A DNA stretch of 64,000 nt, from contig CAYYSX010000002.1 in assembly GCA_964474315.1 (NCBI GenBank), forward strand, positions 8,938 through 72,937, in the 5' to 3' direction. Origin of the DNA: an uncultured Verrucomicrobiota bacterium. Its GTDB lineage: Bacteria > Verrucomicrobiota > Verrucomicrobiia > Limisphaerales > UBA9464. The position numbers were made by a program, and so were the translations under genes. Shown piece by piece: positions 1-64,000 of this stretch. The first letter of the stretch is position 1, and the number at the start of each line of letters is the position of its first letter. The notes beneath the pieces are model-generated. The model was not told the DNA's origin. It ran no database searches and saw only the letters and a list, made by a program, of their open reading frames with translations.

Positions 1-2264
1 TCGCTGAACTTGTAATCGGCGAAGGCTTGCGTGACTTCGCGGATCGCCTGGTCCAGTCGCAGGAGAATCCATTTGTCGTCGCTGGTGAGCAGCACGGGGT
101 TGATCTCCGCCTGGATCTGGAGCGCCTTCTCTTCGGAAGCCGCCGCAGGCTGGATGCCCGCGGGGCCAGACAGGCTGGATGCCGGCCCTCCTTGCAGTTG
201 GCGGAAGCGGCAGGCGTTCCATAGCTTGTTGCAAAAATTCCGGCCCAGCTCGACCGCCTGTTCGTCGAACAGCACATCTTGTCCCAACGGCGCCGCCCGC
301 ATGACACCAAACCGTAGCGCGTCGGCGCCGTATTTCGCGATCAGATCGAGCGGGTCGGGCGAGTTACCCAGCGACTTCGACATCTTCCGGCCCTGCTTGT
401 CGCGGATGATGCCGGTGAAATAGACATTCCGGAAGGGCATCTCGCCCATCCATTCATAGCCCGCCATGATCATGCGGGCGACCCAGAAGAAAATGATGTC
501 CGGGCCGGTGACCAGATCGGTCGTGGGATAGAAGGCCTTCAGCGTGGGATTCGCTGCATCGGTCTTCGAGTCACCCGTCCAGCCCATCGTGGCGAAGGGC
601 CACAGCCAAGAGCTGAACCAGGTGTCGAGGACGTCGGGGTCTTGGGTGAAGCCAAGTTGCTCGAGTGCGGCCGATTCCTGATCAAAATAGGTCGCTGCCC
701 AGACGGTCGGTGGACCAACAATCTTCTCAGCGTGAAAATGGGTCCAACAGCCCTCCTTACCCGAGACGCAAGGTTGAACTGCCTCGTGAAGAACAGCGTC
801 ACGAACGACTTGAGGCATCTCCGACTCGTTCGCATAGCTTTTTGTCCACACCGGAATCCGATGTCCCCACCACAACTGTCGGCTAATACACCAATCCTGG
901 AGGCCATTCATCCAGTGGTCGTACACCTTGGCCCAGCGATCCGGAAAAAAGCGCAGCGTTTCTCCGGAGAGCGCGCCCGCCCCGGGCGCAGTCGAAGGCG
1001 CCTCGCCTTCGACACTGCGGCGGCGCGATTCCTCCGAGCGGTGGTTCGTATCGACACGCCCGCTGCCGACCGGGAGCGAAGCTTCCTTCTCCCTTAGTTG
1101 ATCCACGCAACTCCGGGCCGCCTCCACGCTTGGATACTTCAGAAACCATTGCTCGCTGAGGCGCGGTTCAATCGGTACATCGGCGCGCTCACTGAAACCA
1201 ACGTTGTTGACATACGGCTCGGCTTTCTCCAATGCGCCTGCCGCCTCCAGGATCTCCGCCGCCTTCTTACGCGCCGCGAAACGATCCAGTCCGACCAGAT
1301 CCGTACCAGCTTCGGCTGTCAACTTAGCGTCGGGCGTAAGCACATCGATCACCGGCAGCCCATGCCGCAACCCAATTTCATAGTCGGCCTTGTCGTGCGC
1401 CGGCGTCACCTTCAGGACGCCGGTGCCGAACTCGAAATCGACATGATCGTCGGCGATAATCGGAATCCGCCGCTGCTCCCTCGGCACGTCGAGTGGCAAC
1501 GCTCGGTACACGTGCTTTCCAACGAGGTGTTGGTAACGCGGATCCTTCGGGTTCACCGCCACCGCGGTATCCGCCGGGATGGTCTCCGGTCGGGTCGTAG
1601 CAATGGTGAGGAACGTTCCCGGCTCCTCCACCACTTCAACCCGGAAGTGATACATGAGGCCCTTTTGCTCCTTCATGATCACTTCCTCGTCTGATAGCGC
1701 CGTCAGCGACGCCGGACACCAGTTCACCATCCGCTTGCCGCGATAGATGAGACCCTTTCGATACAAGTCCACGAACACCCGCTGCACGCAGCGGGAATAC
1801 TCGGAATCCATCGTGAACCGGGTGCGCGACCAGTCGCAGGAAGCCCCGAGGGCACGGAGTTGCTGCAAGATGATGCCACCGTACTTCTCCTTCCATTCCC
1901 AGATCTTGGCCACCAGCGCCTCACGGCCCAAATCGTCCCGATGCCGGATCTGCCCGGCTTTTTTCAGCGTTTTCTCCACCACGTTCTGGGTGGCGATTCC
2001 GGCATGGTCGGTGCCCGGCAGCCACAGGACTTCCTTCCCGTCCATGCGCGCCTTGCGGGCCAGGATGTCTTGGATGGTGTTGTTAAGAACATGGCCGAGG
2101 GTCAGGACGCCGGTAACGTTAGGCGGGGGAATAACGATAGAGTACGCGGGTCGGGTAGCGGAAACGCGCGCTGGATCGGCAGTAAAGCAACCCTGGTCCA
2201 GCCAGAACTGGTACCACTTTTCCTCCACCGCCTTCGGTTCGTAAGTCTTTGGAATCTCAGTCAT
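1..2264 (-). CDS. valS: valine--tRNA ligase (ValRS), N-terminal ~754 codons; the 3' end lies beyond the left window edge
   Basis: Own minus-strand translation from ATG at 2264-2262: MTEIPKTYEPKAVEEKWYQFW. Motifs seen: class-I HIGH-type PPPNVTGVLTLGHVLNN, WCISRQLWWGHRIP, DVLDTWFSS and KMSKSLGN. Absent from the supplied ORF track because no stop codon falls inside the window. The + strand ORFs at 27-2276 are antisense shadows. Confidence 0.9.
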   Translation of the reverse strand, partial: MTEIPKTYEPKAVEEKWYQFWLDQGCFTADPARVSATRPAYSIVIPPPNVTGVLTLGHVLNNTIQDILARKARMDGKEVLWLPGTDHAGIATQNVVEKTLKKAGQIRHRDDLGREALVAKIWEWKEKYGGIILQQLRALGASCDWSRTRFTMDSEYSRCVQRVFVDLYRKGLIYRGKRMVNWCPASLTALSDEEVIMKEQKGLMYHFRVEVVEEPGTFLTIATTRPETIPADTAVAVNPKDPRYQHLVGKHVYRALPLDVPREQRRIPIIADDHVDFEFGTGVLKVTPAHDKADYEIGLRHGLPVIDVLTPDAKLTAEAGTDLVGLDRFAARKKAAEILEAAGALEKAEPYVNNVGFSERADVPIEPRLSEQWFLKYPSVEAARSCVDQLREKEASLPVGSGRVDTNHRSEESRRRSVEGEAPSTAPGAGALSGETLRFFPDRWAKVYDHWMNGLQDWCISRQLWWGHRIPVWTKSYANESEMPQVVRDAVLHEAVQPCVSGKEGCWTHFHAEKIVGPPTVWAATYFDQESAALEQLGFTQDPDVLDTWFSSWLWPFATMGWTGDSKTDAANPTLKAFYPTTDLVTGPDIIFFWVARMIMAGYEWMGEMPFRNVYFTGIIRDKQGRKMSKSLGNSPDPLDLIAKYGADALRFGVMRAAPLGQDVLFDEQAVELGRNFCNKLWNACRFRQLQGGPASSLSGPAGIQPAAASEEKALQIQAEINPVLLTSDDKWILLRLDQAIREVTQAFADYKFS

Positions 2265-2438
2265 GTCGATATTTAGGATCCTCTGGACGGCGCGATGGCG
2301 GTCTGGAAGACAAAACAGCGTCTAGGGCAGGTCCATAAGGTCCTGCTAGAGGTGCGGAGCCTCTCACCCAGACGAGCCGCCAAACTAGCCAGCATCCGCC
2401 GACCGGGTCAAACTTCGGGTCGGAGTGGTCCAGGTTGT

Positions 2439-2568
2439 GGGCGCCTCTTGAATGGGTCCTTCCAGCAGGGGACGGGAGCGCGGGCGGCTCGCCCGCACGA
2501 CAGGGAAAGTTCCAAAATCCAAGCTCCAAGCTCCAAGCTCCAAGCTCTCGGTTCCCACCTGAACCGCC
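2439..2568 (+). repeat. Family-1 intergenic repeat, copy A (full: head + heptamer tail + GGTTCCC...GAACCGCC end)
   Basis: Head GGGCGCCTCTTGAATGGGTCCT, tail GTTCCAAAATCC(AAGCTCC)n...CTCGGTTCCCACCTGAACCGCC. Aligns by eye with the copies at 23770-23860 and 22023-22106. Confidence 0.8.
2518..2545. repeat. perfect (TCCAAGC)x4 heptamer microsatellite inside copy A
   Basis: Directly read: tccaagc tccaagc tccaagc tccaagc. A 7-nt period is incompatible with coding. It generates the spurious LELGAWSLELG-type ORF translations in the track. Confidence 0.95.
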
Positions 2569-2648
2569 ATCGAAGCTGGGCGTTGGGGCCAGGGCATCTG
2601 TCGCGCCGCGTCCCACTCGGGCGGCACCGCGGACTTGGGAAGTCGGGG

Positions 2649-2705
2649 GGAGCCTTGGAGCTTGGGCTCGACCCGCCGTTGAAGGAGCAAATCAAGATGC
2701 ATCTC
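2649..2705 (-). repeat. Family-1 repeat, copy B (short subtype)
   Basis: The minus strand reads GATGCATCTTGATTTGCTCCTTCAACGGCGGGTCGAGCCCAAGCTCCAAGGCTCC. Near-colinear with copies at 55163-55226 (minus) and 13447-13511 (plus). Confidence 0.8.
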
Positions 2706-2740
2706 CCAGGTTCTCTTGGAGCGGGCCGACCGCGGAAGTG

Positions 2741-2812
2741 GAGACGAGAACCGAACCCGTCCTGATTGGAACCTCCTTGGAACTTGGAACTTGGGATTTG
2801 GAACTTCGCCCC
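2741..2812 (-). repeat. Family-1 repeat, copy C (tail-only: heptamer TTCCAAG units)
   Basis: The minus strand reads GGGGCGAAGTTCCAAATCCCAAGTTCCAAGTTCCAAGGAGGTTCCAATCAGGACGGGTTCGGTTCTCGTC. It matches the tail of copy A but has no GCATCTTGA head. Confidence 0.65.
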
Positions 2813-2825
2813 TTGGGCGTTCTCC

Positions 2826-4283
2826 TCACCCCAACACTCCGGGAATCACTTGCGCACTTCCCGCCACTCCCGTCAGCCGTTCCTGCCTCCCGCTGACTTC
2901 GAAGAACAGGTCGTCGTTCTTCAAGCCCAGCGCCGCGAGAATCGTCGCGTGCAGATCCCGGAACTGCACCGGCTGCTCCGTGGCCATCAACCCGATGTCG
3001 TCCGTCGCCCCGATCCGCTGGCCGGGCTTCACCCCGCCACCGGCCAGGAACAGGGTGAACCCGGCCGCGTTGTGCTGACGACCGTGGTTGTCCTGCATCA
3101 TCGGTGTACGTCCGAACTCGCTGCCGCAAATCACCAACGTCTCCTCCAGCAAGCCGCGCTGCTTCAGATCCGCCAGCAGCGCTGCAATCGGCTGGTCGGT
3201 CCAACGGGCGCGGGGAACATGGTTCTTCGTCAGTTCGGCATGCGCATCCCAGCCATCTTTGTCCGGCATGTCATAGACCTGCACGAACCGCACGCCCCGT
3301 TCCACCAGGCGACGCGCCAGGAGGCATTTGCGTCCAAAACTCTGGGTTCGCTTCTCGGGATGCTCCAGCCCATAGCTCCGGCGCAGACCCGGCGGTTCCC
3401 GCTCGACATCCCCCACCTCCAGGGCCGCCGATTGCATGCGATACGCCAGTTCGTAGCTGGCGATCCGCGCCTCCAGCTCGGTGAAACCCGGTCGGGCAGC
3501 GCGATGCCGGAGATTGAGTTCGCGGATGAGATCCAGCGAGGCGCGTTGGCCGGCGGCAAATTCGTCGGGCGGCAGGAGGTCCAGTACCGGTACTCCGGAA
3601 TCGCGCAGACGGGTCGGCTGAAAGGCCGCGGGAAGGAATCCGTTGGTATAATTGGCGGCGCCTCCGAGTGGGCCCGCGTCGAACAGCATCACGTAGCCAG
3701 GCAAATCCTGGTTCTCCGTGCCCAATCCGTAGGTCACCCACGATCCCAGACTGGCCTTGCCGGAACGGATGTCTCCGGTGTGGAGTTGATAGCTGGCCGG
3801 GGCGTGGTTGTTGGAATCGGCCTGCAAGGAATGGATGAAGCACAGATCATCCACCTGCCGTGCCAGGTGCGGAAACAGCTCACTGACCCACATCCCGGAC
3901 TGTCCTTGTTGCGAAAACCGGAACGGACTGGCCATCAGCTCATCCTTGCAGCCGTGGAATACATTCGCGAACCGCGTCGCCTCGACCGCCTTGCGGAGGG
4001 AGTCAGGCACCGGCTTCCCATCGAGCTTCTGCAGCAGCGGTTTGTAGTCGAACGTGTCCACCGGCGAAGGACCGCCGACGAGGAACAGGAAGATCACGGA
4101 CTTCGCCCGCGGGATGAACTTGGGTGGTCGCGCGGCAAACGGATTCAGCGGATCCAGTATCACCGCCGGCGCGGCCGCCCGGGCCTGAAGCAGCGGCAGC
4201 GCTCCCAACGCCAGCGTCCCGAACCCCGCTCCCATCCGGCCGAGAAAATCCCGGCGGGTGCAGGAACAGGGGGTGACGAACAT
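2826..4283 (-). CDS. DUF1501 domain-containing protein (sulfatase-fold, Tat-signal)
   Basis: 485-aa ORF. N-terminal twin-arginine-like signal (CTRRDFLGRMGAGFGTLALGALPLL). Family-typical motifs DKDGWDAHAEL and GSEFGRTP. Confidence 0.85.
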   Translation of the reverse strand: MFVTPCSCTRRDFLGRMGAGFGTLALGALPLLQARAAAPAVILDPLNPFAARPPKFIPRAKSVIFLFLVGGPSPVDTFDYKPLLQKLDGKPVPDSLRKAVEATRFANVFHGCKDELMASPFRFSQQGQSGMWVSELFPHLARQVDDLCFIHSLQADSNNHAPASYQLHTGDIRSGKASLGSWVTYGLGTENQDLPGYVMLFDAGPLGGAANYTNGFLPAAFQPTRLRDSGVPVLDLLPPDEFAAGQRASLDLIRELNLRHRAARPGFTELEARIASYELAYRMQSAALEVGDVEREPPGLRRSYGLEHPEKRTQSFGRKCLLARRLVERGVRFVQVYDMPDKDGWDAHAELTKNHVPRARWTDQPIAALLADLKQRGLLEETLVICGSEFGRTPMMQDNHGRQHNAAGFTLFLAGGGVKPGQRIGATDDIGLMATEQPVQFRDLHATILAALGLKNDDLFFEVSGRQERLTGVAGSAQVIPGVLG

Positions 4284-4374
4284 GGAAAAAACCTACCTGG
4301 TCGTCGGTTTCTTGCGAGGCGGAACTGCTGCATTGCTCCTTTCGCGGGCGCCTCTTTAGTTGGTGTTAAAGCCG

Positions 4375-4430
4375 CGGACCGAGCCGAGCTGCCCATCCCC
4401 TTCTGCAAGTTCCAAAATCCAAGATGCACC
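4375..4430. repeat. Family-1 repeat, short copy D
   Basis: GACCGAGCCGAGCTGCCC...GTTCCAAAATCCAAGATGCACC. The CCAAAATCCAAGATGC segment is the reverse complement of the GCATCTTGGATTTTGG head. Orientation is ambiguous because the unit is quasi-palindromic. Confidence 0.55.
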
Positions 4431-4588
4431 CTCCTTTCGATGCAATACAGAACGGAAACCCTTGCCAGTCGCGTCCAGTGATTTTCACGATGGCTTGATG
4501 CGCCGCGAACCAACCATCGGCTTCAACGCAAGCCTGCACCGGATCCGGCAGAAAGGCCGGCCATGTCGAAAAGGAGATCGGGGGCCTC

Positions 4589-6361
4589 ATGCCGCATGAC
4601 ATTACTCTGATCTCCACCATCGCGGTCGGGTTCGTTCTGGCATTCGTGCTCGGCTTCATTGCCAGCCGGTTGGGACTGCCGCCGTTGGTGGGGTACCTGC
4701 TCGCTGGCGTCGCCATTGGACCGCATACTCCTGGATTCGCTGGCGACCTCGCCCTCGCCGGGCAACTGGCCGAAATTGGGGTCATGCTGCTCATGTTTGG
4801 CGTCGGCCTGCATTTCTCCATCGACGACCTCCTGGCGGTGCGCCGGGTGGCCATTCCCGGCGCGGTGGGGCAGATCCTAGTCGCCACCGCCATCACGGTC
4901 TTGATGACGACGGTCTGGGGCTGGAGTCTTGGGGCGGGCATCGTCCTGGGACTCAGTCTCTCGGTCGCCAGCACGGTGGTCCTACTCAAGGCTCTGGAAG
5001 AACGGAATGCGGTGGCCACTCCCAACGGCCGGATTGCGGTGGGTTGGCTCATCGTGGAGGACCTGGCCATGGTGTTGGCCCTCGTCTTGTTGCCGGCCTT
5101 GGCGCGAACCCTGGGCGGACAGCCGGAAACCGTGCCGCACGTCCCCGGTGCCGCGGGAGAAAGTCTGGCGCTCAACCTCGCGTTGACCCTGTTCAAGGTT
5201 ACTTCCTTCGTGGCGATGGTCCTGGTTTTTGGACCCCGGCTGTTGCCCTGGTTGTTGCGGCAGGTAGCCCGAACTGGATCCCGGGAGTTATTCACTCTCT
5301 GTGTGCTGGCGTTGGCCCTCGGCATTGCCTTCGGCTCGGCCAAGCTCTTCGGCGTCTCCTACGCTCTCGGCGCTTTCTTCGCCGGCGTCGTTCTCAGTGA
5401 ATCCGACCTCAGCCACAAAACCGCCGCCAATGTATTGCCGCTGCAGGACGCCTTCGCCGTGTTGTTCTTCGTGTCGGTCGGCATGCTGTTCGATCCCTCG
5501 ATCCTGGTCCGCGAACCCCTCAAAGTGGCCGCCGTCCTGGGACTCATCCTGATCGGCAAATCCATCGCGGCGCTCGGTATCGTCCTGGTGCTGGGCTATC
5601 CGCTGACTACCGCCCTCACGGTCGCGGCCGCCCTCGCTCAAATCGGTGAGTTCTCCTTCATTCTGGCCGGACTGGGAGTCGAGTACCAGTTGATGCCCAA
5701 AGAAGGCCTCAGTCTCGTCCTCGCCGGCGCCTTGTTGTCCATCACGCTCAACCCCTTGCACTTTGCCTTGACCGAACGGGCGATCGAAGCCATCCGCGAA
5801 AAGGCCGCTTGGCGGGACCGTTTCGAGACGCCCCGGGTCGGCCAATTGGAGCGTCTGAAACGGGATCTCGAAACGGTGCGGAAGCGGGTCGAAACGCGTG
5901 CGGCCGAGCACAAAACCTTCAGCCCGAGCGAGCTGGCCCAACGATTCCCCCTCTTCGCCGGCCTCACCGAAGACCAACGGGAAACCCTGGCGCTGCACTT
6001 CGAGAGCCGCTCCGCCCAACCCGGCGAACGCATCATCCGGGTCGGAGAACCCGCGGACTTGATCTACTTCATCTCGGCCGGGGAGGTCGAGGTGAAGGTG
6101 GCCCGTCATCGCATCAAACTTCGGCCCGGCGATTTCTTCGGGGAGATGGCGCTGCTCGGAGCCCAGGCCCGGACCGCCGACGTCACCGCACTCGACTTCT
6201 GCCGTTTCCTCACGCTCAACCGCCGCGATTTCCGCGATTTCCTGCGCCGTTATCCGCAGATCCGCGGGCAAATCGCCGCCGAGGCCGCCAACCGGGGTGA
6301 GATGAACCGGCAATTCATGGAGGAAGACGATCCCGAGCCGGAGCCGCCGACCGCGAAATGA
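4589..6361 (+). CDS. CPA2-family monovalent cation:proton antiporter (Kef/YbaL-like) with C-terminal cyclic-nucleotide-binding domain
   Basis: 590-aa ORF. Polytopic N-terminal ~390 aa with Kef-like start (ISTIAVGFVLAFVLGFIASRLGLPPLVGYLLAGVAIGP). C-terminal region has CAP/CNBD-type motifs FPLFAGLTEDQ, GDFFGEMALLG and ARTADVTA. Confidence 0.8.
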   Translation: MPHDITLISTIAVGFVLAFVLGFIASRLGLPPLVGYLLAGVAIGPHTPGFAGDLALAGQLAEIGVMLLMFGVGLHFSIDDLLAVRRVAIPGAVGQILVATAITVLMTTVWGWSLGAGIVLGLSLSVASTVVLLKALEERNAVATPNGRIAVGWLIVEDLAMVLALVLLPALARTLGGQPETVPHVPGAAGESLALNLALTLFKVTSFVAMVLVFGPRLLPWLLRQVARTGSRELFTLCVLALALGIAFGSAKLFGVSYALGAFFAGVVLSESDLSHKTAANVLPLQDAFAVLFFVSVGMLFDPSILVREPLKVAAVLGLILIGKSIAALGIVLVLGYPLTTALTVAAALAQIGEFSFILAGLGVEYQLMPKEGLSLVLAGALLSITLNPLHFALTERAIEAIREKAAWRDRFETPRVGQLERLKRDLETVRKRVETRAAEHKTFSPSELAQRFPLFAGLTEDQRETLALHFESRSAQPGERIIRVGEPADLIYFISAGEVEVKVARHRIKLRPGDFFGEMALLGAQARTADVTALDFCRFLTLNRRDFRDFLRRYPQIRGQIAAEAANRGEMNRQFMEEDDPEPEPPTAK

Positions 6362-6498
6362 AATTCCGGACAAACTGGGCTGGTTTTTTGGTGCGTTGAA
6401 TGTTATTTTGGTATTCTTGTGGTCGCACGCCGGAGCCGGTGGCGGACCTCTGTCGGATGTCCCCGGAACTCCAGCGCTGGCCCAAGTTTTCCGCACCC

Positions 6499-7482
6499 AT
6501 GTCTGAAACTTCCGTCCTTTCCTCCAGCACCGGATGGATCCGGCGTTCGCTCATCTCTCTCATTCACTGGTTTGACTCCGATTATCGGAGCCAGGAACTC
6601 GCTGCGCTCAAAGACAAGCCCGACCGCGTGGAATGGGTGCGCGCCATCCCATTCGTCATCCTGCATTTGGGCTGTTTCGGCGTGATCTGGGCCGGTTGGA
6701 GCTGGTTCGCGGTGGGGGCGGCCGTATTCCTCTATTTTGCCCGGATGTTCGCCGTCACCGGATTCTATCACCGATACTTTTCGCACCGGACCTTCTCCAC
6801 CTCTCGCGCCTGGCAGTTCGTTCTGGCGCTCTGGGGGGCGGCCTGTGTCCAGCGCGGGGCGTTATGGTGGGCCTACACCCACCGGCACCACCATCAGCAT
6901 TCGGACGAAGAGGACGACAAACATTCCCCGCGGCAGCATGGGTTTCTCTGGTCGCACATCGGCTGGATCACCAGCGCCAAGAACTTCCCCACAGACTACA
7001 GCCGGGTGAAGGATCTGGCCAAATATCCGGAACTGGTGTTCCTGAACCGCTTCGACGCTCTGGTCCCGTTCCTCTACGCGGTGTTCCTTTTCGGGTTGGG
7101 CAAACTGCTGGAGGTGTTTGCCCCCGGTTTGGGAACCAATGGCTGGCAGATGCTGGTGTGGGGCTTCTTCATCAGCACCACCGCGCTGTTCCATGGAACC
7201 TCCTGCATCAACTCCATGGCCCACGTCTGGGGACGCCGCCGATACCGCACCGGCGATGACAGCCGCAACAGCTTCATCCTGGCGCTGATTACCCTCGGCG
7301 AAGGCTGGCACAACAACCACCACCAGCACATGGGCTGTGTCCGCCAGGGCTTCTATTGGTGGGAGCTCGACATCACCTACTATCTGCTGAAAGTGATGTC
7401 CTGGACCGGCCTGATCTGGGATCTGCGTCCCGTCCCCGTCGCCGCCTACCGGCCGGAGAATCATATCCAACGGCGTCGCTAG
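6499..7482 (+). CDS. acyl-CoA/acyl-lipid delta-9-type fatty acid desaturase
   Basis: Three histidine boxes: HRYFSH, HRHHHQHSD and HNNHHQH. Membrane helices precede box 1. The maximal ORF starts at 6400; ATG at 6499 (MSETSVL...) is preferred, but the start is uncertain. Confidence 0.85.
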   Translation: MSETSVLSSSTGWIRRSLISLIHWFDSDYRSQELAALKDKPDRVEWVRAIPFVILHLGCFGVIWAGWSWFAVGAAVFLYFARMFAVTGFYHRYFSHRTFSTSRAWQFVLALWGAACVQRGALWWAYTHRHHHQHSDEEDDKHSPRQHGFLWSHIGWITSAKNFPTDYSRVKDLAKYPELVFLNRFDALVPFLYAVFLFGLGKLLEVFAPGLGTNGWQMLVWGFFISTTALFHGTSCINSMAHVWGRRRYRTGDDSRNSFILALITLGEGWHNNHHQHMGCVRQGFYWWELDITYYLLKVMSWTGLIWDLRPVPVAAYRPENHIQRRR

Positions 7483-7895
7483 TTATTTGCGCACCATAGC
7501 ACCAGGGCCATCCCCGCCGAATTCCTGGGCCACGTCGCGCGCCGACTGCTGCTGACAGGGCATCGGCGGTCACTCACGTTCCGGGCGGAATCTCCAGACG
7601 TTCCAGGCGCGTCTTGAAGTTCGAGTTTCGTTGGTCTTCTGCCCAGATCTACCAGGGCCTTGTCATCGCGCCGTCCGCTGCCCCGCGGCGTCGTTCCCAG
7701 CCACCGCAAGAGGTTGACGCGGAACTCGATCCAACCACTGACCCTCCGGACGGCGGGTGGTTTGCTGGTGGCCGGCGTTCTCCGCTTCACGGAGCACCGG
7801 CTCGGCCGTTACCGCCCGTGGCGGGGGCGCCAGTCCCGCCGCCTTGACCACCAGCAAATCCCTCGCCAGGAACCCTTCGATTTTCCGACAGGCTC

Positions 7896-9509
7896 TTAGT
7901 CGTTGACACGGAAGAACTGGAGATCGTCCTCCAACGGTAGCGTGACCGTGGTCTCACTGGTGGTGGTGGTGTCAGCCCAGGACCCGGCGCTAAGCGAGGG
8001 GCGCTTCTGCACGGTGTAGGGCGGAGTGCCGCCGGTCCAGGTCAGCCGCAACTCGCCGTCCACCAACGCGGACTGCACCGCGATGGGCTGATCCGTCGCC
8101 GGATACACGACCGGCGTGAACGCGCCGCTGGGATTTAGCAGGCCGCCGTTGCCGATGGCGGTCCAGTCCACCGCCCAGTTCCCGACGCTGGTAAAGGCGC
8201 CGTAGTAGGCGGCCGGCACATAGAAGCCGTCATTCGGAGCCGACCCAGGCGCGGTGTTGGCCGGGCTGTCCGGTTGCGGACGCGGGTCCAACACCAGGTC
8301 GTCCGTCCAACTAATGCCGCGGAGTTCAGGGTCCACCTCCGTCTGGTTGCCATTGGCAGGGGCGAAGAGGGAATCGGGAGTGAAGGTGGAAACGGAGAAG
8401 TTCCACCACAGGTTGTTCTGCACGGTGGGATTGGCTCCGGTCGAAAACTCCCCGCCGGTCACCGGCTGCCCGTTGAAGTCGGTGAAGATCCCGTTGAGCA
8501 CCTTCACCTGCGTGTACGCCCGGAAGGTGAACGCATTGTTCCCCGAGCCGGCTCCTTCCCGTGCTCCCGCCCCAATCAAGGTCGCGTTGTACACTTCCCA
8601 GTTGGACACCGGCACCCCCGTGCCCGTGATCCGGTCCTGCGGTTCCCCGTTGATTTCCATCCCCTTTTCCACGCTGTCGGTCGGCTGGATCCCAAACCAG
8701 AACTGGTTCTTCCCGCTGTACCCCTGGTCCGCGTCAAAGGACTCGTCCTGGTTGAACGCACTCACCAGATACCGCGTGTTCACCGAACCCCCGAAAAACT
8801 CAAACCCATCGTCTGAGTTGGCGTACACTTCGATGTACTCCACGGTGGTACCCCGGCCCACCCCGCACAGCGACAGACCGTTCACCTCTTTGTTCGACTC
8901 CAAGAGTTTGCCTCCGTGGCGGATCGACAGGTAGCGCATCACCCCAGAGTCATCCTCGTCGTCGGCTCCGCCATAACGGTTCACAAACTGGCCGCTGGTC
9001 GGATCCTGAGTGTCAGGCAAGCCCTCATAGACGTCGTATTTGGGGCTGGCGGCATCGCCGGCGGCGCTCACCGCGTTGTTGATCCGCGCCCGTCCCAGCA
9101 CGATCACCCCACCCCACAACTGCACGTCGCTGGGTCCCAGGTCGAAGGGATCGCTGACGTCGTCCTCTTCGGCCGTGAAGATGATGGGGTTTTGTGGGGT
9201 GCCTTCGGCGATGATCTTGGCCCCCTGGCAAATGAACAGGTTGCCGAAGTTGCCGCTGGTCGTTCCCGCCACCCCCTTGATCACCGTGCCTGGCTCGATC
9301 TGCAGTACCGCTCCCTCCACCACATGGACAAACCCCTGCAACACATAGATGTTGGTGTTCTGCCACACGTTCGTCCCCGTCAGAAATCCCGCCGGTATGT
9401 TTACGGTCTCGGCGTGACCCGAGTTGAGCAACGGGAGCGTCCAGAGCAGGCTGGCCAGGAGCCGGAGCGGACGTCCGAGTGAGTTGATATGATTCATTGG
9501 ATTGATCAT
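7896..9509 (-). CDS. secreted hypothetical protein (signal peptide; conserved central YLSIRHGG...NGLSLCGVG...DDGFEFFGG region; C-terminal beta-sandwich-like tail)
   Basis: 537-aa ORF. N-terminal signal-like LRLLASLLWTLPLLNSGHA. C-terminal tail LRLTWTGGTPPYTVQKRPSL..WADT...LQFFRVND resembles the tails of the proteins at 37130 and 41875. Confidence 0.6.
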   Translation of the reverse strand: MINPMNHINSLGRPLRLLASLLWTLPLLNSGHAETVNIPAGFLTGTNVWQNTNIYVLQGFVHVVEGAVLQIEPGTVIKGVAGTTSGNFGNLFICQGAKIIAEGTPQNPIIFTAEEDDVSDPFDLGPSDVQLWGGVIVLGRARINNAVSAAGDAASPKYDVYEGLPDTQDPTSGQFVNRYGGADDEDDSGVMRYLSIRHGGKLLESNKEVNGLSLCGVGRGTTVEYIEVYANSDDGFEFFGGSVNTRYLVSAFNQDESFDADQGYSGKNQFWFGIQPTDSVEKGMEINGEPQDRITGTGVPVSNWEVYNATLIGAGAREGAGSGNNAFTFRAYTQVKVLNGIFTDFNGQPVTGGEFSTGANPTVQNNLWWNFSVSTFTPDSLFAPANGNQTEVDPELRGISWTDDLVLDPRPQPDSPANTAPGSAPNDGFYVPAAYYGAFTSVGNWAVDWTAIGNGGLLNPSGAFTPVVYPATDQPIAVQSALVDGELRLTWTGGTPPYTVQKRPSLSAGSWADTTTTSETTVTLPLEDDLQFFRVND

Positions 9510-9656
9510 GTTATGTTACCATGCCCGGCATTGTGCTGAGAGGATCTGCACCGGAGCCCCTGACCGATGAGGGCTGCGGGAAACGAGGTCATGGCCGCCA
9601 TGTTACATGACGGAAACGAAACCAACCCGGGCCAGGGACGACACGCGGACGGTACG

Positions 9657-9719
9657 GAGTACCGCCTTGAGGCGGCGGAGCGGTGGGCTTCTCCCACTGA
9701 AGGGGCGTTTCCCAACGGG
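9657..9719 (+). repeat. Family-2 intergenic repeat, copy 1
   Basis: GGAGTACCGCCTTGAGGCGGCGGAGCGGTGGGCTTCTCCCACTGAAGGGGCGTTTC aligns by eye with 54990-55048 (GGAGTCCCTCCTTTAGGCGGCGGAGCGCTGAGCGCTGGCTTCTCCCAACAACGGGGTTC). Confidence 0.65.
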
Positions 9720-9739
9720 TCGAGACCCGAGGTCTTTGT

Positions 9740-9778
9740 GTACCGCAGACCTCCGAGTCTGCTATTCCCCGCAGGCGG
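9740..9778 (+). repeat. Family-3 (GCAG-hairpin REP-like) unit
   Basis: GTACCGCAGACCTCCGAGTCTGCTATTCCCCGCAGGCGG resembles the arm GTAGCGCAGGCCTCTTGGCCTGCTGTTCCGCAGGT at 18977-19011. Contains the hairpin GCAGAC-CTCCGA-GTCTGC. Confidence 0.6.
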
Positions 9779-9980
9779 TGAACCCGCTCGCCCCCCATCC
9801 ACCTCTATGTCCACCAGGGGGACCAAAGCCCAACGGTGGCATTCTCTGCGCTGGATTGTTTGTTTTCCGGCGTGCCAGAGCAAGGAACGTCTCCACCGGC
9901 TCAAGCCGGGACTCCGTACGCCGCCTCCACGGACCCCTCAATCTCCTTGAGGAAGGGAGGGGGCGAATCGATAGCATAGG

Positions 9981-10000
9981 CGTCGGGAACCTGCCCGACG
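9981..10000 (-). terminator. hairpin 8 nt downstream of the eno stop codon (7-bp GC-rich stem, 6-nt loop, no clear U-tract)
   Basis: The minus strand reads CGTCGGG-CAGGTT-CCCGACG. Position fits a terminator or mRNA-stabilising hairpin, but no T-run follows. Confidence 0.3.
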
Positions 10001-10007
10001 TGCCGGT

Positions 10008-11354
<1,347 letters not shown>

Positions 11355-11544
11355 TCAAGGAGCCGCCCAACGGAACGTCAGCGCGTACTGCCGTCCGCGA
11401 CGGCGAAGCTCCGGCGATCGATGTGAAATGGGGCGGCCAAGTGGCGGCCAGCCAGAAGCTGCCGCTGACCCAGCTTGCCACGGCCAGTTGAGTCGAGGTC
11501 ATCGTCCGCATGGAGGCGGACGGAACGTTCGACCTCGTCTTCGC

Positions 11545-12381
11545 TCACTCGAAAATCACCGTCCGGTTGCCACACAGGAACACCCGATCCTCCAAGACCA
11601 GCCGTAACGCGCGGGCCAGGACCATTTGCTCCACGTCGCGGCCAGCCTGGGCGAGATCCGACGGATCATGAGTATGGTCCACCGGAATCACCTGCTGCAC
11701 GATGATCGGGCCGGCGTCGAGCTGGTCCGTGACGAAGTGGGCCGTGGCGCCGATCACCTTGACCCCGCGGGCAAAGGCCTGGTGATAGGGACGTGCTCCG
11801 ACAAACGCCGGCAGAAACGAGTGATGAATGTTGACGATCCGGGCCGGAAATCGCGCGACGAACTCGGGGCTCAGTACGCGCATATATTTCGCCAGGACCA
11901 GAAAGTCGGGCTGATACGATTCCACCCGCTTCAGCACCTCCGCTTCGTGCGCCGACCGATCGGCTTCGGGGAAGGGAACGTGGTGAAAAGGCAGATCAAA
12001 CCGCGCCACCAACGATTGCAGGTCGGCATGATTGCTCACGACGGCCAGCAGTTGGGCGTTCAATTCCCCGAAGGCATGACGAATCAGCAGATCCGCCAGG
12101 CAATGATGCTCCTTGGAAGCTAGGACGACCACCCTCTTGGGGGCGGGCAACGTGAACCGCACTTCGGAGTCGGGAGGCAACACCAGACCGAGTTCAGCCA
12201 GCACCTCCGTCTCGTCCACGACCCCGTCGAACTCGGTCCGCATGAAAAACCGCCGTCGTTCGCGGTCCACGAATTCCTGGTTGCCCACGACGTTCACTCC
12301 CCGGTGAAACAAGACCCCGGTGATGCGATGAACCAGTCCCGGCTGGTCGGCGCATTCGACAAGGAGAGTCTGGGGTTTCAC
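11545..12381 (-). CDS. purU: formyltetrahydrofolate deformylase
   Basis: 278 aa. N-terminal ACT-like domain (LLVECADQPGLVHRITGVLF) followed by a formyltransferase core with HHSFLPAFVGARPYHQA. Confidence 0.9.
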   Translation of the reverse strand: MKPQTLLVECADQPGLVHRITGVLFHRGVNVVGNQEFVDRERRRFFMRTEFDGVVDETEVLAELGLVLPPDSEVRFTLPAPKRVVVLASKEHHCLADLLIRHAFGELNAQLLAVVSNHADLQSLVARFDLPFHHVPFPEADRSAHEAEVLKRVESYQPDFLVLAKYMRVLSPEFVARFPARIVNIHHSFLPAFVGARPYHQAFARGVKVIGATAHFVTDQLDAGPIIVQQVIPVDHTHDPSDLAQAGRDVEQMVLARALRLVLEDRVFLCGNRTVIFE

Positions 12382-12448
12382 GGGAAGATATTCAGTCCGG
12401 GAGTGACCGCGCGGAACATCACGACGCTTCGGCCTTGGTCCACACTGC

Positions 12449-13372
12449 TCACAACTTCAAATCGGCGAACGGCTGCTGAAAGCTGTCGGAACAATGGGCT
12501 GGAGCCAGAACTTCTCGAAGATACGTCACCGCCGATTCCACATCGGTCACCGAGCGGGGGAGGGTGGTTCCCGCGGCATTGGGATGGCCACCTCCTTGCA
12601 ACCGATTGGCCGCTCCCAGTGCCTCCCCACTCAGGCTGCGAAAGCTGACCACCCAGGTCCGGTTGGCCTTGGGAAACAGGGTCACCAACACCTTGTGCGA
12701 CGTCACCTGTCGGTCCAGCAACTGATGGACGATGAGGTTGGTATCGCCCACGGTGGTATGGACCAAGCCCACCTCCGGGGAAATTTCTTCGACATGGACG
12801 CGGGCCCAGTCAAAGCCGATCGGATTCTCCACGCGGCGTTTCACCGCCATGACCTCCAGCAAGGGATGGTCGAGAAGCCGTTCCGGTTGGCCATCGCTCA
12901 ACCGGTGGAGATTCCAGAAGCCGTATTCCTTGACCAGGTTGGCGTAGTCCATCGCCAGGTCGAATTCGGGATCCTGGTTCCGCCACAGGTCCGCGATGTC
13001 ATTGAGATGCACGAGACGATCGAGGGCCGGGCTGCCCAAACCCGCCTCGCGACAGCGGTCGTACACGAGTGCCGCAGCGGAGCGGTCGAGGCTATGAATC
13101 AGGTGAGCCTGTCGGGCCGGCGTCGTGTGGACATGATGATCCACGACCAACCAACCGGGTCGGTCGAGCCGAGGTTCGAAGGTGAAATCGGCGACCCAGG
13201 CCACGCCTTCATTCATGGGCCGGGTTCTCCATCCCTGATAATTCCAGGCCTGTAACGGCACTTCGACCCCAAACTGGTGCTTCGCCAACCGCACCAGCAA
13301 CCATCCCGCAAGAAGACCATCCAGGTCGCTCTCGTGGGTACAAATCACTTCCGGCTCGGATAGGGACGCCAT
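12449..13372 (-). CDS. DHH/DHHA1-family phosphoesterase (NrnA-like)
   Basis: 307 aa. Motifs HESDLDGLLAG (DxD), VVDHHVH (DHH) and GGGHPNAAG (DHHA1). Confidence 0.75.
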   Translation of the reverse strand: MASLSEPEVICTHESDLDGLLAGWLLVRLAKHQFGVEVPLQAWNYQGWRTRPMNEGVAWVADFTFEPRLDRPGWLVVDHHVHTTPARQAHLIHSLDRSAAALVYDRCREAGLGSPALDRLVHLNDIADLWRNQDPEFDLAMDYANLVKEYGFWNLHRLSDGQPERLLDHPLLEVMAVKRRVENPIGFDWARVHVEEISPEVGLVHTTVGDTNLIVHQLLDRQVTSHKVLVTLFPKANRTWVVSFRSLSGEALGAANRLQGGGHPNAAGTTLPRSVTDVESAVTYLREVLAPAHCSDSFQQPFADLKL

Positions 13373-13446
13373 CCCTGACGCTACCCCGATGAATCGAGAT
13401 GTCGAAGAGAGAAGCGGAGAATGGTCGAGGCGGGCACCGCCGCCGG

Positions 13447-13511
13447 GTGCATCTTGATTTTGTGCCTAAACCGCGAGCCGAGCCCAACGCTCCAAAAACC
13501 AAGATCAAGGC
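13447..13511 (+). repeat. Family-1 repeat, copy E (minimal palindromic form)
   Basis: GGTGCATCTTGATTTTGTGCCTAAACCGCGAGCCGAGCCCAACGCTCCAAAAACCAAGATCAAGG. The ends ATCTTGATTTTG and CAAAAACCAAGAT are near-complementary. Confidence 0.75.
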
Positions 13512-13693
13512 CGCGTATCGTTTTTTGGATCATCCCCGCGTAAACCTCCCCGGGAAGTGGGAACCAGGAGGCAGACCGATCCGAGTGGCGAGGTCCGGGA
13601 TACGGCTTCTCTCGGCCGAGGTTCGAGCGGACGAGCCGTCCGCGCTCCGTCTCCGGTCGGAAGGGACAACTCAAGAGGCGTCCGGCGGATCTC

Positions 13694-13726
13694 GCCCGAT
13701 TATCGCCGATTATCGCCGGATTGCCG
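13694..13726 (+). repeat. tandem decamer direct repeat (CGCCGATTAT-like x2.5) about 35 nt upstream of the DUF1080 gene start
   Basis: Read directly: GCCCGATTATCGCCGATTATCGCCGGATTGCCG. Confidence 0.7.
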
Positions 13727-13761
13727 TCGTCCGCGTCCTGTTGTAGAACGGGTCCATCGCC

Positions 13762-14385
13762 ATGGGGACTTCCTCTTCGTTGCTGCTCGTCTTGGTTCTT
13801 CTTGGGGTGGTCGGCTACCCGGGGCGAGTCAGGGCCGCGGAGGAGGAGAGCTTTGTTCCGCTGTTCCACTCGGAAGGGGCACCCGGCTGGGCTCAATGCG
13901 GCCCGGACGGATTCATTTTCACCAACGGCGTGGCGTCGGCCCAGGGCGGCATGGGCTTGTGGTGGTACACCAACCGCATGTTCACCAACTTCGTTCTGCG
14001 CGGCGAATTCGTGCAGGAACAGTCGGCAGCCGATTCCGGGGTCTTCATCCGGTTTCCCCATCCGGGAAATGATCCTTGGATCGCGGTGAAGCAGGGGCAC
14101 GAAATGGAGATTGGTGATCCCGAGCCGGAGGAGCCGACCTGGCGCACCGGATCGATCTATCCCTTCAAGGCTTCCATTCGCGCCAATACCCGTCCGCCTG
14201 GCGAATGGAATGAGTTCGAACTGGTCGCCACCGGTCACAACTATTCGGTCCGAATCAACGGCGACATTGTCACGACCTGGACCGACGAGACCCAGCGCAG
14301 CACGGCGGGATACCTGGGCCTGCAAAATTACGACGACGGAAAAACGGTCCGGTTCCGCCGATTGCGCATCAAGGACCTGCCCTAA
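13762..14385 (+). CDS. DUF1080 (3-keto-disaccharide hydrolase family) domain protein, Sec signal
   Basis: 207 aa. Signal peptide, then the family pattern W...G.F...NGV..., F.L..EF......DSGVFIRF, YLGLQNYDDG, FRRLRIKDL. Confidence 0.8.
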   Translation: MGTSSSLLLVLVLLGVVGYPGRVRAAEEESFVPLFHSEGAPGWAQCGPDGFIFTNGVASAQGGMGLWWYTNRMFTNFVLRGEFVQEQSAADSGVFIRFPHPGNDPWIAVKQGHEMEIGDPEPEEPTWRTGSIYPFKASIRANTRPPGEWNEFELVATGHNYSVRINGDIVTTWTDETQRSTAGYLGLQNYDDGKTVRFRRLRIKDLP

Positions 14386-15299
14386 TGAAAGATTCTCGCG
14401 ACCGCCCGGCTCACGATCCGCCGCCCGGATTCCGTTTGGACCGGCGTTCGTTTCTAACCACGCTCGGCCTGCTGACCGCCGGCGCTGCACGACTCCCGGC
14501 CCGAGCCGCCGAGGCGCCCTGGACAACCCTGTTCAACGGACGCGACCTAACCGGTTGGGAAATCACGCTGGGGCATTCGGGCAACGAACCGGATCCGCGC
14601 GATCCGACGCAGGTGTTCCGCGTGGTCCAAGAAGACGGTGAGCCGGCCCTCCGGGTCTCGGGGGCAGGGCTGGGGGGAATCCGGACCACCGGGACGTATG
14701 AGAATTACCATTTGGAACTGGAGTTCAAATGGGGCGAGAAGCGCTTTCCGCCCCGCGCCAACGAGCCGCGCGACAGCGGCCTGCTGTATCATGGCATCCT
14801 GCCGGCCAATCGGGATACCGGCTGGATCGAGTCGCTGGAACTGGGAATCCTCGAAGGCGGAGAGACCGGCGACTTCTGGAGCGTCCCCGGCGTCCATGGA
14901 CAACGCATCGTGGTCGATGTCCGCGGCGACGACATTCCGGAGGCCCAGCGTCGTTACGGCGACCAGGCCATCCGGTTCAATCCTCGCGGCAAACCCTTCA
15001 TCGGTGTCTCCTCCGGCATCCTGAATTTCCCCGACCGTGAGAAGCCGCGCGGAGAATGGAACCGGCTGGAGTTGATTTGCCTCGGCTCAACCGCCCTCCA
15101 CGTCGCCAATGGCCGCGTCAATCTTGCCCTGACCAACGCCCGCCGGAAGATCAATGGCCGGGAAGAGCCGGTCACCCGCGGTTATCTCCAATTGCAGTGT
15201 GAGGGGGCCGAAACGTTTTTCCGGCGCCTTCGTTTGCGGTCCGTCGAGGCCATCCCGGTTTCCCTGCGCGAGGCGGCGGGATTGCCCGCCCAACCCTGA
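14385..15299 (+). CDS. DUF1080 domain protein, Tat signal
   Basis: 304 aa. Tat-like DRRSFLTTLGLLTAGAARLPARA, then W.TLFNGRDLTGW, YENYHLELEFKW and GYLQLQCEGAETFFRRLRL. The start ATG overlaps the upstream stop by 1 nt (TAATG). Confidence 0.8.
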   Translation: MKDSRDRPAHDPPPGFRLDRRSFLTTLGLLTAGAARLPARAAEAPWTTLFNGRDLTGWEITLGHSGNEPDPRDPTQVFRVVQEDGEPALRVSGAGLGGIRTTGTYENYHLELEFKWGEKRFPPRANEPRDSGLLYHGILPANRDTGWIESLELGILEGGETGDFWSVPGVHGQRIVVDVRGDDIPEAQRRYGDQAIRFNPRGKPFIGVSSGILNFPDREKPRGEWNRLELICLGSTALHVANGRVNLALTNARRKINGREEPVTRGYLQLQCEGAETFFRRLRLRSVEAIPVSLREAAGLPAQP

Positions 15300-15308
15300 A
15301 CTATCCCG

Positions 15309-16424
15309 ATGTCTCCTTCGCCTCCGATCCGTCCGGTCCGTCTCGGAGTCATCGGCGGGGGCAATGTCCTGGGTGCCTATCAGGCAACCATGGCCCGACT
15401 GAGGGAGCGAGGGTTGCTGGAAGTCACCGCGGCGTGCGCCCGCGAATCGCAGCGTGACTTCGTCCAGTCGGCCCTGCGCGGTCCCCGGTTCACGTTGGAT
15501 GCAAACGAGGTGATTGGAGCGGCAGACGTCGATTTGGTGCTGATTCTGACGTCGATGCCTGAGCATGGCCGGCTGGCCCGGGCGGCGTTGGAAGCCGGCC
15601 ACCACGTGTTGGTCGAGAAGCCGCTGGCCACGACGTGGGAGGAGGCCCGCTCCTTGGTGGAACTGGCGCGACGAAGCCGCGGTTACCTGGTTTGCGCGCC
15701 ATTCACCACCTTGAGCCCGACCTTCCAGGAAATCGGGGCGCGGATTGCCGGCGGCGACATCGGGTCTCCCGGTTTGGCCCGGGCTCGTTACGGATGGTCG
15801 GGACCCTGGTGGAACGAATGGTTTTACCGTCCGGGTGGCGGCTGCCTGCTGGACCTCGGCGTGTATTGCGTCACCAGCCTGACGGGTCTGCTGGGGCCGG
15901 CCCGGCGCGTCACCGCGTTTACCGGCATCGCCATTCCCGAGCGCGAGATCAAGGGCCGCACCCTTCGGGTCGAAGCGGAGGATCAGGCGCAGGTGCTTCT
16001 GGAGTTTGCCGGTGGAGCGCTCGCGGTGGTCACCACCGGCTTCACCATGCAGCAATACCGGACCCCCGCCCTGGAGGTGTACGGTACCACCGGTACCATC
16101 CAGATGCTCGGGGACGATTGGGATCCGGAGGGGTTTGAATTGTTCCAGAATGCCGCCGGGTGCTGGCAGGTGTTCCGGGAAACCGCACCGGACTGGCCCT
16201 GGACCGATGGGTTGCGTGACTTGGTCGAAAGCATCCAGCGCGGAGAACGGCCACGTCCGGACCCGGCTCACGCGCTGCACGTGCTGGAGATTTTGCTGAA
16301 GGCGGTTCAATCCAGTCGCGAGGGCCGGGCGCTCCCGCTCGAAAGCACCTTTGCACCCCTCACGTTTTCGCGGGGCCCGATGATGGCAGCGCACCAACAG
16401 CACGACCGCACACGCGAACACTGA
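15309..16424 (+). CDS. Gfo/Idh/MocA-family NAD(P)-dependent oxidoreductase
   Basis: 371 aa. Rossmann start VRLGVIGGGNV and the family EKPLA motif (HVLVEKPLATT). Confidence 0.85.
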   Translation: MSPSPPIRPVRLGVIGGGNVLGAYQATMARLRERGLLEVTAACARESQRDFVQSALRGPRFTLDANEVIGAADVDLVLILTSMPEHGRLARAALEAGHHVLVEKPLATTWEEARSLVELARRSRGYLVCAPFTTLSPTFQEIGARIAGGDIGSPGLARARYGWSGPWWNEWFYRPGGGCLLDLGVYCVTSLTGLLGPARRVTAFTGIAIPEREIKGRTLRVEAEDQAQVLLEFAGGALAVVTTGFTMQQYRTPALEVYGTTGTIQMLGDDWDPEGFELFQNAAGCWQVFRETAPDWPWTDGLRDLVESIQRGERPRPDPAHALHVLEILLKAVQSSREGRALPLESTFAPLTFSRGPMMAAHQQHDRTREH

Positions 16425-16432
16425 GATCTAAG

Positions 16433-17320
16433 ATGAAACCCTGGCTCATCTGGACCTGGCTCGCGGTGGTGTGCTGGGGTGTTTGGGCGGTGTTGTCCCG
16501 CTTGATCGGGGACGCGTTGCACGCCGCCCAGCAGCAGGCGCTCTCCACCCTTGGCTTGCTGCCCATCATGGCCGCCCTCGTCGTATCGGGCCGACTGAAG
16601 GCGCCCGGCCGCCGCCGGCGGGGAATCACGCTCGCGGTGGCCGCCGGAGCCCTTACCTGCCTGGGCAACATCGCGTACTACGACGTTCTGGGACGCGGGG
16701 CCAAGGCGGCCACAGTGGTGCCCCTTACGGCGTTGTATCCGTTGGTGACCATTCTGCTCGCCGTGTTGTTTTTGCGGGAACGACTCAATGGACGCCAGGT
16801 CGCAGGCATCATGCTGTCCCTGGTGGCGATTTACCTGTTCAACGTGCAGGAGGAAGGCGGCTTCCTTTCCGGCTGGCTGTTGTTGGCGCTGGTTCCCATC
16901 GCGTTCTGGGGCGTGGCTGCGTTGCTGCAAAAGCTGGCGACCGGGGATGTTTCCGGTGAATTGGCTACCCTCTGGTTTCTCGCCGCCTTCGTTCCGGTGG
17001 CGGTCCTGCTGGTGGTCTGGCAACCGCCGCCCCTCACTCTTCCCTTACGGACCTGGATCCAGGTCATCCTCATGGGCTTCGCCTTTGCCCTCGGCAATTT
17101 CGCTCTGCTGGCCGCCTTTGCCCGCGACGGCAAGGCGTCGGTCATAGCGCCGCTGGCCGGGCTGTATCCGCTGGTCAGCCTGCCCATCGCCATCCTCGTG
17201 CTGGGGGAACGACCCGGTCTGCGCGAAACCGCCGCAATCGTCGTGGCACTGATCGCTGTGTTCGCCCTTTCCCTCGAGTCCCCTCCGGCCGTCGAATCCC
17301 CTTCACCCCATTCTCTATGA
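16433..17320 (+). CDS. DMT-superfamily (EamA-type) transporter
   Basis: 295 aa. About 10 hydrophobic helices in two EamA-like halves. No soluble domains. Confidence 0.8.
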   Translation: MKPWLIWTWLAVVCWGVWAVLSRLIGDALHAAQQQALSTLGLLPIMAALVVSGRLKAPGRRRRGITLAVAAGALTCLGNIAYYDVLGRGAKAATVVPLTALYPLVTILLAVLFLRERLNGRQVAGIMLSLVAIYLFNVQEEGGFLSGWLLLALVPIAFWGVAALLQKLATGDVSGELATLWFLAAFVPVAVLLVVWQPPPLTLPLRTWIQVILMGFAFALGNFALLAAFARDGKASVIAPLAGLYPLVSLPIAILVLGERPGLRETAAIVVALIAVFALSLESPPAVESPSPHSL

Positions 17321-18258
17321 AATCCATCCAAGACCTCTTGAACGAAGGCGTCGTCCTGGGCGACGGCGGTTATCTGATCGAACTCGAACGCCGCGGCTAT
17401 GTGGACAGCGGATCCCGCCGCGAAAAGGTCGGCACCGGCCGCGGCAGTGGACAATTCACTCCCGAAGTGGTCATCGAACAACCCGAGGCCCTCCGCGAAC
17501 TACACCGCGAATTTCTTGGGGCGGGAGCGCAGGTCCTGCAGGCCCTGACCTTCTTCGGTACGCGGGAGAAACTTTCCCGCGCCGGCTACGGAGCCGACAC
17601 CGAGCGGATCAACACCGCCGCCGTGCGTCTGGCGCGCGAAGTGGCCGGAGAGCGAGCCCTGGTGGCGGGGAGCGTTTCGCGTACCCAACTGACCGAACGC
17701 GAAGGACTGGGTTCACTTGACCAGTCCCGTGCGCATCTGGCCGAGCAGATTCGTCTCCTCAAGGAAGCCGGGGTGGACTTCCTGATTCTCGAAACGTTTT
17801 TCCACCTGGCCGAGATGAACGTCGCACTGGAATGCGCGGCGGAGGCAGGTCTGCCTGCGGTGGCGACCCTAAGTTTTCGTCCGCTCATTTCCCAGTGTAC
17901 GGACGGCTTCAGCCCGGCGGATTGCGCCCGGGCCATGGCGGACGGCGGGGCGATTGCCGTGGGAGCCAATTGCGAACAGGAACCGGCCCGCATGCTGCCG
18001 CTTCTGCGCGAGATGCGGGCCGCTTCGCCGGTGCCTCTCGCGGCCCAACCCGCCGCCTTTCGCACCACGGACACCTGTCATTGCTTCACCCGACAGCCGG
18101 CCTTCCCAGACGACCTGGAGACGATCCAGGTCTCGCGGCAGGAGTTCGTCGAATTCGGCCGCCAGGCGCGCGCCGAGGGCATCGGGTACGTCGGCGGCTG
18201 TTGTGGGTGCAATGCGGCGTATATCCGGGCACTGGCCGACGGACTTTCCGAAGCATGA
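17317..18258 (+). CDS. homocysteine S-methyltransferase family protein (BHMT/MmuM-like)
   Basis: 313 aa. Motifs GDGGYLIELERRGY and GANCEQEP, plus the C-terminal Zn-ligand motif YVGGCCGCNAAYIRAL. The ATGA overlaps the upstream DMT gene. Confidence 0.75.
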   Translation: MKSIQDLLNEGVVLGDGGYLIELERRGYVDSGSRREKVGTGRGSGQFTPEVVIEQPEALRELHREFLGAGAQVLQALTFFGTREKLSRAGYGADTERINTAAVRLAREVAGERALVAGSVSRTQLTEREGLGSLDQSRAHLAEQIRLLKEAGVDFLILETFFHLAEMNVALECAAEAGLPAVATLSFRPLISQCTDGFSPADCARAMADGGAIAVGANCEQEPARMLPLLREMRAASPVPLAAQPAAFRTTDTCHCFTRQPAFPDDLETIQVSRQEFVEFGRQARAEGIGYVGGCCGCNAAYIRALADGLSEA

Positions 18259-18968
18259 ACCTTTCCGCTCACCCCACCGACGCCGACGCCAATGAAGCGG
18301 CGGCCCAGCGGCTGGGCGACTGGCTCGGCTCGGGAACCGTCCGCCGCCTCATGGTCGCCGCCGGAAATAGTCCGCTGGAACTGTACCGGCGGATTGCGGA
18401 GCGCCGTCTCCCGCTAGAAAACCTTACGGTCTTCGCACTCGACGAATACGTGGGCGTTCCTCCGGAAGAGCCCCGTAACTGCGCCAATCTGCTGCGCCGC
18501 ACCGTTGCCGAAGCCTGGAACCTTCGACCGGACCAGTTCCATGCCATCAGCTCCCGGCCGGAGGAAGCATTGGCCAGCGTTCGAGCGCAGGAAGAACGGA
18601 TCGCTGCCGCCGGTGGACTCGATGCCATCATTCTGGGTCTCGGTCAGAATGGTCATCTCGGCTTCAACGAGCCGGGAAGCGCGGCGGACTCCACAGCCCG
18701 CGTGCTGGATCTGGAGCCGATTTCCATCGATGCCAATCGGATCTGGTTCGGCGGCGACTATCGTCCCTGCCAGGGCGCCACCGTGGGATTGAAGACCATC
18801 CTGGCCGCCCGACGGGTGCTGATCCTCGCTTTTGGAACACACAAAGTCACCGCGGTCCGGGCCATGACCCGTGGCCCCATTGGGCCCGCCTGTCCGGCCT
18901 CGTTCCTTCGGGAGCACCCCGAGGTACATGTGTTTCTCGACGCCGCGGCGGTGGGAGAGGGAGTCTGA
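18255..18968 (+). CDS. glucosamine-6-phosphate deaminase/isomerase family protein (NagB-like)
   Basis: 237 aa from ATG 18255 (MNLSAHP...), which overlaps the upstream stop as ATGA. NagB-type motif GLGQNGHLGFNEPGS. The longer track ORF from 17832 is an out-of-frame read-through of the upstream gene region. Confidence 0.75.
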   Translation: MNLSAHPTDADANEAAAQRLGDWLGSGTVRRLMVAAGNSPLELYRRIAERRLPLENLTVFALDEYVGVPPEEPRNCANLLRRTVAEAWNLRPDQFHAISSRPEEALASVRAQEERIAAAGGLDAIILGLGQNGHLGFNEPGSAADSTARVLDLEPISIDANRIWFGGDYRPCQGATVGLKTILAARRVLILAFGTHKVTAVRAMTRGPIGPACPASFLREHPEVHVFLDAAAVGEGV

Positions 18969-18976
18969 ATCGGGCT

Positions 18977-19085
18977 GTAGCGCAGGCCTCTTGGCCTGCT
19001 GTTCCGCAGGTTTTTAACCTGCCCGTCCGGTTTCTCTGGCAGGCTGAAAGACCTGCGAAACAGCAGGTCGGGAGACCTGCGCTAC
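18977..19085. repeat. Family-3 REP-like array: four hairpin units forming a 35-nt imperfect inverted repeat
   Basis: Units: GCAGGCC-TCTT-GGCCTGC (18983-19000), GCAGGTT-TTT-AACCTGC (19006-19022), GCAGGCT-GAAA-GACCTGC (19039-19056), GCAGGTC-GGGA-GACCTGC (19063-19080). The arm at 18977-19011 is the near reverse complement of 19051-19085. Confidence 0.85.
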
Positions 19086-19150
19086 CAGGCGGTACGAGCC
19101 GCTCTCTTTCTGTGATTCATTCCACCGCCGTTTCCCGATTGAATCCGCAC

Positions 19151-20068
19151 ATGCGACCTTTGCCCTTTACCGCACTGGGCATCGACGTCGGTGGGACCAA
19201 GATCGCCGCCGGACTCGTGGTGTTTCCCGAGGCGCGAGTGCTGGAACGACGTCAGGTCCCGACCCGTCCTGACCGGGGAGGCGCCCGGGTGCTGGACGAG
19301 GTAGAACACGTGGCCGGCGAACTCCTTGCCGCGGCAGAAGCCCGGGGCACCAAGGTAGCTGGAATCGGTGTGGGTATTTGCGAACTGGTATCACCCGGCG
19401 GCCGAATCCTGAGCGCCCACAGCCTCGACTGGCGGGATCAGCCCGTCGTTGACCGATTATCGGCTCTGGCACCAGCCAAACTGGAGGCCGATGTCCGCGC
19501 TGCGGCCTGGGCCGAGGCCCGGTTCGGGGCTGGCCGTTCATTTTCGTCGTTCCTTTACGTCACCATCGGAACGGGCATTGCATCCTGCCTGGTCCTGGAG
19601 GGACGACCCTACACCGGGGCGCGGGGCGCCGCGGGAACGATGGGCAGCAGTTCCCAGGGTTTCCTCTGTGAGCAGTGCGGCTGGACCCAGCAACGGACAT
19701 TAGAGGAATTCGCCGCTGGCCCGGCCCTCGTCAGCCGGTTGAACCAACGGCGGCCCGGGATGGCACAGAACGGGTTGGAGGTGATGGCGGCGGCCCATTC
19801 GGGTCAGGCGGAAGCTGTGGCGGTGGTCCGATCCGCTGGAGCCGCCCTGGGGGTTGCCTTAGGCCAGTTGGTCAACGTGCTGGATCCGGAGGCCGTGATC
19901 ATCGGGGGCGGCCTGGGCTTGGCCGAGGGCGGGTATTGGAACGCGCTGGTGGAAGCCACCCGACGACAGATCTGGTCGGACGTTCATCGCGACCTGCCGC
20001 TGCTCCGCGCTCTAACCGGTCCCGATGCCGGGTTGATCGGCGCGGCATGGTCCGTGGCGAAGCGGTAA
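19151..20068 (+). CDS. ROK-family sugar kinase
   Basis: N-terminal ALGIDVGGTKIAAGLV ATP-binding motif. ROK core follows with a Cys-containing segment (FLCEQCGW). ATG 19151 is preferred over GTG 19112. Confidence 0.8.
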   Translation: MRPLPFTALGIDVGGTKIAAGLVVFPEARVLERRQVPTRPDRGGARVLDEVEHVAGELLAAAEARGTKVAGIGVGICELVSPGGRILSAHSLDWRDQPVVDRLSALAPAKLEADVRAAAWAEARFGAGRSFSSFLYVTIGTGIASCLVLEGRPYTGARGAAGTMGSSSQGFLCEQCGWTQQRTLEEFAAGPALVSRLNQRRPGMAQNGLEVMAAAHSGQAEAVAVVRSAGAALGVALGQLVNVLDPEAVIIGGGLGLAEGGYWNALVEATRRQIWSDVHRDLPLLRALTGPDAGLIGAAWSVAKR

Positions 20069-20365
20069 GACGGCCGCTAGGCAGGAGGGATTGCCGATTG
20101 AAATTTCACGGTCTCCGAGTCATTACTCGCCGCGTGGCGACCTCAGTGTTCCGCGAAAGCAAAGACTTTCTACGGCGGCTCTACCTGGATGCCCCCGCCC
20201 GTGGCTCGTCGGCGTCCGTGACGGCCAGGCGAATGAGGATCGGCTCAACTTCCTTAAGGACGATGGGGCCAAAGCGCGACGAGACGGTGCGCAACTGACA
20301 GCGCGGAAATCGTTACCAGCGACATGGAGTTCGAGGAACCAAGCTAAGAAAGAAATTAAAATTAC

Positions 20366-21937
20366 GTGGCTCAAATGAAACAATTCACACCCAATTCCCG
20401 GCGAAGCAGTGGCCAAAACAAGCCGGACTTTTTCATCCCGGAGAGTATTCGGCGGCGGCGGCTTTCCAGTTTGCCGCGATCCGCGGAGCTGGCGGCGGTA
20501 TTACGAAAATTGCACGTAACCACGCTCGACGATTTGAACCAAGTCTCGCTTCGTGATTTTCGACGTCTGAGTGACAATGGCACCGCCTTGTTCTTGGAGA
20601 TTACCCGGCTCGTCGGGCAAGTCAGACAAGGAGACTTCGCTATTGCCCCGTCGCGAAACCAGGGAAGGAACCTGGCGGCCAACCACCGGGGGCCCTTGCC
20701 TGATTCCGCGGCCCGAAAGAAGGGGCGAATTCCCGACCAAGCGCGTTTGGAATTGGAAACCGACGAACAGATTCTCATTCCGATTCAATCACGCGGACAA
20801 TTCCTCGCCACGTTCCCCCTCTCCACCCGGCTACGACATGTTTTTGCGTTTAAGCAGTTCCGGACTTTTGGCGATTTGCACGGACGCTCGTTTTCGGAGA
20901 TTTGTGATTACCCCAATTGCGGAAACAAAACGATCGAAGAAATACGCGCCCTCGTTCACGCCATCCAGCAGTCACCTCAACCGCCCGCCGCTGTCGTCCA
21001 GCTCGAGGAGACCGTTTCCGAAGCGGGGTCGGACCCGGCGGCAGGCCTGTTTCAGGTCCCCCAAGAATGGCACGATTTGAGCGTGGCCGATCTGCCTTTG
21101 TCCGTCCGACTCGAAGGGGTGCTGCAACGGCGAGGCGCGCGCTGTCTGGGTGATATTCATGGCGTGTCCGTTGACGATTTGGCAAAAATGAAGAATTGCG
21201 GAAGAAAGACCATCGCCGAACTCGCGGGCTTGATTGAGCGAGCGGTGGCGGGAAGCTTCGTCGAAGCAACGGATGCTTCGTGGAATCCGGTCGAGTTAGT
21301 GCGGCTGCTCGACGCGCTCGTGGCCGATCTGCCGAATCGCAACAAGGAAATGTTGATCCTGCGGCTGGGAGGCCGTAACAGCGATACCATTCCGACTTTG
21401 GGATCAGTAGGGGCCAAGTTTGGCCTCACGAGGGAACGAATCCGGCAGATTATGGAACTCAGCGTGGAACGTATTCGCAAGCGCGGCAGTCGGCGTCTGC
21501 GCAGTTACCTGGAGCACGTCGAAGGTGTTTGTCGTGATCAGGTCTGCCCGTTGACGCCAGCTTTGCTTAAGCAATGGCTGGGAAATCCGTTGACCACGGG
21601 CCGATTCAGTTTGGCTTTTTATGTCCGCTTGCTGGCCGAATTGAACACCACGATTCCCGGGTGGACGACGGGACGGGATTTATCACGAGACGAATCGAGG
21701 CACCGCTACGACATAGAATCCGCATTGGAGACCGCACTCCGCCGTGAATCTGAACCCCTGTCACTCCGGCAAGCCCTGGCGCATGTGCAAGCGGGTATCG
21801 GTCTCCGCAAAGTTGAGGCGAGCGAGTTTCTCGCCGCCTTGCGGCACTTGGGGCGTTTCAAGGTCGAGTTTCCACAACCCGACGCGCCGGTCGTGCGGCT
21901 GGCTAGCTCTCGGCCGGCCTTTGATCCATTTCGTTAA
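20366..21937 (+). CDS. putative transcription factor: three RNA polymerase alpha-CTD-like helix-hairpin-helix modules + sigma-70 region-4-like HTH + unknown C-terminal domain
   Basis: 523 aa. Three similar modules: LPRSAELAAVLRKLHVTTLDDL, FPLSTRLRHVFAFKQFRTFGDLHGRSFSEICDYPNCGNKTIEEI and LPLSVRLEGVLQRRGARCLGDIHGVSVDDLAKMKNCGRKTIAEL. These are followed by LPNRNKEMLILRLGG...TLGSVGAKFGLTRERIRQIMELSVERIRK (sigma region 4.2 pattern). Confidence 0.6.
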   Translation: MAQMKQFTPNSRRSSGQNKPDFFIPESIRRRRLSSLPRSAELAAVLRKLHVTTLDDLNQVSLRDFRRLSDNGTALFLEITRLVGQVRQGDFAIAPSRNQGRNLAANHRGPLPDSAARKKGRIPDQARLELETDEQILIPIQSRGQFLATFPLSTRLRHVFAFKQFRTFGDLHGRSFSEICDYPNCGNKTIEEIRALVHAIQQSPQPPAAVVQLEETVSEAGSDPAAGLFQVPQEWHDLSVADLPLSVRLEGVLQRRGARCLGDIHGVSVDDLAKMKNCGRKTIAELAGLIERAVAGSFVEATDASWNPVELVRLLDALVADLPNRNKEMLILRLGGRNSDTIPTLGSVGAKFGLTRERIRQIMELSVERIRKRGSRRLRSYLEHVEGVCRDQVCPLTPALLKQWLGNPLTTGRFSLAFYVRLLAELNTTIPGWTTGRDLSRDESRHRYDIESALETALRRESEPLSLRQALAHVQAGIGLRKVEASEFLAALRHLGRFKVEFPQPDAPVVRLASSRPAFDPFR

Positions 21938-22022
21938 ATTGGAAACTCCAATTCCTTAGGCTCAGTAAATGACTGAAGGGGAAGGAGGTTGACCCGTGGG
22001 TTCAACTTCGACGGCAGTCCCA

Positions 22023-22106
22023 GCGGAAACCGGGAGTTTGGAACTAGGAGTTTTCGCCCCGTCCCCAGCGCGGTCCCAGTGTAGGACACATTCAGGATGC
22101 GCCCCC
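22023..22106 (-). repeat. Family-1 repeat, copy I
   Basis: The minus strand reads GGGGGCGCATCCTGAATGTGTCCTACACTGGGACC...AACTCCTAGTTCCAAACTCCCGGTTTCCGC. Its head is nearly identical to the copy F head GGGGGCGCATCTTGAACGGGTCCTGACTGGGAACC. Confidence 0.75.
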
Positions 22107-22177
22107 TAACGGTGGCAGTCGGCAAATCCGTCTTGCACCTTTCTCCATTCGTCCCAAGCTGATGGCCTGCCATAGCC

Positions 22178-23083
22178 ATGAAACCTCTGCTTCCCCTGTT
22201 GACCTCGTTGTTCCTCTTGGTGACGGCCGCATTCGAAGCCGAGGCGAAGAAAATCGTCCTGATTGCCGGCACGCCGAGTCATCCGCCCGGCATGCATGAG
22301 TTTCGGGCGGGTTGCCTCCTGTTTCAGAAGTGCCTCTCCGGAATGCCCGGGCTTACGGTGCAGGTGTACTCCAACGGTTGGCCCACCAAGATCGAGGGAG
22401 GCCAGACCGTGGACGACAACGAAGCCTTCCGCGGAGCCTCCGCGGTGCTCATTTATTGCGACGGTGGCCAGGGTCATCCCGCCATCCGGCCTGACCGGGT
22501 CAAGATTCTGGACGACCTCGCTGCCCAGGGCGTGGGGTTGGGCTTTGCCCATTTCGGAGTGGAAGTGCCCAAGGGCGATCCCGCCGCCGCCATGCAGCGT
22601 TGGATCGGTGGTAATTACGAGCACTTGTACTCGGTCAACCCCATGTGGACGCCGGACTTTTCAACCTTCCCCGATCATCCGGTGACCCGCGGCGTTCAGC
22701 CGTTTGGCACCCGCGATGAGTGGTACTTCAACATGCGTTGGGCCTCCTCCACCAACGGCCTGACTCCCTTGCTGGTAGCGACGCCGTCCGAGGACGTCCG
22801 CAAAGGGCCGTATGTGTGGCCCCACGGTCCCTACAAACACATCATCGCGCTGGCGGGCCGTCCGGAGGTGATGATGTGGGCGTTCAATCGTCCGGACGGT
22901 GGACGCGGGTTTGGTTTTACGGGCGGCCATACTCACGCGGCTTGGGGAAATCCCAACCAACGGAAAATCCTGCTCAACGCCCTGCTGTGGCTGGCGGCTG
23001 AGGAGGTTCCTTCCGGTGGGGTCGAGTCCACGGTGACCGAGGCCGACCTCCGGGAGAACCTCGATCCCAAGGACAGGAAATGA
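22178..23083 (+). CDS. ThuA-like (class-I glutamine-amidotransferase-fold) secreted protein
   Basis: 301 aa. Signal peptide, then KKIVLIAGTPSHPPGMHEF...AVLIYCDGGQGHP, as I recall for PVC ThuA-domain proteins. Assignment is from memory only. Confidence 0.55.
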   Translation: MKPLLPLLTSLFLLVTAAFEAEAKKIVLIAGTPSHPPGMHEFRAGCLLFQKCLSGMPGLTVQVYSNGWPTKIEGGQTVDDNEAFRGASAVLIYCDGGQGHPAIRPDRVKILDDLAAQGVGLGFAHFGVEVPKGDPAAAMQRWIGGNYEHLYSVNPMWTPDFSTFPDHPVTRGVQPFGTRDEWYFNMRWASSTNGLTPLLVATPSEDVRKGPYVWPHGPYKHIIALAGRPEVMMWAFNRPDGGRGFGFTGGHTHAAWGNPNQRKILLNALLWLAAEEVPSGGVESTVTEADLRENLDPKDRK

Positions 23084-23251
23084 GTTTCCTTCCCGGTGTT
23101 TGGACCTCCAGCGGCGCCCGGTCTTCCTCGCTCGGGTGCGCTTCCTGTTTACGCCGCTTCCCGGCCGCAGCTCGGCGGCTTATTGATTCGACACTTGGGA
23201 CGGCTGAGTTCATTTTGACTGAGAAATAAATCCTGCAATCCCATCACTTCC

Positions 23252-23752
23252 ATGAACTTGTTGCGTCGTAGTCTCGCCACGGCCTTGGTCGCTCTGGCCT
23301 CGGTCTCCGCCCTGTGGGCAGCCAATCCCAAAGTGGGCGATGCGTTTCCCAAGCTCGCCGATTTCAACCTCGATGGCTCCCTTCCCGATCTGAAGGGAAA
23401 GCTCGTGCTGATCGATTTCTGGGCTTCCTGGTGCGGCCCGTGCCGTCAGTCCTTCCCCGCGCTGCAGGAGATCTACACGAAATATAAGGACCAAGGCTTG
23501 GTCGTTCTCGGCGTGAGTCTGGACGAAGACCGGGCGGACATGGAGGGGTTCCTCAAGAAGATGAAGATCGATTTCCCGAATGTTCGCGATCTCAAGGGAA
23601 AGTTGGCTGAGAAGCTGGGTATCGACGCCATCCCTTCCTCCTTCCTCATCTCCCCGTCCGGAAACATCGTCGCTCTCCACAGCGGGTTTGGCGGCGAATC
23701 GACCAAGCAAGCGTTGGTGACGGACATCACCAAGAACCTGCCGGCCAAATAG
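23252..23752 (+). CDS. TlpA/ResA-family periplasmic thiol:disulfide oxidoreductase
   Basis: 166 aa. Signal peptide and thioredoxin-fold active site WASWCGPC. Confidence 0.85.
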   Translation: MNLLRRSLATALVALASVSALWAANPKVGDAFPKLADFNLDGSLPDLKGKLVLIDFWASWCGPCRQSFPALQEIYTKYKDQGLVVLGVSLDEDRADMEGFLKKMKIDFPNVRDLKGKLAEKLGIDAIPSSFLISPSGNIVALHSGFGGESTKQALVTDITKNLPAK

Positions 23753-23769
23753 TCCATCCGAGTGCCCCC

Positions 23770-23860
23770 GGGGGCGCATCTTGAACGGGTCCTGACTGGG
23801 AACCTGGAATGAAAGCTCCAAAGGCCAAGCTCCAAGCTCCTGGTTCCCGTCCGAACCGCC
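23770..23860 (+). repeat. Family-1 repeat, copy F
   Basis: GGGGGCGCATCTTGAACGGGTCCTGACTGGGAACCTGGAATGAAAGCTCCAAAGGCCAAGCTCCAAGCTCCTGGTTCCCGTCCGAACCGCC. Contains the internal 7-bp inverted repeat GGGAACC...GGTTCCC. Confidence 0.8.
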
Positions 23861-23887
23861 CTTTCATCTGCATACCAAGGTCCGAAC

Positions 23888-26212
23888 TCACTGCGGCAGC
23901 AGGTCGCCGTCGGGCGCTTGCAGGAAGGCCAACAAGTCCGCCAGATCGGCCAGGCTGAGCCCGGCTTCCAAGCCATCCGGCATGAGAGACCGGCCCGTCG
24001 AACGCAATTCGCGAACCTGGCTGCGGGCCACCGACACATCCGGAGAACCTGGTTGTCGAAGGGTCAGCCGCGTCTCTGACTCGCTCGCGAGAAGGCCGGT
24101 AATCCGGACGTCGTTCGTAGTGACGATTTCATACGTTTGGTAGTCGGGCGCAACCTGTTGACTGGGATCGATCAGGTCGATGAGCAGGGTTTCAACTGGC
24201 CGGCTGCTAAGACCCCCCAGGTCTGGACCGACCCGTTGCCCGTGTCCCTGCAAGTAGTGGCAGGCAAGGCAGAGCCGCGCGCAAAGGATGGCTCCGCGAC
24301 GGCGGTCTCCCGCCAGTTGCAAGGCCGGCCGAAATGCCTCTACCGCCTGCTTCCGATCGGGATCGGCATCCCTCGGCTCGGGCAGCAGCCGGTTTGGCCC
24401 GGAAGAGGGCTTGGCCTTGGCGAACCACGCCGCCCCGGTGTTGGTGGTGCCCATCGCAGCGGCAAGGACCAGCCATCGATTGGTACTGCCGGCCCCGAGC
24501 TTCTCCAAAGCAGCTTCCCGTTCGACAGCATTCGGCGATGAACCGAGGGCCAAGGCCGCCTCCAACTGCACGCGCTCATCCCCATCCTCGACCAATGCAA
24601 CCAGGGTGCGAGTGAGTCGGTTGGTCGCCGCCTCCGCTTGAGCCAACCGGGATCCCGCCCGCCGCGCCGCAACGGCTCGGACGTGCGAATCAGAATCACC
24701 CAGGGCCTCCACCAGCCGATCGGTATCCATCAGCCCAAGGAAGTCCAAGGTGTGGAGAGCCGCCGATCGAGCTCGTGGTGAACCAGCCGAACGCACCGCC
24801 TGCCGCAGGAATGGCGCGGCCGTCAGATCCTTGCGTTCATGAAGCAGGCGCTGCGCATTTTCCCTGCGCCAACCGTTGGGACTGGCCAGTTCCGTCACGA
24901 GCTCACGGGTGGTCAGACCTGCCAGTGTTCCACGCTGAGTTTCCCTCCCGAGATCCGTTCTCCGGATACGCCAGATACGTCCGTGCTCGCGGCCGGTTTC
25001 CCAGCGGACCCGGTCGCGCATCTCGCGAGCCACCCAGTCGGGATGCTCCACGAACTGGCGGTAGAAATCGGCCACATAGAGAGCACCATCCGGCCCGGTG
25101 GCGAAGTTGACGGGATGAAACCAAGGGTCGGTGCTGGCCAGAAATTCGCGTCCAACTTCCCGGCGTTCGCCCTGGAAGGAAGGCCCCTGGGGCACCAGCA
25201 CACGGTGGTGAATGAGGTTGCGGAGGCTTTCCCCGACAAACGCATTCCCTTCATAAGTGGAACCCAGGGCGTCACCGCGGAAGACGTGCAGTCCGCTTAG
25301 CGCGTTGAAGTGGCTGCCCGATTCGTTGTTGAACACGAGGGGCGGCGGTGTGAGCGAAAAGACTTCTCCGTGATCGCCCGCTGGCAGGCAGTCCTGTAGC
25401 ACTTCAAGCGCCGCGAGCGTCGGCTGCCGGACCAGGAATCGATCGGGAAACACCTCGTGGCGCAAAGGAATGGTATTCCACGACAGGAAACGGTTTCCCC
25501 AATCATCCCGCGCGTGCCCGAACTGGCTTCGGCCCGCGAGCGATTCGAACTCGCCGGTGTCCGGCCGGAACCGGAAGTCGCGCCCTCGCAACGAGACGAC
25601 GTTCGTCGTGACGGGACGGCTCTGATGCGGAGGCTGAGCCGTAACTTCCATCGGATTGTACGCCCGACGGATCTCGCCGTCGCTTCGTCCGTTGGCGCCG
25701 TACACCCAGCCGTCCAGACCCCAAAACAGGCCGTTGGCTCGCAACTGCGGGTTGCCGGTGCCGAAGCCGGTGAACAAGACCCTCCGCTCATCCGCGATGC
25801 CGTCGCCGTCGGTGTCGCGCAGAAACCAGAGGTCAGGGGCGGCCGTCACCAAAACGCCACCGTTCCACGGCAACACCGAATTCGGAAACGGCAGCCGGTC
25901 CGCGAAGACCGTGGCGGTCTCGTACCGCCCGTCGCGGTCGCGATCTTCGAGGCGTCGTATCGCGCCCCCGTCGGCGGAGCTCGGGTAGTCCCGCATTTCC
26001 GCGAGGTACAGTCGCTCCTCGGCGTCCCAGGCAAGGGCAACCGGACTGGTGACCAGCGGTTCAGCGGCGACCAGTTCGGCGACGAGGTTGGAATCAGCAA
26101 ACTGGAAAGAGGCGCGTTCCGCCTCGGGGTCCTGCGGAGCGGCCGGGGTCTGGCCCAGGACCGGACTGGCCAGCAGAAGAACGGTTAGCGACGTGGCGGT
26201 TGCGCGGGGCAT
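23888..26212 (-). CDS. PVC-type heme-binding CxxCH protein (membrane-bound-dehydrogenase-like N-domain + HEAT repeats + cytochrome c domain)
   Basis: 774 aa. Signal peptide, a glucose/sorbosone-dehydrogenase-like N-terminal region and HEAT-like repeats (ALGDSDSHVRAVAARRAG). C-terminal CLACH...GPDLGG heme-c site. Confidence 0.8.
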   Translation of the reverse strand: MPRATATSLTVLLLASPVLGQTPAAPQDPEAERASFQFADSNLVAELVAAEPLVTSPVALAWDAEERLYLAEMRDYPSSADGGAIRRLEDRDRDGRYETATVFADRLPFPNSVLPWNGGVLVTAAPDLWFLRDTDGDGIADERRVLFTGFGTGNPQLRANGLFWGLDGWVYGANGRSDGEIRRAYNPMEVTAQPPHQSRPVTTNVVSLRGRDFRFRPDTGEFESLAGRSQFGHARDDWGNRFLSWNTIPLRHEVFPDRFLVRQPTLAALEVLQDCLPAGDHGEVFSLTPPPLVFNNESGSHFNALSGLHVFRGDALGSTYEGNAFVGESLRNLIHHRVLVPQGPSFQGERREVGREFLASTDPWFHPVNFATGPDGALYVADFYRQFVEHPDWVAREMRDRVRWETGREHGRIWRIRRTDLGRETQRGTLAGLTTRELVTELASPNGWRRENAQRLLHERKDLTAAPFLRQAVRSAGSPRARSAALHTLDFLGLMDTDRLVEALGDSDSHVRAVAARRAGSRLAQAEAATNRLTRTLVALVEDGDERVQLEAALALGSSPNAVEREAALEKLGAGSTNRWLVLAAAMGTTNTGAAWFAKAKPSSGPNRLLPEPRDADPDRKQAVEAFRPALQLAGDRRRGAILCARLCLACHYLQGHGQRVGPDLGGLSSRPVETLLIDLIDPSQQVAPDYQTYEIVTTNDVRITGLLASESETRLTLRQPGSPDVSVARSQVRELRSTGRSLMPDGLEAGLSLADLADLLAFLQAPDGDLLPQ

Positions 26213-26223
26213 AAGCCGAGCCT

Positions 26224-27576
26224 TCAGGGAGTTTCCCCGGCGAGTTCCCGCAGGAGCTCGACTGCCACCTCGGCGATGCGCTCGCCGGTGCCCGGTTCGG
26301 CATAGCTGTGAAAGCCGGTCCAGACCTGATAGCCGCCCAGGTGATGCCCTTCGCGATTGGACAGGTAGCCGATCCAGTCGTTAGCCAATTCCGCGACATA
26401 AGTATGACGGAAGGGCGAACGATTTTTGATGTCGAGTCCGAGTTGAGTGAAGTATTCCGCGGGCACCCCGACCACCGCCAGGTCACCGATGCGTAGCGCC
26501 TGAACCCACGTTTCGCGTTCCTGTCCCTGCTGGTCAGCCAGTTCCTGGCGCATATGGGTAAACACCTGGCGGATGATCTCATCATACGGTGGTCCGACAT
26601 ATTGGCGTACATAGCGGGTGACGGCGGCCTCTTCCGCGTCTTCGTCGAACTGACGGACGCGAAACTTTACGGCGCGTTTGCGAGCGGCGAGGGATCCCAC
26701 CTTGCGGGGCTGCGTCCGCTGCAGAGTGTCGAATACGGCGGTTTTAAGGCGGCGGATACATTCGTCGCCGGACAGGTCCAGGTTGTGAGTCGAGCCGCTG
26801 GCTCCCTCGAGAAACAACGCCACGCCTCCAAGCTGTTGTTCCAGCTCCTGGGCCGCCAACCCGTAAAAGCTCGGTGACCGGTATCCCGCAGTGCGAACGC
26901 CGATGGTGTGAGTGCTGTGGTTGAACAGGAGGGCTTGCAATCGGTCGTCCTCACCGCGAAAGGCCAGCACCGGTAATTCGGGATCAAACGGGCCGGTGGT
27001 CCGGACGACATTGGTTCGCGGACCAATCCAGTAGATTTGTCCGTCGGCCAGCAGCAGCCGGCTATTTTGTCCGACCGTTCTCTCTTCCCCCAAGGCAAAC
27101 CACAGACGGCTCGGAGCGAGACGGTCCCGCGCGGCAACCACCGCCTTCACCAGAGCGTCCTGTACCCGGCGGGTGAACGGAAGATCGGGACCATAGTCGT
27201 GAACCCGCATCGTGCTGGGCGCGTGATGGGTATGCGTACAATTGATCAGGATGTGAGCGGCAGGAATACCCGTGGCCTGAGTGATCTCCGCCACGACCGG
27301 ATCCAATGTCTCGCGGGTCAGCATCAGGACATCGCACGCCGCCAGAATGAGTTCCGTTCCCCCTTTCTCCAGCACCAGGGCGACGCACCGGAGCTTGCCT
27401 TCCTGTCCCGACGCTTTGCCTGCGGTGATGCCTCCTGCGATGACCATGGAGTCATCGGCTTCGAGCTCGACGGCGGCGGCTCCCATCCGCAGTTCTTGAG
27501 CGGAAACGAAGAGCACCAGGGACCACGGCGCAAAACAGGCCAGCACGAACACGCGAAGCCGGATCAACAAATCCAC
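26224..27576 (-). CDS. hypothetical hydrolase, neutral/alkaline ceramidase N-terminal-domain-like
   Basis: 450 aa. Signal peptide. The pattern LRCVALVLEKGGTELILAACDVLML...INCTHTHHAPS resembles ceramidase-type N-domains. The function call is weak; the CDS itself is well supported by length. Confidence 0.45.
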   Translation of the reverse strand: MDLLIRLRVFVLACFAPWSLVLFVSAQELRMGAAAVELEADDSMVIAGGITAGKASGQEGKLRCVALVLEKGGTELILAACDVLMLTRETLDPVVAEITQATGIPAAHILINCTHTHHAPSTMRVHDYGPDLPFTRRVQDALVKAVVAARDRLAPSRLWFALGEERTVGQNSRLLLADGQIYWIGPRTNVVRTTGPFDPELPVLAFRGEDDRLQALLFNHSTHTIGVRTAGYRSPSFYGLAAQELEQQLGGVALFLEGASGSTHNLDLSGDECIRRLKTAVFDTLQRTQPRKVGSLAARKRAVKFRVRQFDEDAEEAAVTRYVRQYVGPPYDEIIRQVFTHMRQELADQQGQERETWVQALRIGDLAVVGVPAEYFTQLGLDIKNRSPFRHTYVAELANDWIGYLSNREGHHLGGYQVWTGFHSYAEPGTGERIAEVAVELLRELAGETP

Positions 27577-27672
27577 CCGGTGAGGGTGAACGGCCGGCGT
27601 TCCAAAGGCGATTCCGAACCAAGGACGCCTTGGAACATTCCCGTTCTCTCGGACGTCTGCCGAGAGGCTGGA

Positions 27673-28080
27673 TTACGACCGCCGCCGCCGCTTCACATTC
27701 AACTGCGTCAACGAATGCATCAACGCCGCCTGCACCGTGGCGTGTTCGTCGTCGCCGAGCTTCTCCGAGAGCCGCGCCTCCGCCCGCTTGCGGGCCTCTT
27801 CCGCTTTGGTCTCGTCGATGTCATCCGCCTTGATGGCCATGTCCGTCAGAATGGCCACTCGTTCCCCCGTGACTTCGACGAAGCCGGAACCAACTGCGAG
27901 GAAGTGGTCCTGACCGTCCTTGCGGGCGCAGACTTCGCCGGCGGCGATTTCGGTCATCAACGGAACGTGCATCGGATACACCCCCAGTTCGCCTTCGACA
28001 CCCGGCAACGTGACTAGGTCCACATCCTCCGAATAGATCTTCGCTTCGGGGGTGACGATTTCGAGTTTCAGCGTTGCCAT
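27673..28080 (-). CDS. atpC: F1 ATP synthase subunit epsilon
   Basis: 135 aa. MATLKLEIVTPE...LPG.EGE.GV.P.H.P start typical of epsilon. Last gene of the atp operon. Confidence 0.9.
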   Translation of the reverse strand: MATLKLEIVTPEAKIYSEDVDLVTLPGVEGELGVYPMHVPLMTEIAAGEVCARKDGQDHFLAVGSGFVEVTGERVAILTDMAIKADDIDETKAEEARKRAEARLSEKLGDDEHATVQAALMHSLTQLNVKRRRRS

Positions 28081-28159
28081 GGTCGTTGCACTTTTGTTCC
28101 AGCCGCGCCGCCCGGAGCAGAGGCGGGAGCCGGAGGAGGATCGTCAAGGATAGGAAGCA

Positions 28160-29659
<1,500 letters not shown>

Positions 29660-29666
29660 TCACCGA

Positions 29667-30545
29667 TCAACCCAAGGCCATCTGGGCCGTGGTGATTTCG
29701 AGCAGCTCGTTGGTGATACTGGCTTGGCGCATCTTGTTGTACTCGAGGGTGAGGTCCTTGATGATCTGTTTGGCGTTATCGGTCGCGTTCTTCATCGCCA
29801 CCATCCGCGCGGAATGCTCCGACGCCTTGGCCTCCTGAAGGAACTGGAAAACCTGATAGTTGAGGTAATGCGGCAGAAGGCTGCCCAACACGGCGGCGGC
29901 GCCCGGTTCGAACAGGTACTCCTTCTCGGTGCCCGGCTGCAGGGTCTCGCCCTGACTTTCTCCGGCAAGGTCCGCATCCAGCCGCTTGAGCTCACCCAGC
30001 GGAAGAAGCGTCCGGATCTCGGGTCGCTGCGTCAGCGTCGAAACGAAGTTGTTGTAGCCGACATCGACCTGATCGACCTTGCCCTCCAGGAACAACTCCT
30101 GGGCGAAACGCGAGATCGTTCGTGCTTCGGCGAAAGACGGGGTATCGCGGTAAGTGAACTCGGCCGCCAGTTCCCGCTTCAGGCGGGCCACGAATTGGGC
30201 TCCCTTTCTCCCGGCGCAGATGTAAATCGCGGTGGCGTCAAACCGGTTCAACTCGCGAAGGAGATTCGTGTTCAGCGCCCCGCAGAGGCCCTTGTCGGTG
30301 GTGATGAGGATCACGGCCCGTCGCTTCACGTCCCGCTTTTCCATCAGCGGATGGGTAAATTCCCCGGCGCCCGCCGTGGACGCGGCCAGCACTTCGTTCA
30401 TGAGCTGGGCATACGGACGCCCCGCCAGTGCCGAAAGCTGCGCCTTGCGCATCTTCGCCGAGGCCACCATCTGCATGGCTTTGGTGATCTGCGCCGTATT
30501 CTTGACCGATTTGATCCGGCGGCGGATGTCGCGCGTACTCGGCAT
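29667..30545 (-). CDS. atpG: F1 ATP synthase subunit gamma
   Basis: 292 aa. MPSTRDIRRRIKSVKNTAQITKAMQMVASAKMRKAQ start and C-terminal ITNELLEI. Confidence 0.95.
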   Translation of the reverse strand: MPSTRDIRRRIKSVKNTAQITKAMQMVASAKMRKAQLSALAGRPYAQLMNEVLAASTAGAGEFTHPLMEKRDVKRRAVILITTDKGLCGALNTNLLRELNRFDATAIYICAGRKGAQFVARLKRELAAEFTYRDTPSFAEARTISRFAQELFLEGKVDQVDVGYNNFVSTLTQRPEIRTLLPLGELKRLDADLAGESQGETLQPGTEKEYLFEPGAAAVLGSLLPHYLNYQVFQFLQEAKASEHSARMVAMKNATDNAKQIIKDLTLEYNKMRQASITNELLEITTAQMALG

Positions 30546-30580
30546 GGGGTGTCAGGGCGTTTTCGGCGGCTGGGTTCAGC

Positions 30581-32107
30581 TTAGCGGTAATTCTGTTTGA
30601 ACTCGCTGATGGCCGCCTTGAGTTCGCCGGCCAAGGCGTCGCCGAACGCCTTTTCCGTCCGGATCTTCTCCAGGACCGCGGCCTTCCGGCTTCCTAAGAA
30701 GTCGGTCAACTTGGCTTGGAAATCCTTCACTTTCTCGACCGGCACGTCGTCGAGCAGGTTGTTCTGCATGGCCCACAGGATGGCCGCCTGCAGTTCGACT
30801 GGAATCGGATTGTACTGGTTCTGTTTGAACAGTTCGACGATGCGCTTGCCGCGTTCCAGGGTGGCCTGCGTCTTGGCATCCAGATCGGAACCGAATTGCG
30901 CGAAGGCCGCCAGTTCGCGGAACTGTGCCAGGTCGAGTTTGATGCGGCCGGCGACTTGTTTCATGGCCTTGATCTGAGCGGCCGAACCCACGCGGGATAC
31001 TGAAAGACCGACCGAAATCGCAGGCCGAATACCCTGATAGAACAGGTCGGTTTCCAGATAAATCTGGCCGTCGGTAATGGAAATGACGTTGGTGGGAATG
31101 TAGGCGGAAACGTCACCCGCCTGCGTCTCGATAATGGGGAGCGCCGTCAGCGAACCGTTGCCGTTGTGCTCATTGACGCGAGCCGCCCGCTCCAACAGAC
31201 GGCTGTGCAGATAGAACACGTCTCCCGGATACGCCTCGCGACCGGAAGGCCGCTTGAGAACCAAAGAAACCTGACGATAGGCGACGGCCTGCTTGGACAA
31301 GTCATCGTAAATGATCAGGGCGTCCATGCCGTTATCCATGAACCACTCGCCCATGGCGGCACCGGCAAAGGGCGCCAGATACTGAGACGCCGCGGGAGAA
31401 TCCGCCGCCGCCGCCACAACGATGGTGAAATCCAGCGCCCCCGCCTTCTCCAGTTCGGCGATCACCCGGGCGACGTTCGACTGCTTCTGGCCCACCGCGA
31501 CGTAAATGCTGTACACCGGCCGGAATCCCTCCACGCCCGCGTTCTGTTTGTTGATCCGGGCCTGGTTGATCATCGTATCCACCCCGATGGTGGTCTTGCC
31601 GGTGGAGCGGTCGCCAATGATCAACTCGCGCTGGCCGCGACCGATGGGGATCATGGCATCGATCGCCATGATGCCGGTTTGCAGCGGCTGGTTGACGGAC
31701 TGCCGCTTCACGATTCCCGGGGCAATTTTTTCCACCGGGTAAAAGGTCTGGCAGGCAATCTCGCCCTTGCCGTCCACCGGGCGGCCCAAGGTATCCACCA
31801 CGCGGCCGAGCAATTCCTTGCCCACGGGAACCGAGAGCAGCTTGCCGGTGGTCTTGACCTCGGTGCCTTCTTTGATGCCGAGGTAATCGCCTAAGATAAT
31901 GGCACCGACTTCGGTTTCCTCGAGGTTCAGCGCCAAACCGATGATGCCATTGCCGAAATCAAGCATCTCATTGGCCATGGCGTCGGTGAGGCCCTCGATT
32001 TTGGCGACACCGTCGGAGATTTCGCGGACAGAGCCGACGTTCTGACGCTGGACCGCGGCTTTCACGCCGGCGATCTGTGCTTCGATTTCCTGGAGAATGT
32101 TACTCAT
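30581..32107 (-). CDS. atpA: F1 ATP synthase subunit alpha
   Basis: 508 aa. Walker A GDRSTGKT, then [14 protein letters not shown] and [17 protein letters not shown]. Confidence 0.97.
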
Positions 32108-32154
32108 CGGGACTGAATGGGATTGAAAGTGGTGAGTTCTGGAGCGGAGGCAGA

Positions 32155-32547
32155 TCAGGCAACGTCGTCGAGGGCGGCTAGGCGACCGGCGACGGATCCG
32201 TCGTAAATATCGCTGCCGACCTTGATCTTGAGGCCGCCGATCAAGGCGGGGTTGATCCAGAAGGTCAGATTAAGTCCGGAACCATAGAGGCGTTCGAGAC
32301 TGGTCTGGATGGACTGAATTTGGGCGGAAGTGGTCTCGACGGCGTTCTCGACCCGGGCGGTGCGGCGTTCGAGATCGAGTCTCACCAAGCGTTTGAGATG
32401 CTCCACGATCGCCAGGTAACCTCGAGGTTTGGCCGCCAGCACCCGGCTTACCACCTCCCGCACGCGCGCCTCATCCAACACTCCGTTGACCCGGCAGACC
32501 TGGAACAGTTCACGGGCCTCGCGTTGGGACTGTTTGGAGATCTTCAT
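32155..32547 (-). CDS. atpH: F1 ATP synthase subunit delta (OSCP), short form
   Basis: 130 aa. Sits between atpF and atpA. C-terminal OSCP-like [21 protein letters not shown]. Only 24 nt separate it from the atpF stop, so a longer N-terminus is not available. Confidence 0.7.
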
Positions 32548-32571
32548 GAATTCGGGCGGGCGGGACTAAAA

Positions 32572-33123
32572 TCAGTTGTTGGCCAACATCTGGTTGGTGT
32601 CGTCGGCCAGGCGCTGTTTCTGCTCCACCGTCAAAACGTTGGCCGTGACCCTGGCGCTGGTTTCCACCACCAAGCGGGTGACTTCCTTGCGTAGTTCGCC
32701 CTTCAGACGCGCCAGTTCCGCATCCCCTGCGGCGCGGGCCTTGGCGAGAATGTCCTGCGCATCCGCGACGGCCTGTTGACGGCTCTTCTCGGTCTCCGCC
32801 GCCACGGCGGCGCGGGCCTCCTCCATCATCTTGGCTCCTTCCTGGCTCGCCTGATGGATGATTTCGCCGGCTTTGTTTTGGGCGTTGGCCAGCTCGGCCT
32901 TGATCTTCTCAGCATTGGCCAGGCCTTCCTCGATAAGCGCGCTCCGCTTTTGCAGCACCTGTTGAATCGGACGGAAGGCGAAGGCTCTCAACAGCAGCGC
33001 CACAATGGTGAAGCTGATGATGTTGGAGATGAGCGCGGGCCAATTGGCCCCGAAAGTGTGGGCGATCTGTTGGACCGTCCCGCCTTCCGAGGCGGTCGCT
33101 GCGAGGAGGAGGTACTGACTCAT
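32572..33123 (-). CDS. atpF: Fo ATP synthase subunit b
   Basis: 183 aa. Single N-terminal TM helix, then a long charged Ala/Glu/Lys-rich coiled coil. Operon position fits. Confidence 0.8.
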   Translation of the reverse strand: MSQYLLLAATASEGGTVQQIAHTFGANWPALISNIISFTIVALLLRAFAFRPIQQVLQKRSALIEEGLANAEKIKAELANAQNKAGEIIHQASQEGAKMMEEARAAVAAETEKSRQQAVADAQDILAKARAAGDAELARLKGELRKEVTRLVVETSARVTANVLTVEQKQRLADDTNQMLANN

Positions 33124-33183
33124 ACGCCGGAAAGAATGGGGAAATCGTTGGGGCGCGGGACGACGGCGTCCCGCGCCGGGCGA

Positions 33184-33393
33184 TCAACGGCCGTTCCAGA
33201 GGAACAGCGCGAAGAACACAATACCTTCCGCGAAGGCCGTGCTCAGGATCGCCTGGACGAGGATCTTCGTGGACGCGCCGGGATTCCGGCCAACCGCCTC
33301 CGAAGCGCCCTTGCCGATCATACCCACGCCGAGGGCGGCGCCCAGACAGGCAGCCGCAACGTGGATATTACCGGTAATTTCAGCGAGCATCAT
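33184..33393 (-). CDS. atpE: Fo ATP synthase subunit c
   Basis: 69 aa. Two-helix hairpin with loop GRNPG and a carboxylate in helix 2 (AFAEGIVFFAL). Confidence 0.85.
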   Translation of the reverse strand: MMLAEITGNIHVAAACLGAALGVGMIGKGASEAVGRNPGASTKILVQAILSTAFAEGIVFFALFLWNGR

Positions 33394-33461
33394 AGTTGTT
33401 ATCTTTTTGTGTTGTGTCCGGCCGCCCCGGCGGACTTGCCACCGTCTGACGGCCGAAAGTT

Positions 33462-34487
33462 TCAGTGTTCGGCGTGGGCCTTTCCGTGCCCCTCCGATTC
33501 ATCGTGCATGCAGATCAACAGCGTGAAGACCGCGGTCAGCAACATGAAGACGAAGGCCTGCACCACCCCCACCAACACCTCCATGAAGTAGAACGGCAGG
33601 GCCACCAGCCAGCCCCACCAGGCCCCGCCGAGATGGGTCATCGATTCGAGCATGTTCTCCCCGGCGAAGATGTTGCCGTAGAGACGGAAGCTCAGGGAAA
33701 TGGGACGGAACAGGATGGAAACGATCTCCAACAAGCCCACCGCGAAGAAGACGATCACCATCAACACGAAAAGCGGTCCGGTAATCTCTCCCTTGGGGGG
33801 AGCGAACAGGTGCTTCAGGAAGCCTCCGAATCCGTTCTCTTGAATGGCCCAGATGGTCCACAACGCGAAGAAGACCATTGCCATGGCGAAGGTCATGTTG
33901 AAATCGGCATGGACCCCGCGGAGCAAGGGTTGGGTTACGTGAAACCCGTGAGACGTTTGGACGCCGTACCCGATCGTACCCACGCCCGGAATCAAGCCCG
34001 ACCAGTTGGTGGTCAGGATGAAGATGAACAAGGAACCAAAGAACCAAAACGTCTTGTCGAGCAAATGTTTGCCGACCAGTTCCTTCAGAAAATTGTACAG
34101 GCTCTCTACCAACCATTCCCAAAAATTCTGCGCCCCCTGGGGAATCATGGCGGCCTTCCGCATCGCGATCTGGGCCGCGGCGATCAGCGCGGCGGCGATG
34201 AACCACGTCCAGACCATCGAATTGGTTACCGGTAACGGGCCGAGGTGGAACAGGACGGGAGCGGCCGTTGGCAACCCGGAAGGCGCCTCCTCACCATGGC
34301 CAGCCTCCCCGGCATCTGCCGCCCATCCCAAGGCAGGCAACGCCAGACCCAAAATGATCGCGAAAATGAAGCGCCAAAAACGCATGTTCAGGTGGAGGAA
34401 CCCGGCGCGACGAGACAAGAAGTCCCGCCAATCCATCCTGGTTGCCTCGAAAGAGACGCCGAGTCTGTCGTGTGTGAAACTTTTCAC
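33462..34487 (-). CDS. atpB: Fo ATP synthase subunit a (with N-terminal signal-like extension)
   Basis: Maximal ORF is 341 aa from GTG 34487. Alternative ATG starts at 34436 and 34385 (MRFWRFIFAIILGLALPALGWA). C-terminal RLYGNIFAGE and LVGVVQAFVFMLLT motifs are typical of subunit a. Confidence 0.85.
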   Translation of the reverse strand: MKSFTHDRLGVSFEATRMDWRDFLSRRAGFLHLNMRFWRFIFAIILGLALPALGWAADAGEAGHGEEAPSGLPTAAPVLFHLGPLPVTNSMVWTWFIAAALIAAAQIAMRKAAMIPQGAQNFWEWLVESLYNFLKELVGKHLLDKTFWFFGSLFIFILTTNWSGLIPGVGTIGYGVQTSHGFHVTQPLLRGVHADFNMTFAMAMVFFALWTIWAIQENGFGGFLKHLFAPPKGEITGPLFVLMVIVFFAVGLLEIVSILFRPISLSFRLYGNIFAGENMLESMTHLGGAWWGWLVALPFYFMEVLVGVVQAFVFMLLTAVFTLLICMHDESEGHGKAHAEH

Positions 34488-35159
34488 AAGAGGTTTTTTG
34501 AGACCCTCACAAGATCACCCATAACCCTCGACCTGCCAGGGGATGGGCCGGTCCGTACCATCCGCAGCCCCAGTTCGCGTGGTTCAGGATGATCCCCAGA
34601 GCCAAATTCCCCATCCCAAACCCCTGACGTCCGTCCCTGGCCGGGCAAGTACGGCAGGCGGCCCAGCCCCGGCAGCCAAGCCCACCCGGGCGACAATGGC
34701 TCCTGCACATGGGCAAGCTGGAGGACGGCCTGATCCATCACCTGACCTCCTCCGGCAATGCCGATATTCGCCGCCAACTGGTCCTGTTTGAAGGCTCGCT
34801 TCTGGGATAATGGCGCTGGTCGTTGCAGATGCATTGAGGGTGAACTGGCGCTTCCGGGTTCACCAGGAAATAGAGGGCGGTATCGATCCGGCGTTTCTCA
34901 GCGAAGTGGACTGGCAGCGTCCGTTCCGGAATGGCCAGCGCATTTTATTACTGTACTGAAAGCCGCTCCTTGGGCCAGACGCTGAGCTTGGTCGCTGGAG
35001 TGTTGCAGGCCCCGCCAAAGGGTTTGGGCGCCGGGTTCGCCGTTGCCGTTGCGCCCCGATCAAGCCGTCCAACTGGGCGACGATCCACACCGGTTCCCGC
35101 AGGCGCAGCAGTTGCTCTGCTGAAATTGCCCGGCGCGAAGCCCTGGGCTATTCGAAAGC

Positions 35160-35846
35160 GTGCCGCGCGAATCACACGCTGTCCGAGTCCAACGAACCCG
35201 AAAGATCGTGGAACAACTGGCGACGACCTACCCCGACGCCCATTGCGAACTCAACTACTCCAATCCTCTGGAACTGTTGGTGGCCACCATTCTGTCCGCC
35301 CAATGCACCGACCGGCAGGTAAACCTGGTTACTACCACCTTGTTTCCTGAATTCCGGACCGCCGCCGACTATGCCTGCGCTCCGTTGGACGTGTTGTCGA
35401 AACGGATCCAACGACTGGGTTTGTTTCGTAACAAGGCGAAGAACATTCAATCCGCCTGCCGTACGCTGGTCGAACAGCACCACGGCGAAGTGCCGCAAAC
35501 AATGGCCGAACTCACCGCCTTGGACGGCGTCGGACGCAAGACGGCCAATGTGGTTCTGGGCAATGCCTTCGCCATCAATGTGGGCATTGTCGTCGATACG
35601 CATGTGGCCCGGCTTTCACAGCGCCTGCGGCTGACCTCCGAAACCGATCCGGTCAAGATTGAGCAGGCCTTGATATCGTTGGTTCCCCGGGACCAATGGA
35701 CCCAGTTCAGCCATTGGTTGATCTGGCATGGGCGCCGACGATGTTTTGCCCGGAATCCCGATTGTTCGACCTGCGAGATCCGTTGGTTCTGTCCATCCGC
35801 AGACCGCGTTTCTACATCCCCATCAGGAAGTAAGGGGAGGGGATAG
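35160..35846 (+). CDS. nth: endonuclease III (DNA glycosylase/AP lyase)
   Basis: 228 aa. HhH-GPD motif LTALDGVGRKTANVVL and 4Fe-4S ligands CFARNPDCSTCEIRWFC. Confidence 0.9.
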   Translation: MPRESHAVRVQRTRKIVEQLATTYPDAHCELNYSNPLELLVATILSAQCTDRQVNLVTTTLFPEFRTAADYACAPLDVLSKRIQRLGLFRNKAKNIQSACRTLVEQHHGEVPQTMAELTALDGVGRKTANVVLGNAFAINVGIVVDTHVARLSQRLRLTSETDPVKIEQALISLVPRDQWTQFSHWLIWHGRRRCFARNPDCSTCEIRWFCPSADRVSTSPSGSKGRG

Positions 35847-35886
35847 AGGCTTGTTCCATCGACCTCCGCCTCACAGCCTTGCAGCC

Positions 35887-36453
35887 ATGACGATTGACGA
35901 AGCGCTGGCGCTGTTCCGCTCCACCGGGGCGCTATTGGAAGGCCATTTTGTCCTCCGCAGCGGCCTGCATAGCCGGCAGTTCTTTCAGTGCGCCCTGGCC
36001 CTGCAACAGATGCCGCTGGTGGAGAAATTTGGAGCCGCCTTGGCCGCACGCGTGGCGGACTTGGGGACGCAAACCGTGATTGCGCCGGCCATGGGGGGGC
36101 TCGTCATTGGGCAGGAGGTGGCGCGCCAATTAGGCGTCCGGTTCATTTTCGCCGAGAAGGAGGAAGGCAAACTGGTGTTGCGACGGGGATTCAAAATCAG
36201 CTCCGGTGAACGCTGCCTGGTGGTGGAGGATGTCGTTACGAAAGGGGGGCGGGTCGCGGAAACGATGGAGATTGTCCGTGTGGCAGGCGGTTTCGTCACC
36301 GGAGTGGCCGTGGTGGTGGATCGTTCTGATGGCACCCTGGACCTTGGTGTCCCCTTGCGCAGCCTGATCCGGCTGCCCGTGGAAACCTTCCCCGCCGACG
36401 GGCTGCCGCCCGACTTGGCCGAATCGCCGGCTATAAAACCGGGAAGCCGCTGA
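35887..36453 (+). CDS. pyrE: orotate phosphoribosyltransferase
   Basis: 188 aa from ATG 35887 (MTIDEALALFRSTGALLEGHFVLRSGLHS). PRPP-binding loop CLVVEDVVTKGGR. The track ORF from 35728 extends upstream out of context. Confidence 0.9.
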   Translation: MTIDEALALFRSTGALLEGHFVLRSGLHSRQFFQCALALQQMPLVEKFGAALAARVADLGTQTVIAPAMGGLVIGQEVARQLGVRFIFAEKEEGKLVLRRGFKISSGERCLVVEDVVTKGGRVAETMEIVRVAGGFVTGVAVVVDRSDGTLDLGVPLRSLIRLPVETFPADGLPPDLAESPAIKPGSR

Positions 36454-36499
36454 AATCGGTTCGGAACGACATGGGCAAGGCAACCCACCGCCGAACATA

Positions 36500-37084
36500 T
36501 CATAACGCCGCCAGAATGCGATCCCATTGGCGGGCATGAACATCGATGCTGCCTTCCGTCCAGACGACAAAACGGGCCCGGGTGATCTTCTCTTCCACGG
36601 GCAACTGCGCTGCGTTGCGAGCATCGATGTCGCCTTCGGACCAGCCCCGTTCGGTCAATCGCTTCCGTTGCGACGCCTTAGTACATGCCACGGCGACAAC
36701 CGCAGAAAACTCCGCCTCATAGCCCCGTTCGAACAATAGAGGGATCAAGACCGCTGCGTGGGTCTGACCTTCCCGTGCCCATTGCTGTACCTGAGCCCGC
36801 CAAGCTAGCGCGATGCGGGGATGCAGGATGGTTTCCAAACGTTCCCGCGCCTCCGTCTGGCTAAAAACTACCTCCGCCAATCTGGCACGGTTCAAAGAAC
36901 CATCCGGATGAAGCATCGCGACGCCGAATGCTTCCCGGATCTCCGCCAATCCCGGCGTACCTGATTCGGTTGCCTGCCGGGCCAAGGCATCGCTGTCCAC
37001 GACCCGGATACCTCGGGCCTCAAGCAGACCACCGGCCGTGGATTTTCCCATTCCGATTCCACCGGTCACCCCGAGCAACTTCAT
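36500..37084 (-). CDS. coaE: dephospho-CoA kinase
   Basis: 194 aa. P-loop LLGVTGGIGMGKST at the N-terminus, with typical length and layout. Confidence 0.9.
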   Translation of the reverse strand: MKLLGVTGGIGMGKSTAGGLLEARGIRVVDSDALARQATESGTPGLAEIREAFGVAMLHPDGSLNRARLAEVVFSQTEARERLETILHPRIALAWRAQVQQWAREGQTHAAVLIPLLFERGYEAEFSAVVAVACTKASQRKRLTERGWSEGDIDARNAAQLPVEEKITRARFVVWTEGSIDVHARQWDRILAAL

Positions 37085-37129
37085 CCATCAAAACGGAAAA
37101 GGCCGCCCCATCGGGCGGCCCTCACTTGC

Positions 37130-40100
37130 TCAGGGTTTAACGACAACCCGATAGGCCTTCAGCGGCGCATCTGGATCCACCGGATCCCGGACCGAGAGAC
37201 GCTGAGTCACATTGGAGGTGTTTTGGGCCGTCTTCACCGGCTCCCATTGTCCTGAGACAAGAACCTGGGTGGATTGAACCTCATATGTCTGCCCTGGCGC
37301 GGCATTCCATTGAACCTCAATCAAAGAACCTTCCACCAATCCCACCTGGCTGATCACAACCAAATCGAACGGCGATGGATCGGATGCATTCGGGATGCCA
37401 TCGCCATCAGAATCGATTGAGGTGCTGAACCGGAGAGCCCGGGGAACGCGTAGCACTCGTCCATCACCACCCGCGACCTCCACCCATTCGGGAACTCCGG
37501 AACTGCCGTCTTCCACCCAACGGAGCGTCCCACCTCCGGCAGTTACGAAACCGTCCAGCGACGCAGGATCCACGTTATCACTCGTTCCCGCATAATAGAG
37601 GGTCATCCCTTCGACCAGAATCAGAGAATTCTCCAGGTTCACCAGGATCTCATCACTCAAGATCAAGGTCTCCACGTAGATGGCGTTCTTAACCCCCACG
37701 GGAGCAAATGAAATCACGCCTCCGAATCCGACATTGAGGGCCAGTGCTCCCAAGGCCGCGTTGTCGGTGTATCCCGCCCGAGTCGCTCCCACGTCGTCCG
37801 CCGCCCAGAAGGATAAGATTTCGGTAAAATCCGGGGCGAGGAGATCCACCGTTGTTCCCAGCAGATTTCCAACGGCGGGTTTGACCACGAGATTGACCCC
37901 GTAGGTGGCCGACACATAGCTCGGGTTGTCCAGGCCACCATCCCGAATGGCTCCCGGAACATTCAGGGTGAAAGCTCCGCCAATGAACGCGCCCAAGCCG
38001 GTCAGATCGGCTTCATTCGCTGTCAGGAACGCGTTGCGAACACTGCTGAGTGTGCCGCCCTCGTTGACAAATTCATCCGCGGTAACCACCAAATCGCCCC
38101 CTTCGGCAAACAGGGTACCACTGAGGTCGAAGGTGTCCGATCGGAGGTTGATTCCGGTGGCACGGATCAAGCCGGAGTTATTGATGCTCTGAAGCGGTGT
38201 ACCAGGGGAGACGCCCAAGCCAAGGAATGACGGAACGGTGAGCGAACCGCTGTTCGTCAGGTTCACCAAGTTGGGAAGAGCGGCCGCGGTCAAGTCCCCA
38301 ATGCCCGTCAAAACGAGATTTCCAGCCAGGTTCAGATTCTCGGCCGTACTGGAGAAGTCGCCATCGACTAGAAGCTCATCTTGAATATCGACGGTCGTGG
38401 AACGAAGGATGAGATCATTGACCAGAGTCTGCCGGGCCGTGTCCAATGAGTTTTGGATCACCGTTACATGGTAAATCGCCACGTAGGTGGTGGTCTCCTC
38501 CGCTTCCGCTCCACAAGGACCGTCTTCGTCAATCACTCCATCCCCATCCGTATCACATCCATCCGCGGTGCCATCCCCATCCAAATCAATGTCTGTCCCA
38601 CCACCGTTGGTCACGGTCAAATCGAACGAATTGGTGAACGTCGTGGAGAAAATGGCGAAGGAACCGCCAAAACGGGATACCGATCCCTTGGCCAAATCCT
38701 TGATCTCCAGAGGCCCATTGGTGGAACCAAGATCATAGTTCAAAATCGGAGCATCAATCACCGCGCCACGGCTGGTCTTGAGATTGTCGGCCCGAATTGA
38801 AACCGATCCCTGCCCCTGGATCCGGGCGTTGCGCAGGTCCAGTTCCTTGGCGTCGATCGCCACCCGCCCGGCAATGTTCGTAATCGAGGCACCGGGCACC
38901 GGAGTCGGTGCAATCAGGTCGAACAACGTCACTCCGTCGATGGCACCGATGGGAATAAAGGTGATGTCACTGAGGCTTTGCGAGGGAAACCGCAGTAGCT
39001 CTCCGGCCCAAGTCACGTAAAGATTGGTGGTGACTAGATTGGTCATCTCCATTCCGTCGGGAAACGCTTCGTCAAACCAAGTCGTGAACAGCGAAGGACT
39101 GAAGGTGGCGTTCGGCGTCAACGACCCAATGGGCGTGTCGGGATTGAAACGCGGAGGATAAGCACGAAATGCGAACAAATTGGTGGGCGCCTGTGAGTTC
39201 AAGGTCAACCCATTCAACAGAAGCTCGGTCAGCGGACTGGAACCGAAATTGTCGGCGATGACGAACTGCGTGGCGATCGTCGAGGTCCCTTGTCGGACCA
39301 AGTCTGGCTGGATTGAGGTGAACCGGACGTAAGCGGTCTTGGCGGGAAAATCCCGGCTCGGTCCATTGGCCCAACTGACGTCGATGACGACATTGGTATC
39401 AGGATTGGCAACGAAGACGATCTCGAACTGCTTGTTGGTGGTGGTGGGTTGGTCGGCCCAGACAAACACGGCCGGATTCTGCAGCGTGAGGCTGGCAAAC
39501 GGAGGCTCCGTGTCATCGGGAGTCGCATTCTCCGTCACTTGAGTATAAATATAGAATCCACCCGTACTAACGGTCAGGTTAGTAAGGCCCTCGGGATCCA
39601 CGTTCTCAACGGCGAAGGTAAACGGATCCAGGGCCGAGAATCCGTAGCGCCACCAGCGGTCGCGGACGTCCGTCTCCGGAGAAAAGCTTTCTTCGTCAAG
39701 GCCAACCGAAGGTTGGAATCGGAATGGGTCCGGGACGTAACGTAAAGTCCGGAAGGTGCTGAATTCCAGTGGCGTTGAACCGACCTTGCTGGAACTTAAG
39801 TCCACGTTGTCTCCGCGAATTTCAATCGAGCCGGCATAGAAACCTTCAATCGTGCCGCGGTTAATGATGTTGGTGGCATTCAATGAAACGTAACCACCAT
39901 ATAGGGGAAACAGATCGTTGGGCAGGCCGGTGAGACTCATGTTGACCGACAAGTTGGCAAACTCACCGGAAATGGTAGCGCCGGGAGAGTTATAGATTTG
40001 CGCCGCCCGGCGCCGGATCCCCGCATCGTCGATATATTGGAGGTTGAACCCCGGAACGGAGCTCATGAAGTAGGTGTTGGTATAGTACAACGTGTTCTGA

Positions 40101-40312
40101 GTTTCAAAGGGCATTACCGGATTCAGGTACTCCCCGAAGAATATATTCGGTTGACCTCCAATGATAAAAGTCCCGGTGTTAATAAACGCCTGGGCGTCAA
40201 TCATGATCGGATCCGGATTACGCCCGGAATTCTCGTACACAGGGGCCGGGGCGGCCTTGAGCAAGAGCGTGGCGGTAAGCACAACTCCGAGAGCAGTGAA
40301 CCAGGTTTTCAT
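37130..40312 (-). CDS. giant secreted protein (1060 aa) with Asp-rich Ca-binding-type loops and conserved C-terminal tail; last gene of the secretin operon
   Basis: ATG 40312 gives MKTWFTALGVVLTATLLLKAAP (signal peptide); the maximal ORF starts at TTG 40354. Contains DLDGDGTADGCDTDGDGVIDEDG and DSDGDGIPNASDP loops. Tail: IEVQWNAAPGQTYEVQSTQVL..WEPV...KAYRVVVKP. Confidence 0.7.
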   Translation of the reverse strand: MKTWFTALGVVLTATLLLKAAPAPVYENSGRNPDPIMIDAQAFINTGTFIIGGQPNIFFGEYLNPVMPFETQNTLYYTNTYFMSSVPGFNLQYIDDAGIRRRAAQIYNSPGATISGEFANLSVNMSLTGLPNDLFPLYGGYVSLNATNIINRGTIEGFYAGSIEIRGDNVDLSSSKVGSTPLEFSTFRTLRYVPDPFRFQPSVGLDEESFSPETDVRDRWWRYGFSALDPFTFAVENVDPEGLTNLTVSTGGFYIYTQVTENATPDDTEPPFASLTLQNPAVFVWADQPTTTNKQFEIVFVANPDTNVVIDVSWANGPSRDFPAKTAYVRFTSIQPDLVRQGTSTIATQFVIADNFGSSPLTELLLNGLTLNSQAPTNLFAFRAYPPRFNPDTPIGSLTPNATFSPSLFTTWFDEAFPDGMEMTNLVTTNLYVTWAGELLRFPSQSLSDITFIPIGAIDGVTLFDLIAPTPVPGASITNIAGRVAIDAKELDLRNARIQGQGSVSIRADNLKTSRGAVIDAPILNYDLGSTNGPLEIKDLAKGSVSRFGGSFAIFSTTFTNSFDLTVTNGGGTDIDLDGDGTADGCDTDGDGVIDEDGPCGAEAEETTTYVAIYHVTVIQNSLDTARQTLVNDLILRSTTVDIQDELLVDGDFSSTAENLNLAGNLVLTGIGDLTAAALPNLVNLTNSGSLTVPSFLGLGVSPGTPLQSINNSGLIRATGINLRSDTFDLSGTLFAEGGDLVVTADEFVNEGGTLSSVRNAFLTANEADLTGLGAFIGGAFTLNVPGAIRDGGLDNPSYVSATYGVNLVVKPAVGNLLGTTVDLLAPDFTEILSFWAADDVGATRAGYTDNAALGALALNVGFGGVISFAPVGVKNAIYVETLILSDEILVNLENSLILVEGMTLYYAGTSDNVDPASLDGFVTAGGGTLRWVEDGSSGVPEWVEVAGGDGRVLRVPRALRFSTSIDSDGDGIPNASDPSPFDLVVISQVGLVEGSLIEVQWNAAPGQTYEVQSTQVLVSGQWEPVKTAQNTSNVTQRLSVRDPVDPDAPLKAYRVVVKP

Positions 40313-40350
40313 AGGCGGTAGGGAGAAACGTTCGCTCGGTCGCTTGAAGG

Positions 40351-41871
40351 TCAAGGGAAAAGTGTGCTTTCCAATTCCTGGAGTCCAGATCCTACCGGAT
40401 AAACAATGGGGGCGTTAGTGGTTCCATCGTAGGACCCCCAAACGAAGCCCCGGGTTCCGGAAAGCTGGCTGCCATTTCCAATATTAAAAATCCACGGCCC
40501 AACCTTATTGAGCACGATTTGAACTCCGGTATCCACAATCCCCGGGCCATCCTGGACCGCTCCGACGCCGGGATTGGCTTCCGTCAGAAACACGTTCCCC
40601 GCGACCTCATAGACATAGGGTTGCCCAAGGTTGGGATCCCCTCCGAGGTCGCCGGCTGAAAAGAGGATGTCAGGCTGGAGGATGGTTCGCTCGGTCACCT
40701 GGCGAACGGCGATACCGTTGGTATTGATCACCGTCTCCGGGTAGCTAACGCTTACGGGAACCAGGAACTGCCCCAAAAGCGGATCCGTATCCACTCGAAC
40801 ATAACTGAGCTTTCCCGGTCCAGAGCGTCCACCCACCGGGATGAAGCTGGTCGCCGTGACTACTCCATTCGTATCGGTGACCCCTCCTCCGATAGGCCCG
40901 CCCACCACCGTCCAGGGAGAAATGGGATCGGGAACAACAATCTGGAATGAGATGTTGATCCAAGGAGATCCGTCGCCACCTCCGAAGGTTCCCGAGGAGC
41001 TCCCGAAGGAACCAGTGGGGGCCGACTGCCAATTGACGTTGTCGGGGCGGTATATGTAGCGAATGGCCCCGACATCATCACGAGTGAGGCCACTATAGAA
41101 CAGTCCGAATCCATCAGCCACGAGGCTGGCAGGCCCGTAAACCTGGGAATAAACTCGCGGATCCGTGGCGCCAGCCTGCAACCCGGCCGTGGCCACTACG
41201 CTAACGTTCGGATTGGCCACATCCACGGCGAGCTCCTGACAATCCCAAGTGTCTGGATCGGCACTGATCTGGAGAATCTGATAAGTGTAAAGGCTGCCAT
41301 TGACATAGGCCGATGGCCGAAATGATACCGGATCGAAGTTCCGTTGGATGATGTTGTAGTAGTACTGTTGGGGGTCGGTGTTGGGAATGGGACGCTGCTG
41401 GAAGATGGTCCAGGTATAGCGCTCGGGACAGGCCAACCCCAGAGTCTGAAGGAGGATGGATAGCGTGATGGATTTTACATCCCGCAGCCGAAGCTGCTGC
41501 GCGGTATAGTTGAACCGAGTGGCGTTGAGAGGGTATTCCGTGAGGCCCGAACTCATTGAGGAGGTCGAGGGCAGGTCGTTCAGAATCTGAATGGCGGCTT
41601 CGACTGCGGCGACTCCATTGGTGCCGTAATACTCCACAAACGACGAGTCGAAACCATATACTACCACCGGACTGCCCCATCGATACTCTTCCCCCACGTT
41701 CATAGGTCCACCAACATCGTTAGGGATCGCGATGGTGGTAAACGGCCCATTGTAATTTAGTGCAGGAAGCTGGTAGGTGGCAAAGGGCCCCATCAAGGAA
41801 AAGGCCCGCGCCGAGCCGCCCAGTCCTGCCAGAAGCAGCACCGGCAAAAGATACTTGAGAAAGTTTCGCAT
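40351..41871 (-). CDS. secreted hypothetical protein (506 aa), Gly/Pro/Val-rich, no recognisable domain
   Basis: Signal peptide MRNFLKYLLPVLLLAGLGGSARA followed by FSLMGPF. The start lies 3 nt after the stop of the upstream gene. Confidence 0.7.
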   Translation of the reverse strand: MRNFLKYLLPVLLLAGLGGSARAFSLMGPFATYQLPALNYNGPFTTIAIPNDVGGPMNVGEEYRWGSPVVVYGFDSSFVEYYGTNGVAAVEAAIQILNDLPSTSSMSSGLTEYPLNATRFNYTAQQLRLRDVKSITLSILLQTLGLACPERYTWTIFQQRPIPNTDPQQYYYNIIQRNFDPVSFRPSAYVNGSLYTYQILQISADPDTWDCQELAVDVANPNVSVVATAGLQAGATDPRVYSQVYGPASLVADGFGLFYSGLTRDDVGAIRYIYRPDNVNWQSAPTGSFGSSSGTFGGGDGSPWINISFQIVVPDPISPWTVVGGPIGGGVTDTNGVVTATSFIPVGGRSGPGKLSYVRVDTDPLLGQFLVPVSVSYPETVINTNGIAVRQVTERTILQPDILFSAGDLGGDPNLGQPYVYEVAGNVFLTEANPGVGAVQDGPGIVDTGVQIVLNKVGPWIFNIGNGSQLSGTRGFVWGSYDGTTNAPIVYPVGSGLQELESTLFP

Positions 41872-41874
41872 GGA

Positions 41875-43755
41875 TCAACGAAGAAGATTGACGCGGTAGT
41901 AGGCGTTGTTGGGTAGGTCTCCCACCGGAATCGAGTCAGTGCTGCCCGCCGCCAAACGAGGCGCTCCGATGTCGGCCCACTCCTTCAAACTCGTGGAGTA
42001 CTGTGCTTGATAGAAGGCCCCAGAACGGCTGTTCCAACTCAAGATGACTCCCTGCGGACTGCTGGTCAGCCGGGTCTTCAAGACGCTGGCGGCCGACCGC
42101 GGATCCGTGCCGGCGAGAAATTCCTCCCGATCAGTGACCCCATCGCCATCCGAGTCCGCAGACGGCAGAGGCCAGAGAGCGGGGTTGCTACCGAAATGCA
42201 GCGCCTGCCAGTCGTCAGGAAGGCCATCCGCATTGTCGTCTTCGCCCCAAGTTCGGCCGGTGGCCGGAGCGGAGAGGGGCGAACGACGACCATCCTGGAG
42301 GACATAGGCCAAACGAACTGTATGGGAGGAACTGGGGGCGAGGCCACCGACCGAATACGTCGAGGCCGTCAAAGCGACGGGCGATTCGGCGCCGTCCACA
42401 TAAAGTTCGTAATGCTTCAGCGGAAGCCCTGACAGTTCAGCCCACGTCACCAGCAACCTGGAGGAGGAGGCCGCAAAGACGTACGGAGCTGAAGGCTCGG
42501 CGAGCGTGGCCATGGCGCGGCTGTAGCGTTGCGCAGCCAGATCCATTCCGCGGGCGGAGCCTCCAAACGTGCTCCATACCGCGAGTACTCGTCCCGCCCC
42601 GTCGGAAGCAACGGCTGGCGTCATTTGATCTCCAGTCGTCGCGGTGTTCACCACAAACTCATCCCCGACCAACTGTCCATCCGGCGTCAACCATTGGCCC
42701 ACAATGCCGTATCCGGCACCGTCGCCCCCCTCGCTGCGATAAATCACCAGTACCGAATCCCCATCCGCCGCGAGTCGGGGAAATCCTTGGAATCCAAGGC
42801 GCCTGGTGTTCACCAAGCTTGGAGACGAAATGGGGCCGGTGGACTGGAAAGCCCGGGTTTGGATGTCCCACACCGCCCCCGGCGTTTCATGGTCATGTTC
42901 CGCCCAAGCGGCCAGAAAGCCTCCGGCCGATAGACCTAACAAGGCCGGGGTGGCACAAGGACGGTGGGAAACATTGATGGGAAACTCCGGCTGCAACGCT
43001 GCCCCGGTCGCGGTCAAAAAACGCGCAAAGACGTCCACGCGGTTCTGACCGCGTTGCTGTTCAGAGATCCAAGCCACCACAAAACTTCCGTCCGTCAGCG
43101 CCGCTACCGAAGGTGAACGCTGATGATACTGGGTGTACTGGTTCACAGAAAACGGAGCCTCCTCCAAGGCTCCCTTGGCCGAGAGGAGCCGGGCCTGAAC
43201 GCCCAGCATGCTTCCATCGACCCCATCGGCTGCCCAAACGACCAGAACCTGGCCGTCTCTATTGACGGCGATCACCGGATCCCGGTTATCCACCCCGTCG
43301 CCGGAGATGATGAACTCGGGACCCGCGAACTTTCCGTCTGGATTGATGACCCGGCCAACAATGGACTGAGCTCCCCGAATTCCGCCTTGCCAAACGACCA
43401 GCCCACCACCGTCGGAAAGTAACGCCACCTGGGGGTTTTCCTGGTCTCCGGCACCCACCTCGTTAACCCGAAAGGAACTGAGACCGGTCAATTGCCCCGT
43501 GAGTCGTCGGGCGCTGATCCCAAAGCCATCGCCATCGGTGCTGTTGTCCTGCCACACGAGCCATCCCCCCGCACTTCGGAACGCGACTGCCGGTGATATC
43601 TGATCACCCACCGGCGAACCGGCCGCGAGGTACTGCCCACCGCTGGGGGCAAGATCTCCCGCTCCCATCGCAGAAACTCCGAGCAGCCATGCTACAGCCG
43701 CTGGAAGCATTCGCCGGATGGAAAGCGATCCCCCACTTGTTCTGGCGTTTGACAT
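41875..43755 (-). CDS. secreted repeat protein (626 aa): 7x propeller-like repeat + FN3-like domain + Asp-rich loop + conserved C-terminal tail
   Basis: ATG 43755 (MSNARTSGGSLSIRRMLPAAVAWLLGVSAMGAG). Seven repeats of the type GDQxxPxVA..dG..vVW....dG....i.ar. Then DSDGDGVTDREEF. Tail: ILSWNSRSGAFYQAQYSTSLKEWADI...AYYRVNLLR. Confidence 0.7.
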   Translation of the reverse strand: MSNARTSGGSLSIRRMLPAAVAWLLGVSAMGAGDLAPSGGQYLAAGSPVGDQISPAVAFRSAGGWLVWQDNSTDGDGFGISARRLTGQLTGLSSFRVNEVGAGDQENPQVALLSDGGGLVVWQGGIRGAQSIVGRVINPDGKFAGPEFIISGDGVDNRDPVIAVNRDGQVLVVWAADGVDGSMLGVQARLLSAKGALEEAPFSVNQYTQYHQRSPSVAALTDGSFVVAWISEQQRGQNRVDVFARFLTATGAALQPEFPINVSHRPCATPALLGLSAGGFLAAWAEHDHETPGAVWDIQTRAFQSTGPISSPSLVNTRRLGFQGFPRLAADGDSVLVIYRSEGGDGAGYGIVGQWLTPDGQLVGDEFVVNTATTGDQMTPAVASDGAGRVLAVWSTFGGSARGMDLAAQRYSRAMATLAEPSAPYVFAASSSRLLVTWAELSGLPLKHYELYVDGAESPVALTASTYSVGGLAPSSSHTVRLAYVLQDGRRSPLSAPATGRTWGEDDNADGLPDDWQALHFGSNPALWPLPSADSDGDGVTDREEFLAGTDPRSAASVLKTRLTSSPQGVILSWNSRSGAFYQAQYSTSLKEWADIGAPRLAAGSTDSIPVGDLPNNAYYRVNLLR

Positions 43756-43901
43756 AGTTTTCCAATTGCCGAGCGCGTGGCAGTCAACGGTGCAGTGATC
43801 CAAAGTATGCCTTTCGTTCACTTTCGCAAACATTCGTTCTCCCGTCTCGGTTAGCGTTTACGGTCTTGGTGTTTTCAACCGGTCGGTTGATGATGCGGGC
43901 C

Positions 43902-46706
43902 TCATTTTGGCCGGAATCCGGCCCGCGCGTCGGGAACGGTGTTGGGATCGTAGGGCATGGCGTTCGGGTCGTTCACCCGGCGGCCAGAAGGATCAAGGAT
44001 GGTTGGAGTCACGAAGATCAGGAGGTTCTTCTTCACCGTGGCAGACGATTCACTGGTAAACAGGCGGCCGATCAGCGGGAGATCGCCGATAATGGGAACC
44101 TTGTCCCGCTGCTTACGGGAATCTTCGGCGATCAAGCCGCCCAAGACTACAGTTTGGCCATCCCACACGATGGCGGAAGTCACCACCTGCCGAGTTCGCA
44201 AACGCGGAAGGGGCAATGTGGCCGTCAGAGGAATGCCAATGGTGTTGCCGGCGACCGACTGCGCCTGAGGCACAAAGGCTCCCGGATCATCATATCCCAC
44301 AAATTCCGTCACCACCGGAATCAGGGTCATTTGGATGGAGACGTCGTCGGCAGAGACATAGGGGATGACATTGAGTTCCGGGCCAAAAGGGACCGTTTGT
44401 ACGGTGTAATTCAGGGTAGGGGCGACACCGCCGCCACCCGTGCCAAAGCCACCCCCGAATCCACCGTCAGTGGCGCCACCGCTGGCGGTTTGCTGAAGAT
44501 CCACACCGGTAACAATGGTACGGACATCGGCCGTTACAATCTGGGCTTGCCGGCCGCTGAGCGTGGTGACCTTGGGAGCCGCCAAGACGTCCACCCCATC
44601 CCGCTGTTCCAGGGCCGAAATGGCGACACGGAACTGTGGATTGGTGAGAATCCCGGTGATCGTGGCGAGCGTTGGGATCGCGGTCTGATTGCGGTTCGCA
44701 TCCGTATAACTGGAGCGGAGGCCAGCCGTCACATTACCGTCAGTGGCAGCAGGCGGGATCGTCGTATCGAAGAAGTTATCCGGCACACCCGGGACCCCGA
44801 TCGAAGCAGGAACGCCGGGAAAAGTGCCATATGGGTTGGCCGAAGATCCTGAAGTTCCTGGACTTCCCATGGAAGGGGCAGTGCCTCCTTGAGCCCCCAC
44901 CCGTCCGTTGCCAATAACCCAGTTCCCAAACCACCACTGGAAGCCCAACGCTTTGGCATCGGACTGAGTGACTTCGGCAAACTTGGCCTCAATCTCCACC
45001 TGGGGCGGAGCAACATTAAGGGCCGCAATGGCCTGTTCGATCACATCCAGATCGGACAGGGTTGCGCGGACGAACAGGATTCCGGTTCGGTCGTTGAAGA
45101 AGAGGGCCTTTTGATTGGCGTTTGGATCAGCCAGTCCGTCGAGACCAAGCGTTGGTTGGGTGAACCCGGCGCCTTGCTGACCGGGCAAGGCCGTGGCCGG
45201 AAAATCAACTCCGCAGGCTCTGAAGAAGTCTCGGACCACCAGCTGAACATTGGCCATCAAGTTCGTACGCGTTACTGCGGTGATGCCTACGCCTTGTTGT
45301 CCACCGCCACCGCCACCGCCACCACCGCCACCGCCCTGCGCCACTCCCGAGGAGGCTTCGACCCGAGGGACAGTAAAGATGCCCTGCTGGCCGCCGGCAC
45401 CACCGCCACCACCGCCACCGCCACCGCCGCCGCCGCCGCTTCCCACCTGCAAGTCGCCGAAGGGGAATCCGACGACCGCTTCAAGACCTTGCAAGAAGGT
45501 ATTCGGATCCACACGGAAAGAGCGGGTATGCAACTGGGGATTTTCGGGCAACCGCTGGGTGAATACGATCGCGTAGTCCTCAATGGAGATTTTGAGCGGA
45601 CGCTCCGCCACCTTGGCGATGGCATCGATGGCATCGGCCAGACGGACATCCCGCAAGCCGGGTACCAGACGGATGATGATACTGTTGAGGTCAACCGGCT
45701 CGGCCGGCGCCGCCGGAATCGGCGCACCCGTGTTCGGGTCAATCTGCGGAACCGCGGACGGGGGGATGACATCCATGGTGGAGTTGATGATGAAGTTGAG
45801 CCCGCGTCTCTCTGGATCACGCGCGCGGGCTTGCTCATCCAGGTATTTCACCACTTCGCTCAGCGGTACGCCGTCAAACTTGACCTCATTCAGGACGATC
45901 CGGTCGAGCTTGTTCTGAATCAGTTGGCGGCCCGCCCCGGTGTAAATGAGATTGGTGCGGGCGAAGGGATTGGCGTTGGGCAGGTTGTTGCGCTTGGGAG
46001 CCCAGGCCTGCTCCACCTCAAGAAGCATTTCGCGGGTGGTCAGTTTCTTGAGCTGAGCCGCACGACCAAATCGAGCCTGTTGGATCAGTTCCAAGTAGTA
46101 GTTGGCGGTTCGATTGTCCGGTTGCAACTCCTTGGCTTGCAGGAGGAGCTTTTCAGCCTCTTCCAAGCGACCCGCTTCATAAAGCAGCTTGCCGTCGTTG
46201 GCGAGAGTCGATGCTTGGAGGTCTTGTTGCTTGAGGGCGGGAATCTGGGAAAGAGCCTCTTCGGAAGGCAGCTTGCCAACCAGGCTGGAGAGGCGCCGGT
46301 CATTCTCGGCCTTAAAGCTCTGGGCCACCGTATTGGAGGGATCTACCTTGAGGGCGCGACTGACCTGGACATTTGCTTCGCGGTAATCGCCGCGGCGGGA
46401 GGCCGCCACGGCCAAATCAACGCGGGTCGTGGAGAGGCCGGTGCGCACTTCGGCCCGCTCCGCTTCCGCGGCGGCGCCCAACTGCTCCGTAAGGGTCCAG
46501 GCATCTTCATAAAGTTTGGCCGCGGCCGGCAGATCCTTGGCCGCCGTGGCGATTTGCGCGGCCTCAATAGTCTTGCGCAACAGGATGAGTTTTTCCTGTC
46601 GGCGGACCGACTCTTCTTCGGCGACCTGGTTCGCCGACTGGGACAACAGCGGCTGGGCTGCGGCGAAGAGCAGCAACAGGCTGAGGAGACGAGACAGTTT
46701 CAACAT
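43902..46706 (-). CDS. type II/III-secretion-family secretin (PilQ/GspD-like) with N-terminal TPR region and two poly-Gly linkers
   Basis: 934 aa. Signal peptide, TPR-like repeats (LLYEAGRLEEAEKLLLQAKELQPDN) and two Gly runs. C-terminal secretin domain: VLAAPKVTTLSGRQAQI...VVLGGLIAEDSRKQRDKVPIIGDLPLIGRLF...LLIFVTPTIL. Confidence 0.9.
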   Translation of the reverse strand: MLKLSRLLSLLLLFAAAQPLLSQSANQVAEEESVRRQEKLILLRKTIEAAQIATAAKDLPAAAKLYEDAWTLTEQLGAAAEAERAEVRTGLSTTRVDLAVAASRRGDYREANVQVSRALKVDPSNTVAQSFKAENDRRLSSLVGKLPSEEALSQIPALKQQDLQASTLANDGKLLYEAGRLEEAEKLLLQAKELQPDNRTANYYLELIQQARFGRAAQLKKLTTREMLLEVEQAWAPKRNNLPNANPFARTNLIYTGAGRQLIQNKLDRIVLNEVKFDGVPLSEVVKYLDEQARARDPERRGLNFIINSTMDVIPPSAVPQIDPNTGAPIPAAPAEPVDLNSIIIRLVPGLRDVRLADAIDAIAKVAERPLKISIEDYAIVFTQRLPENPQLHTRSFRVDPNTFLQGLEAVVGFPFGDLQVGSGGGGGGGGGGGGGAGGQQGIFTVPRVEASSGVAQGGGGGGGGGGGGQQGVGITAVTRTNLMANVQLVVRDFFRACGVDFPATALPGQQGAGFTQPTLGLDGLADPNANQKALFFNDRTGILFVRATLSDLDVIEQAIAALNVAPPQVEIEAKFAEVTQSDAKALGFQWWFGNWVIGNGRVGAQGGTAPSMGSPGTSGSSANPYGTFPGVPASIGVPGVPDNFFDTTIPPAATDGNVTAGLRSSYTDANRNQTAIPTLATITGILTNPQFRVAISALEQRDGVDVLAAPKVTTLSGRQAQIVTADVRTIVTGVDLQQTASGGATDGGFGGGFGTGGGGVAPTLNYTVQTVPFGPELNVIPYVSADDVSIQMTLIPVVTEFVGYDDPGAFVPQAQSVAGNTIGIPLTATLPLPRLRTRQVVTSAIVWDGQTVVLGGLIAEDSRKQRDKVPIIGDLPLIGRLFTSESSATVKKNLLIFVTPTILDPSGRRVNDPNAMPYDPNTVPDARAGFRPK
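45301..45335 (-). repeat. coding GGN-codon run (poly-Gly, 12 residues) inside the secretin gene
   Basis: The + strand reads CCACCGCCACCGCCACCGCCACCACCGCCACCGCC, which encodes GGGGGGGGGGGG in the secretin frame. Confidence 0.9.
45391..45440 (-). repeat. coding GGN-codon run (GSGGGGGGGGGGGGGAGG) inside the secretin gene
   Basis: The + strand reads GCCGCCGGCACCACCGCCACCACCGCCACCGCCACCGCCGCCGCCGCCGCT. This is the second poly-Gly linker, about 20 residues N-terminal of the first. Confidence 0.9.
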
Positions 46707-46752
46707 GGTACTTGCGGTTGGAAAAATCCGTAAAACAGGGTGGGAGGGACGC

Positions 46753-47532
46753 TCAATCGGAGGACAGCTTGATGATCGTGCGGGTGCCGTTGGGTGCGGA
46801 AATTACAAGTTCCTCTTTGCCAATGGCAACAATCTTGTAGGTCGTGCCGGCCAGCACGAGGGTGTCATCAGCGCGCTTTCCCGGAAAGTCGCGGTTTTCG
46901 AAGCGGAGGTCGGCCTGGTATCCCATCACCTTCTCGAAGGGCTTCCCTTTGGCCAAGGTCACCTGCTCGCCGCCCGCCAGTTCGATCACCACCTCACCGG
47001 CCGAATCCTTGGGACCGCGCACTTCTCGCAGAAGGAAAAAATTGTTCTTGGTCCCTTCGGTCAGCGACAGCGTGACAGGGCGTCGTTCGCTTGGTCTCTT
47101 AGCGTGTTGCTGTTCGATGGCGAATTGGTAGCGATACGGATCACCGATTCCGGTCGGACCGACATAGGTGACGCTCAGGTTGAGTGGGCGGATCGCCACC
47201 ACTTTGAGTGTCGCGGCGAGGTTTCGACCCGGATCCGGCTTCAGTTCGCTTGGATTAGCACCGCGAATCCAACGGACCGGATTGAACACGTTGTGGTCGC
47301 CCGACAAATTGAGATTCACCGGCTGGGACATCCTCTGAACGGCAGCGACGGAATTGGTGAGGTCCACCGGCGGCAGCGGTTTCCGACTACCACGCACCCT
47401 CGTTTGGAGCTGCTCGTCCAGCGAGGATTGGACCGCACTGACCGTCTGGGTCAGCCAAAAGGCAGCGGCGGCGACGACCAGGAGGACTACGCTGAGAATG
47501 AGCTTTTCGTAGTGCTTCTTCAGAAAATCCAT
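46753..47532 (-). CDS. bitopic membrane-anchored hypothetical protein (positional equivalent of Amuc_1099 in the Akkermansia pilus-like cluster)
   Basis: 259 aa. Single N-terminal TM helix (LILSVVLLVVAAAAFWL). Sits between the Amuc_1100-like gene and the secretin. The equivalence is by position only. Confidence 0.55.
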   Translation of the reverse strand: MDFLKKHYEKLILSVVLLVVAAAAFWLTQTVSAVQSSLDEQLQTRVRGSRKPLPPVDLTNSVAAVQRMSQPVNLNLSGDHNVFNPVRWIRGANPSELKPDPGRNLAATLKVVAIRPLNLSVTYVGPTGIGDPYRYQFAIEQQHAKRPSERRPVTLSLTEGTKNNFFLLREVRGPKDSAGEVVIELAGGEQVTLAKGKPFEKVMGYQADLRFENRDFPGKRADDTLVLAGTTYKIVAIGKEELVISAPNGTRTIIKLSSD

Positions 47533-47565
47533 GACGACCAGGAAGAGGGGGTGGCGGGTACGGTA

Positions 47566-48582
47566 CTAGTTCACCGCGTTGGGGCGCCCCGGATTCTCGG
47601 CCTTGTCACGGGGAAGGAGTTTGACCAATTCGATACCAAGAGTGACGCGGAGCGGCTTCTCGTCGAGAACCACTTCTCCGGGACGGTTGGCAGTCGGTAG
47701 CGCTACCTGTGGAACCGCGGGCTGCCCTTGATACCGTCCTGGGGTGAGTCCATAACGCCGAGCCAAAGTCGGATCTCTGGCATAGGGGCTGGCCCCTGGC
47801 ATCGCCATCGGCATGGCGGCGGTTGACGTCGCGGGCGTGTCGAGATTTCCGCGCTCGACATTGAGTGTTTTGACGATGAACGACTCCGGCGCCTCTACTA
47901 AGCCCATCAAGACAGCGGCGAGTTCCTGACTGAAGACTTGAACCACCACCTCATAGGGGTAGCTCACCGAGTTCATCGCCGAGTTGGTGGTAATCTTGCG
48001 GGTCAAAAAGGCACCCGTTCCGGCCGATTCATTGGTCCCCACCGGCGCACGCTTGAAGGAAACGATGGACGGAACTTTGGCGTCAAACAGAATGCGGCAC
48101 AGACTCTGGATGTCGGCCAATTGCGCCGAAAGAGATGGCAACGAACTGACGGAGAGCTGAAGCTGTTTGCGTTGTTCGTCGAAGGTAAATCCGTAGGTAG
48201 GACTGGAGCCTTTATCCGGAAGCTGCACCCCGGCCCGTTCCGCTTCTCGAGTCAATTCTGTGATCGTGGCTTCGAGATGTGATTTGAATCCGGCGGTATC
48301 GAGCCCTTCAGGAGGGGTTCGTTCCGTAAAATGATTGCGGGCCTCCTTGATGAAACGTTGCACCCGCGCTTCCTCCTCCTTAGCCAACTGTATGTTGGCA
48401 GTGTCGGGGTACACCGGACGCTGAACCAGGCTGTCTAACTGGCTGTTCTTGGCCTGCAATTCCGCGTCCACGCCATCCGCCTCGCTCTTGGTACCCAACA
48501 AGTACCAGACCCCGGCGCCCATCAGGACCACAGCGACGGCAAGCGCAATGACAAAGCCGAGGTTTTTCTTGACCCAGTCCAT
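47566..48582 (-). CDS. Amuc_1100-family pilus-like protein (bitopic, coiled-coil N-region)
   Basis: 338 aa. N-terminal TM helix (LGFVIALAVAVVLMGAGVWYLL), a coiled-coil segment and a C-terminal ...PLRVTLGIELVKL. The architecture and neighbours (PilM-like upstream, secretin downstream) match my recollection of Amuc_1100. Not aligned. Confidence 0.6.
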   Translation of the reverse strand: MDWVKKNLGFVIALAVAVVLMGAGVWYLLGTKSEADGVDAELQAKNSQLDSLVQRPVYPDTANIQLAKEEEARVQRFIKEARNHFTERTPPEGLDTAGFKSHLEATITELTREAERAGVQLPDKGSSPTYGFTFDEQRKQLQLSVSSLPSLSAQLADIQSLCRILFDAKVPSIVSFKRAPVGTNESAGTGAFLTRKITTNSAMNSVSYPYEVVVQVFSQELAAVLMGLVEAPESFIVKTLNVERGNLDTPATSTAAMPMAMPGASPYARDPTLARRYGLTPGRYQGQPAVPQVALPTANRPGEVVLDEKPLRVTLGIELVKLLPRDKAENPGRPNAVN

Positions 48583-48583
48583 A

Positions 48584-50455
48584 TCAGAGCTTGATGGGGC
48601 GTTTCAGTTTCACCTTGAGCGGGAAGGAGAAGGAGGGAGAGTCAGAAGAAACTTGCTCCAGATTTCCCGACAGCAGGGTTTCCTTACCATCGAAGATCTC
48701 GGAACCCTGCATCGCCTTCTCCACCGCGTAGGCAATTTCACTGTTGGCTTTGGGATTCAGATTGACGGAACGGATGGTGAGGTTGATCACCGCGACCTCG
48801 TTGGTGTTGGCCGGACCCTTGGACTCCGGTTTGGCCGGTTCCGCGCCTTCGCCGCCTTCACCCTCGCCCATCGGTCTCATCGGCATCAGGCCATAGCGTC
48901 GAGCCAGGACCGGATCCATCCGATAGAATCCCCCTGGCCCCGAGGACTCCTCGACCGCATCCGCCACGGCCAAATCCTTGGATGGCTCGGTGGACAGGAG
49001 GGTATCGATCCAGATTCCAACGGGTACGCCCAGTCGCGATCGTGATTCAGCCTCCGTCCCTTCGAGTACGGCTCGGAGTTCTCCCAGGATCTGCACCCAA
49101 GTCAGACGGTCTTCGACCCAGGTACCGAACTGCGTGGCTTCCTCCGTGACCTGTCTCAGGCGCCCCTCGGCGGACTCCAACTGAGCCTTGGTTGCCTCCA
49201 GCGGCTGAAGCTGTTGGTCAATTTTGGCCAACCCATCGCGTCGCACTTCGGCGACCCGCGAAAAGAACCAGCCGACCGCAAAGACTCCCAAGACCGCGGC
49301 GTAAGCGGCGGCGATCAAGAAGGGTTTCTTGGCATTGAACTGCTGACGGGCCAAGGAAGCACGCGGCATCAGGTTCAGCTCCACCGGGCATTGGGCCACG
49401 TTGCGAAGGCCAAGACCGATGACCTCGCCAAACTGTGGAGCGAGGCCTTCCAACCGGGACACATCGACCGACGGGTCGATTTCGACGTTGCGAAACGGAT
49501 TGAAGAATTCGACCGGGAGGTTGAGCTTTTCCTCAAAAAACTGCGCCGCATAAGGCATCAGCGAGCCGCCCCCGCACAGGAAGACGCGGACTGGCGTTGC
49601 CCCCCCTTGCTGGGTGCGGTAAAATTGAATGGTCTGATTGACCTGGAGATGGAGGCGGGTCAGGACATTCCGGGCGACTTTGGACACGGCGGCAATCCGC
49701 GGATTGTCCGGCTCCTCGTAGGCCCCACCGAGACTGACGAAACCGTCGCTGACCTTGAATCTCTCGGCCTCATCGAACCGCATCTTGCCCTCAGCGGCGA
49801 ATTCTTGAGTGATGGCGTTGGCCCCGACATTGACGCTGCGGGCGTAGTACTTGGTAGGCTCGAACAGGAGGACGTTGCTGGTCTTCGCCCCGATGTCGAT
49901 CAACAGGCTGCAGCCTTCCTGATCCCCGTAGTTGTAGCGGAAGGCATTCGCCAGAGCCCCAATGGAGGCATCCACCACCTGCATCCTCAGGCCGGCTGCT
50001 TCGCCGGCGCCGAAGATCTGCTTCTCCACGACCTCGGACTTGATGGCAACCAACAGGACCTCGAGTTCCCCATTCGCACTGGTGCCGAGGATTTGGTAAT
50101 CCCAAGCGGTTTCGGCAAGGGGGAACGGTACATTCTGTTGTGCCTCGTACTGAATGATTTGCGTAACTTTCGAGGTATCAACCGGGGGTAGCTTGACGAA
50201 CTTGGAGAAAACCTGGAACCCCGGGGCGCATAGGTTGACATCCTTCGAGGTGAACCCGCCTTCGGCGAGCAACTCGGCCAGGGCCTTCTTCACCGCACCC
50301 TCGCGAGCCGCATCCTGTGACCCGGCGAGACCGAGCGGTTTCAGGCCAAAACGCAACAGGCGCAGACCGCTGTTCTCGGCCGGCGCCAGCTCCGCGATCT
50401 TCAGGGTCCCTGCCCCGAAGTCCACCGCCAGAAAAGTTTTCGACGTTTTGAGCAT
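48584..50455 (-). CDS. type IV pilus assembly protein PilM fused to a PilN-like TM/coiled-coil module and a C-terminal extension
   Basis: ATG 50455 (MLKTSKTFLAVDFGAGTLKIAELA). Actin-like ATPase fold motifs (LLIDIGAKTSN, VFLCGGGSLMPY). Then a TM helix KKPFLIAAAYAAVLGVFAVGWFF and a coiled coil. The maximal ORF starts at 50527. Confidence 0.8.
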   Translation of the reverse strand: MLKTSKTFLAVDFGAGTLKIAELAPAENSGLRLLRFGLKPLGLAGSQDAAREGAVKKALAELLAEGGFTSKDVNLCAPGFQVFSKFVKLPPVDTSKVTQIIQYEAQQNVPFPLAETAWDYQILGTSANGELEVLLVAIKSEVVEKQIFGAGEAAGLRMQVVDASIGALANAFRYNYGDQEGCSLLIDIGAKTSNVLLFEPTKYYARSVNVGANAITQEFAAEGKMRFDEAERFKVSDGFVSLGGAYEEPDNPRIAAVSKVARNVLTRLHLQVNQTIQFYRTQQGGATPVRVFLCGGGSLMPYAAQFFEEKLNLPVEFFNPFRNVEIDPSVDVSRLEGLAPQFGEVIGLGLRNVAQCPVELNLMPRASLARQQFNAKKPFLIAAAYAAVLGVFAVGWFFSRVAEVRRDGLAKIDQQLQPLEATKAQLESAEGRLRQVTEEATQFGTWVEDRLTWVQILGELRAVLEGTEAESRSRLGVPVGIWIDTLLSTEPSKDLAVADAVEESSGPGGFYRMDPVLARRYGLMPMRPMGEGEGGEGAEPAKPESKGPANTNEVAVINLTIRSVNLNPKANSEIAYAVEKAMQGSEIFDGKETLLSGNLEQVSSDSPSFSFPLKVKLKRPIKL

Positions 50456-50778
50456 GGTGACGTGTGTTGGAGTGCCAACCTGCCAAAAAAATTGCCCGCA
50501 TGCGAAAGCTCGCAGGCGAGCGATCATGGCTAAGGCGAAGGGCTACGTAAGAAATGCGAAGAAGCCGGTCAAACACAAAAACCCCTTCACGGCAGAAAAA
50601 TTTACAGGTGTTTACGTTCTCCGGTCCTGCTCGCGTTGCTTTTCGCTCCGACACCACCGCCAAAACCGTCTGGCTGGCCAAGGATCGGGGCCACCTGTCG
50701 CCAACCAGTCCAAAGTGGCTTTCAAACCGCAAGATCACCAAGCCCGGCGCAGGTTCACCGCCGCCTCACCCGATGTCA

Positions 50779-51510
50779 TCAGCCCGATGGCGCGTCTCCC
50801 CCTCGGCAGACCGTTTCCGAAGGGCAGCCAGCGGACAAGACCTGCTCCACCGTAATTTCCGCGAGTGACTCCACAGCGAGAGCAGGCGAGTGCTCCTGGA
50901 GTTCCGCTAGCGAGCTGCCTCCCGTCGCCACTGCCAGGCATCGGGCCTGGATGGCCCGGGCACATTCAATGTCCGCGCGCGTGTCGCCAATCACCACGAT
51001 TTCGTCGCCAACCAGGGGCCGGCCGACGTGATCGGAACCTCGTTGAAGGGCGATCCGGGCCAGATCGTTCCGGTTTTCGTGGTCGTCGCCAAAGGCCCCC
51101 AGTTCGAACTGTTCGGCCAGTCCGTGCGCCCGCAACTTCAAGCCGGCGCCCAGCCGCACATTGCCCGTCAGCAGCCCCATCACGGGGCGTTCCGGATGTC
51201 CCCGCAACGCTCCCAGCAATTCCCTGACACCGGGGCAAACCTCGCCTCTTTGGCGTTCCATTTCGCGTTCCAGAAAATGGACGTACGCCGCCAAAAACCG
51301 CTGGATGTTCTCTCCCGAATCAGGAAGTCCGTTGACCTGGAAAAACTCCCGGATCAGCGAGACATCGGTCCGTCCATGAAACCGCAGCGACTCGGTTCCG
51401 CCCGGCCGGCCGAATACCTCTTGGGCCGTCAGTGCGAAAGCCTTTACGCCAGCGCCACCCGTACGAATCAGGGTTCCGTCAATGTCGAAGAGAATCAACC
51501 GCGTCCTCAC
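50779..51510 (-). CDS. HAD-superfamily hydrolase (phosphoglycolate-phosphatase-like, subfamily IA)
   Basis: 243 aa. Motif I LILFDIDGTLI and later VVIGDTRADIECA (motif IV-like). Confidence 0.85.
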   Translation of the reverse strand: MRTRLILFDIDGTLIRTGGAGVKAFALTAQEVFGRPGGTESLRFHGRTDVSLIREFFQVNGLPDSGENIQRFLAAYVHFLEREMERQRGEVCPGVRELLGALRGHPERPVMGLLTGNVRLGAGLKLRAHGLAEQFELGAFGDDHENRNDLARIALQRGSDHVGRPLVGDEIVVIGDTRADIECARAIQARCLAVATGGSSLAELQEHSPALAVESLAEITVEQVLSAGCPSETVCRGGDAPSG

Positions 51511-51581
51511 CGCGCGAGTTTCCGGGAGGCTCTACCGCTTGTCGATTCGAGCGAATCGTTCGGCAGAAAGACACGAAAAAG

Positions 51582-53666
51582 CTACGCGCCTGCCACCATG
51601 CCGGCCTTGAGTCCTCGGCTGACGACCTCCCGCGCCAGTTCAACCAACACCCGGTCCCGGCGCAGATCACCGAAATTGAGGTTCGGGATCCCACTTTGCT
51701 GCTGTCCCACCAGCTCACCCGGACCGCGCAGCTCCAGATCTGCCTCGGCGATGGCGAACCCGTCAGAGGTTTCGGCCAGCACCTTCAAGCGTGCATCGGC
51801 ATCGGGAGTCCGGTCGTCCGCGATCACGATACAATGAGACTCCTCCGAACCTCGGCCAATCCGGCCCCGCAACTGATGTAATTGCGCCAGCCCGAACTGC
51901 CCCGCGTCTTCAATCACCATCACGGTGGCGTTGGGAACGTCCACCCCCACCTCCAGAACGGTCGTCGCCACTAAGACGTGCAAGATGCCAGACCGAAAAT
52001 CGTTCATGGCCGCCTCCTTCACGTCCGCCCGTAACTGGCCGTGGAGCAACCCGACCCGAAAGGGTGCCACCTCCTGCTGGACGCGGTGGAACTCTCCGGT
52101 GACCGCCTTCACGTCATCGTGCTCGGATTCCGCTACGCGGGGGTAGATCACGTACGCCTGCCGGCCGGCCTCAAGCTGGGTCCGAACGAATTTCCACACC
52201 TTCGGCAACGCCGCCCGGGTCCTTACGTACGTCCGAATCCGCTTTCGGCCGCCGGGAAGTTCATCCAGCACACTGACATCCAGGTCGCCGTACAGCGTCA
52301 GGCCCAGCGTGCGCGGGATGGGGGTCGCGGTCATGATCAGCAGATGTGGGTATCGGCCCTTGCGGACGAGCGCCTCCCGCTGGGTCACGCCAAACTTGTG
52401 CTGCTCATCAATGATGACGAGTCCCAGCCGTTCCGGTACAAACCCAGACTGAAGAAGGGCATGCGTTCCCACGGTGAGGACCGGTTGATGCTCCGAGATT
52501 CCGGTGACCCGGTTCAGCAACCCTTCCTCACGGACTTCGGTCTTCCGGCTGCCGGTGCGAAGATGGACTCCGACTCCGAGGGGCCCCATCCAGCGGCGGA
52601 AATTCTGGAACAACTGTTCCGCCAAAATCTCCGTGGGTGCCATGACCGCCACCTCAAAGCCGCTCTCCAGAGTCATCAGCGCCACGGCGGCGGCCACCAA
52701 TGTCTTGCCCGACCCCACATCGCCCTGAAGCAGGCGGCGCATCGGAACCGAACCGCCGAGATCGGCGCGCAGTTCGCGGAGAACCCGTTGTTGGGCGCCG
52801 GTCAAAGGAAAGCCGAGCCGAGTCAAAAAGGGACGCATCAACCGATTGTCGCCGGCACAGGGCAAGGCCTGGGCATTGGCCTCCAACCGACGCCGACGCC
52901 GTTGGATGGCGAGTTGCAGTTCGACCAACTCATCCAGAGCTAGGCGCTGCCGTCCCAGATCGGCCTCCCACGGCTTTTCGGGGAAATGAACTTGACGAAG
53001 GGCCTCGGCCGCCCGGGGAAGCGGATGGGCTTCAAGGAGAAGCTGCCGGCTGCCTGGCCCCACCGCCGGTCGAACGGTCAATTGGTGCAACGCCAGTTCC
53101 GGACGCGGTTCTGGCCACAACCCCGCAAACCGCTCCACTGCCTGCCAGGTCAAGCTACGCAGGACGCGCTGGGTCAACCCTTGGGTGAGCGGATAGACGG
53201 GGACCAAGCGGTTTAGGTGGACGTTCTCTTCGTCGCCTAGTTGGACCTTCTCGGTTTCGGGATGGTCCATGGTGCGGGGCCGAATCGAGTGGACCCGACC
53301 AAACACCAGCAGGTCGTCACCGACTGCGAAGAGGCGTTCCAGAAACGGCAAGTTCCACCAGCGGCAATGCAATCGAGCCGAACCATCGTCCACGATGAGC
53401 AGAAAGACCGATTTCCCGCTACGAAAGCGGTTAACCCCCAGGCTAACCACCCGTCCCCGTACCGTGGCGTTGCCGCCGAGCTCCACATCGCGGATTGGGC
53501 AAAACCGGCGGCGATCCTCATAGGTCCGGGGGGCGTGCAGCAGCAATTCGCGGATGGTCCGGAGGCCTAGACGGTGCAGCAGCGCCACGCGGTCGGAACC
53601 CACTCCGCGCAGAACAGTCAACGGCGAATCCAACCCGGGATCTGAAGGGGACGAATTCAGCGGCAC
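51582..53666 (-). CDS. recG: ATP-dependent DNA helicase RecG
   Basis: 694 aa. Wedge/OB N-domain. Helicase motifs GDVGSGKT, VIIDEQHKFG, MTATPIPRT and QLHQLRGRIGRG. Confidence 0.95.
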   Translation of the reverse strand: MPLNSSPSDPGLDSPLTVLRGVGSDRVALLHRLGLRTIRELLLHAPRTYEDRRRFCPIRDVELGGNATVRGRVVSLGVNRFRSGKSVFLLIVDDGSARLHCRWWNLPFLERLFAVGDDLLVFGRVHSIRPRTMDHPETEKVQLGDEENVHLNRLVPVYPLTQGLTQRVLRSLTWQAVERFAGLWPEPRPELALHQLTVRPAVGPGSRQLLLEAHPLPRAAEALRQVHFPEKPWEADLGRQRLALDELVELQLAIQRRRRRLEANAQALPCAGDNRLMRPFLTRLGFPLTGAQQRVLRELRADLGGSVPMRRLLQGDVGSGKTLVAAAVALMTLESGFEVAVMAPTEILAEQLFQNFRRWMGPLGVGVHLRTGSRKTEVREEGLLNRVTGISEHQPVLTVGTHALLQSGFVPERLGLVIIDEQHKFGVTQREALVRKGRYPHLLIMTATPIPRTLGLTLYGDLDVSVLDELPGGRKRIRTYVRTRAALPKVWKFVRTQLEAGRQAYVIYPRVAESEHDDVKAVTGEFHRVQQEVAPFRVGLLHGQLRADVKEAAMNDFRSGILHVLVATTVLEVGVDVPNATVMVIEDAGQFGLAQLHQLRGRIGRGSEESHCIVIADDRTPDADARLKVLAETSDGFAIAEADLELRGPGELVGQQQSGIPNLNFGDLRRDRVLVELAREVVSRGLKAGMVAGA

Positions 53667-53763
53667 AGGGCGAGTTTGCCGGGAAAGAAGAAGCCGGGCT
53701 ATGGCTGAACTTGGTGATCGGGTTGGGTCAGCCTCCGAGCCGGTTTGAGTTTTCCAACCGCTT

Positions 53764-54384
53764 TTAAAGCGTCAACTGCACCAGACGCTCTTGCAGTTGT
53801 CCGGTCCAGCGCTCCACGTAACTGAAGGACCGGTAAATCAGCTCTAGCCGTTCCAAAGGCAGCGCTGCCCGCCGGCCGGGTTCACCCACGGCCGGAGCCG
53901 CTTCCCATGCCGCATTCATCGACTTCAATTCCCCCACCAGTTCCTCCCGCCGGGCGTTGACTCGCTGTTGCAACGCCTGAAACCGGTCCAACCAGCCCAG
54001 CCCTTCCTGGAGCAGTTGGAGTTTCATCATGGGCGAAGTTACCGAGGCCTTTCGCTTCAGGAACTCGTCCGCGTCCCGACAGGCCTGCCCTACCTCGACA
54101 AATAGCTCCATCGTCCCCGACGGGATGCGCTGGATGTCTTGGGGCCGCTCTCCCGCTTCCAGTTCGTACAAATGCAACAGCCGATCGCGGGGTTCGCGCA
54201 GGGTCTGGTAGGCTGCATTCAGCTCGGTATAGCGGGCGGTGGCCGCTTCTTTCTCCGCCGCCGAGGCACCATGAACGCGGTCTGGATGCAGCTCCGCCGA
54301 CAGGGGCAGAAAGCGCGCCTTCAAGGCCCCGGCATCCAGCCAAGGCCGACGCGGTTCGGAGAACAGGACGAAAGCGTCAGTCAC
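53764..54384 (-). CDS. hscB: Fe-S cluster co-chaperone HscB-like J-domain protein
   Basis: 206 aa from a GTG that overlaps the upstream stop (GTGA). N-terminal pattern DAFVLFSEPRRPWLDAGALKARFLPLSAELHPDR (J-domain HPD) with a helical C-domain. The maximal ORF (TTG 54411) would overlap iscA by 31 nt. Confidence 0.7.
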   Translation of the reverse strand: MTDAFVLFSEPRRPWLDAGALKARFLPLSAELHPDRVHGASAAEKEAATARYTELNAAYQTLREPRDRLLHLYELEAGERPQDIQRIPSGTMELFVEVGQACRDADEFLKRKASVTSPMMKLQLLQEGLGWLDRFQALQQRVNARREELVGELKSMNAAWEAAPAVGEPGRRAALPLERLELIYRSFSYVERWTGQLQERLVQLTL

Positions 54385-54779
54385 GCGCTGAAGCTCTCCC
54401 CGCAGGAACAACTGGTGGCGGCGTTGGGATTCTTTACCTTGAAGCCGCCGTCCGTGAGGGCATCGACGTAGTCCAGCTCCGAACCGGTCACATATAAGGC
54501 GCTCTTGGGATCGACCACCACGCGAACGCCAGCGCTTTCGACCAGAATATCACGATTCTGCGGCTGGTCCTGCAGATCCATCTTGTACTGAAGACCGGAA
54601 CAGCCGCCCCCGACCACGGCGACCCGCAACACGCCGGACGGGCGGCCCTGTTTGGTGAGCAACGACGTGACCTTGTGCCCCGCAGACGAGGTCAGTCGAA
54701 TGAGCCGCTCGTCACCCACCCGGAAGGCCGGCTGAGCGGAAGCGATTGGCGCTTGGGCACCGATTTTCCCTGCGATCAT
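54381..54779 (-). CDS. iron-sulfur cluster insertion/assembly protein, HesB/IscA/ErpA family
   Basis: 132 aa. Motifs GGGCSGLQYKM and C-terminal KNPNAATSCSCGESF. Confidence 0.85.
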   Translation of the reverse strand: MIAGKIGAQAPIASAQPAFRVGDERLIRLTSSAGHKVTSLLTKQGRPSGVLRVAVVGGGCSGLQYKMDLQDQPQNRDILVESAGVRVVVDPKSALYVTGSELDYVDALTDGGFKVKNPNAATSCSCGESFSA

Positions 54780-54822
54780 AACCCGTTCAGCCTACGGGTA
54801 CCCGCTGTGGGGGTCAACGAGC

Positions 54823-54980
54823 GGGGCGCATCTTGAATTGGTCCTTACCTGGATTGCGATAGGGGCGGGCGGCGAAAGCTCCAAGTTCAAAGTTCAAAGC
54901 TTAAGGGATGTTCCAAGAACGAAGCCGCAAGGCACCGCCACCCAACTCTGTCTGCCCTTGGTTCCCGCTTCCGCATTCCG
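54823..54980 (+). repeat. Family-1 repeat, copy G (long form with insertion)
   Basis: GGGGCGCATCTTGAATTGGTCCTTACCTGG...GAAAGCTCCAAGTTCAAAGTTCAAAGC...CCCTTGGTTCCCGCTTCCGCATTCCG. Confidence 0.7.
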
Positions 54981-54989
54981 ACTTCGTAT

Positions 54990-55048
54990 GGAGTCCCTCC
55001 TTTAGGCGGCGGAGCGCTGAGCGCTGGCTTCTCCCAACAACGGGGTTC
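54990..55048 (+). repeat. Family-2 intergenic repeat, copy 2
   Basis: See the copy at 9657-9719. Shared blocks: AGGCGGCGGAGCG and GGCTTCTCCCA. Confidence 0.65.
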
Positions 55049-55162
55049 TGTCGCCGACCGGTCGGTCCGGTCGGAGCACATGGCGACGCGGCCTCCTCTG
55101 AATCTCGGCGCCCAAGCCCACCACCACCCGCCACCCGCTACCCGGAGAGCTCGGTAGCTCAT

Positions 55163-55226
55163 GAGCCTTTGAGCCTTGGGAGCTTGGGCTCGGCCCGCCA
55201 TTTAAGGACAAAATCATGATGTGTCC
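55163..55226 (-). repeat. Family-1 repeat, copy H (short subtype, inverted relative to copy G)
   Basis: The minus strand reads GGACACATCATGATTTTGTCCTTAAATGGCGGGCCGAGCCCAAGCTCCCAAGGCTCAAAGGCTC. Colinear with copy B. Confidence 0.8.
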
Positions 55227-55293
55227 GCCGCCCCATTGATCTCCTGCTTTAGCTTGTCTTTCATGGCTGTTGTCCGTCAGTGTCACGCCCCGG

Positions 55294-56517
55294 ATGCGAA
55301 TCTTACATCGGCTCTGCTGGCTAGTCGGGGCGCTACTCGCAGTTGGAACGCTGCTCGGACAGATCGATCCGGACAAACGCAAGTTGGTCCAAGCCGGCTA
55401 TACCCAGCCGCTCCAAGGCCAGTCTCCGGTACAGGCGTACGCCTATTTTTATTGGAACGAACCGTACTTCCCGTGGACCAATACGACCTTACGGACGGCG
55501 GTAGCCCCGACTTACGTTGACGCGGAACTGGGATTTCGCGATCTCCTTCGCCGAGGAACATCGGTTGGCCTTGGAGTTTCCGGGGGCGCCTTTGCTGATA
55601 ATTACGCGGAGATCAACGAGAGCACCTTTCTCAAGGAGGAGTCGTTCTTCGGCATGTCGGGGGGAATCAATGCGTCCTTGTACCACACCTTCAATCCAAC
55701 GGAAGAGGGCAAACGGCCCAGTTCGATCGCTGAGGTGCCGCTGCAGCTCATCCTGCGCAATACGTTTCGCGGGGTTTTCTATAGCGACCAAAACAACACG
55801 AGCCCGGACTTCGAGCTACCCGACAACCAGCCGACCTATAATTTGCGGACTGGCTTGCGCTGGGGCGGACGAGAACCGCTGCTTTCGCCGACGGCGGCAT
55901 TTGAAGCCTCCGTTTGGTACGACCTCGAACAACGAGGTGATCCGGGGGCCTATGGGTTCGATGGAGACCGAAACCTCGAGCGGACCACTCAACGGTACTG
56001 GGCCCGTCTCCTGTTCTATTGGACCTTTACTAATCAGATGCAGCTTCAGGTGAACTTGACGGGCGGCAGCAGCACGGATGCCGACCGCCTCTCCGCGTAT
56101 CGGCTGGGCGGCAGTCTGCCCGTGGCAGCGGAATTTCCCCTCATGATTCCGGGCTACTTCAACCAGGAAATCAGCGCGAAGCACTTCGCGCTGCTGCATG
56201 GGATGTTTCTCTATCCGCTCACGTCGGACGGCCGTTGGAAGGTCGGAGTCGTCGGGTCCTCGGCGAACGTTAGCTATTTACCCGGATTCAGTTTGGGCCA
56301 ACCGTGGAACAGCGGCGTCGGGGGAGGGGTCAAGTACACGTCGCCGTCGGGCGCCTGGCAGTTCGTCCTCAGCTACGGCCACGGGTTCAACGCGATCCGC
56401 AGCGGAGAGCGTGGGGCGGATAGCGTCACCCTCGCCATCCAGTATGACTTCCTGGAAGACCGCGGCCGCTTTTTTCAAAGACTCCTGCCTGCGCACTGGC
56501 GCGGTTCCTCATTCTAA
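55294..56517 (+). CDS. putative outer-membrane beta-barrel protein
   Basis: 407 aa from ATG 55294 (MRILHRLCWLVGALLAVGTLLGQ signal). Alternating-polarity strands rich in Y/G/N. C-terminal residue is Phe (...WRGSSF). No named family recognised. Confidence 0.45.
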   Translation: MRILHRLCWLVGALLAVGTLLGQIDPDKRKLVQAGYTQPLQGQSPVQAYAYFYWNEPYFPWTNTTLRTAVAPTYVDAELGFRDLLRRGTSVGLGVSGGAFADNYAEINESTFLKEESFFGMSGGINASLYHTFNPTEEGKRPSSIAEVPLQLILRNTFRGVFYSDQNNTSPDFELPDNQPTYNLRTGLRWGGREPLLSPTAAFEASVWYDLEQRGDPGAYGFDGDRNLERTTQRYWARLLFYWTFTNQMQLQVNLTGGSSTDADRLSAYRLGGSLPVAAEFPLMIPGYFNQEISAKHFALLHGMFLYPLTSDGRWKVGVVGSSANVSYLPGFSLGQPWNSGVGGGVKYTSPSGAWQFVLSYGHGFNAIRSGERGADSVTLAIQYDFLEDRGRFFQRLLPAHWRGSSF

Positions 56518-56580
56518 AGGCGACGAACAACGGCCAGCCGGGTTTGCGGCTTTGGGTCGCCGGCGTCATCCTCGTCGTTC

Positions 56581-58500
56581 GTGAAAGCATTCCTCGCCGC
56601 CGTGTCCCTCGCCGCTTCCTTTTCCGTCGTCGCCGAGGTTCCTGACAACCTGGTGGTGGAGGGAGTTCCTTCGATTCCCCCCGCCCTGAAGGAACAAGTC
56701 CGGCCGTATCTGGAGTTTCGTACCGCGGCGTTCCAGTCCTGGCATCCGACCCGGCGCGAGATGCTGATCACCACGCGCTTTGCGGAAACGCCCCAGCTTC
56801 ATCTGGTTGCGCAGCCGCTGGGCGCTCGGCGGCAGTTGACGTTTTTCAGCGAACCGGTGGCGGGAGGGAGTTTTCGTCCGCGCTCAGGCGACTATCTGGT
56901 ATTTGCCCAGGATACCGGCGGCGGGGAGTTCTATCAGTTGTATCGGTTCGATCCGATGGACGCTCGCGTAACGCTCCTCACCGACGGCCAATCGCGGAAC
57001 ATGGGAGCTGCTTGGGCGAAGTCGGGAGACTTCCTCGCCTACACCAGCACCCGGAGAAATGGAAAGGACAACGACATTTATGTCATCAATCCCGCCCAAC
57101 CGGAATCGAACCGGATGGTGGCGGAGGTCAGCGGCGGGGGTTGGTCCGTGGCCGACTGGTCGCCGGATGAGTCCACGCTGCTGGTAAGCCAGTATGTCTC
57201 GATCAATGAAAGTCATCTGTTCCTGCTGGAAGTGAAGTCGGGCCGAATGACGCCACTCACTCCTCCGGAGGCCAAGGGAGTGGCCTGGGCCGACCCGTGT
57301 TTCAGCAAGGATGGGAAGCAGGTGTTCGCCACCACGGACCAGGACGCTGAGTTCCGCCGCCTCGTCCGGCTTGATCCTGCCACCGGGGCGGTGACGGTGC
57401 TGACTCCAGACCTCAAGTGGGGCGTGGAATCGATCGAGTTGTCGCCGGATGGAAGCACCATGGCCTTCATTGCGAACGAAGATGGCGCCAGCGTGCTGCA
57501 TTTGCTCGACCTGGCGACCGGCCACGACCGGCCCGCTCCGAAGCTTCCGCTCGGGGTGCTTGGCGGGTTGGAATGGCATCCGGACGGCAAGGAACTGGGC
57601 TTCTCGTTCTCATCCGCCAACTCCCCGGCGGATGCGTGGTCGGTGGAAGTAGCCAGCGGCAAGCTAACCCGCTGGACGGAAAGTGAAACGGGCGGTCTGG
57701 ATGCCAGCCGGTTCCGGCAGCCGACCTTGATCCGGACGCAGTCATTCGACGGCCTAGTCATTAGCGGGTTTCTCTTTCAGCCGGATCCCGCGCGGTTTCC
57801 TGGGAAGCGTCCGGTGATCATTAACATTCATGGTGGACCGGAAGCACAGACCCGCCCTGGTTTTCTCGGCCGGAACAACTTCCTCCTGGATCAGCTCGGC
57901 ATCGCGCTGTTGTACCCGAACGTCCGCGGGTCGAGCGGCTATGGGAAGACGTTTCTGACGTTGGACAACGGGAGGAAACGCGAAGATTCGGTGAAGGACA
58001 TCGGAACGTTCATCGATTGGGTTGGCCGCCAACCGGACCTGGACGCGGGACGTATCGCGGTGATGGGGGGAAGTTATGGCGGTTACATGACGCTGGCGTC
58101 GCTGACCCACTTCGGCGACCGATTGAAGGCCGGGGTGGACGTGGTGGGTATCTCGAGTTTTGTCACGTTTCTGGAGAACACGCAGGATTACCGACGCGAC
58201 CTGCGCCGGGTGGAGTACGGCGACGAACGCGACCCGGAGATGCGACGATTTCTCGATTCGATTTCGCCGCTGAATAACGTGGCGAAGATCCGTTCCCCGC
58301 TGTTGGTGGTGCAGGGGTTGAACGACCCACGGGTTCCTGCGACGGAAGCCGAGCAGATGGTCAAGGCGTTACGGGGGCAGGGTGGCACGAGCTGGTATTT
58401 GATGGCCCGCGACGAAGGGCATGGATTCGCCAAAAAGAAGAACGCGGACTTTCAGTTTCTCAGCACCATCCTTTTCCTACAGGATTTTCTGCTGGAGTAA
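56581..58500 (+). CDS. S9-family serine peptidase (prolyl oligopeptidase/dipeptidyl aminopeptidase type) with N-terminal TolB-like propeller
   Basis: 639 aa. Signal peptide. Nucleophile elbow VMGGSYGGYMT, then later LLVVQGLNDPRV and ARDEGHGF (Asp/His of the triad). Confidence 0.9.
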   Translation: MKAFLAAVSLAASFSVVAEVPDNLVVEGVPSIPPALKEQVRPYLEFRTAAFQSWHPTRREMLITTRFAETPQLHLVAQPLGARRQLTFFSEPVAGGSFRPRSGDYLVFAQDTGGGEFYQLYRFDPMDARVTLLTDGQSRNMGAAWAKSGDFLAYTSTRRNGKDNDIYVINPAQPESNRMVAEVSGGGWSVADWSPDESTLLVSQYVSINESHLFLLEVKSGRMTPLTPPEAKGVAWADPCFSKDGKQVFATTDQDAEFRRLVRLDPATGAVTVLTPDLKWGVESIELSPDGSTMAFIANEDGASVLHLLDLATGHDRPAPKLPLGVLGGLEWHPDGKELGFSFSSANSPADAWSVEVASGKLTRWTESETGGLDASRFRQPTLIRTQSFDGLVISGFLFQPDPARFPGKRPVIINIHGGPEAQTRPGFLGRNNFLLDQLGIALLYPNVRGSSGYGKTFLTLDNGRKREDSVKDIGTFIDWVGRQPDLDAGRIAVMGGSYGGYMTLASLTHFGDRLKAGVDVVGISSFVTFLENTQDYRRDLRRVEYGDERDPEMRRFLDSISPLNNVAKIRSPLLVVQGLNDPRVPATEAEQMVKALRGQGGTSWYLMARDEGHGFAKKKNADFQFLSTILFLQDFLLE

Positions 58501-58508
58501 TCGGTGCT

Positions 58509-59402
58509 CTACAAGTAGCGGGCGAAGTTCGTTACAAACCAGGTGATCAGGAGCGCCACCCCGAGAGCCCCGAGAGCCGCCGCGCCGAGGGCCGCCCATC
58601 CGCTCAGCGGGAGTCGTAGCGGTGACGAGGTACGGCCCGCTTCCTTTTTGGAGTACAGGTGGCGGGCGATTCCTAACGTCACCAACGTCATCGTCAGCAG
58701 CAAGGGCGCGGTGATACGACCGCTAAGCCGTTCCCAAAAATAGTCTTCCAGCAGCAGGCCAGCACGCAACCCAGTGAGCGAACCCAAGGCACCCCAGACC
58801 CAGGCCGTGTAGGCAACTGCCCGGGTGGTGGCGAGCGCGGCGACCGTGAATCCAATCGCCAAAGCCGCCAACGGTGCGATCAGAACCACCGCATACAACA
58901 TTTCCGGATGCCGTAGTTCCACCATGGCAATGCCGGCGGACACAAAGAAGCTCAAGATCAGGTCCGCCAGATGGTGATACAGCACAAATACGTTCATGAG
59001 GGTGAACAGCAGGAGGACCCCGAAGGCGAAAAGCAGGCGTGCGTCGAATCGCTGCCGTCGCGTGGCCGGCTGAGAAAAGGAAAACTCCTCGCACCCACCC
59101 ATCACATCGCTTCCCCCGAAGGCCGGCCCACCGATGATCGCCACGAACCCACTCAAGGCCAGAATCCACAATGGATGGGCCACTCGAGGCAGCAGCCACA
59201 CCGCAGCGAGCCACAGCACGAAAAAGCCAAGAATCAGCCGCGAATGGGAAAACCACTCGCCCCACAGCAGACCACGCCAGAATCGACGGCGTGAACCGGT
59301 CCGGATCCCCGCCGGGACCGGTGCTGCCGGACGGTCCACCAGCCGCGGCGAGGTCTCCGAGGTCACCGACGTGTTCATGGATGCAGCGTCCGAGAACCGC
59401 AT
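58509..59402 (-). CDS. polytopic membrane protein, unknown function
   Basis: 297 aa from ATG 59402; the maximal ORF from 59531 would overlap the upstream gene by 70 nt. About 6-7 hydrophobic helices. No motif recognised. Confidence 0.5.
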   Translation of the reverse strand: MRFSDAASMNTSVTSETSPRLVDRPAAPVPAGIRTGSRRRFWRGLLWGEWFSHSRLILGFFVLWLAAVWLLPRVAHPLWILALSGFVAIIGGPAFGGSDVMGGCEEFSFSQPATRRQRFDARLLFAFGVLLLFTLMNVFVLYHHLADLILSFFVSAGIAMVELRHPEMLYAVVLIAPLAALAIGFTVAALATTRAVAYTAWVWGALGSLTGLRAGLLLEDYFWERLSGRITAPLLLTMTLVTLGIARHLYSKKEAGRTSSPLRLPLSGWAALGAAALGALGVALLITWFVTNFARYL

Positions 59403-59460
59403 CGGAACCCGGTCCTGATTGGAGTTTCTGGGTTGCCAGCGTTCATCGGACGATTTGGAG

Positions 59461-60207
59461 CTAGCGCAACGGCACCCCTTGGGTGTCGGTGTAGAATTCC
59501 CACGGATAGTCGGAGCCAGGAGGCTCGGCACCTGTGACTCCAGGTCGAAACACCCTCCGGCTGGTCACGGTCCCGTCCCGCTGCGCACGCAGGACCAATC
59601 CCTCGTACCGGAGGAAATCCTTGAAGTTCGGGGCGGTCGCCGAAGTGGGAACACGTACGCCATGGAGTTGGCAAATCGCCATGCCGGTTTCCGACCCCAT
59701 GGCGGCCAGCCGTTGCCACGCCTGCCGACGCCAGGACAGCGGATGCAAATACGAGAACGGCTCCGTTTCATTCACTTCCAGTAGTTCGAGCGTCCACGAT
59801 CCCGACTCCGGGTCGCGCAGGTCGTTCTGTCCCATCCAGGGTTCCTGCGACGCATTGGCGATGTTTCCCCAAAACAGGTTGGTGATCATACCCCGCCGGA
59901 GAGCCGGATCCGACGGGCAGATGAATCGGTTGGTGGCGCGGCCCTCGTGGGTATGCTGGATCACCCGGGAGAGTGACCGGGGACGTTTCTCCGTGTCGGA
60001 AGTGTACAGCTCAATGGCCCGAACGACCTGACGGAGATTCTCTCGACAGGTGACTTGCTGCGATCGGACGCGAGCGTGCGCAACCGCGGAGCTCGCGAGC
60101 GTGGCGAGTGTAGCGACAACTGCCAGCAGGCTCAGCAGTTCCACCACGGTGAAACCGCCCGTCCGGGCCGACCCCTCCGCCCGTTGAAGGATCCCACGTC
60201 GCGTCAT
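59461..60207 (-). CDS. prepilin-type N-terminal cleavage/methylation-domain protein (pseudopilin-like, degenerate H-X9-DG type)
   Basis: 248 aa from an ATG that overlaps the upstream stop (ATGA at 60204-60207). Class-III signal ...ARTG|GFTVVELLSLLAVVATLATLA with Glu at +5. C-terminal LRAQRDGTVTSRRVF resembles the DG(S/H)V motif of PVC pseudopilin-like proteins. Confidence 0.75.
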   Translation of the reverse strand: MTRRGILQRAEGSARTGGFTVVELLSLLAVVATLATLASSAVAHARVRSQQVTCRENLRQVVRAIELYTSDTEKRPRSLSRVIQHTHEGRATNRFICPSDPALRRGMITNLFWGNIANASQEPWMGQNDLRDPESGSWTLELLEVNETEPFSYLHPLSWRRQAWQRLAAMGSETGMAICQLHGVRVPTSATAPNFKDFLRYEGLVLRAQRDGTVTSRRVFRPGVTGAEPPGSDYPWEFYTDTQGVPLR

Positions 60208-63200
60208 GGTGTTGGAGGAATATGCCATACCCCGCCCAGATTCCGCGGGATCCACAGGCCGGAACTCAAGTCCGCGGCCGCAGCCCCTCCCGGAATCCAA
60301 AGCCCACACGGACGTTCCGCCACCGCAACCCCCTCCAGCACGGCGGGCCGAGTCGGATCCAGAAACCGCAGCCAGGATGATCCGTCGGAGGCCACGATGA
60401 CCTCGCCGAAGCCCGTCAACTCCGACACCGGCTGAGGGGTTTCCCGTCGGCCCAGGGCGACAAAGCTGCCGTCGGCCCCGACCCTCCAGGTTTCCAGGGT
60501 CCCCGATTGTCCGGTTGCGGCCGGCGCCCTACCCAACCAGACGACACCATCATCCCGAACCAAGGTAGGCTGCGGCCAAGTCCCAGGTAGTTCCAACGTT
60601 GTGACCAAACTGGCCTGAACCCCGTCGTAAGCCAGGGCCTGGATCTGTCTCTGGGAACCCTCCGAATCTACCTGGCTAACCTGCGTGTACAGCATCTCTC
60701 CCTCATGCGCGAGGCCGAGCAAGTCGCCCGGCAGACTGGCCGGTTCCCACACCACCGGCTCGGCCGGATCCGAATAATCCACCACATCCAATGTCCACGA
60801 GGACCGGGCTTCTTCCACCACTCCGGAAGCATCCTTCGGATCCTTGATTGGATCCGCGTTCACGGGGACCATCTGCACACGGTTCCGGCTGGTAAAGACC
60901 TTGCCGGCGGCGGCGAATGAGTCGGAAAACGTATCCCAAGTTCCCTCCCTGTTCTCGGTGCCCAGGACCCGAGCGGAGGTGAGAACCGGGGCGCCAGGAT
61001 CGGTCACGAGATATCCAAGAAAGTGTCGGATCGTCCCACCCCACCACCAGGGACTACCCCACCCCAAAGCCGGACGTCCCGGCGCAATATCGACGCTCGC
61101 CCAGGGCCACGGGTAAAATCCGTACCCGTCGTGCCCCGCCTCGGTCCACACCAGCACTCCCTCCCTCGGCCAGAGTGCCTTCCATTCACCGGCGTACTGC
61201 TGTTCCAAATTAGGTGCTTGGGTTTGCCCAAGGAGTGTCAGGGACTCGGCGCCCACCTCCAACACACTCAACCAAGTCTCCCCGCGGATAAGCTCGGAAA
61301 TCCATTCCTTGGTGACCACTTCTTGGCCGGAATCGCTCCGGTTGGTCTCCCCAACCTCGCGGCTCCGCCATTGGTCCGGCTGTAATTGAAGGAGGTAAAG
61401 CCGGGCGTTGCGCAGCGTGGCTCCGACGATGGGCGGACCGTCCAAAACCAGTCGCGCCAGCGGAGTTTCCGGATCGATCTTGGCCACCAGAGTAACCTCT
61501 GGTTGCAAAGTCCCGCCCTGGCGAACCTGGAGAAGGCGGGAGCCATCGAGAATGACCCGGTCCACTTCCGGAGCCAGCTCCAGCACCGACTCCACCACCG
61601 GATGGTCGCGCTGGGTCGCGTTGACGCTCAACAACTCTCGAGCCGACAACGAGAGAATCCGGTCACCGATCAGTGTAGCTCGACGCGCCTGCAAATCGTG
61701 TTCAATGACCCCGCGCAAAGTGAGTTGGTCTCGTTCCAAGTCCACCAACTGCACTCCGTTGAACCACTGCGGTTCCATCCTTGAAGCCCGCTGTCCGCTC
61801 CACGGCACCAACACCAGACCGGCGTCTGGAAAAACACGGAAGGCTTTTTCATCCCAGTTGGCCTCGCTGGCGGACCAGCCTTCGCCCAAGAACACCTTGT
61901 TCAGGAGCGTTGGATGGTCCGGATCCCCCACGTCGAACAGCGAAACCGCTGCCCGAGATCCCTCCACCCCCATGGCCAGCAGGCGATCTCCCAGTGGATG
62001 CAGATATTGCGAAAACCCAGGCACCTCGAGTTCGCCACGAACCCGGGGGCGAGCCGGATCGCTCAGGTCCACAATCCACAGCGGATCCACTTGCCGAAAG
62101 GTAATCACATACGCCCGATCTCCATCGAAGCGGGTTCCAAAGACGCTTTCATTGGTAACCAGGGTAAGGCCGGCCAGGCGGTTGGGGGCGCTGGGGTTCG
62201 CCAAGGAGAACGTTTCCAGCACGGCAGAAGGAGGCGTCCATTGCCACACCGGCCGTGTTCCGTTGCCTCCGGGTTCGGGCGTTTCTATCCATTGTCCCGT
62301 GCTGTCCGTCTGCGAAACCACAGTTAACACCTCCTGTCTGAGGCCCAGCTTGAACTTGTCAGCCACCCGCCCGGCGGTCAGCAACCAGCCTTTCGGACGA
62401 GTGACACCCCGGGGATCGCTGATATCAAACACGTGGACGGCGTGATTGCCCTGCAACGCCCAGGCCGCGATCCGCGCCAACGGATCAGGAGGAGTCGTAC
62501 CGGTCGTGGCAACGAACAGAAGTCGTTCCGTGGCTGCAATGGCATCGGGAGAGGCGGCGAGTTCGACCGGCTCCCGAACCACCGGAGCGGAAGGATTGGC
62601 CAAATCGAATGCGCTGACGACCGTCCGGCTTTGCCAGGGAAAATATTCGTAGCTAATGACCGTTCCTTGTTCGTCACGCCGCTCCAGCGGAGCCGGTTGC
62701 CACCACTCATAGGAAGCCACGTAGAGGGCGTCGCCAACCAGACGGCTCTCGCGAATCTGGCCGGGAATATTCAGTCGGCTCCGCAGCACCGGCTGGCCAT
62801 TGTCCACCTGAACCAGGATCAGTTCGCTTCCTGATGTGCAGGCTTGTTGGGTCAACAAGGCCACCCAGGCTGTTCCTTCTTCACCAGGCGCCGGCAGCAG
62901 CCGGTACATTTGTTCCCCCCAGGACAGGAGCGGCAGCGTGCCTCTCAGTCGGGGAGCTTCGGGCTGGCTCACGTCAATGACCTGAAGACCGCGCTGTTGG
63001 TTGAAAAAGTACCAGGTATCACCATCGAGGTACCAGATGTCAGACTCGACCACGGCGCGTTGTCCGCCGGTTTCCGTGGCGCTGTCTGCCGGCCCTGGAC
63101 CCAAGCCAAAGACCCCGTCGAAAGTACGGTAACTCCCGCTCACCGACGAGGTGGGCACGGCGCCAAACTCTTTCAGGCCGGAAAAGAAAGAAGCCGGCAG

Positions 63201-63587
63201 AGCCAGTTCCGACAACGCTTCATCCCGCACTCGAAGCATCTCCGTCCCGTCCCCCAGCGGCACGATGAACACGACTTCGGTGTCATTCCCCTCGCTCCAA
63301 CGGACCTCGCGCGGTTTCCAAGCGCCTTCGCGGAGCCGAGGACGTGTTTCCAGGGTAAGCCGTCGCGGTCCCGGAGCCAGACGCACGGTGATCCACAGAT
63401 CTCTTCCCACGGCGCGCACGTCGGTCACCGTCGTGGCTCTCTCCTGAGCAAAGATCTCCGGAAATCCTGGTCCTGCCAGAGCTGCAAACAGGACGATCAT
63501 CATCCCAAGCGAGATCGTTCCCGTCCTGGACCCCGGTGGCTTCCTGGCGCCGGACGGCGGTGTTCCTCTGTAGAGCTTGGCATGCAT
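60204..63587 (-). CDS. 1127-aa exported beta-propeller-domain protein (COG4880/Beta_propel-like)
   Basis: N-terminal hydrophobic anchor/signal (ISLGMMIVLFAALAGPGFPEIFA). Repeated blade-end motifs: VIDVSQPEAPRL, FDLANPSAPVV, VFDISDPRGV, FSLANPSAPN, SLFDVGDPDHPTL. Hallmark block DRAYVITFRQVDPLWIVDLSDPARPRVRGELEVPGFSQYLHPLGDRLLAMG. Confidence 0.75.
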   Translation of the reverse strand: MHAKLYRGTPPSGARKPPGSRTGTISLGMMIVLFAALAGPGFPEIFAQERATTVTDVRAVGRDLWITVRLAPGPRRLTLETRPRLREGAWKPREVRWSEGNDTEVVFIVPLGDGTEMLRVRDEALSELALPASFFSGLKEFGAVPTSSVSGSYRTFDGVFGLGPGPADSATETGGQRAVVESDIWYLDGDTWYFFNQQRGLQVIDVSQPEAPRLRGTLPLLSWGEQMYRLLPAPGEEGTAWVALLTQQACTSGSELILVQVDNGQPVLRSRLNIPGQIRESRLVGDALYVASYEWWQPAPLERRDEQGTVISYEYFPWQSRTVVSAFDLANPSAPVVREPVELAASPDAIAATERLLFVATTGTTPPDPLARIAAWALQGNHAVHVFDISDPRGVTRPKGWLLTAGRVADKFKLGLRQEVLTVVSQTDSTGQWIETPEPGGNGTRPVWQWTPPSAVLETFSLANPSAPNRLAGLTLVTNESVFGTRFDGDRAYVITFRQVDPLWIVDLSDPARPRVRGELEVPGFSQYLHPLGDRLLAMGVEGSRAAVSLFDVGDPDHPTLLNKVFLGEGWSASEANWDEKAFRVFPDAGLVLVPWSGQRASRMEPQWFNGVQLVDLERDQLTLRGVIEHDLQARRATLIGDRILSLSARELLSVNATQRDHPVVESVLELAPEVDRVILDGSRLLQVRQGGTLQPEVTLVAKIDPETPLARLVLDGPPIVGATLRNARLYLLQLQPDQWRSREVGETNRSDSGQEVVTKEWISELIRGETWLSVLEVGAESLTLLGQTQAPNLEQQYAGEWKALWPREGVLVWTEAGHDGYGFYPWPWASVDIAPGRPALGWGSPWWWGGTIRHFLGYLVTDPGAPVLTSARVLGTENREGTWDTFSDSFAAAGKVFTSRNRVQMVPVNADPIKDPKDASGVVEEARSSWTLDVVDYSDPAEPVVWEPASLPGDLLGLAHEGEMLYTQVSQVDSEGSQRQIQALAYDGVQASLVTTLELPGTWPQPTLVRDDGVVWLGRAPAATGQSGTLETWRVGADGSFVALGRRETPQPVSELTGFGEVIVASDGSSWLRFLDPTRPAVLEGVAVAERPCGLWIPGGAAAADLSSGLWIPRNLGGVWHIPPTP

Positions 63588-63835
63588 GACGGACGGTCTA
63601 GCAGATTCCCGTGCAAAAGTCTGCCTCAGCGATAAAGCCCATAAACCTCACGACGACAATGGTCCAACCAAACCGTCGAAAGGCTCAGATAGCTTGCCAG
63701 CCTGCGACCGTGATCGCAATCTGATGCCGAGTTGAGCCAGCCCGGGAAACCTCAAACATCGCCTTCCCGCCCTCGCGGGGGCGACGGCAGCTACGAAGTC
63801 GTTGCCCACACATTGATGACTTCGCGGCCACTGGT

Positions 63836-64000
63836 TTACCCGGGCTGGCCTGATTCTTCGTCGCTCTTTTGGCTCCGCGACGTCTCGTGGAACCAATCCA
63901 CAAAGATCTCCTCCAGCGTTAAAGGAAACACATAGACCCGCGCGCCCGGCAAGGCCTGGATCCCAGCGAGTTGGGCGTCGTCGGTCACACGAGCCAGAGC
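63836..64000 (-). CDS. C-terminal 54 codons of a probable ABC-transporter ATP-binding protein (gene continues beyond the right edge)
   Basis: Own minus-strand translation: ALARVTDDAQLAGIQALPGARVYVFPLTLEEIFVDWFHETSRSQKSDEESGQPG*. The ...LTLEEIFV... ending is typical of ABC-2-type ATPases. Short fragment, so tentative. Confidence 0.45.
   Translation of the reverse strand, partial: ALARVTDDAQLAGIQALPGARVYVFPLTLEEIFVDWFHETSRSQKSDEESGQPG

Follow-up and report, generated by a model that had tools for sequence, protein, structure and literature searches.

Few loci of Akkermansia are as well studied as the Amuc_1100 gene cluster, whose mechanism is still being worked out. According to PMC13174399, which cites Davey 2023 on this point, the cluster is the MUL2 locus and is tied to mucin handling, and the same source ties the mul genes to glycan handling in Akkermansia; the preliminary description of the DNA analysed here, which had called this machinery uncharacterised, was outdated in that respect. 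As set out in PMC5332112 and PMC13174399, MUL2 (Amuc_1098-1102) has genes for a PilM fusion protein, Amuc_1100, a small bitopic protein and a secretin in that order, with coaE downstream. Type IVa pilMNOPQ operons (P. aeruginosa, Myxococcus) encode a cytoplasmic protein, two bitopic proteins, a small periplasmic protein and a secretin. PMC4471445 documents type IV pilus machines that secrete proteins as well, for the proteases of Dichelobacter and for V. cholerae. In the cases of the Dichelobacter nodosus subtilases and V. cholerae TCP, PMC4471445 and PMC3480457 give accounts of a secretin pilus machine that releases proteins exported by Sec, among them subtilisin-like proteases extended at the C-terminus.

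The locus described here comes from the Limisphaerales/Pedosphaera-type Verrucomicrobiota, a large environmental sister clade of at least 426 species-level genomes in which the same core is kept and is always coupled to three unannotated protein families. Judged by profile matches and gene order, it is this clade's version of the Akkermansia MUL2 (Amuc_1098-1101) locus.

Organization and synteny of the locus

The window (the whole 64,000-nt stretch of DNA that was analysed) carries seven ORFs, g1 to g7, at positions 37130-50455, all of them on the minus strand. The features of the locus are as follows.

48584..50455, minus strand: g1, PilM fusion protein with a cytoplasmic actin-like PilM domain, one TM helix and a periplasmic extension of ~220 aa
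48881..48925, minus strand: g1 periplasmic tail, short motif YRMDPVLARRYGLMP (translation)
47566..48582, minus strand: g2, bitopic Amuc_1100-like protein (Amuc_1100_fam profile) in the PilO/GspM position
47737..47787, minus strand: motif of the g1 type, PYARDPTLARRYGLTPG, in g2 (translation)
46753..47532, minus strand: g3, bitopic protein (259 aa) that occupies the PilP/GspC/Amuc_1099 position (by gene order and topology)
43902..46706, minus strand: g4, secretin with a signal peptide, PilW/Tgl-like TPRs in its N-terminal region, poly-Gly loops and the secretin domain in its C-terminal part
41875..43755, minus strand: g5, Sec-signal protein of 626 aa with seven beta-propeller-type repeats of ~54 aa, fn3, a TSP3 repeat and a C-terminal tail
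41875..42162, minus strand: g5 tail, a TSP3 repeat and a ~75-aa beta-sandwich ending in ...YYRVNLLR (translation, iterated HMM)
40351..41871, minus strand: g6, Sec-signal protein without the tail, with a conserved N-domain and a C-domain joined by a Gly/Ser linker
37130..40312, minus strand: g7, Sec-signal protein of 1060 aa, nearly all-beta (beta-helix-like), with Asp-rich loops, a TSP3 repeat and the tail
37130..37417, minus strand: g7 tail, a TSP3 repeat and a beta-sandwich ending in ...AYRVVVKP
37098..37123, minus strand: strong terminator-like hairpin lying between the g7 stop and the start of coaE, with an 11-bp stem (8 GC pairs) followed by a T-run

The ORF positions confirmed the preliminary coordinates of all seven genes, together with spacers of 1, 33, 46, 146, 3 and 38 nt from g1 to g7 when its start codons are used. 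The starts of g1 (623 aa), g2 (338 aa), g3 (259 aa), g6 (506 aa) and g7 (1060 aa) match the recorded gene calls, while different starts are recorded for g4 and g5. The hairpin after g7 is the sole terminator-like site in the window, and the g4-g5 gap holds no site comparable to it. The coaE gene lies downstream of the secretin gene g4, separated from it by g5-g7, and upstream of g1, across a gap of 323 nt, lies a gene for a HAD hydrolase, which also neighbours the g1 orthologue in 19 related loci.

The g6 family was found in 426 species-level genomes, and 79 species-level loci anchored on g6 were fetched and read outward from this gene. In all 79, g1-g7 were colinear and in the same order wherever the contig reaches: g1-g5 were present in 45/45 loci with enough upstream sequence, and g5 and g7 in 73/73 and 68/68 loci, respectively, with enough sequence. 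The proposed association of the three large genes with the secretin cluster therefore held throughout (45/45 for g1-g5, 68/68 for g7), and colinearity extended to four metagenome contigs with more divergent members. Across hundreds of species, even where identities fall to 25-40%, neither order nor strand varied. Median identities were 42% for g5 and 39% for g6 versus 36% and 40% for the core genes g2 and g3, so that g5 and g6 change at about the same slow pace as these core genes. The g4-g5 gap exceeded 300 nt in 22 of 67 loci, and some gaps contained a 5'-3' exonuclease gene, so that g5-g7 may be a separate transcription unit.

Core genes and their counterparts in known systems

Profile searches with g1 gave matches to Pfam PilM_2 (E=7.5e-35), to TIGR01175 pilM (153.5 bits, exceeding the cutoff of 133) and, over residues 5-465, to Amuc_1101_fam (NF045709; E=4.7e-141, 471.6 bits, under the 650-bit equivalog cutoff), identifying it as an Amuc_1101-type fusion with a GspL-like architecture. 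No PilN, PilO or PilP match was obtained in Pfam for the C-terminal part of g1, for g2 or for g3, even at E<=10. Of the PilM-PilN fusion previously suggested for g1, the PilM assignment stands on PilM_2 and TIGR01175, and the PilN half is a resemblance in architecture only. Of 47 g1 orthologues, 46 have an RYG motif; the motif in the g1 periplasmic tail aligned with that of g2 in hhalign, and the latter is kept in 47/49 g2 orthologues.

Almost the full length of Amuc_1100_fam (NF038287) was covered by g2 (residues 1-323 versus 1-324 of 326 profile positions, E=9.6e-22, under the 180-bit cutoff), and Pfam PF28028 Amuc_1100 was matched by the g2 orthologues of loci L001, L002 and L082; a PDB profile search with g2 did not reach the Amuc_1100 chains. 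For g3, which is present in every locus examined, the N-terminus alone (residues 4-61) gave a weak 18.2-bit match to Amuc_1099_fam, with no match in Pfam or PDB. The g4 protein matched Secretin (E=9.1e-32) and Amuc_1098_fam (NF042912; E=8.4e-96, under cutoff), its N-terminal region gave TPR and PilW matches, and it scored 151.5 bits on the GspD model (cutoff 351) and 115 bits on PilQ TIGR02515 (cutoff 284). The profile matches of g1, g2 and g4 bear out the Amuc_1098-1101-type core recognized in the preliminary description, and by these matches the three proteins are distant homologues of Akkermansia Amuc_1101, Amuc_1100 and Amuc_1098, respectively.

The locus nevertheless departs from MUL2 in several ways. 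All four core proteins score under the NCBIfam equivalog cutoffs, the g3 match is confined to the Amuc_1099 N-terminus, no Amuc_1102 (MUL2A, pilin-like) gene lies upstream of the PilM gene, where the HAD hydrolase gene is found instead, and the secretin gene and coaE are separated by three large genes (g5-g7), or by four where a protease gene is added. With type IVa pilMNOPQ operons it shares the gene order, a PilM that passes the TIGR01175 cutoff and a TPR pilotin-like element, here fused to the secretin; unlike in those operons, PilM is fused to the next component, PilN, PilO and PilP have no sequence match, g3 is bitopic and not a lipoprotein, and three conserved large secreted proteins are appended. 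Resemblance to the type II secretion genes GspC-D-L-M lies in the GspL architecture of g1 (actin-like domain, TM helix, periplasmic domain), in the bitopic g3, which is like GspC, in g4, which scores best on GspD among the classical models (151 bits), and in large Sec-dependent proteins and proteases encoded beside the machine. In contrast to that system, the locus has no GspE, GspF, GspG-K or GspO, its scores are under the equivalog cutoffs, and its cytoplasmic domain is PilM-type by sequence.

The large secreted proteins and their C-terminal tail

Sec signals and the lack of a recognisable enzyme domain, both noted earlier for g5-g7, were borne out, and the 7-fold repeat attributed to the large proteins was located in g5. 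Family matches of g5 were TSP3_bac and fn3; fn3 was its sole match in a PDB profile search, and neither Pfam nor NCBIfam returned the propeller domain of the PilY1/PilC tip adhesins. The g6 family comprises 1,595 representatives at 50% identity, its mature N-terminus FSLxGP is invariant in the alignment, and the predicted model (pLDDT 82, pTM 0.84) had no match among PDB folds (best E=1.5). The g7 model (pLDDT 82.7, pTM 0.68) gave weak matches of beta-helix or tailspike type, and neither g6 nor g7 belongs to a known family in Pfam or NCBIfam. The trio appears to be new, defining three sizeable families of unknown function that have no Pfam, NCBIfam or PDB relative, their predicted folds being confident but unmatched.

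Reciprocal profile matches and the iterated HMM showed that the g5 and g7 tails are homologous; the tail had been described as common to all three large proteins, and g6 does not carry it. Among 5,345 ORFs from 1.45 Mb of related flanks, the iterated tail HMM matched 188, and practically every one of these was g5, g7 or a gene inserted between g7 and coaE. In about 30 loci this eighth gene, following g7, encodes a protease with a g5/g7-type tail, and the proteases belong to non-homologous classes depending on the locus (S8, M36 or S53 propeptide). The tail on g5 and g7, the tailed proteases and the near-restriction of the tail to this locus all appear to be new. Weak tail-like C-termini were also seen in a GH53 enzyme and in one window ORF outside the locus.

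The tails recall T9SS CTD cargo, in which large secreted proteins that are otherwise unrelated, M36 and S8 proteases among them, likewise bear a C-terminal beta-sandwich of ~75 aa. Unlike that cargo, they have no sequence match to T9SS CTD models, no T9SS genes are present here, and the associated machine is a secretin system; searches for sorting domains at E<=10 returned none (six tails and one tail-like C-terminus against NCBIfam, two against Pfam). The substrates of type IV pilus-dependent secretion, for their part, have no known common locus-specific beta-sandwich tail, and the link to the machine is inferred here from gene order only.

Machine components and candidate functions

Searches by tblastn with E. 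coli HofB, GspE, HofC, GspF, GspO, PpdD and GspG gave no match in the 64-kb window, in agreement with the earlier statement that it lacks an ATPase, a platform protein, a peptidase and an adjacent pilin, but a prepilin-like ORF (N-terminus GGFTVVELL) lies at 59461-60309, ~9 kb upstream of the cluster. Apart from this ORF, no PilB, PilC, PilD or pilin gene was found in the window, in 84 related loci or adjoining PilT in relatives, and the window has no PilT. A PilT/PilU-family ATPase is encoded within 10 kb of the cluster in loci L005, L006, L033 and L065, in the last of which its gene adjoins the PilM gene divergently; the relatives' PilT scores 352 bits on TIGR01420 (cutoff 319.1). PilT is apparently also on the same contig as another g6/g7 pair, and it is widespread and highly conserved in the clade. 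Operons of the pilMNOPQ type normally lack genes for pilin, ATPase, platform and peptidase, as in the P. aeruginosa organization, so their absence beside the cluster, previously presented as a special trait, is ordinary rather than anomalous; the presence of PilT elsewhere in relatives is a further likeness to these operons. Because a bona fide PilT/PilU-family ATPase is encoded on the relatives' contigs, the energy source need not have been called unknown. The result comes close to the ordinary split type IV pilus system that the preliminary description had set against its own reading, in that PilT was found in relatives, but PilB, PilC, PilD and pilins were not located.

We favour, at about an even chance of being correct, a split machine of type IV pilus or type II secretion-like character whose dedicated clients carry the tail and are surface-located or secreted; the tight co-directional spacing and the hairpin only after g7 count as evidence for it. 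In a type IV filament machine, the products of g1-g4 would make up the subcomplex that spans the envelope: g1 would supply a cytoplasmic ring of PilM type together with the PilN/GspL-like bitopic part fused to it, g2 and g3 would occupy the PilO/GspM and PilP/GspC positions, and g4 would be a secretin into which a TPR pilotin-like domain is built. As with pilMNOPQ operons, the pilins, ATPases and platform protein that the machine needs would come from genes elsewhere. The g5, g6 and g7 proteins would be its dedicated extracytoplasmic partners, Sec-exported to the periplasm and then presumably delivered through, or docked at, the secretin to act at the cell surface, and a role as cargo or surface-fibre subunits, as first suggested, is plausible. 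The tail on g5 (propeller-fn3), on g7 (beta-helix) and on the relatives' protease may be a common handle recruiting them to the apparatus; g6 is a likely adaptor or scaffold, since it lacks the tail and shows the conservation of a core part. The machine's probable task would be to capture polymeric substrates or surfaces and process them. The trio and the proteases, often added and tied to g5 and g7 by the locus-specific tail, offer specific and testable candidates for the things that machines of this kind handle on the cell surface.

A more specific and rather unlikely reading takes the tail as an undescribed secretion or anchoring signal read by the PilM-secretin machine, with g6 as adaptor and g5, g7 and the interchangeable proteases as clients. 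If true, the tail pathway would be a Verrucomicrobiota-specific CTD-directed export or display route, analogous to T9SS in function and built on a type IV filament/secretin chassis.

We consider it unlikely that g5-g7 form a pilus-tip or priming complex in the manner of PilY1/PilC with minor pilins, in which they would be carried as the adhesin on the tip of a retractile type IV pilus and not released or docked at the secretin. The C-terminal propeller of PilY1 holds a Ca site, and PilY1, like g5-g7, is exported by Sec; g5 combines a seven-bladed propeller-type repeat with Ca-binding-type TSP3 loops, and PilT in relatives implies retraction. Against this stand the lack of any sequence match to PilY1/PilC families, the absence of minor pilin genes beside the trio and the proteases with the same tail, which fit poorly.

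Of similarly low probability is an uptake machine, as proposed for Akkermansia MUL2, importing polymers to the periplasm, with g5-g7 and the protease as surface capture or pre-processing factors feeding the secretin; this overlaps the split-machine reading and does not exclude it. By the account in PMC13174399, mul genes are needed for periplasmic mucin-glycan accumulation in Akkermansia and Pedosphaeraceae show selfish uptake, type IV pilus-system secretins are described in PMC5745081 as importing DNA, and relatives have the retraction ATPase, but the locus has neither a CAZyme nor a transporter linked to it in the window.

It is quite improbable that g5-g7 are ordinary surface proteins of the Sec or another pathway that merely lie between the secretin gene and coaE. 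In Akkermansiaceae, coaE directly follows the secretin gene as reported in PMC13174399, so the core works without the trio, and the larger g4-g5 gaps and the inserted exonuclease gene of some loci point the same way; however, the invariant order and strand at such low identities, the locus-specific tail, the recruitment of different proteases to the same slot and the position of the window's sole terminator-like site after g7 all argue for a functional link.

Least probable, and by our estimate very much so, is the autonomous secretin-centred apparatus without pilins or a secretion ATPase proposed in the preliminary description: ATPase, platform, peptidase and pilin genes are absent from the 64-kb window and most of the 1.45 Mb of flanks, as is the Amuc_1102-type gene from the position upstream of g1, but the clade's conserved PilT-family ATPases and the prepilin-like ORF within the window argue against it, as do PilM proteins, which are to our knowledge found solely as parts of pilin-based machines.

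Gene organization and the g1–g4 core

Between 37130 and 50455 of the window, the minus strand carries seven long ORFs (g1 to g7) arranged head to tail, and with the start codons chosen in the preliminary description their spacers from g1 to g7 are 1, 33, 46, 146, 3, and 38 nt. This co-directional arrangement was borne out by the ORFs and by the recorded gene calls of the 75,536-bp source contig, which gave identical products for g1 (623 aa), g2 (338), g3 (259), g6 (506), and g7 (1060). The core consists of g1 (a PilM fusion), g2 (Amuc_1100-like), the bitopic g3, and the 934-aa secretin g4, and is followed by a trio of large proteins, the 626-aa g5, g6, and g7. A HAD hydrolase gene and recG are the 5' neighbours of g1, and a divergent phosphoribosyltransferase gene lies past coaE at the other end. 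Scans for Rfam families and tRNAs gave no matches in the window. The following features mark the downstream boundary:

37123–37098, minus strand: strong terminator-like hairpin (11-bp stem, of which 8 pairs are GC, followed by a T-run), lying past the g7 stop and ahead of the coaE start (37084)
36500–37084, minus strand: coaE, downstream of g7

The g4–g5 gap contained no hairpin comparable to the one after g7.

In profile searches, g1 scored 153.5 bits against the curated PilM model TIGR01175, above its cutoff of 133, and matched Pfam PilM_2 (E = 7.5e-35) and the Amuc_1101 family (E = 4.7e-141). The alignment of g2 to the Amuc_1100 family ran end to end (E = 9.6e-22), and g4 matched both the secretin domain (E = 9.1e-32) and the Amuc_1098 family (E = 8.4e-96). 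The likeness to the Akkermansia cluster was thereby upheld for g1, g2, and g4; g3 gave only 18 bits, matching just the N-terminus of the Amuc_1099 family. Because all four scores fell below the NCBIfam equivalog cutoffs, g1–g4 are, judged by sequence, distant homologues of the Akkermansia proteins, not orthologue-level members. Even at E ≤ 10, neither g2, g3, nor the periplasmic portion of g1 gave a Pfam signal for PilN, PilO, or PilP, so the "PilM-PilN fusion" first proposed stands for PilM, and its PilN half describes architecture only. The g1 architecture, with an actin-like domain, a TM helix, and a periplasmic domain, is that of GspL in type II secretion, and the bitopic g3 is closer to GspC than to the lipoprotein PilP of type IV pili. 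No PDB matches were obtained for g2 alone or in profile searches of g2 and g3 against PDB sequences.

In g4 (43902–46706, minus strand), the secretin is fused at its N-terminus to a TPR region that is weakly similar to PilW/Tgl pilotins, and it carries two long poly-Gly loops. The secretin is split into two ORFs (about 800 aa and 194 aa) in several MAGs (L001, L002, L024, and L028, region about 3.9–7.9 kb); the split is disfavoured as real biology and probably reflects frameshift assembly errors at poly-Gly (GGC)n tracts in long-read assemblies. A motif, (M/L)xxRYG(L/M), with the window form DPxLARRYGL, occurs in the periplasmic low-complexity tail of g1 (48881–48925, minus strand) and in that of g2 (47737–47787, minus strand). 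The motif is kept by 46/47 orthologues of g1 and 47/49 of g2 but rarely seen in other cluster proteins, and it may be a docking peptide common to the two.

The conserved trio and its C-terminal tail

Members of the g6 family were identified in 426 species-level genomes, every one a Verrucomicrobiota MAG with a label such as Limisphaerales or Pedosphaera. Among 79 fetched loci, g1–g7 were colinear on one strand wherever the contig reached, and the same gene order appeared in more divergent metagenome examples. In the synteny check proposed in the preliminary description, the large genes constantly followed the secretin: with the search anchored on g6 and restricted to loci with enough sequence, g1–g5 were present in 45/45 (including secretins broken into two ORFs), g5 in 73/73, and g7 in 68/68. 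Median identities to the window proteins were 55% for g1, 36% for g2, 40% for g3, 53% for g4, 42% for g5, 39% for g6, and 29% for g7; since g5 and g6 come close to the core proteins g2 and g3, their sequences are conserved like core parts. The converse does not hold, because secretin clusters of this type in Akkermansiaceae lack the trio according to PMC13174399. In one sub-lineage, a 5'-3' exonuclease gene lies between the secretin gene and g5 (L001 7023–7919; L082 6977–7933; L084 2206–3102), dividing the cluster into two blocks with gene order unbroken. GC content is 55–56% over g6–g7 (38000–42000) versus 60–63% elsewhere in the window; recent horizontal transfer was rejected as the cause because synteny is clade-wide, and amino-acid composition (Asn/Thr-rich beta proteins) is more likely.

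Each of the trio proteins begins with a Sec-type signal peptide, and a lipobox is absent from all three. The g5 protein comprises seven ~54-aa propeller-type repeats, an fn3 domain, a TSP3 repeat, and a C-terminal domain, of which its profile matched only the fn3 domain among PDB sequences; g6 and g7 profiles gave no matches there, and g6 had no family match. Structure models, suggested earlier for all the large proteins, were obtained for g6, with good confidence (pLDDT 82, pTM 0.84), and for the almost all-beta g7 (pLDDT 82.7, pTM 0.68). Neither yielded a significant PDB fold match (best E = 1.5 for g6; at most a weak beta-helix/tailspike-like resemblance for g7), and g7 resembled viral beta-helix or tailspike models at low TM. 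The g6 family (1,595 representatives at 50% identity) has an invariant mature N-terminus, FSLxGP, and many members carry variable inserts between conserved N- and C-domains, including DUF5122 propeller, galactose-binding-like/PPC, and Ig-like domains, a pattern that suggests a constant scaffold displaying a variable module.

By reciprocal profile searches, g5 and g7 share a homologous C-terminal stretch of ~90 residues, a tail made of a TSP3 repeat and a ~75-aa beta-sandwich. The common tail originally ascribed to all three proteins thus holds for g5 and g7 but not for g6. An iterated tail profile converged on 188 of 5,345 ORFs in 1.45 Mb, namely the g5 and g7 orthologues plus, in about 30 loci, an inserted gene that separates g7 from coaE. 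This gene encodes a 1,150–1,640-aa protease whose catalytic class varies by lineage:

Subtilase (S8): L020, L053, L057
Fungalysin (M36): L001, L079
Protease with sedolisin-type propeptide: L056

A few inserted genes encode only Ig-like or B-repeat domains and no protease. In every case the protein finishes with the same tail, whose end is [FY][FY]R[VA] plus a few residues; this ending was seen in 146 ORFs versus 4 in a truncation control. The tails matched no known sorting domain, Pfam at E ≤ 10 included, and the TSP3 part had a weak match inside the Amuc_1099 family profile. Weakly tail-like C-termini were also detected on a GH53 enzyme in L082 (20768–22144; 16 bits with the tail HMM) and on a 539-aa secreted protein without a family match in the window (7896–9515, minus strand; …LRLTWTGGTPPYTVQ…LQFFRVND; about 10 bits), so the tail may belong to a broader class of such domains.

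Motor genes and relation to known machines

Searches by tblastn with E. coli HofB, GspE, HofC, GspF, GspO, PpdD, and GspG found nothing in the window. With the same queries, 84 related loci (1.45 Mb in all) yielded no platform or peptidase and a single short GspG-like pseudopilin match (L056); four of them encode a secretion-type ATPase. The L005 ATPase, at 352 bits, exceeded the 319.1-bit cutoff of the PilT/PilU family, and in L065 the ATPase gene is divergent from, and adjoins, the PilM gene. PilT is 66–94% identical across many Verrucomicrobiota and is also encoded on the contig of the L006 cluster (589,354 bp); it was found on a 74,367-bp contig as well, and a g6 and a g7 homologue likewise lie on a contig of 74,367 bp. 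PilB and PilC were absent beside PilT on two long contigs, and no PilB, PilC, PilD, or pilins were located in PilT neighbourhoods. Classical pilMNOPQ operons also lack pilins, ATPases, platform, and peptidase.

The best-supported reading is that a MUL2-like type IV filament/secretin subcomplex would draw on pilins and ATPases encoded elsewhere, with dedicated Sec-exported clients coupled to it and recruited via the common C-terminal tail, and g6 as the likely adaptor or scaffold; we infer the role of the tail and the clients' route from the periplasm to the surface. Protein secretion by pilus machines, of subtilases among others, is documented in PMC4471445. Rival readings are a PilY1-like tip complex and an uptake role, as put forward for MUL2. 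The Akkermansia genes, whose machinery had been called uncharacterised, are now named the MUL2 locus, and mul genes are tied to mucin and glycan handling, as PMC13174399 states. A mere conserved neighbourhood of trio and core is another rival, but it hardly accounts for non-homologous proteases with the same slot and tail unless these have a functional partner in common. The autonomous apparatus first envisaged is a further rival, in keeping with the lack of motor genes in the window, yet relatives encode PilT, and on balance the evidence points to an ordinary machine with split genes rather than an engine-less one. The initial interpretation is partly supported; the novelty lies in the conserved trio, in the lack of known matches for its folds, and in a locus-specific tail that swappable proteases share with it.

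An ORF at 59461–60309 (minus strand) has a prepilin-type N-terminus (GGFTVVELLSLLAVVATLATLA; GGFTVVELL), the sole such motif in the window's six frames, and weakly matches NCBIfam PilA and GspG N-termini. Two small conserved genes (about 220 and about 200 aa) always follow PilT (L005 17831–19077; L087 11194–12487; L088 11134–12397); the second has a weak SNase-like match, and they may be an unrecognised PilT-linked pair.

In Akkermansia, the pilin-like Amuc_1102 precedes the PilM gene and coaE directly follows the secretin gene (PMC13174399; PMC5332112), whereas in the window the Amuc_1102 slot is vacant, the HAD gene directly adjoining g1, and g5–g7 intervene before coaE. In E. coli K-12 (L085), coaE is separated from hofC-hofB-ppdD by one gene, guaC. 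Across these arrangements, the linkage of coaE to type IV pilus genes looks like an old one spanning phyla.

Follow-up and report, generated by a model that had tools for sequence, protein, structure and literature searches.

The window, as we call the 64,000-nucleotide stretch of an uncultured Verrucomicrobiota contig analysed here, carries a beta-propeller gene and a prepilin-type gene at the centre of a conserved operon, whose genes run gntR, ABC ATPase, in some relatives an ECF sigma and an anti-sigma gene, Beta_propel, prepilin-like, and ABC-2-like permease. In the window and its contig, the ATPase gene lies upstream and the membrane-protein gene downstream of the pair, all on one strand.

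Propeller and pilin-like proteins

The beta-propeller gene (60204-63587, reverse strand) encodes, by ORF translation, an exported protein of 1127 aa. Its Sec-type signal (residues 1-47) comprises a single N-terminal hydrophobic stretch (24-42) followed by the cleavage motif IFA/QE, as fits a Sec signal. The initial annotation had assigned the protein to the COG4880 propellers, and a Pfam search bears this out: PF09826 (Beta_propel) matches residues 178-655 (nt 61623-63056, reverse strand) at an E-value of 1.5e-53 and 182.8 bits, far above the gathering score of 22.4 bits, and covers profile positions 10-490 of 495. The match was confirmed on the genome. The LVIVD repeat was also matched in Pfam; NCBIfam and PDB sequence searches gave no match. 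The hallmark block RAYVITFRQVDPLWIVDLSDPARPRVRGELEVPGFSQYLHPLG and the xDxSxPxxP blade-end motifs reported earlier were both found again in the translated ORF, the latter six times (residues 204, 327, 460, 506, 551 and 936). The C-terminal region (470 aa) is without a family match and has a conserved tail, GLWxPR..G.W..P. A second propeller paralogue, on contig C138 of the same genome, has no pilin, ATPase or permease gene adjoining, and relatives too possess paralogues standing apart in this way.

The prepilin-type gene (59461-60207, reverse strand) encodes 248 aa. Its signal region reads MTRRGILQRAEGSARTGG/FTVVELLSLLAVVATLATLA, and the class-III signal recognised from the outset proved correct: MTRRGILQRAEGSARTGG/FTVVELL..., with Gly-1, Phe+1 and Glu+5, a basic leader of 18 aa and one hydrophobic helix at 19-37. 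Across the family, a tight group of its own with 95 clusters, E23 is nearly invariant and C54, C97 and C179 are invariant. Further motifs are WGN, FSYLHPL.W, CQLHG, RAQRDG.V and DYPWEFY. The structural model (pLDDT 82) has a 52-residue alpha-1 helix (21-72) and a small alpha/beta head with three strands; a PDB fold search with it returned no match at E<=0.001. The N_methyl and DUF1559 profiles had been proposed as a check on the protein. Thirty-one of 40 family members match PF07963 N_methyl (best 4.5e-7) and 20 of 40 weakly match PF07596 DUF1559 (best 2.3e-5), whereas in Pfam the window's own protein matches neither PF07963 (at E<=1) nor PF07596. Its N-terminus gives weak NCBIfam matches to PilA, GspG, GspJ and ComGC, far below their cut-offs. 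Prepilin-motif ORFs number about 112 in this 6.75 Mb genome, roughly 2% of genes.

The two genes share an ATGA start/stop overlap (60204-60207, reverse strand). As read from the sequence, ...CCA ACA CCATGACG..., the propeller TGA (60206-60204) overlaps the pilin-like ATG (60207-60205), as had been described. A second in-frame ATG at 60228 is also a possible start, but the conserved junction in relatives is ATGA or GTGA, matching the start at 60207 rather than 60228; such starts give the relatives leaders of 14-33 aa. The 4-nt overlap is kept in 31 of the 40 propeller-pilin junctions measured, and adjacency together with translational coupling holds down to about 40% protein identity. This conservation supports the earlier suggestion that the two proteins are produced jointly and act as partners.

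Flanking genes

Of the gene for the ABC ATPase, the window includes just the 3' end (63836-64000, reverse strand; TAA stop at 63838-63836). The whole gene, which extends past the window, was read from the contig (C2:72773-73705, or window positions 63836-64768). An orthologue matches PF00005 ABC_tran in Pfam; the best NCBIfam matches are PmtA (3.4e-43), DrrA (3.2e-42), NodI and GldA, and the best PDB matches are the nucleotide-binding domains of ABCA7 and ABCA1 (1e-50), Rv1218c and NosF. The protein is thus an ATPase of the DrrA/ABCA/PmtA/NosF class. ATPases of the DrrA, PmtA and NosF class pair with ABC-2 permeases. Nine nt upstream of it, outside the window, is a YtrA-type GntR gene (C2:73715-74167, 150 aa, PF00392 at 4.5e-17). 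Between ATPase and propeller lies an untranslated gap of 248 nt (63588-63835, reverse strand), in which a consensus scan found neither a promoter-like nor a terminator-like site; in relatives this position is taken by a 4-nt overlap or by an ECF sigma/anti-sigma pair.

On the other side of the pair is a gene for a polytopic membrane protein (58509-59402, reverse strand) of 297 aa from ATG 59402, with about seven helices. It has no match in Pfam or NCBIfam, and Pfam gives nothing significant for its close orthologues either. The highest-probability PDB fold matches of its AlphaFold model (pLDDT 79.5) are the ABC-2 membrane domains of NosY, PmtCD, CcmB and ABCG/ABCA/ABCH, of which the PmtCD chains score highest of all (probability 0.93-0.94), and NosY is the match of lowest E-value. 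These fold matches are weak (all E>0.1, TM-scores 0.3-0.5), and ESX-3, GlpF and others are among the top ten by E-value. With a profile search we identified 232 relatives, of which 19 were scanned against Pfam, two of them long fusion proteins and most of the others only distantly related; an ABC-2 family is the best or only match in six of these 19. The relative P0288 matches PF13346 at 3e-6 and 27.4 bits, above the cut-off of 25, and the ABC-2 family matches of P0281, P0273, P0217, P0272 and P0279 are weaker. PF13346 and PF12679 are matched by distant members of the family. The seventh helix of the protein is one that ABC-2 permeases do not have. That the membrane protein is the ABC-2-type permease of the ATPase is moderately supported.

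Conservation of the gene order

We compared 64 related loci (972 kb); 62 of them are species-level loci in which the pilin-like gene has an orthologue, and all of these are from metagenome-assembled genomes of Verrucomicrobiota. All come from one order of uncultured Verrucomicrobia, so that the counts given here overstate independence. Forty-one of the 62 loci, from different families of the order, have the propeller gene immediately before the pilin-like gene, and in the propeller tree the linked rows are distributed across a 40-row clade. In 13 more loci it is the ATPase gene that immediately precedes the pilin-like gene, giving ATPase, pilin and permease without a propeller. Downstream of the pilin-like gene comes the membrane-protein gene in 51 of 59 loci, and the GntR gene directly precedes that of the ATPase in 33 of 34. 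All six genes occur in a row in two loci (L055 and L061).

Because of the 13 loci without a propeller, the steadiest neighbour of the pilin-like gene is the transporter, above all its permease. The propeller is not obligatory, since its paralogues stand apart and four relatives have the pilin/membrane pair with no propeller found at E<=1e-10. Loci in which the ATPase lies away from the pilin/membrane pair have one ATPase orthologue (70-79% identity) elsewhere with its GntR gene; in one of them that was inspected (L110), no permease gene adjoins the ATPase. On one complete chromosome, the membrane-protein gene stands alone, 177 kb from the operon.

Discussion

Our results suggest, with a likelihood we put slightly above even, that the operon encodes an undescribed ABC-2 transporter module whose periplasmic parts are a pilin-like subunit and, usually, a giant propeller. 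An ABC-2 transporter of the inner membrane (type II exporter, type V fold) is the most likely product of ATPase and permease, and these two may form one complex with the pilin-like protein and the propeller. How such a putative complex would act can be sketched as follows. The pilin-like protein would probably be cut by the genome's prepilin peptidase and kept in the membrane by its long N-terminal helix, beside the permease, with its head facing the periplasm. Through the 4-nt overlap, synthesis of the Sec-exported propeller is coupled to that of the pilin-like protein, which would hold it. ATP hydrolysis would then serve either to deliver a hydrophobic cargo from the membrane to these periplasmic components or to set the components themselves in motion, as NosFY does with NosD.

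A narrower proposal, which we advance only tentatively and regard as somewhat doubtful, is that the DUF1559-like prepilin-type protein is a fixed component of an ABC-2 transporter, anchored in the membrane, and no filament subunit, tethering the COG4880 propeller so that cytoplasmic ATP hydrolysis acts on a propeller in the periplasm or at the surface. If true, this would give a first functional context to the COG4880 family, and also to part of the expansion of pseudopilin-like genes in Verrucomicrobiota and Planctomycetota.

The propeller could instead belong to an envelope-signalling unit under an ECF sigma factor, either acting as sensor partner to an RskA-like anti-sigma factor or being the chief product of that regulon. 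The pilin-like protein would then be only an anchor, and the GntR/ABC pair a separate stress exporter of the YtrA or Pmt style that is often nearby. An ECF sigma and anti-sigma pair does directly precede the propeller in eight pilin-linked loci, and also precedes stand-alone propeller paralogues, including the genome's second copy on C138. The anti-sigma protein of locus L056 matches RskA_C at 4e-6, just below the cut-off, and the window's propeller sits at the base of the sigma-linked clade in the propeller tree. However, 18 loci have ATPase, propeller, pilin-like and membrane-protein genes with no sigma genes, the window's own operon lacks the pair, and in loci lacking the propeller the pilin-like gene still has ATPase and permease on either side. 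We consider a primary role in sigma-factor signalling unlikely.

The initial annotation had seen in the pair a possible analogue of PilY1 and a minor pilin, the propeller being a tip adhesin loaded onto a pilus or pseudopilus through its coupled minor-pilin-like partner. The machinery building the filament, of the type IV pilus or type II secretion kind, would be encoded elsewhere, perhaps in the pilin-less secretin operon nearby. The class-III signal with its Gly-1, Phe+1 and Glu+5, the N_methyl matches of most family members, the pilin-like alpha-1 helix of the model and the conserved coupling to a large propeller all agree with such a role, and the genome does encode, elsewhere, a peptidase A24 (prepilin peptidase) gene and at least ten genes of the GspE/PilB/PilT type (T2SSE family), with which the pilin-like protein might be assembled into a filament. 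Against it, the propeller protein has no vWA domain and no PF05567 match at E<=0.1 in Pfam, there is one pilin-like gene in the operon rather than a minor-pilin set, and that gene keeps its ATPase and permease neighbours in loci that have no propeller. The PilM-secretin operon (37130-50527) is indeed close, 8.9 kb from the pair where about 9 kb had been given. Housekeeping genes on both strands nevertheless separate the two in the window, the intervening genes being those for HAD, RecG, DnaJ-domain (HscB-type) and S9 peptidase proteins and a 415-aa ORF. None of the 64 neighbourhoods (972 kb) contains a secretin, PilM, GspE/PilB/PilT or prepilin peptidase (A24) gene, which speaks against both the pilus analogy and the further suggestion that the pair supplies the secretin operon with its missing pilin. 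A pilus-tip role appears improbable, and the pair is more likely an outward-facing attachment of an ABC pump.

That two genes unrelated in role came together by chance among the roughly 100 pseudopilin-type genes of the genome, a caveat already attached to the pair and seemingly favoured by the abundance of prepilin-motif ORFs and by the second propeller paralogue without a pilin neighbour, is refuted to near certainty, because orthologous pairs recur in 41 of 62 loci, with the 4-nt overlap at 31 of 40 junctions, and their linkage extends across the 40-row propeller clade.

Comparison with known systems

Among the components, the pilin-like protein resembles the DUF1559/H-X9-DG proteins of Planctomycetota and Verrucomicrobiota (PF07596, TIGR04294), with which it shares a class-III signal followed by QxxC..NL(R/K)Q..A...Y, a C-terminal ..DG.V motif and a typical size of about 250 aa. 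It differs in the spacing between His and DG (about 28 residues, against nine), in forming its own tight group of clusters, and in the three invariant cysteines and the DYPWEFY tail. PilY1 and the minor pilins FimU-PilVWXE likewise combine a large exported propeller protein with prepilin-signal proteins encoded beside it; there, four or five pilin genes are present, whereas the operon described here has one, with ABC transporter genes as neighbours.

For the way in which the parts might fit together, several systems without any sequence relationship to the operon serve as models. In LptB2FG-LptC, the single helix of a bitopic partner lies between the helices of the transporter, a precedent for an accessory subunit. 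The ytrABCDEF and sigY-yxlCDEFG operons of B. subtilis are precedents for the control of ABC-2 operons by, respectively, a YtrA-type GntR regulator and an ECF sigma factor.

In NosDFY(L) of nitrous-oxide reductase maturation (7O0Y, 7O17, 7ZNQ), the genes for an ABC-2 ATPase and permease are accompanied by one for a large all-beta protein of the periplasm, which docks on the permease. NosY is the lowest-E-value fold match of our membrane protein and NosF is among the matches of the ATPase; this similarity is weak (E 0.18-0.35) and stands for an analogy of architecture, not membership. NosD, a beta-helix, is moved by ATP hydrolysis of NosFY, and the system is without a pilin-like subunit. An assignment of the operon to NosDFY was rejected, the periplasmic protein here being a PF09826 propeller and the window containing no nos genes.

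The Pmt system of S. aureus (pmtR-pmtABCD; PmtCD structures 6XJH and 9Q2N) resembles the operon in the regulator at its head, its DrrA-class ATPase with a C-terminal extension and its small ABC-2 permease. PmtR is of the GntR type; PMC7527219 describes it only as a soluble transcription regulator. PmtA is the best NCBIfam match of our ATPase and PmtCD the top-probability fold match of the membrane protein; every score is far short of its equivalog cut-off, the ATPase reaching 148 bits against 350 for PmtA, so that this is resemblance only, and the operon was rejected as a Pmt exporter of phenol-soluble modulins on the same score. With its two ATPase/permease pairs, Pmt exports small amphipathic peptides from a Gram-positive cell and lacks periplasmic partners, whereas the operon described here belongs to a diderm, and the genes of a giant propeller and of a pilin-like protein lie between those of its ATPase and permease.

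The propeller and its coupled pilin-like protein

The propeller gene is an open reading frame of 1127 aa on the minus strand (60204-63587), and a Pfam HMM search upholds the assignment of its product to the PF09826 Beta_propel family, with a match over residues 178-655 (E 1.5e-53) that has an LVIVD repeat within it. No match was obtained in NCBIfam or in the PDB sequence library, nor any family match for the 470-aa C-terminal region. A single hydrophobic stretch lies at the N-terminus, with IFA|QE coming next, and the blade-end motif xDxSxPxxP occurs six times. Because the junction DNA reads ...CCA ACA CCATGACG...., the propeller TGA (60206-60204) overlaps an ATG (60207-60205), which opens a 248-aa protein (59461-60207), MTRRGILQRAEGSARTGG|FTVVELL..., with Gly-1, Phe+1, Glu+5 and one hydrophobic helix. 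The initial annotation had described this pair correctly in every detail that we checked (ORFs, overlap, signal and motifs). An ATGA or GTGA is common to the propeller stop and the ATG or GTG start of the pilin-like gene in 31 of 40 junctions, with leaders of 14-33 residues, and the retention of this geometry in relatives favours the start at 60207 over an in-frame ATG at 60228.

Every propeller, orthologue or paralogue, finishes with the conserved C-terminal sequence GLW(I/L)PR..(Y)G(L/V)W.(I/V)P (60204-60260 in the window; also at related loci L033-L041 and on contig C138 of the source genome). It immediately precedes the stop/start overlap with the pilin-like gene, is also present in copies without a pilin gene, and could be a docking strand.

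The pilin-like family comprises 95 clusters, some of which carry source names such as prepilin-type or PulG-like. The N_methyl and DUF1559 models suggested in the initial annotation do recognise relatives, N_methyl matching 31 and DUF1559 weakly 20 of 40 family members, but neither matches the window's own copy. Three cysteines are invariant across the alignment, which also reveals the motifs WGN, FSYLHPL.W, CQLHG, RAQRDG.V and DYPWEFY. The predicted structure (pLDDT 82) combines an N-terminal helix of 52 residues with a small alpha/beta head, and a search of the model against the PDB, with a best E of 1.9, assigned no known structure to the head.

Conservation of the gene order

Among 40 relatives, most genomes of the same family, together with a few families elsewhere in the order, encode a full-length orthologue of the pilin-like protein (31-72% identity). 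In same-genus relatives the propeller is mostly missing at the locus and the ATPase gene lies directly before the pilin-like gene, which suggested that the adjacency is not conserved; a wider sample reversed that impression. Scanning with the pilin alignment yielded 64 loci. Every one belongs to a Verrucomicrobiota MAG, and several carry the label Limisphaerales or Pedosphaera. The gene directly upstream of the pilin-like gene is a propeller in 41 of the 62 informative loci and an ABC ATPase, with no propeller, in 13, something else being found upstream in the remaining 8; these loci all come from one order and are thus not independent. After the pilin-like gene comes the membrane protein (51 of 59 loci). 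Upstream of the propeller, in turn, is the ATPase (18 loci), an ECF sigma/anti-sigma pair (6 loci), both of these in a row of six genes (L055 and L061) or some other gene (4 loci), the upstream sequence being too short to tell in 11. The GntR gene directly precedes the ATPase in 33 of 34 loci, and the linkage of propeller and pilin persists down to about 40% identity.

Proteins that combine CotH-kinase and lamin-tail domains adjoin the pilin/membrane pair in two genomes where propeller and ATPase are missing from the locus (L030, 6827-9094; L031, 4683-7082), and a further one converges on the relocated membrane gene of a complete chromosome (L113, 1-1428). They may be a coincidence or a further partner.

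ATPase, regulator and candidate permease

The ABC ATPase (310 aa, C2:72773-73705, minus strand) is cut by the end of the window (C2:8938-72937), and 9 nt upstream of it on the same strand lies a GntR-family regulator of the short YtrA type (150 aa; PF00392, E 4.5e-17). The best NCBIfam matches of the ATPase are PmtA (3.4e-43), DrrA, NodI and GldA, and its best PDB matches are ABCA-family NBDs (1e-50), Rv1218c and NosF. ATPases of the DrrA, PmtA and NosF type pair with ABC-2 permeases, and by its sequence matches the ATPase is of the class that has such partners. ATPase and propeller are separated by 248 nt of non-coding DNA (63588-63835), which is unusual for the cluster: at L079 the two genes overlap by 4 nt, and other loci have the sigma/anti-sigma pair in this position. 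The gap might be a scar or the site of a promoter. Terminator-like and promoter-like sites across the operon were no more numerous than in shuffled sequence.

The polytopic membrane protein (297 aa, 58509-59402, minus strand) is encoded 58 nt downstream of the pilin-like gene. It matched no family in Pfam or NCBIfam, 26 orthologues gave scattered sub-threshold matches only, and its close family of 44 clusters is without Pfam domains; as direct family searches gave nothing, the ABC-2 link is drawn from fold matches and distant relatives. An AlphaFold model built on 26 orthologues (pLDDT 79.5) has about seven helices. Its Foldseek matches in the PDB are all weak. ABC-2 membrane domains occupy the ranks of highest match probability, namely NosY (E 0.18-0.35), PmtCD (probability 0.93-0.94, TM 0.40-0.50), CcmB, ABCG25, ABCH and ABCA, and other membrane proteins, such as ESX-3 core chains and GlpF, are interspersed with them. 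Among 1.8 billion representatives a profile search recovered 232 relatives, 19 of which were scanned against Pfam (two long fusions, the others mostly distant), and an ABC-2 family is the best or only match in 6 of these 19. One of them, P0288, on a contig of 1.3 kb, exceeds the curated cut-off (PF13346, E 3e-6, 27.4 bits against 25). From this moderate, convergent evidence we infer that the protein is probably a divergent ABC-2 permease.

Genomes with split loci agree with a pairing of ATPase and membrane protein. Each of five genomes whose ATPase lies apart from the pilin/membrane pair has exactly one ATPase orthologue (70-79% identity), accompanied by its GntR gene; at L110, the one such locus inspected, no permease lies alongside. 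A complete Limisphaerales chromosome carries the operon without the membrane gene, the single copy of which stands alone 177 kb away.

Three relatives of the membrane protein (P0155, P0180 and P0193) are long forms of 739-890 aa, in which an ABC-2-like domain is followed by extra helices and an extracytoplasmic segment of about 250 aa. In P0180 and P0193, the two compared with the pilin alignment by hhalign, this segment showed no similarity to the pilin-like head (probability <1%). The stop of the membrane gene (58509) converges with an S9 prolyl-oligopeptidase gene (56581-58500, plus strand), 8 nt separating the two stop codons, and no terminator-like site was found at this junction. A 415-aa ORF (55270-56517), which matched no family, is syntenic with the peptidase gene in the closest relative (L023). 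A typical DUF1559-type prepilin gene (FTLIELLVVIA...) follows directly after the membrane gene, convergent on the opposite strand, at eight loci or more (L055, L059, L060, L083, L084, L088, L090 and L102).

Signalling, pilus-tip and chance explanations

The propeller could instead serve in ECF-sigma signalling, the ABC pair being a separate neighbour. Stand-alone sigma/anti-sigma/propeller loci do occur, one of them in the same genome outside the window (C138:96-6140), where genes for an ECF sigma factor and an anti-sigma factor of 449 aa lie upstream of a Beta_propel paralogue (open frame of 1360 aa, 54% identity across the N-terminal 750 residues) that adjoins no pilin-like, ATPase or permease gene. 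The sigma factor of the cluster is of ordinary ECF type, and the anti-sigma factor at L056 resembles RskA just below threshold. In a FastTree phylogeny of 53 propeller proteins, pilin-linked copies are spread through a clade of 40 with stand-alone copies nested among them, and the window's propeller, on a long branch, is basal in the sigma-linked subclade. However, 18 loci have ATPase, propeller, pilin and membrane genes with no sigma genes, and 13 have ATPase, pilin and membrane genes only, so we consider a signalling role unlikely.

At L124 (G023:C128, another genome), an ordinary and different DUF1559-type prepilin gene (3047-3880, minus strand) lies about 120 nt after the propeller of a sigma/anti-sigma/propeller locus, an adjacency that looks independent of the window-type pair. 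At L117 and L118 a DUF1559-type gene is divergent near a stand-alone propeller.

The initial annotation proposed a pilus-tip role for the propeller, by analogy with PilY1 and its minor pilins. A prepilin peptidase and at least 10 T2SSE-family ATPases are encoded elsewhere in the genome, which makes processing of the pilin-like protein plausible and its assembly into a filament conceivable. Against a pilus tip, PF05567 (PilY1) did not match the propeller at E<=0.1, and the 972 kb around the 64 loci contain no homologue of the genome's prepilin peptidase or of four of its GspE/PilB/PilT-type ATPases, nor of the window's secretin or PilM. Around the cluster, 529 kb contain about 14 further prepilin-motif ORFs, a density little higher than the genome average. 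They stand singly, often converging on the membrane gene from beyond its end, and form no minor-pilin sets. We therefore hold the pilus-tip role to be quite improbable. The further suggestion that the pair might supply a pilin-like component to the PilM-secretin operon (37130-50527), 8.9 kb away across HAD, RecG, DnaJ-domain (HscB-type) and S9 peptidase genes and the 415-aa ORF on mixed strands, is unsupported and was rejected, since apart from one weak partial match (L050) no homologue of that operon lies near any related locus. Chance adjacency, a fair worry because the genome has about 112 prepilin-motif ORFs and its second propeller lacks a pilin, is excluded by the conservation of pair and overlap and has a negligible probability.

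A putative ABC-2 transporter operon and its nearest analogies

To our knowledge, PVC bacteria have about 100 pilin-like genes per genome with no known role, and we know of no function for the COG4880 propeller family. Here the genes of one pilin-like family keep a constant position, lying between those for the ATPase and the candidate permease of a small ABC transporter, and in most cases show translational coupling to a COG4880 propeller; position and coupling together turn both questions into testable hypotheses, and warn that pilin-plus-propeller pairs need not all be pilus tips. All data come from MAGs, and as the source organisms are uncultured, the value lies in the hypothesis rather than in a result. 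We class the cluster as a probable ABC-2 operon with unusual periplasmic partners, of which we found no description in the literature on PF09826/COG4880, on DUF1559 or on links between pseudopilins, ABC-2 proteins and propellers in Verrucomicrobia.

Taking gene content, conservation, coupling, ATPase class and the absence of pilus genes nearby as observed, we lean, slightly beyond even chances, towards an ABC-2 transporter operon whose pilin-like subunit holds the propeller, the complex and its mode of action being inferred as follows. ATPase and membrane protein would form the transporter, in a putative operon under the YtrA-type repressor. The pilin-like protein would be a bitopic accessory subunit, its helix lying in the membrane beside the permease and its head holding the Sec-exported propeller, with the overlap setting a fixed proportion of the two. 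ATP hydrolysis might then pass a hydrophobic, membrane-derived cargo outwards to the periplasmic parts, or move those parts.

A precedent for a single-helix partner of an ABC transporter is LptC in LptB2FGC, which the pilin-like protein would resemble in this respect. In structure the closest analogy is with NosDFY, in which an ABC-2 permease carries a periplasmic all-beta protein. Among operons the staphylococcal Pmt system comes closest, with its regulator, its DrrA-class ATPase bearing a C-terminal domain, and its small permease (PMC7527219).
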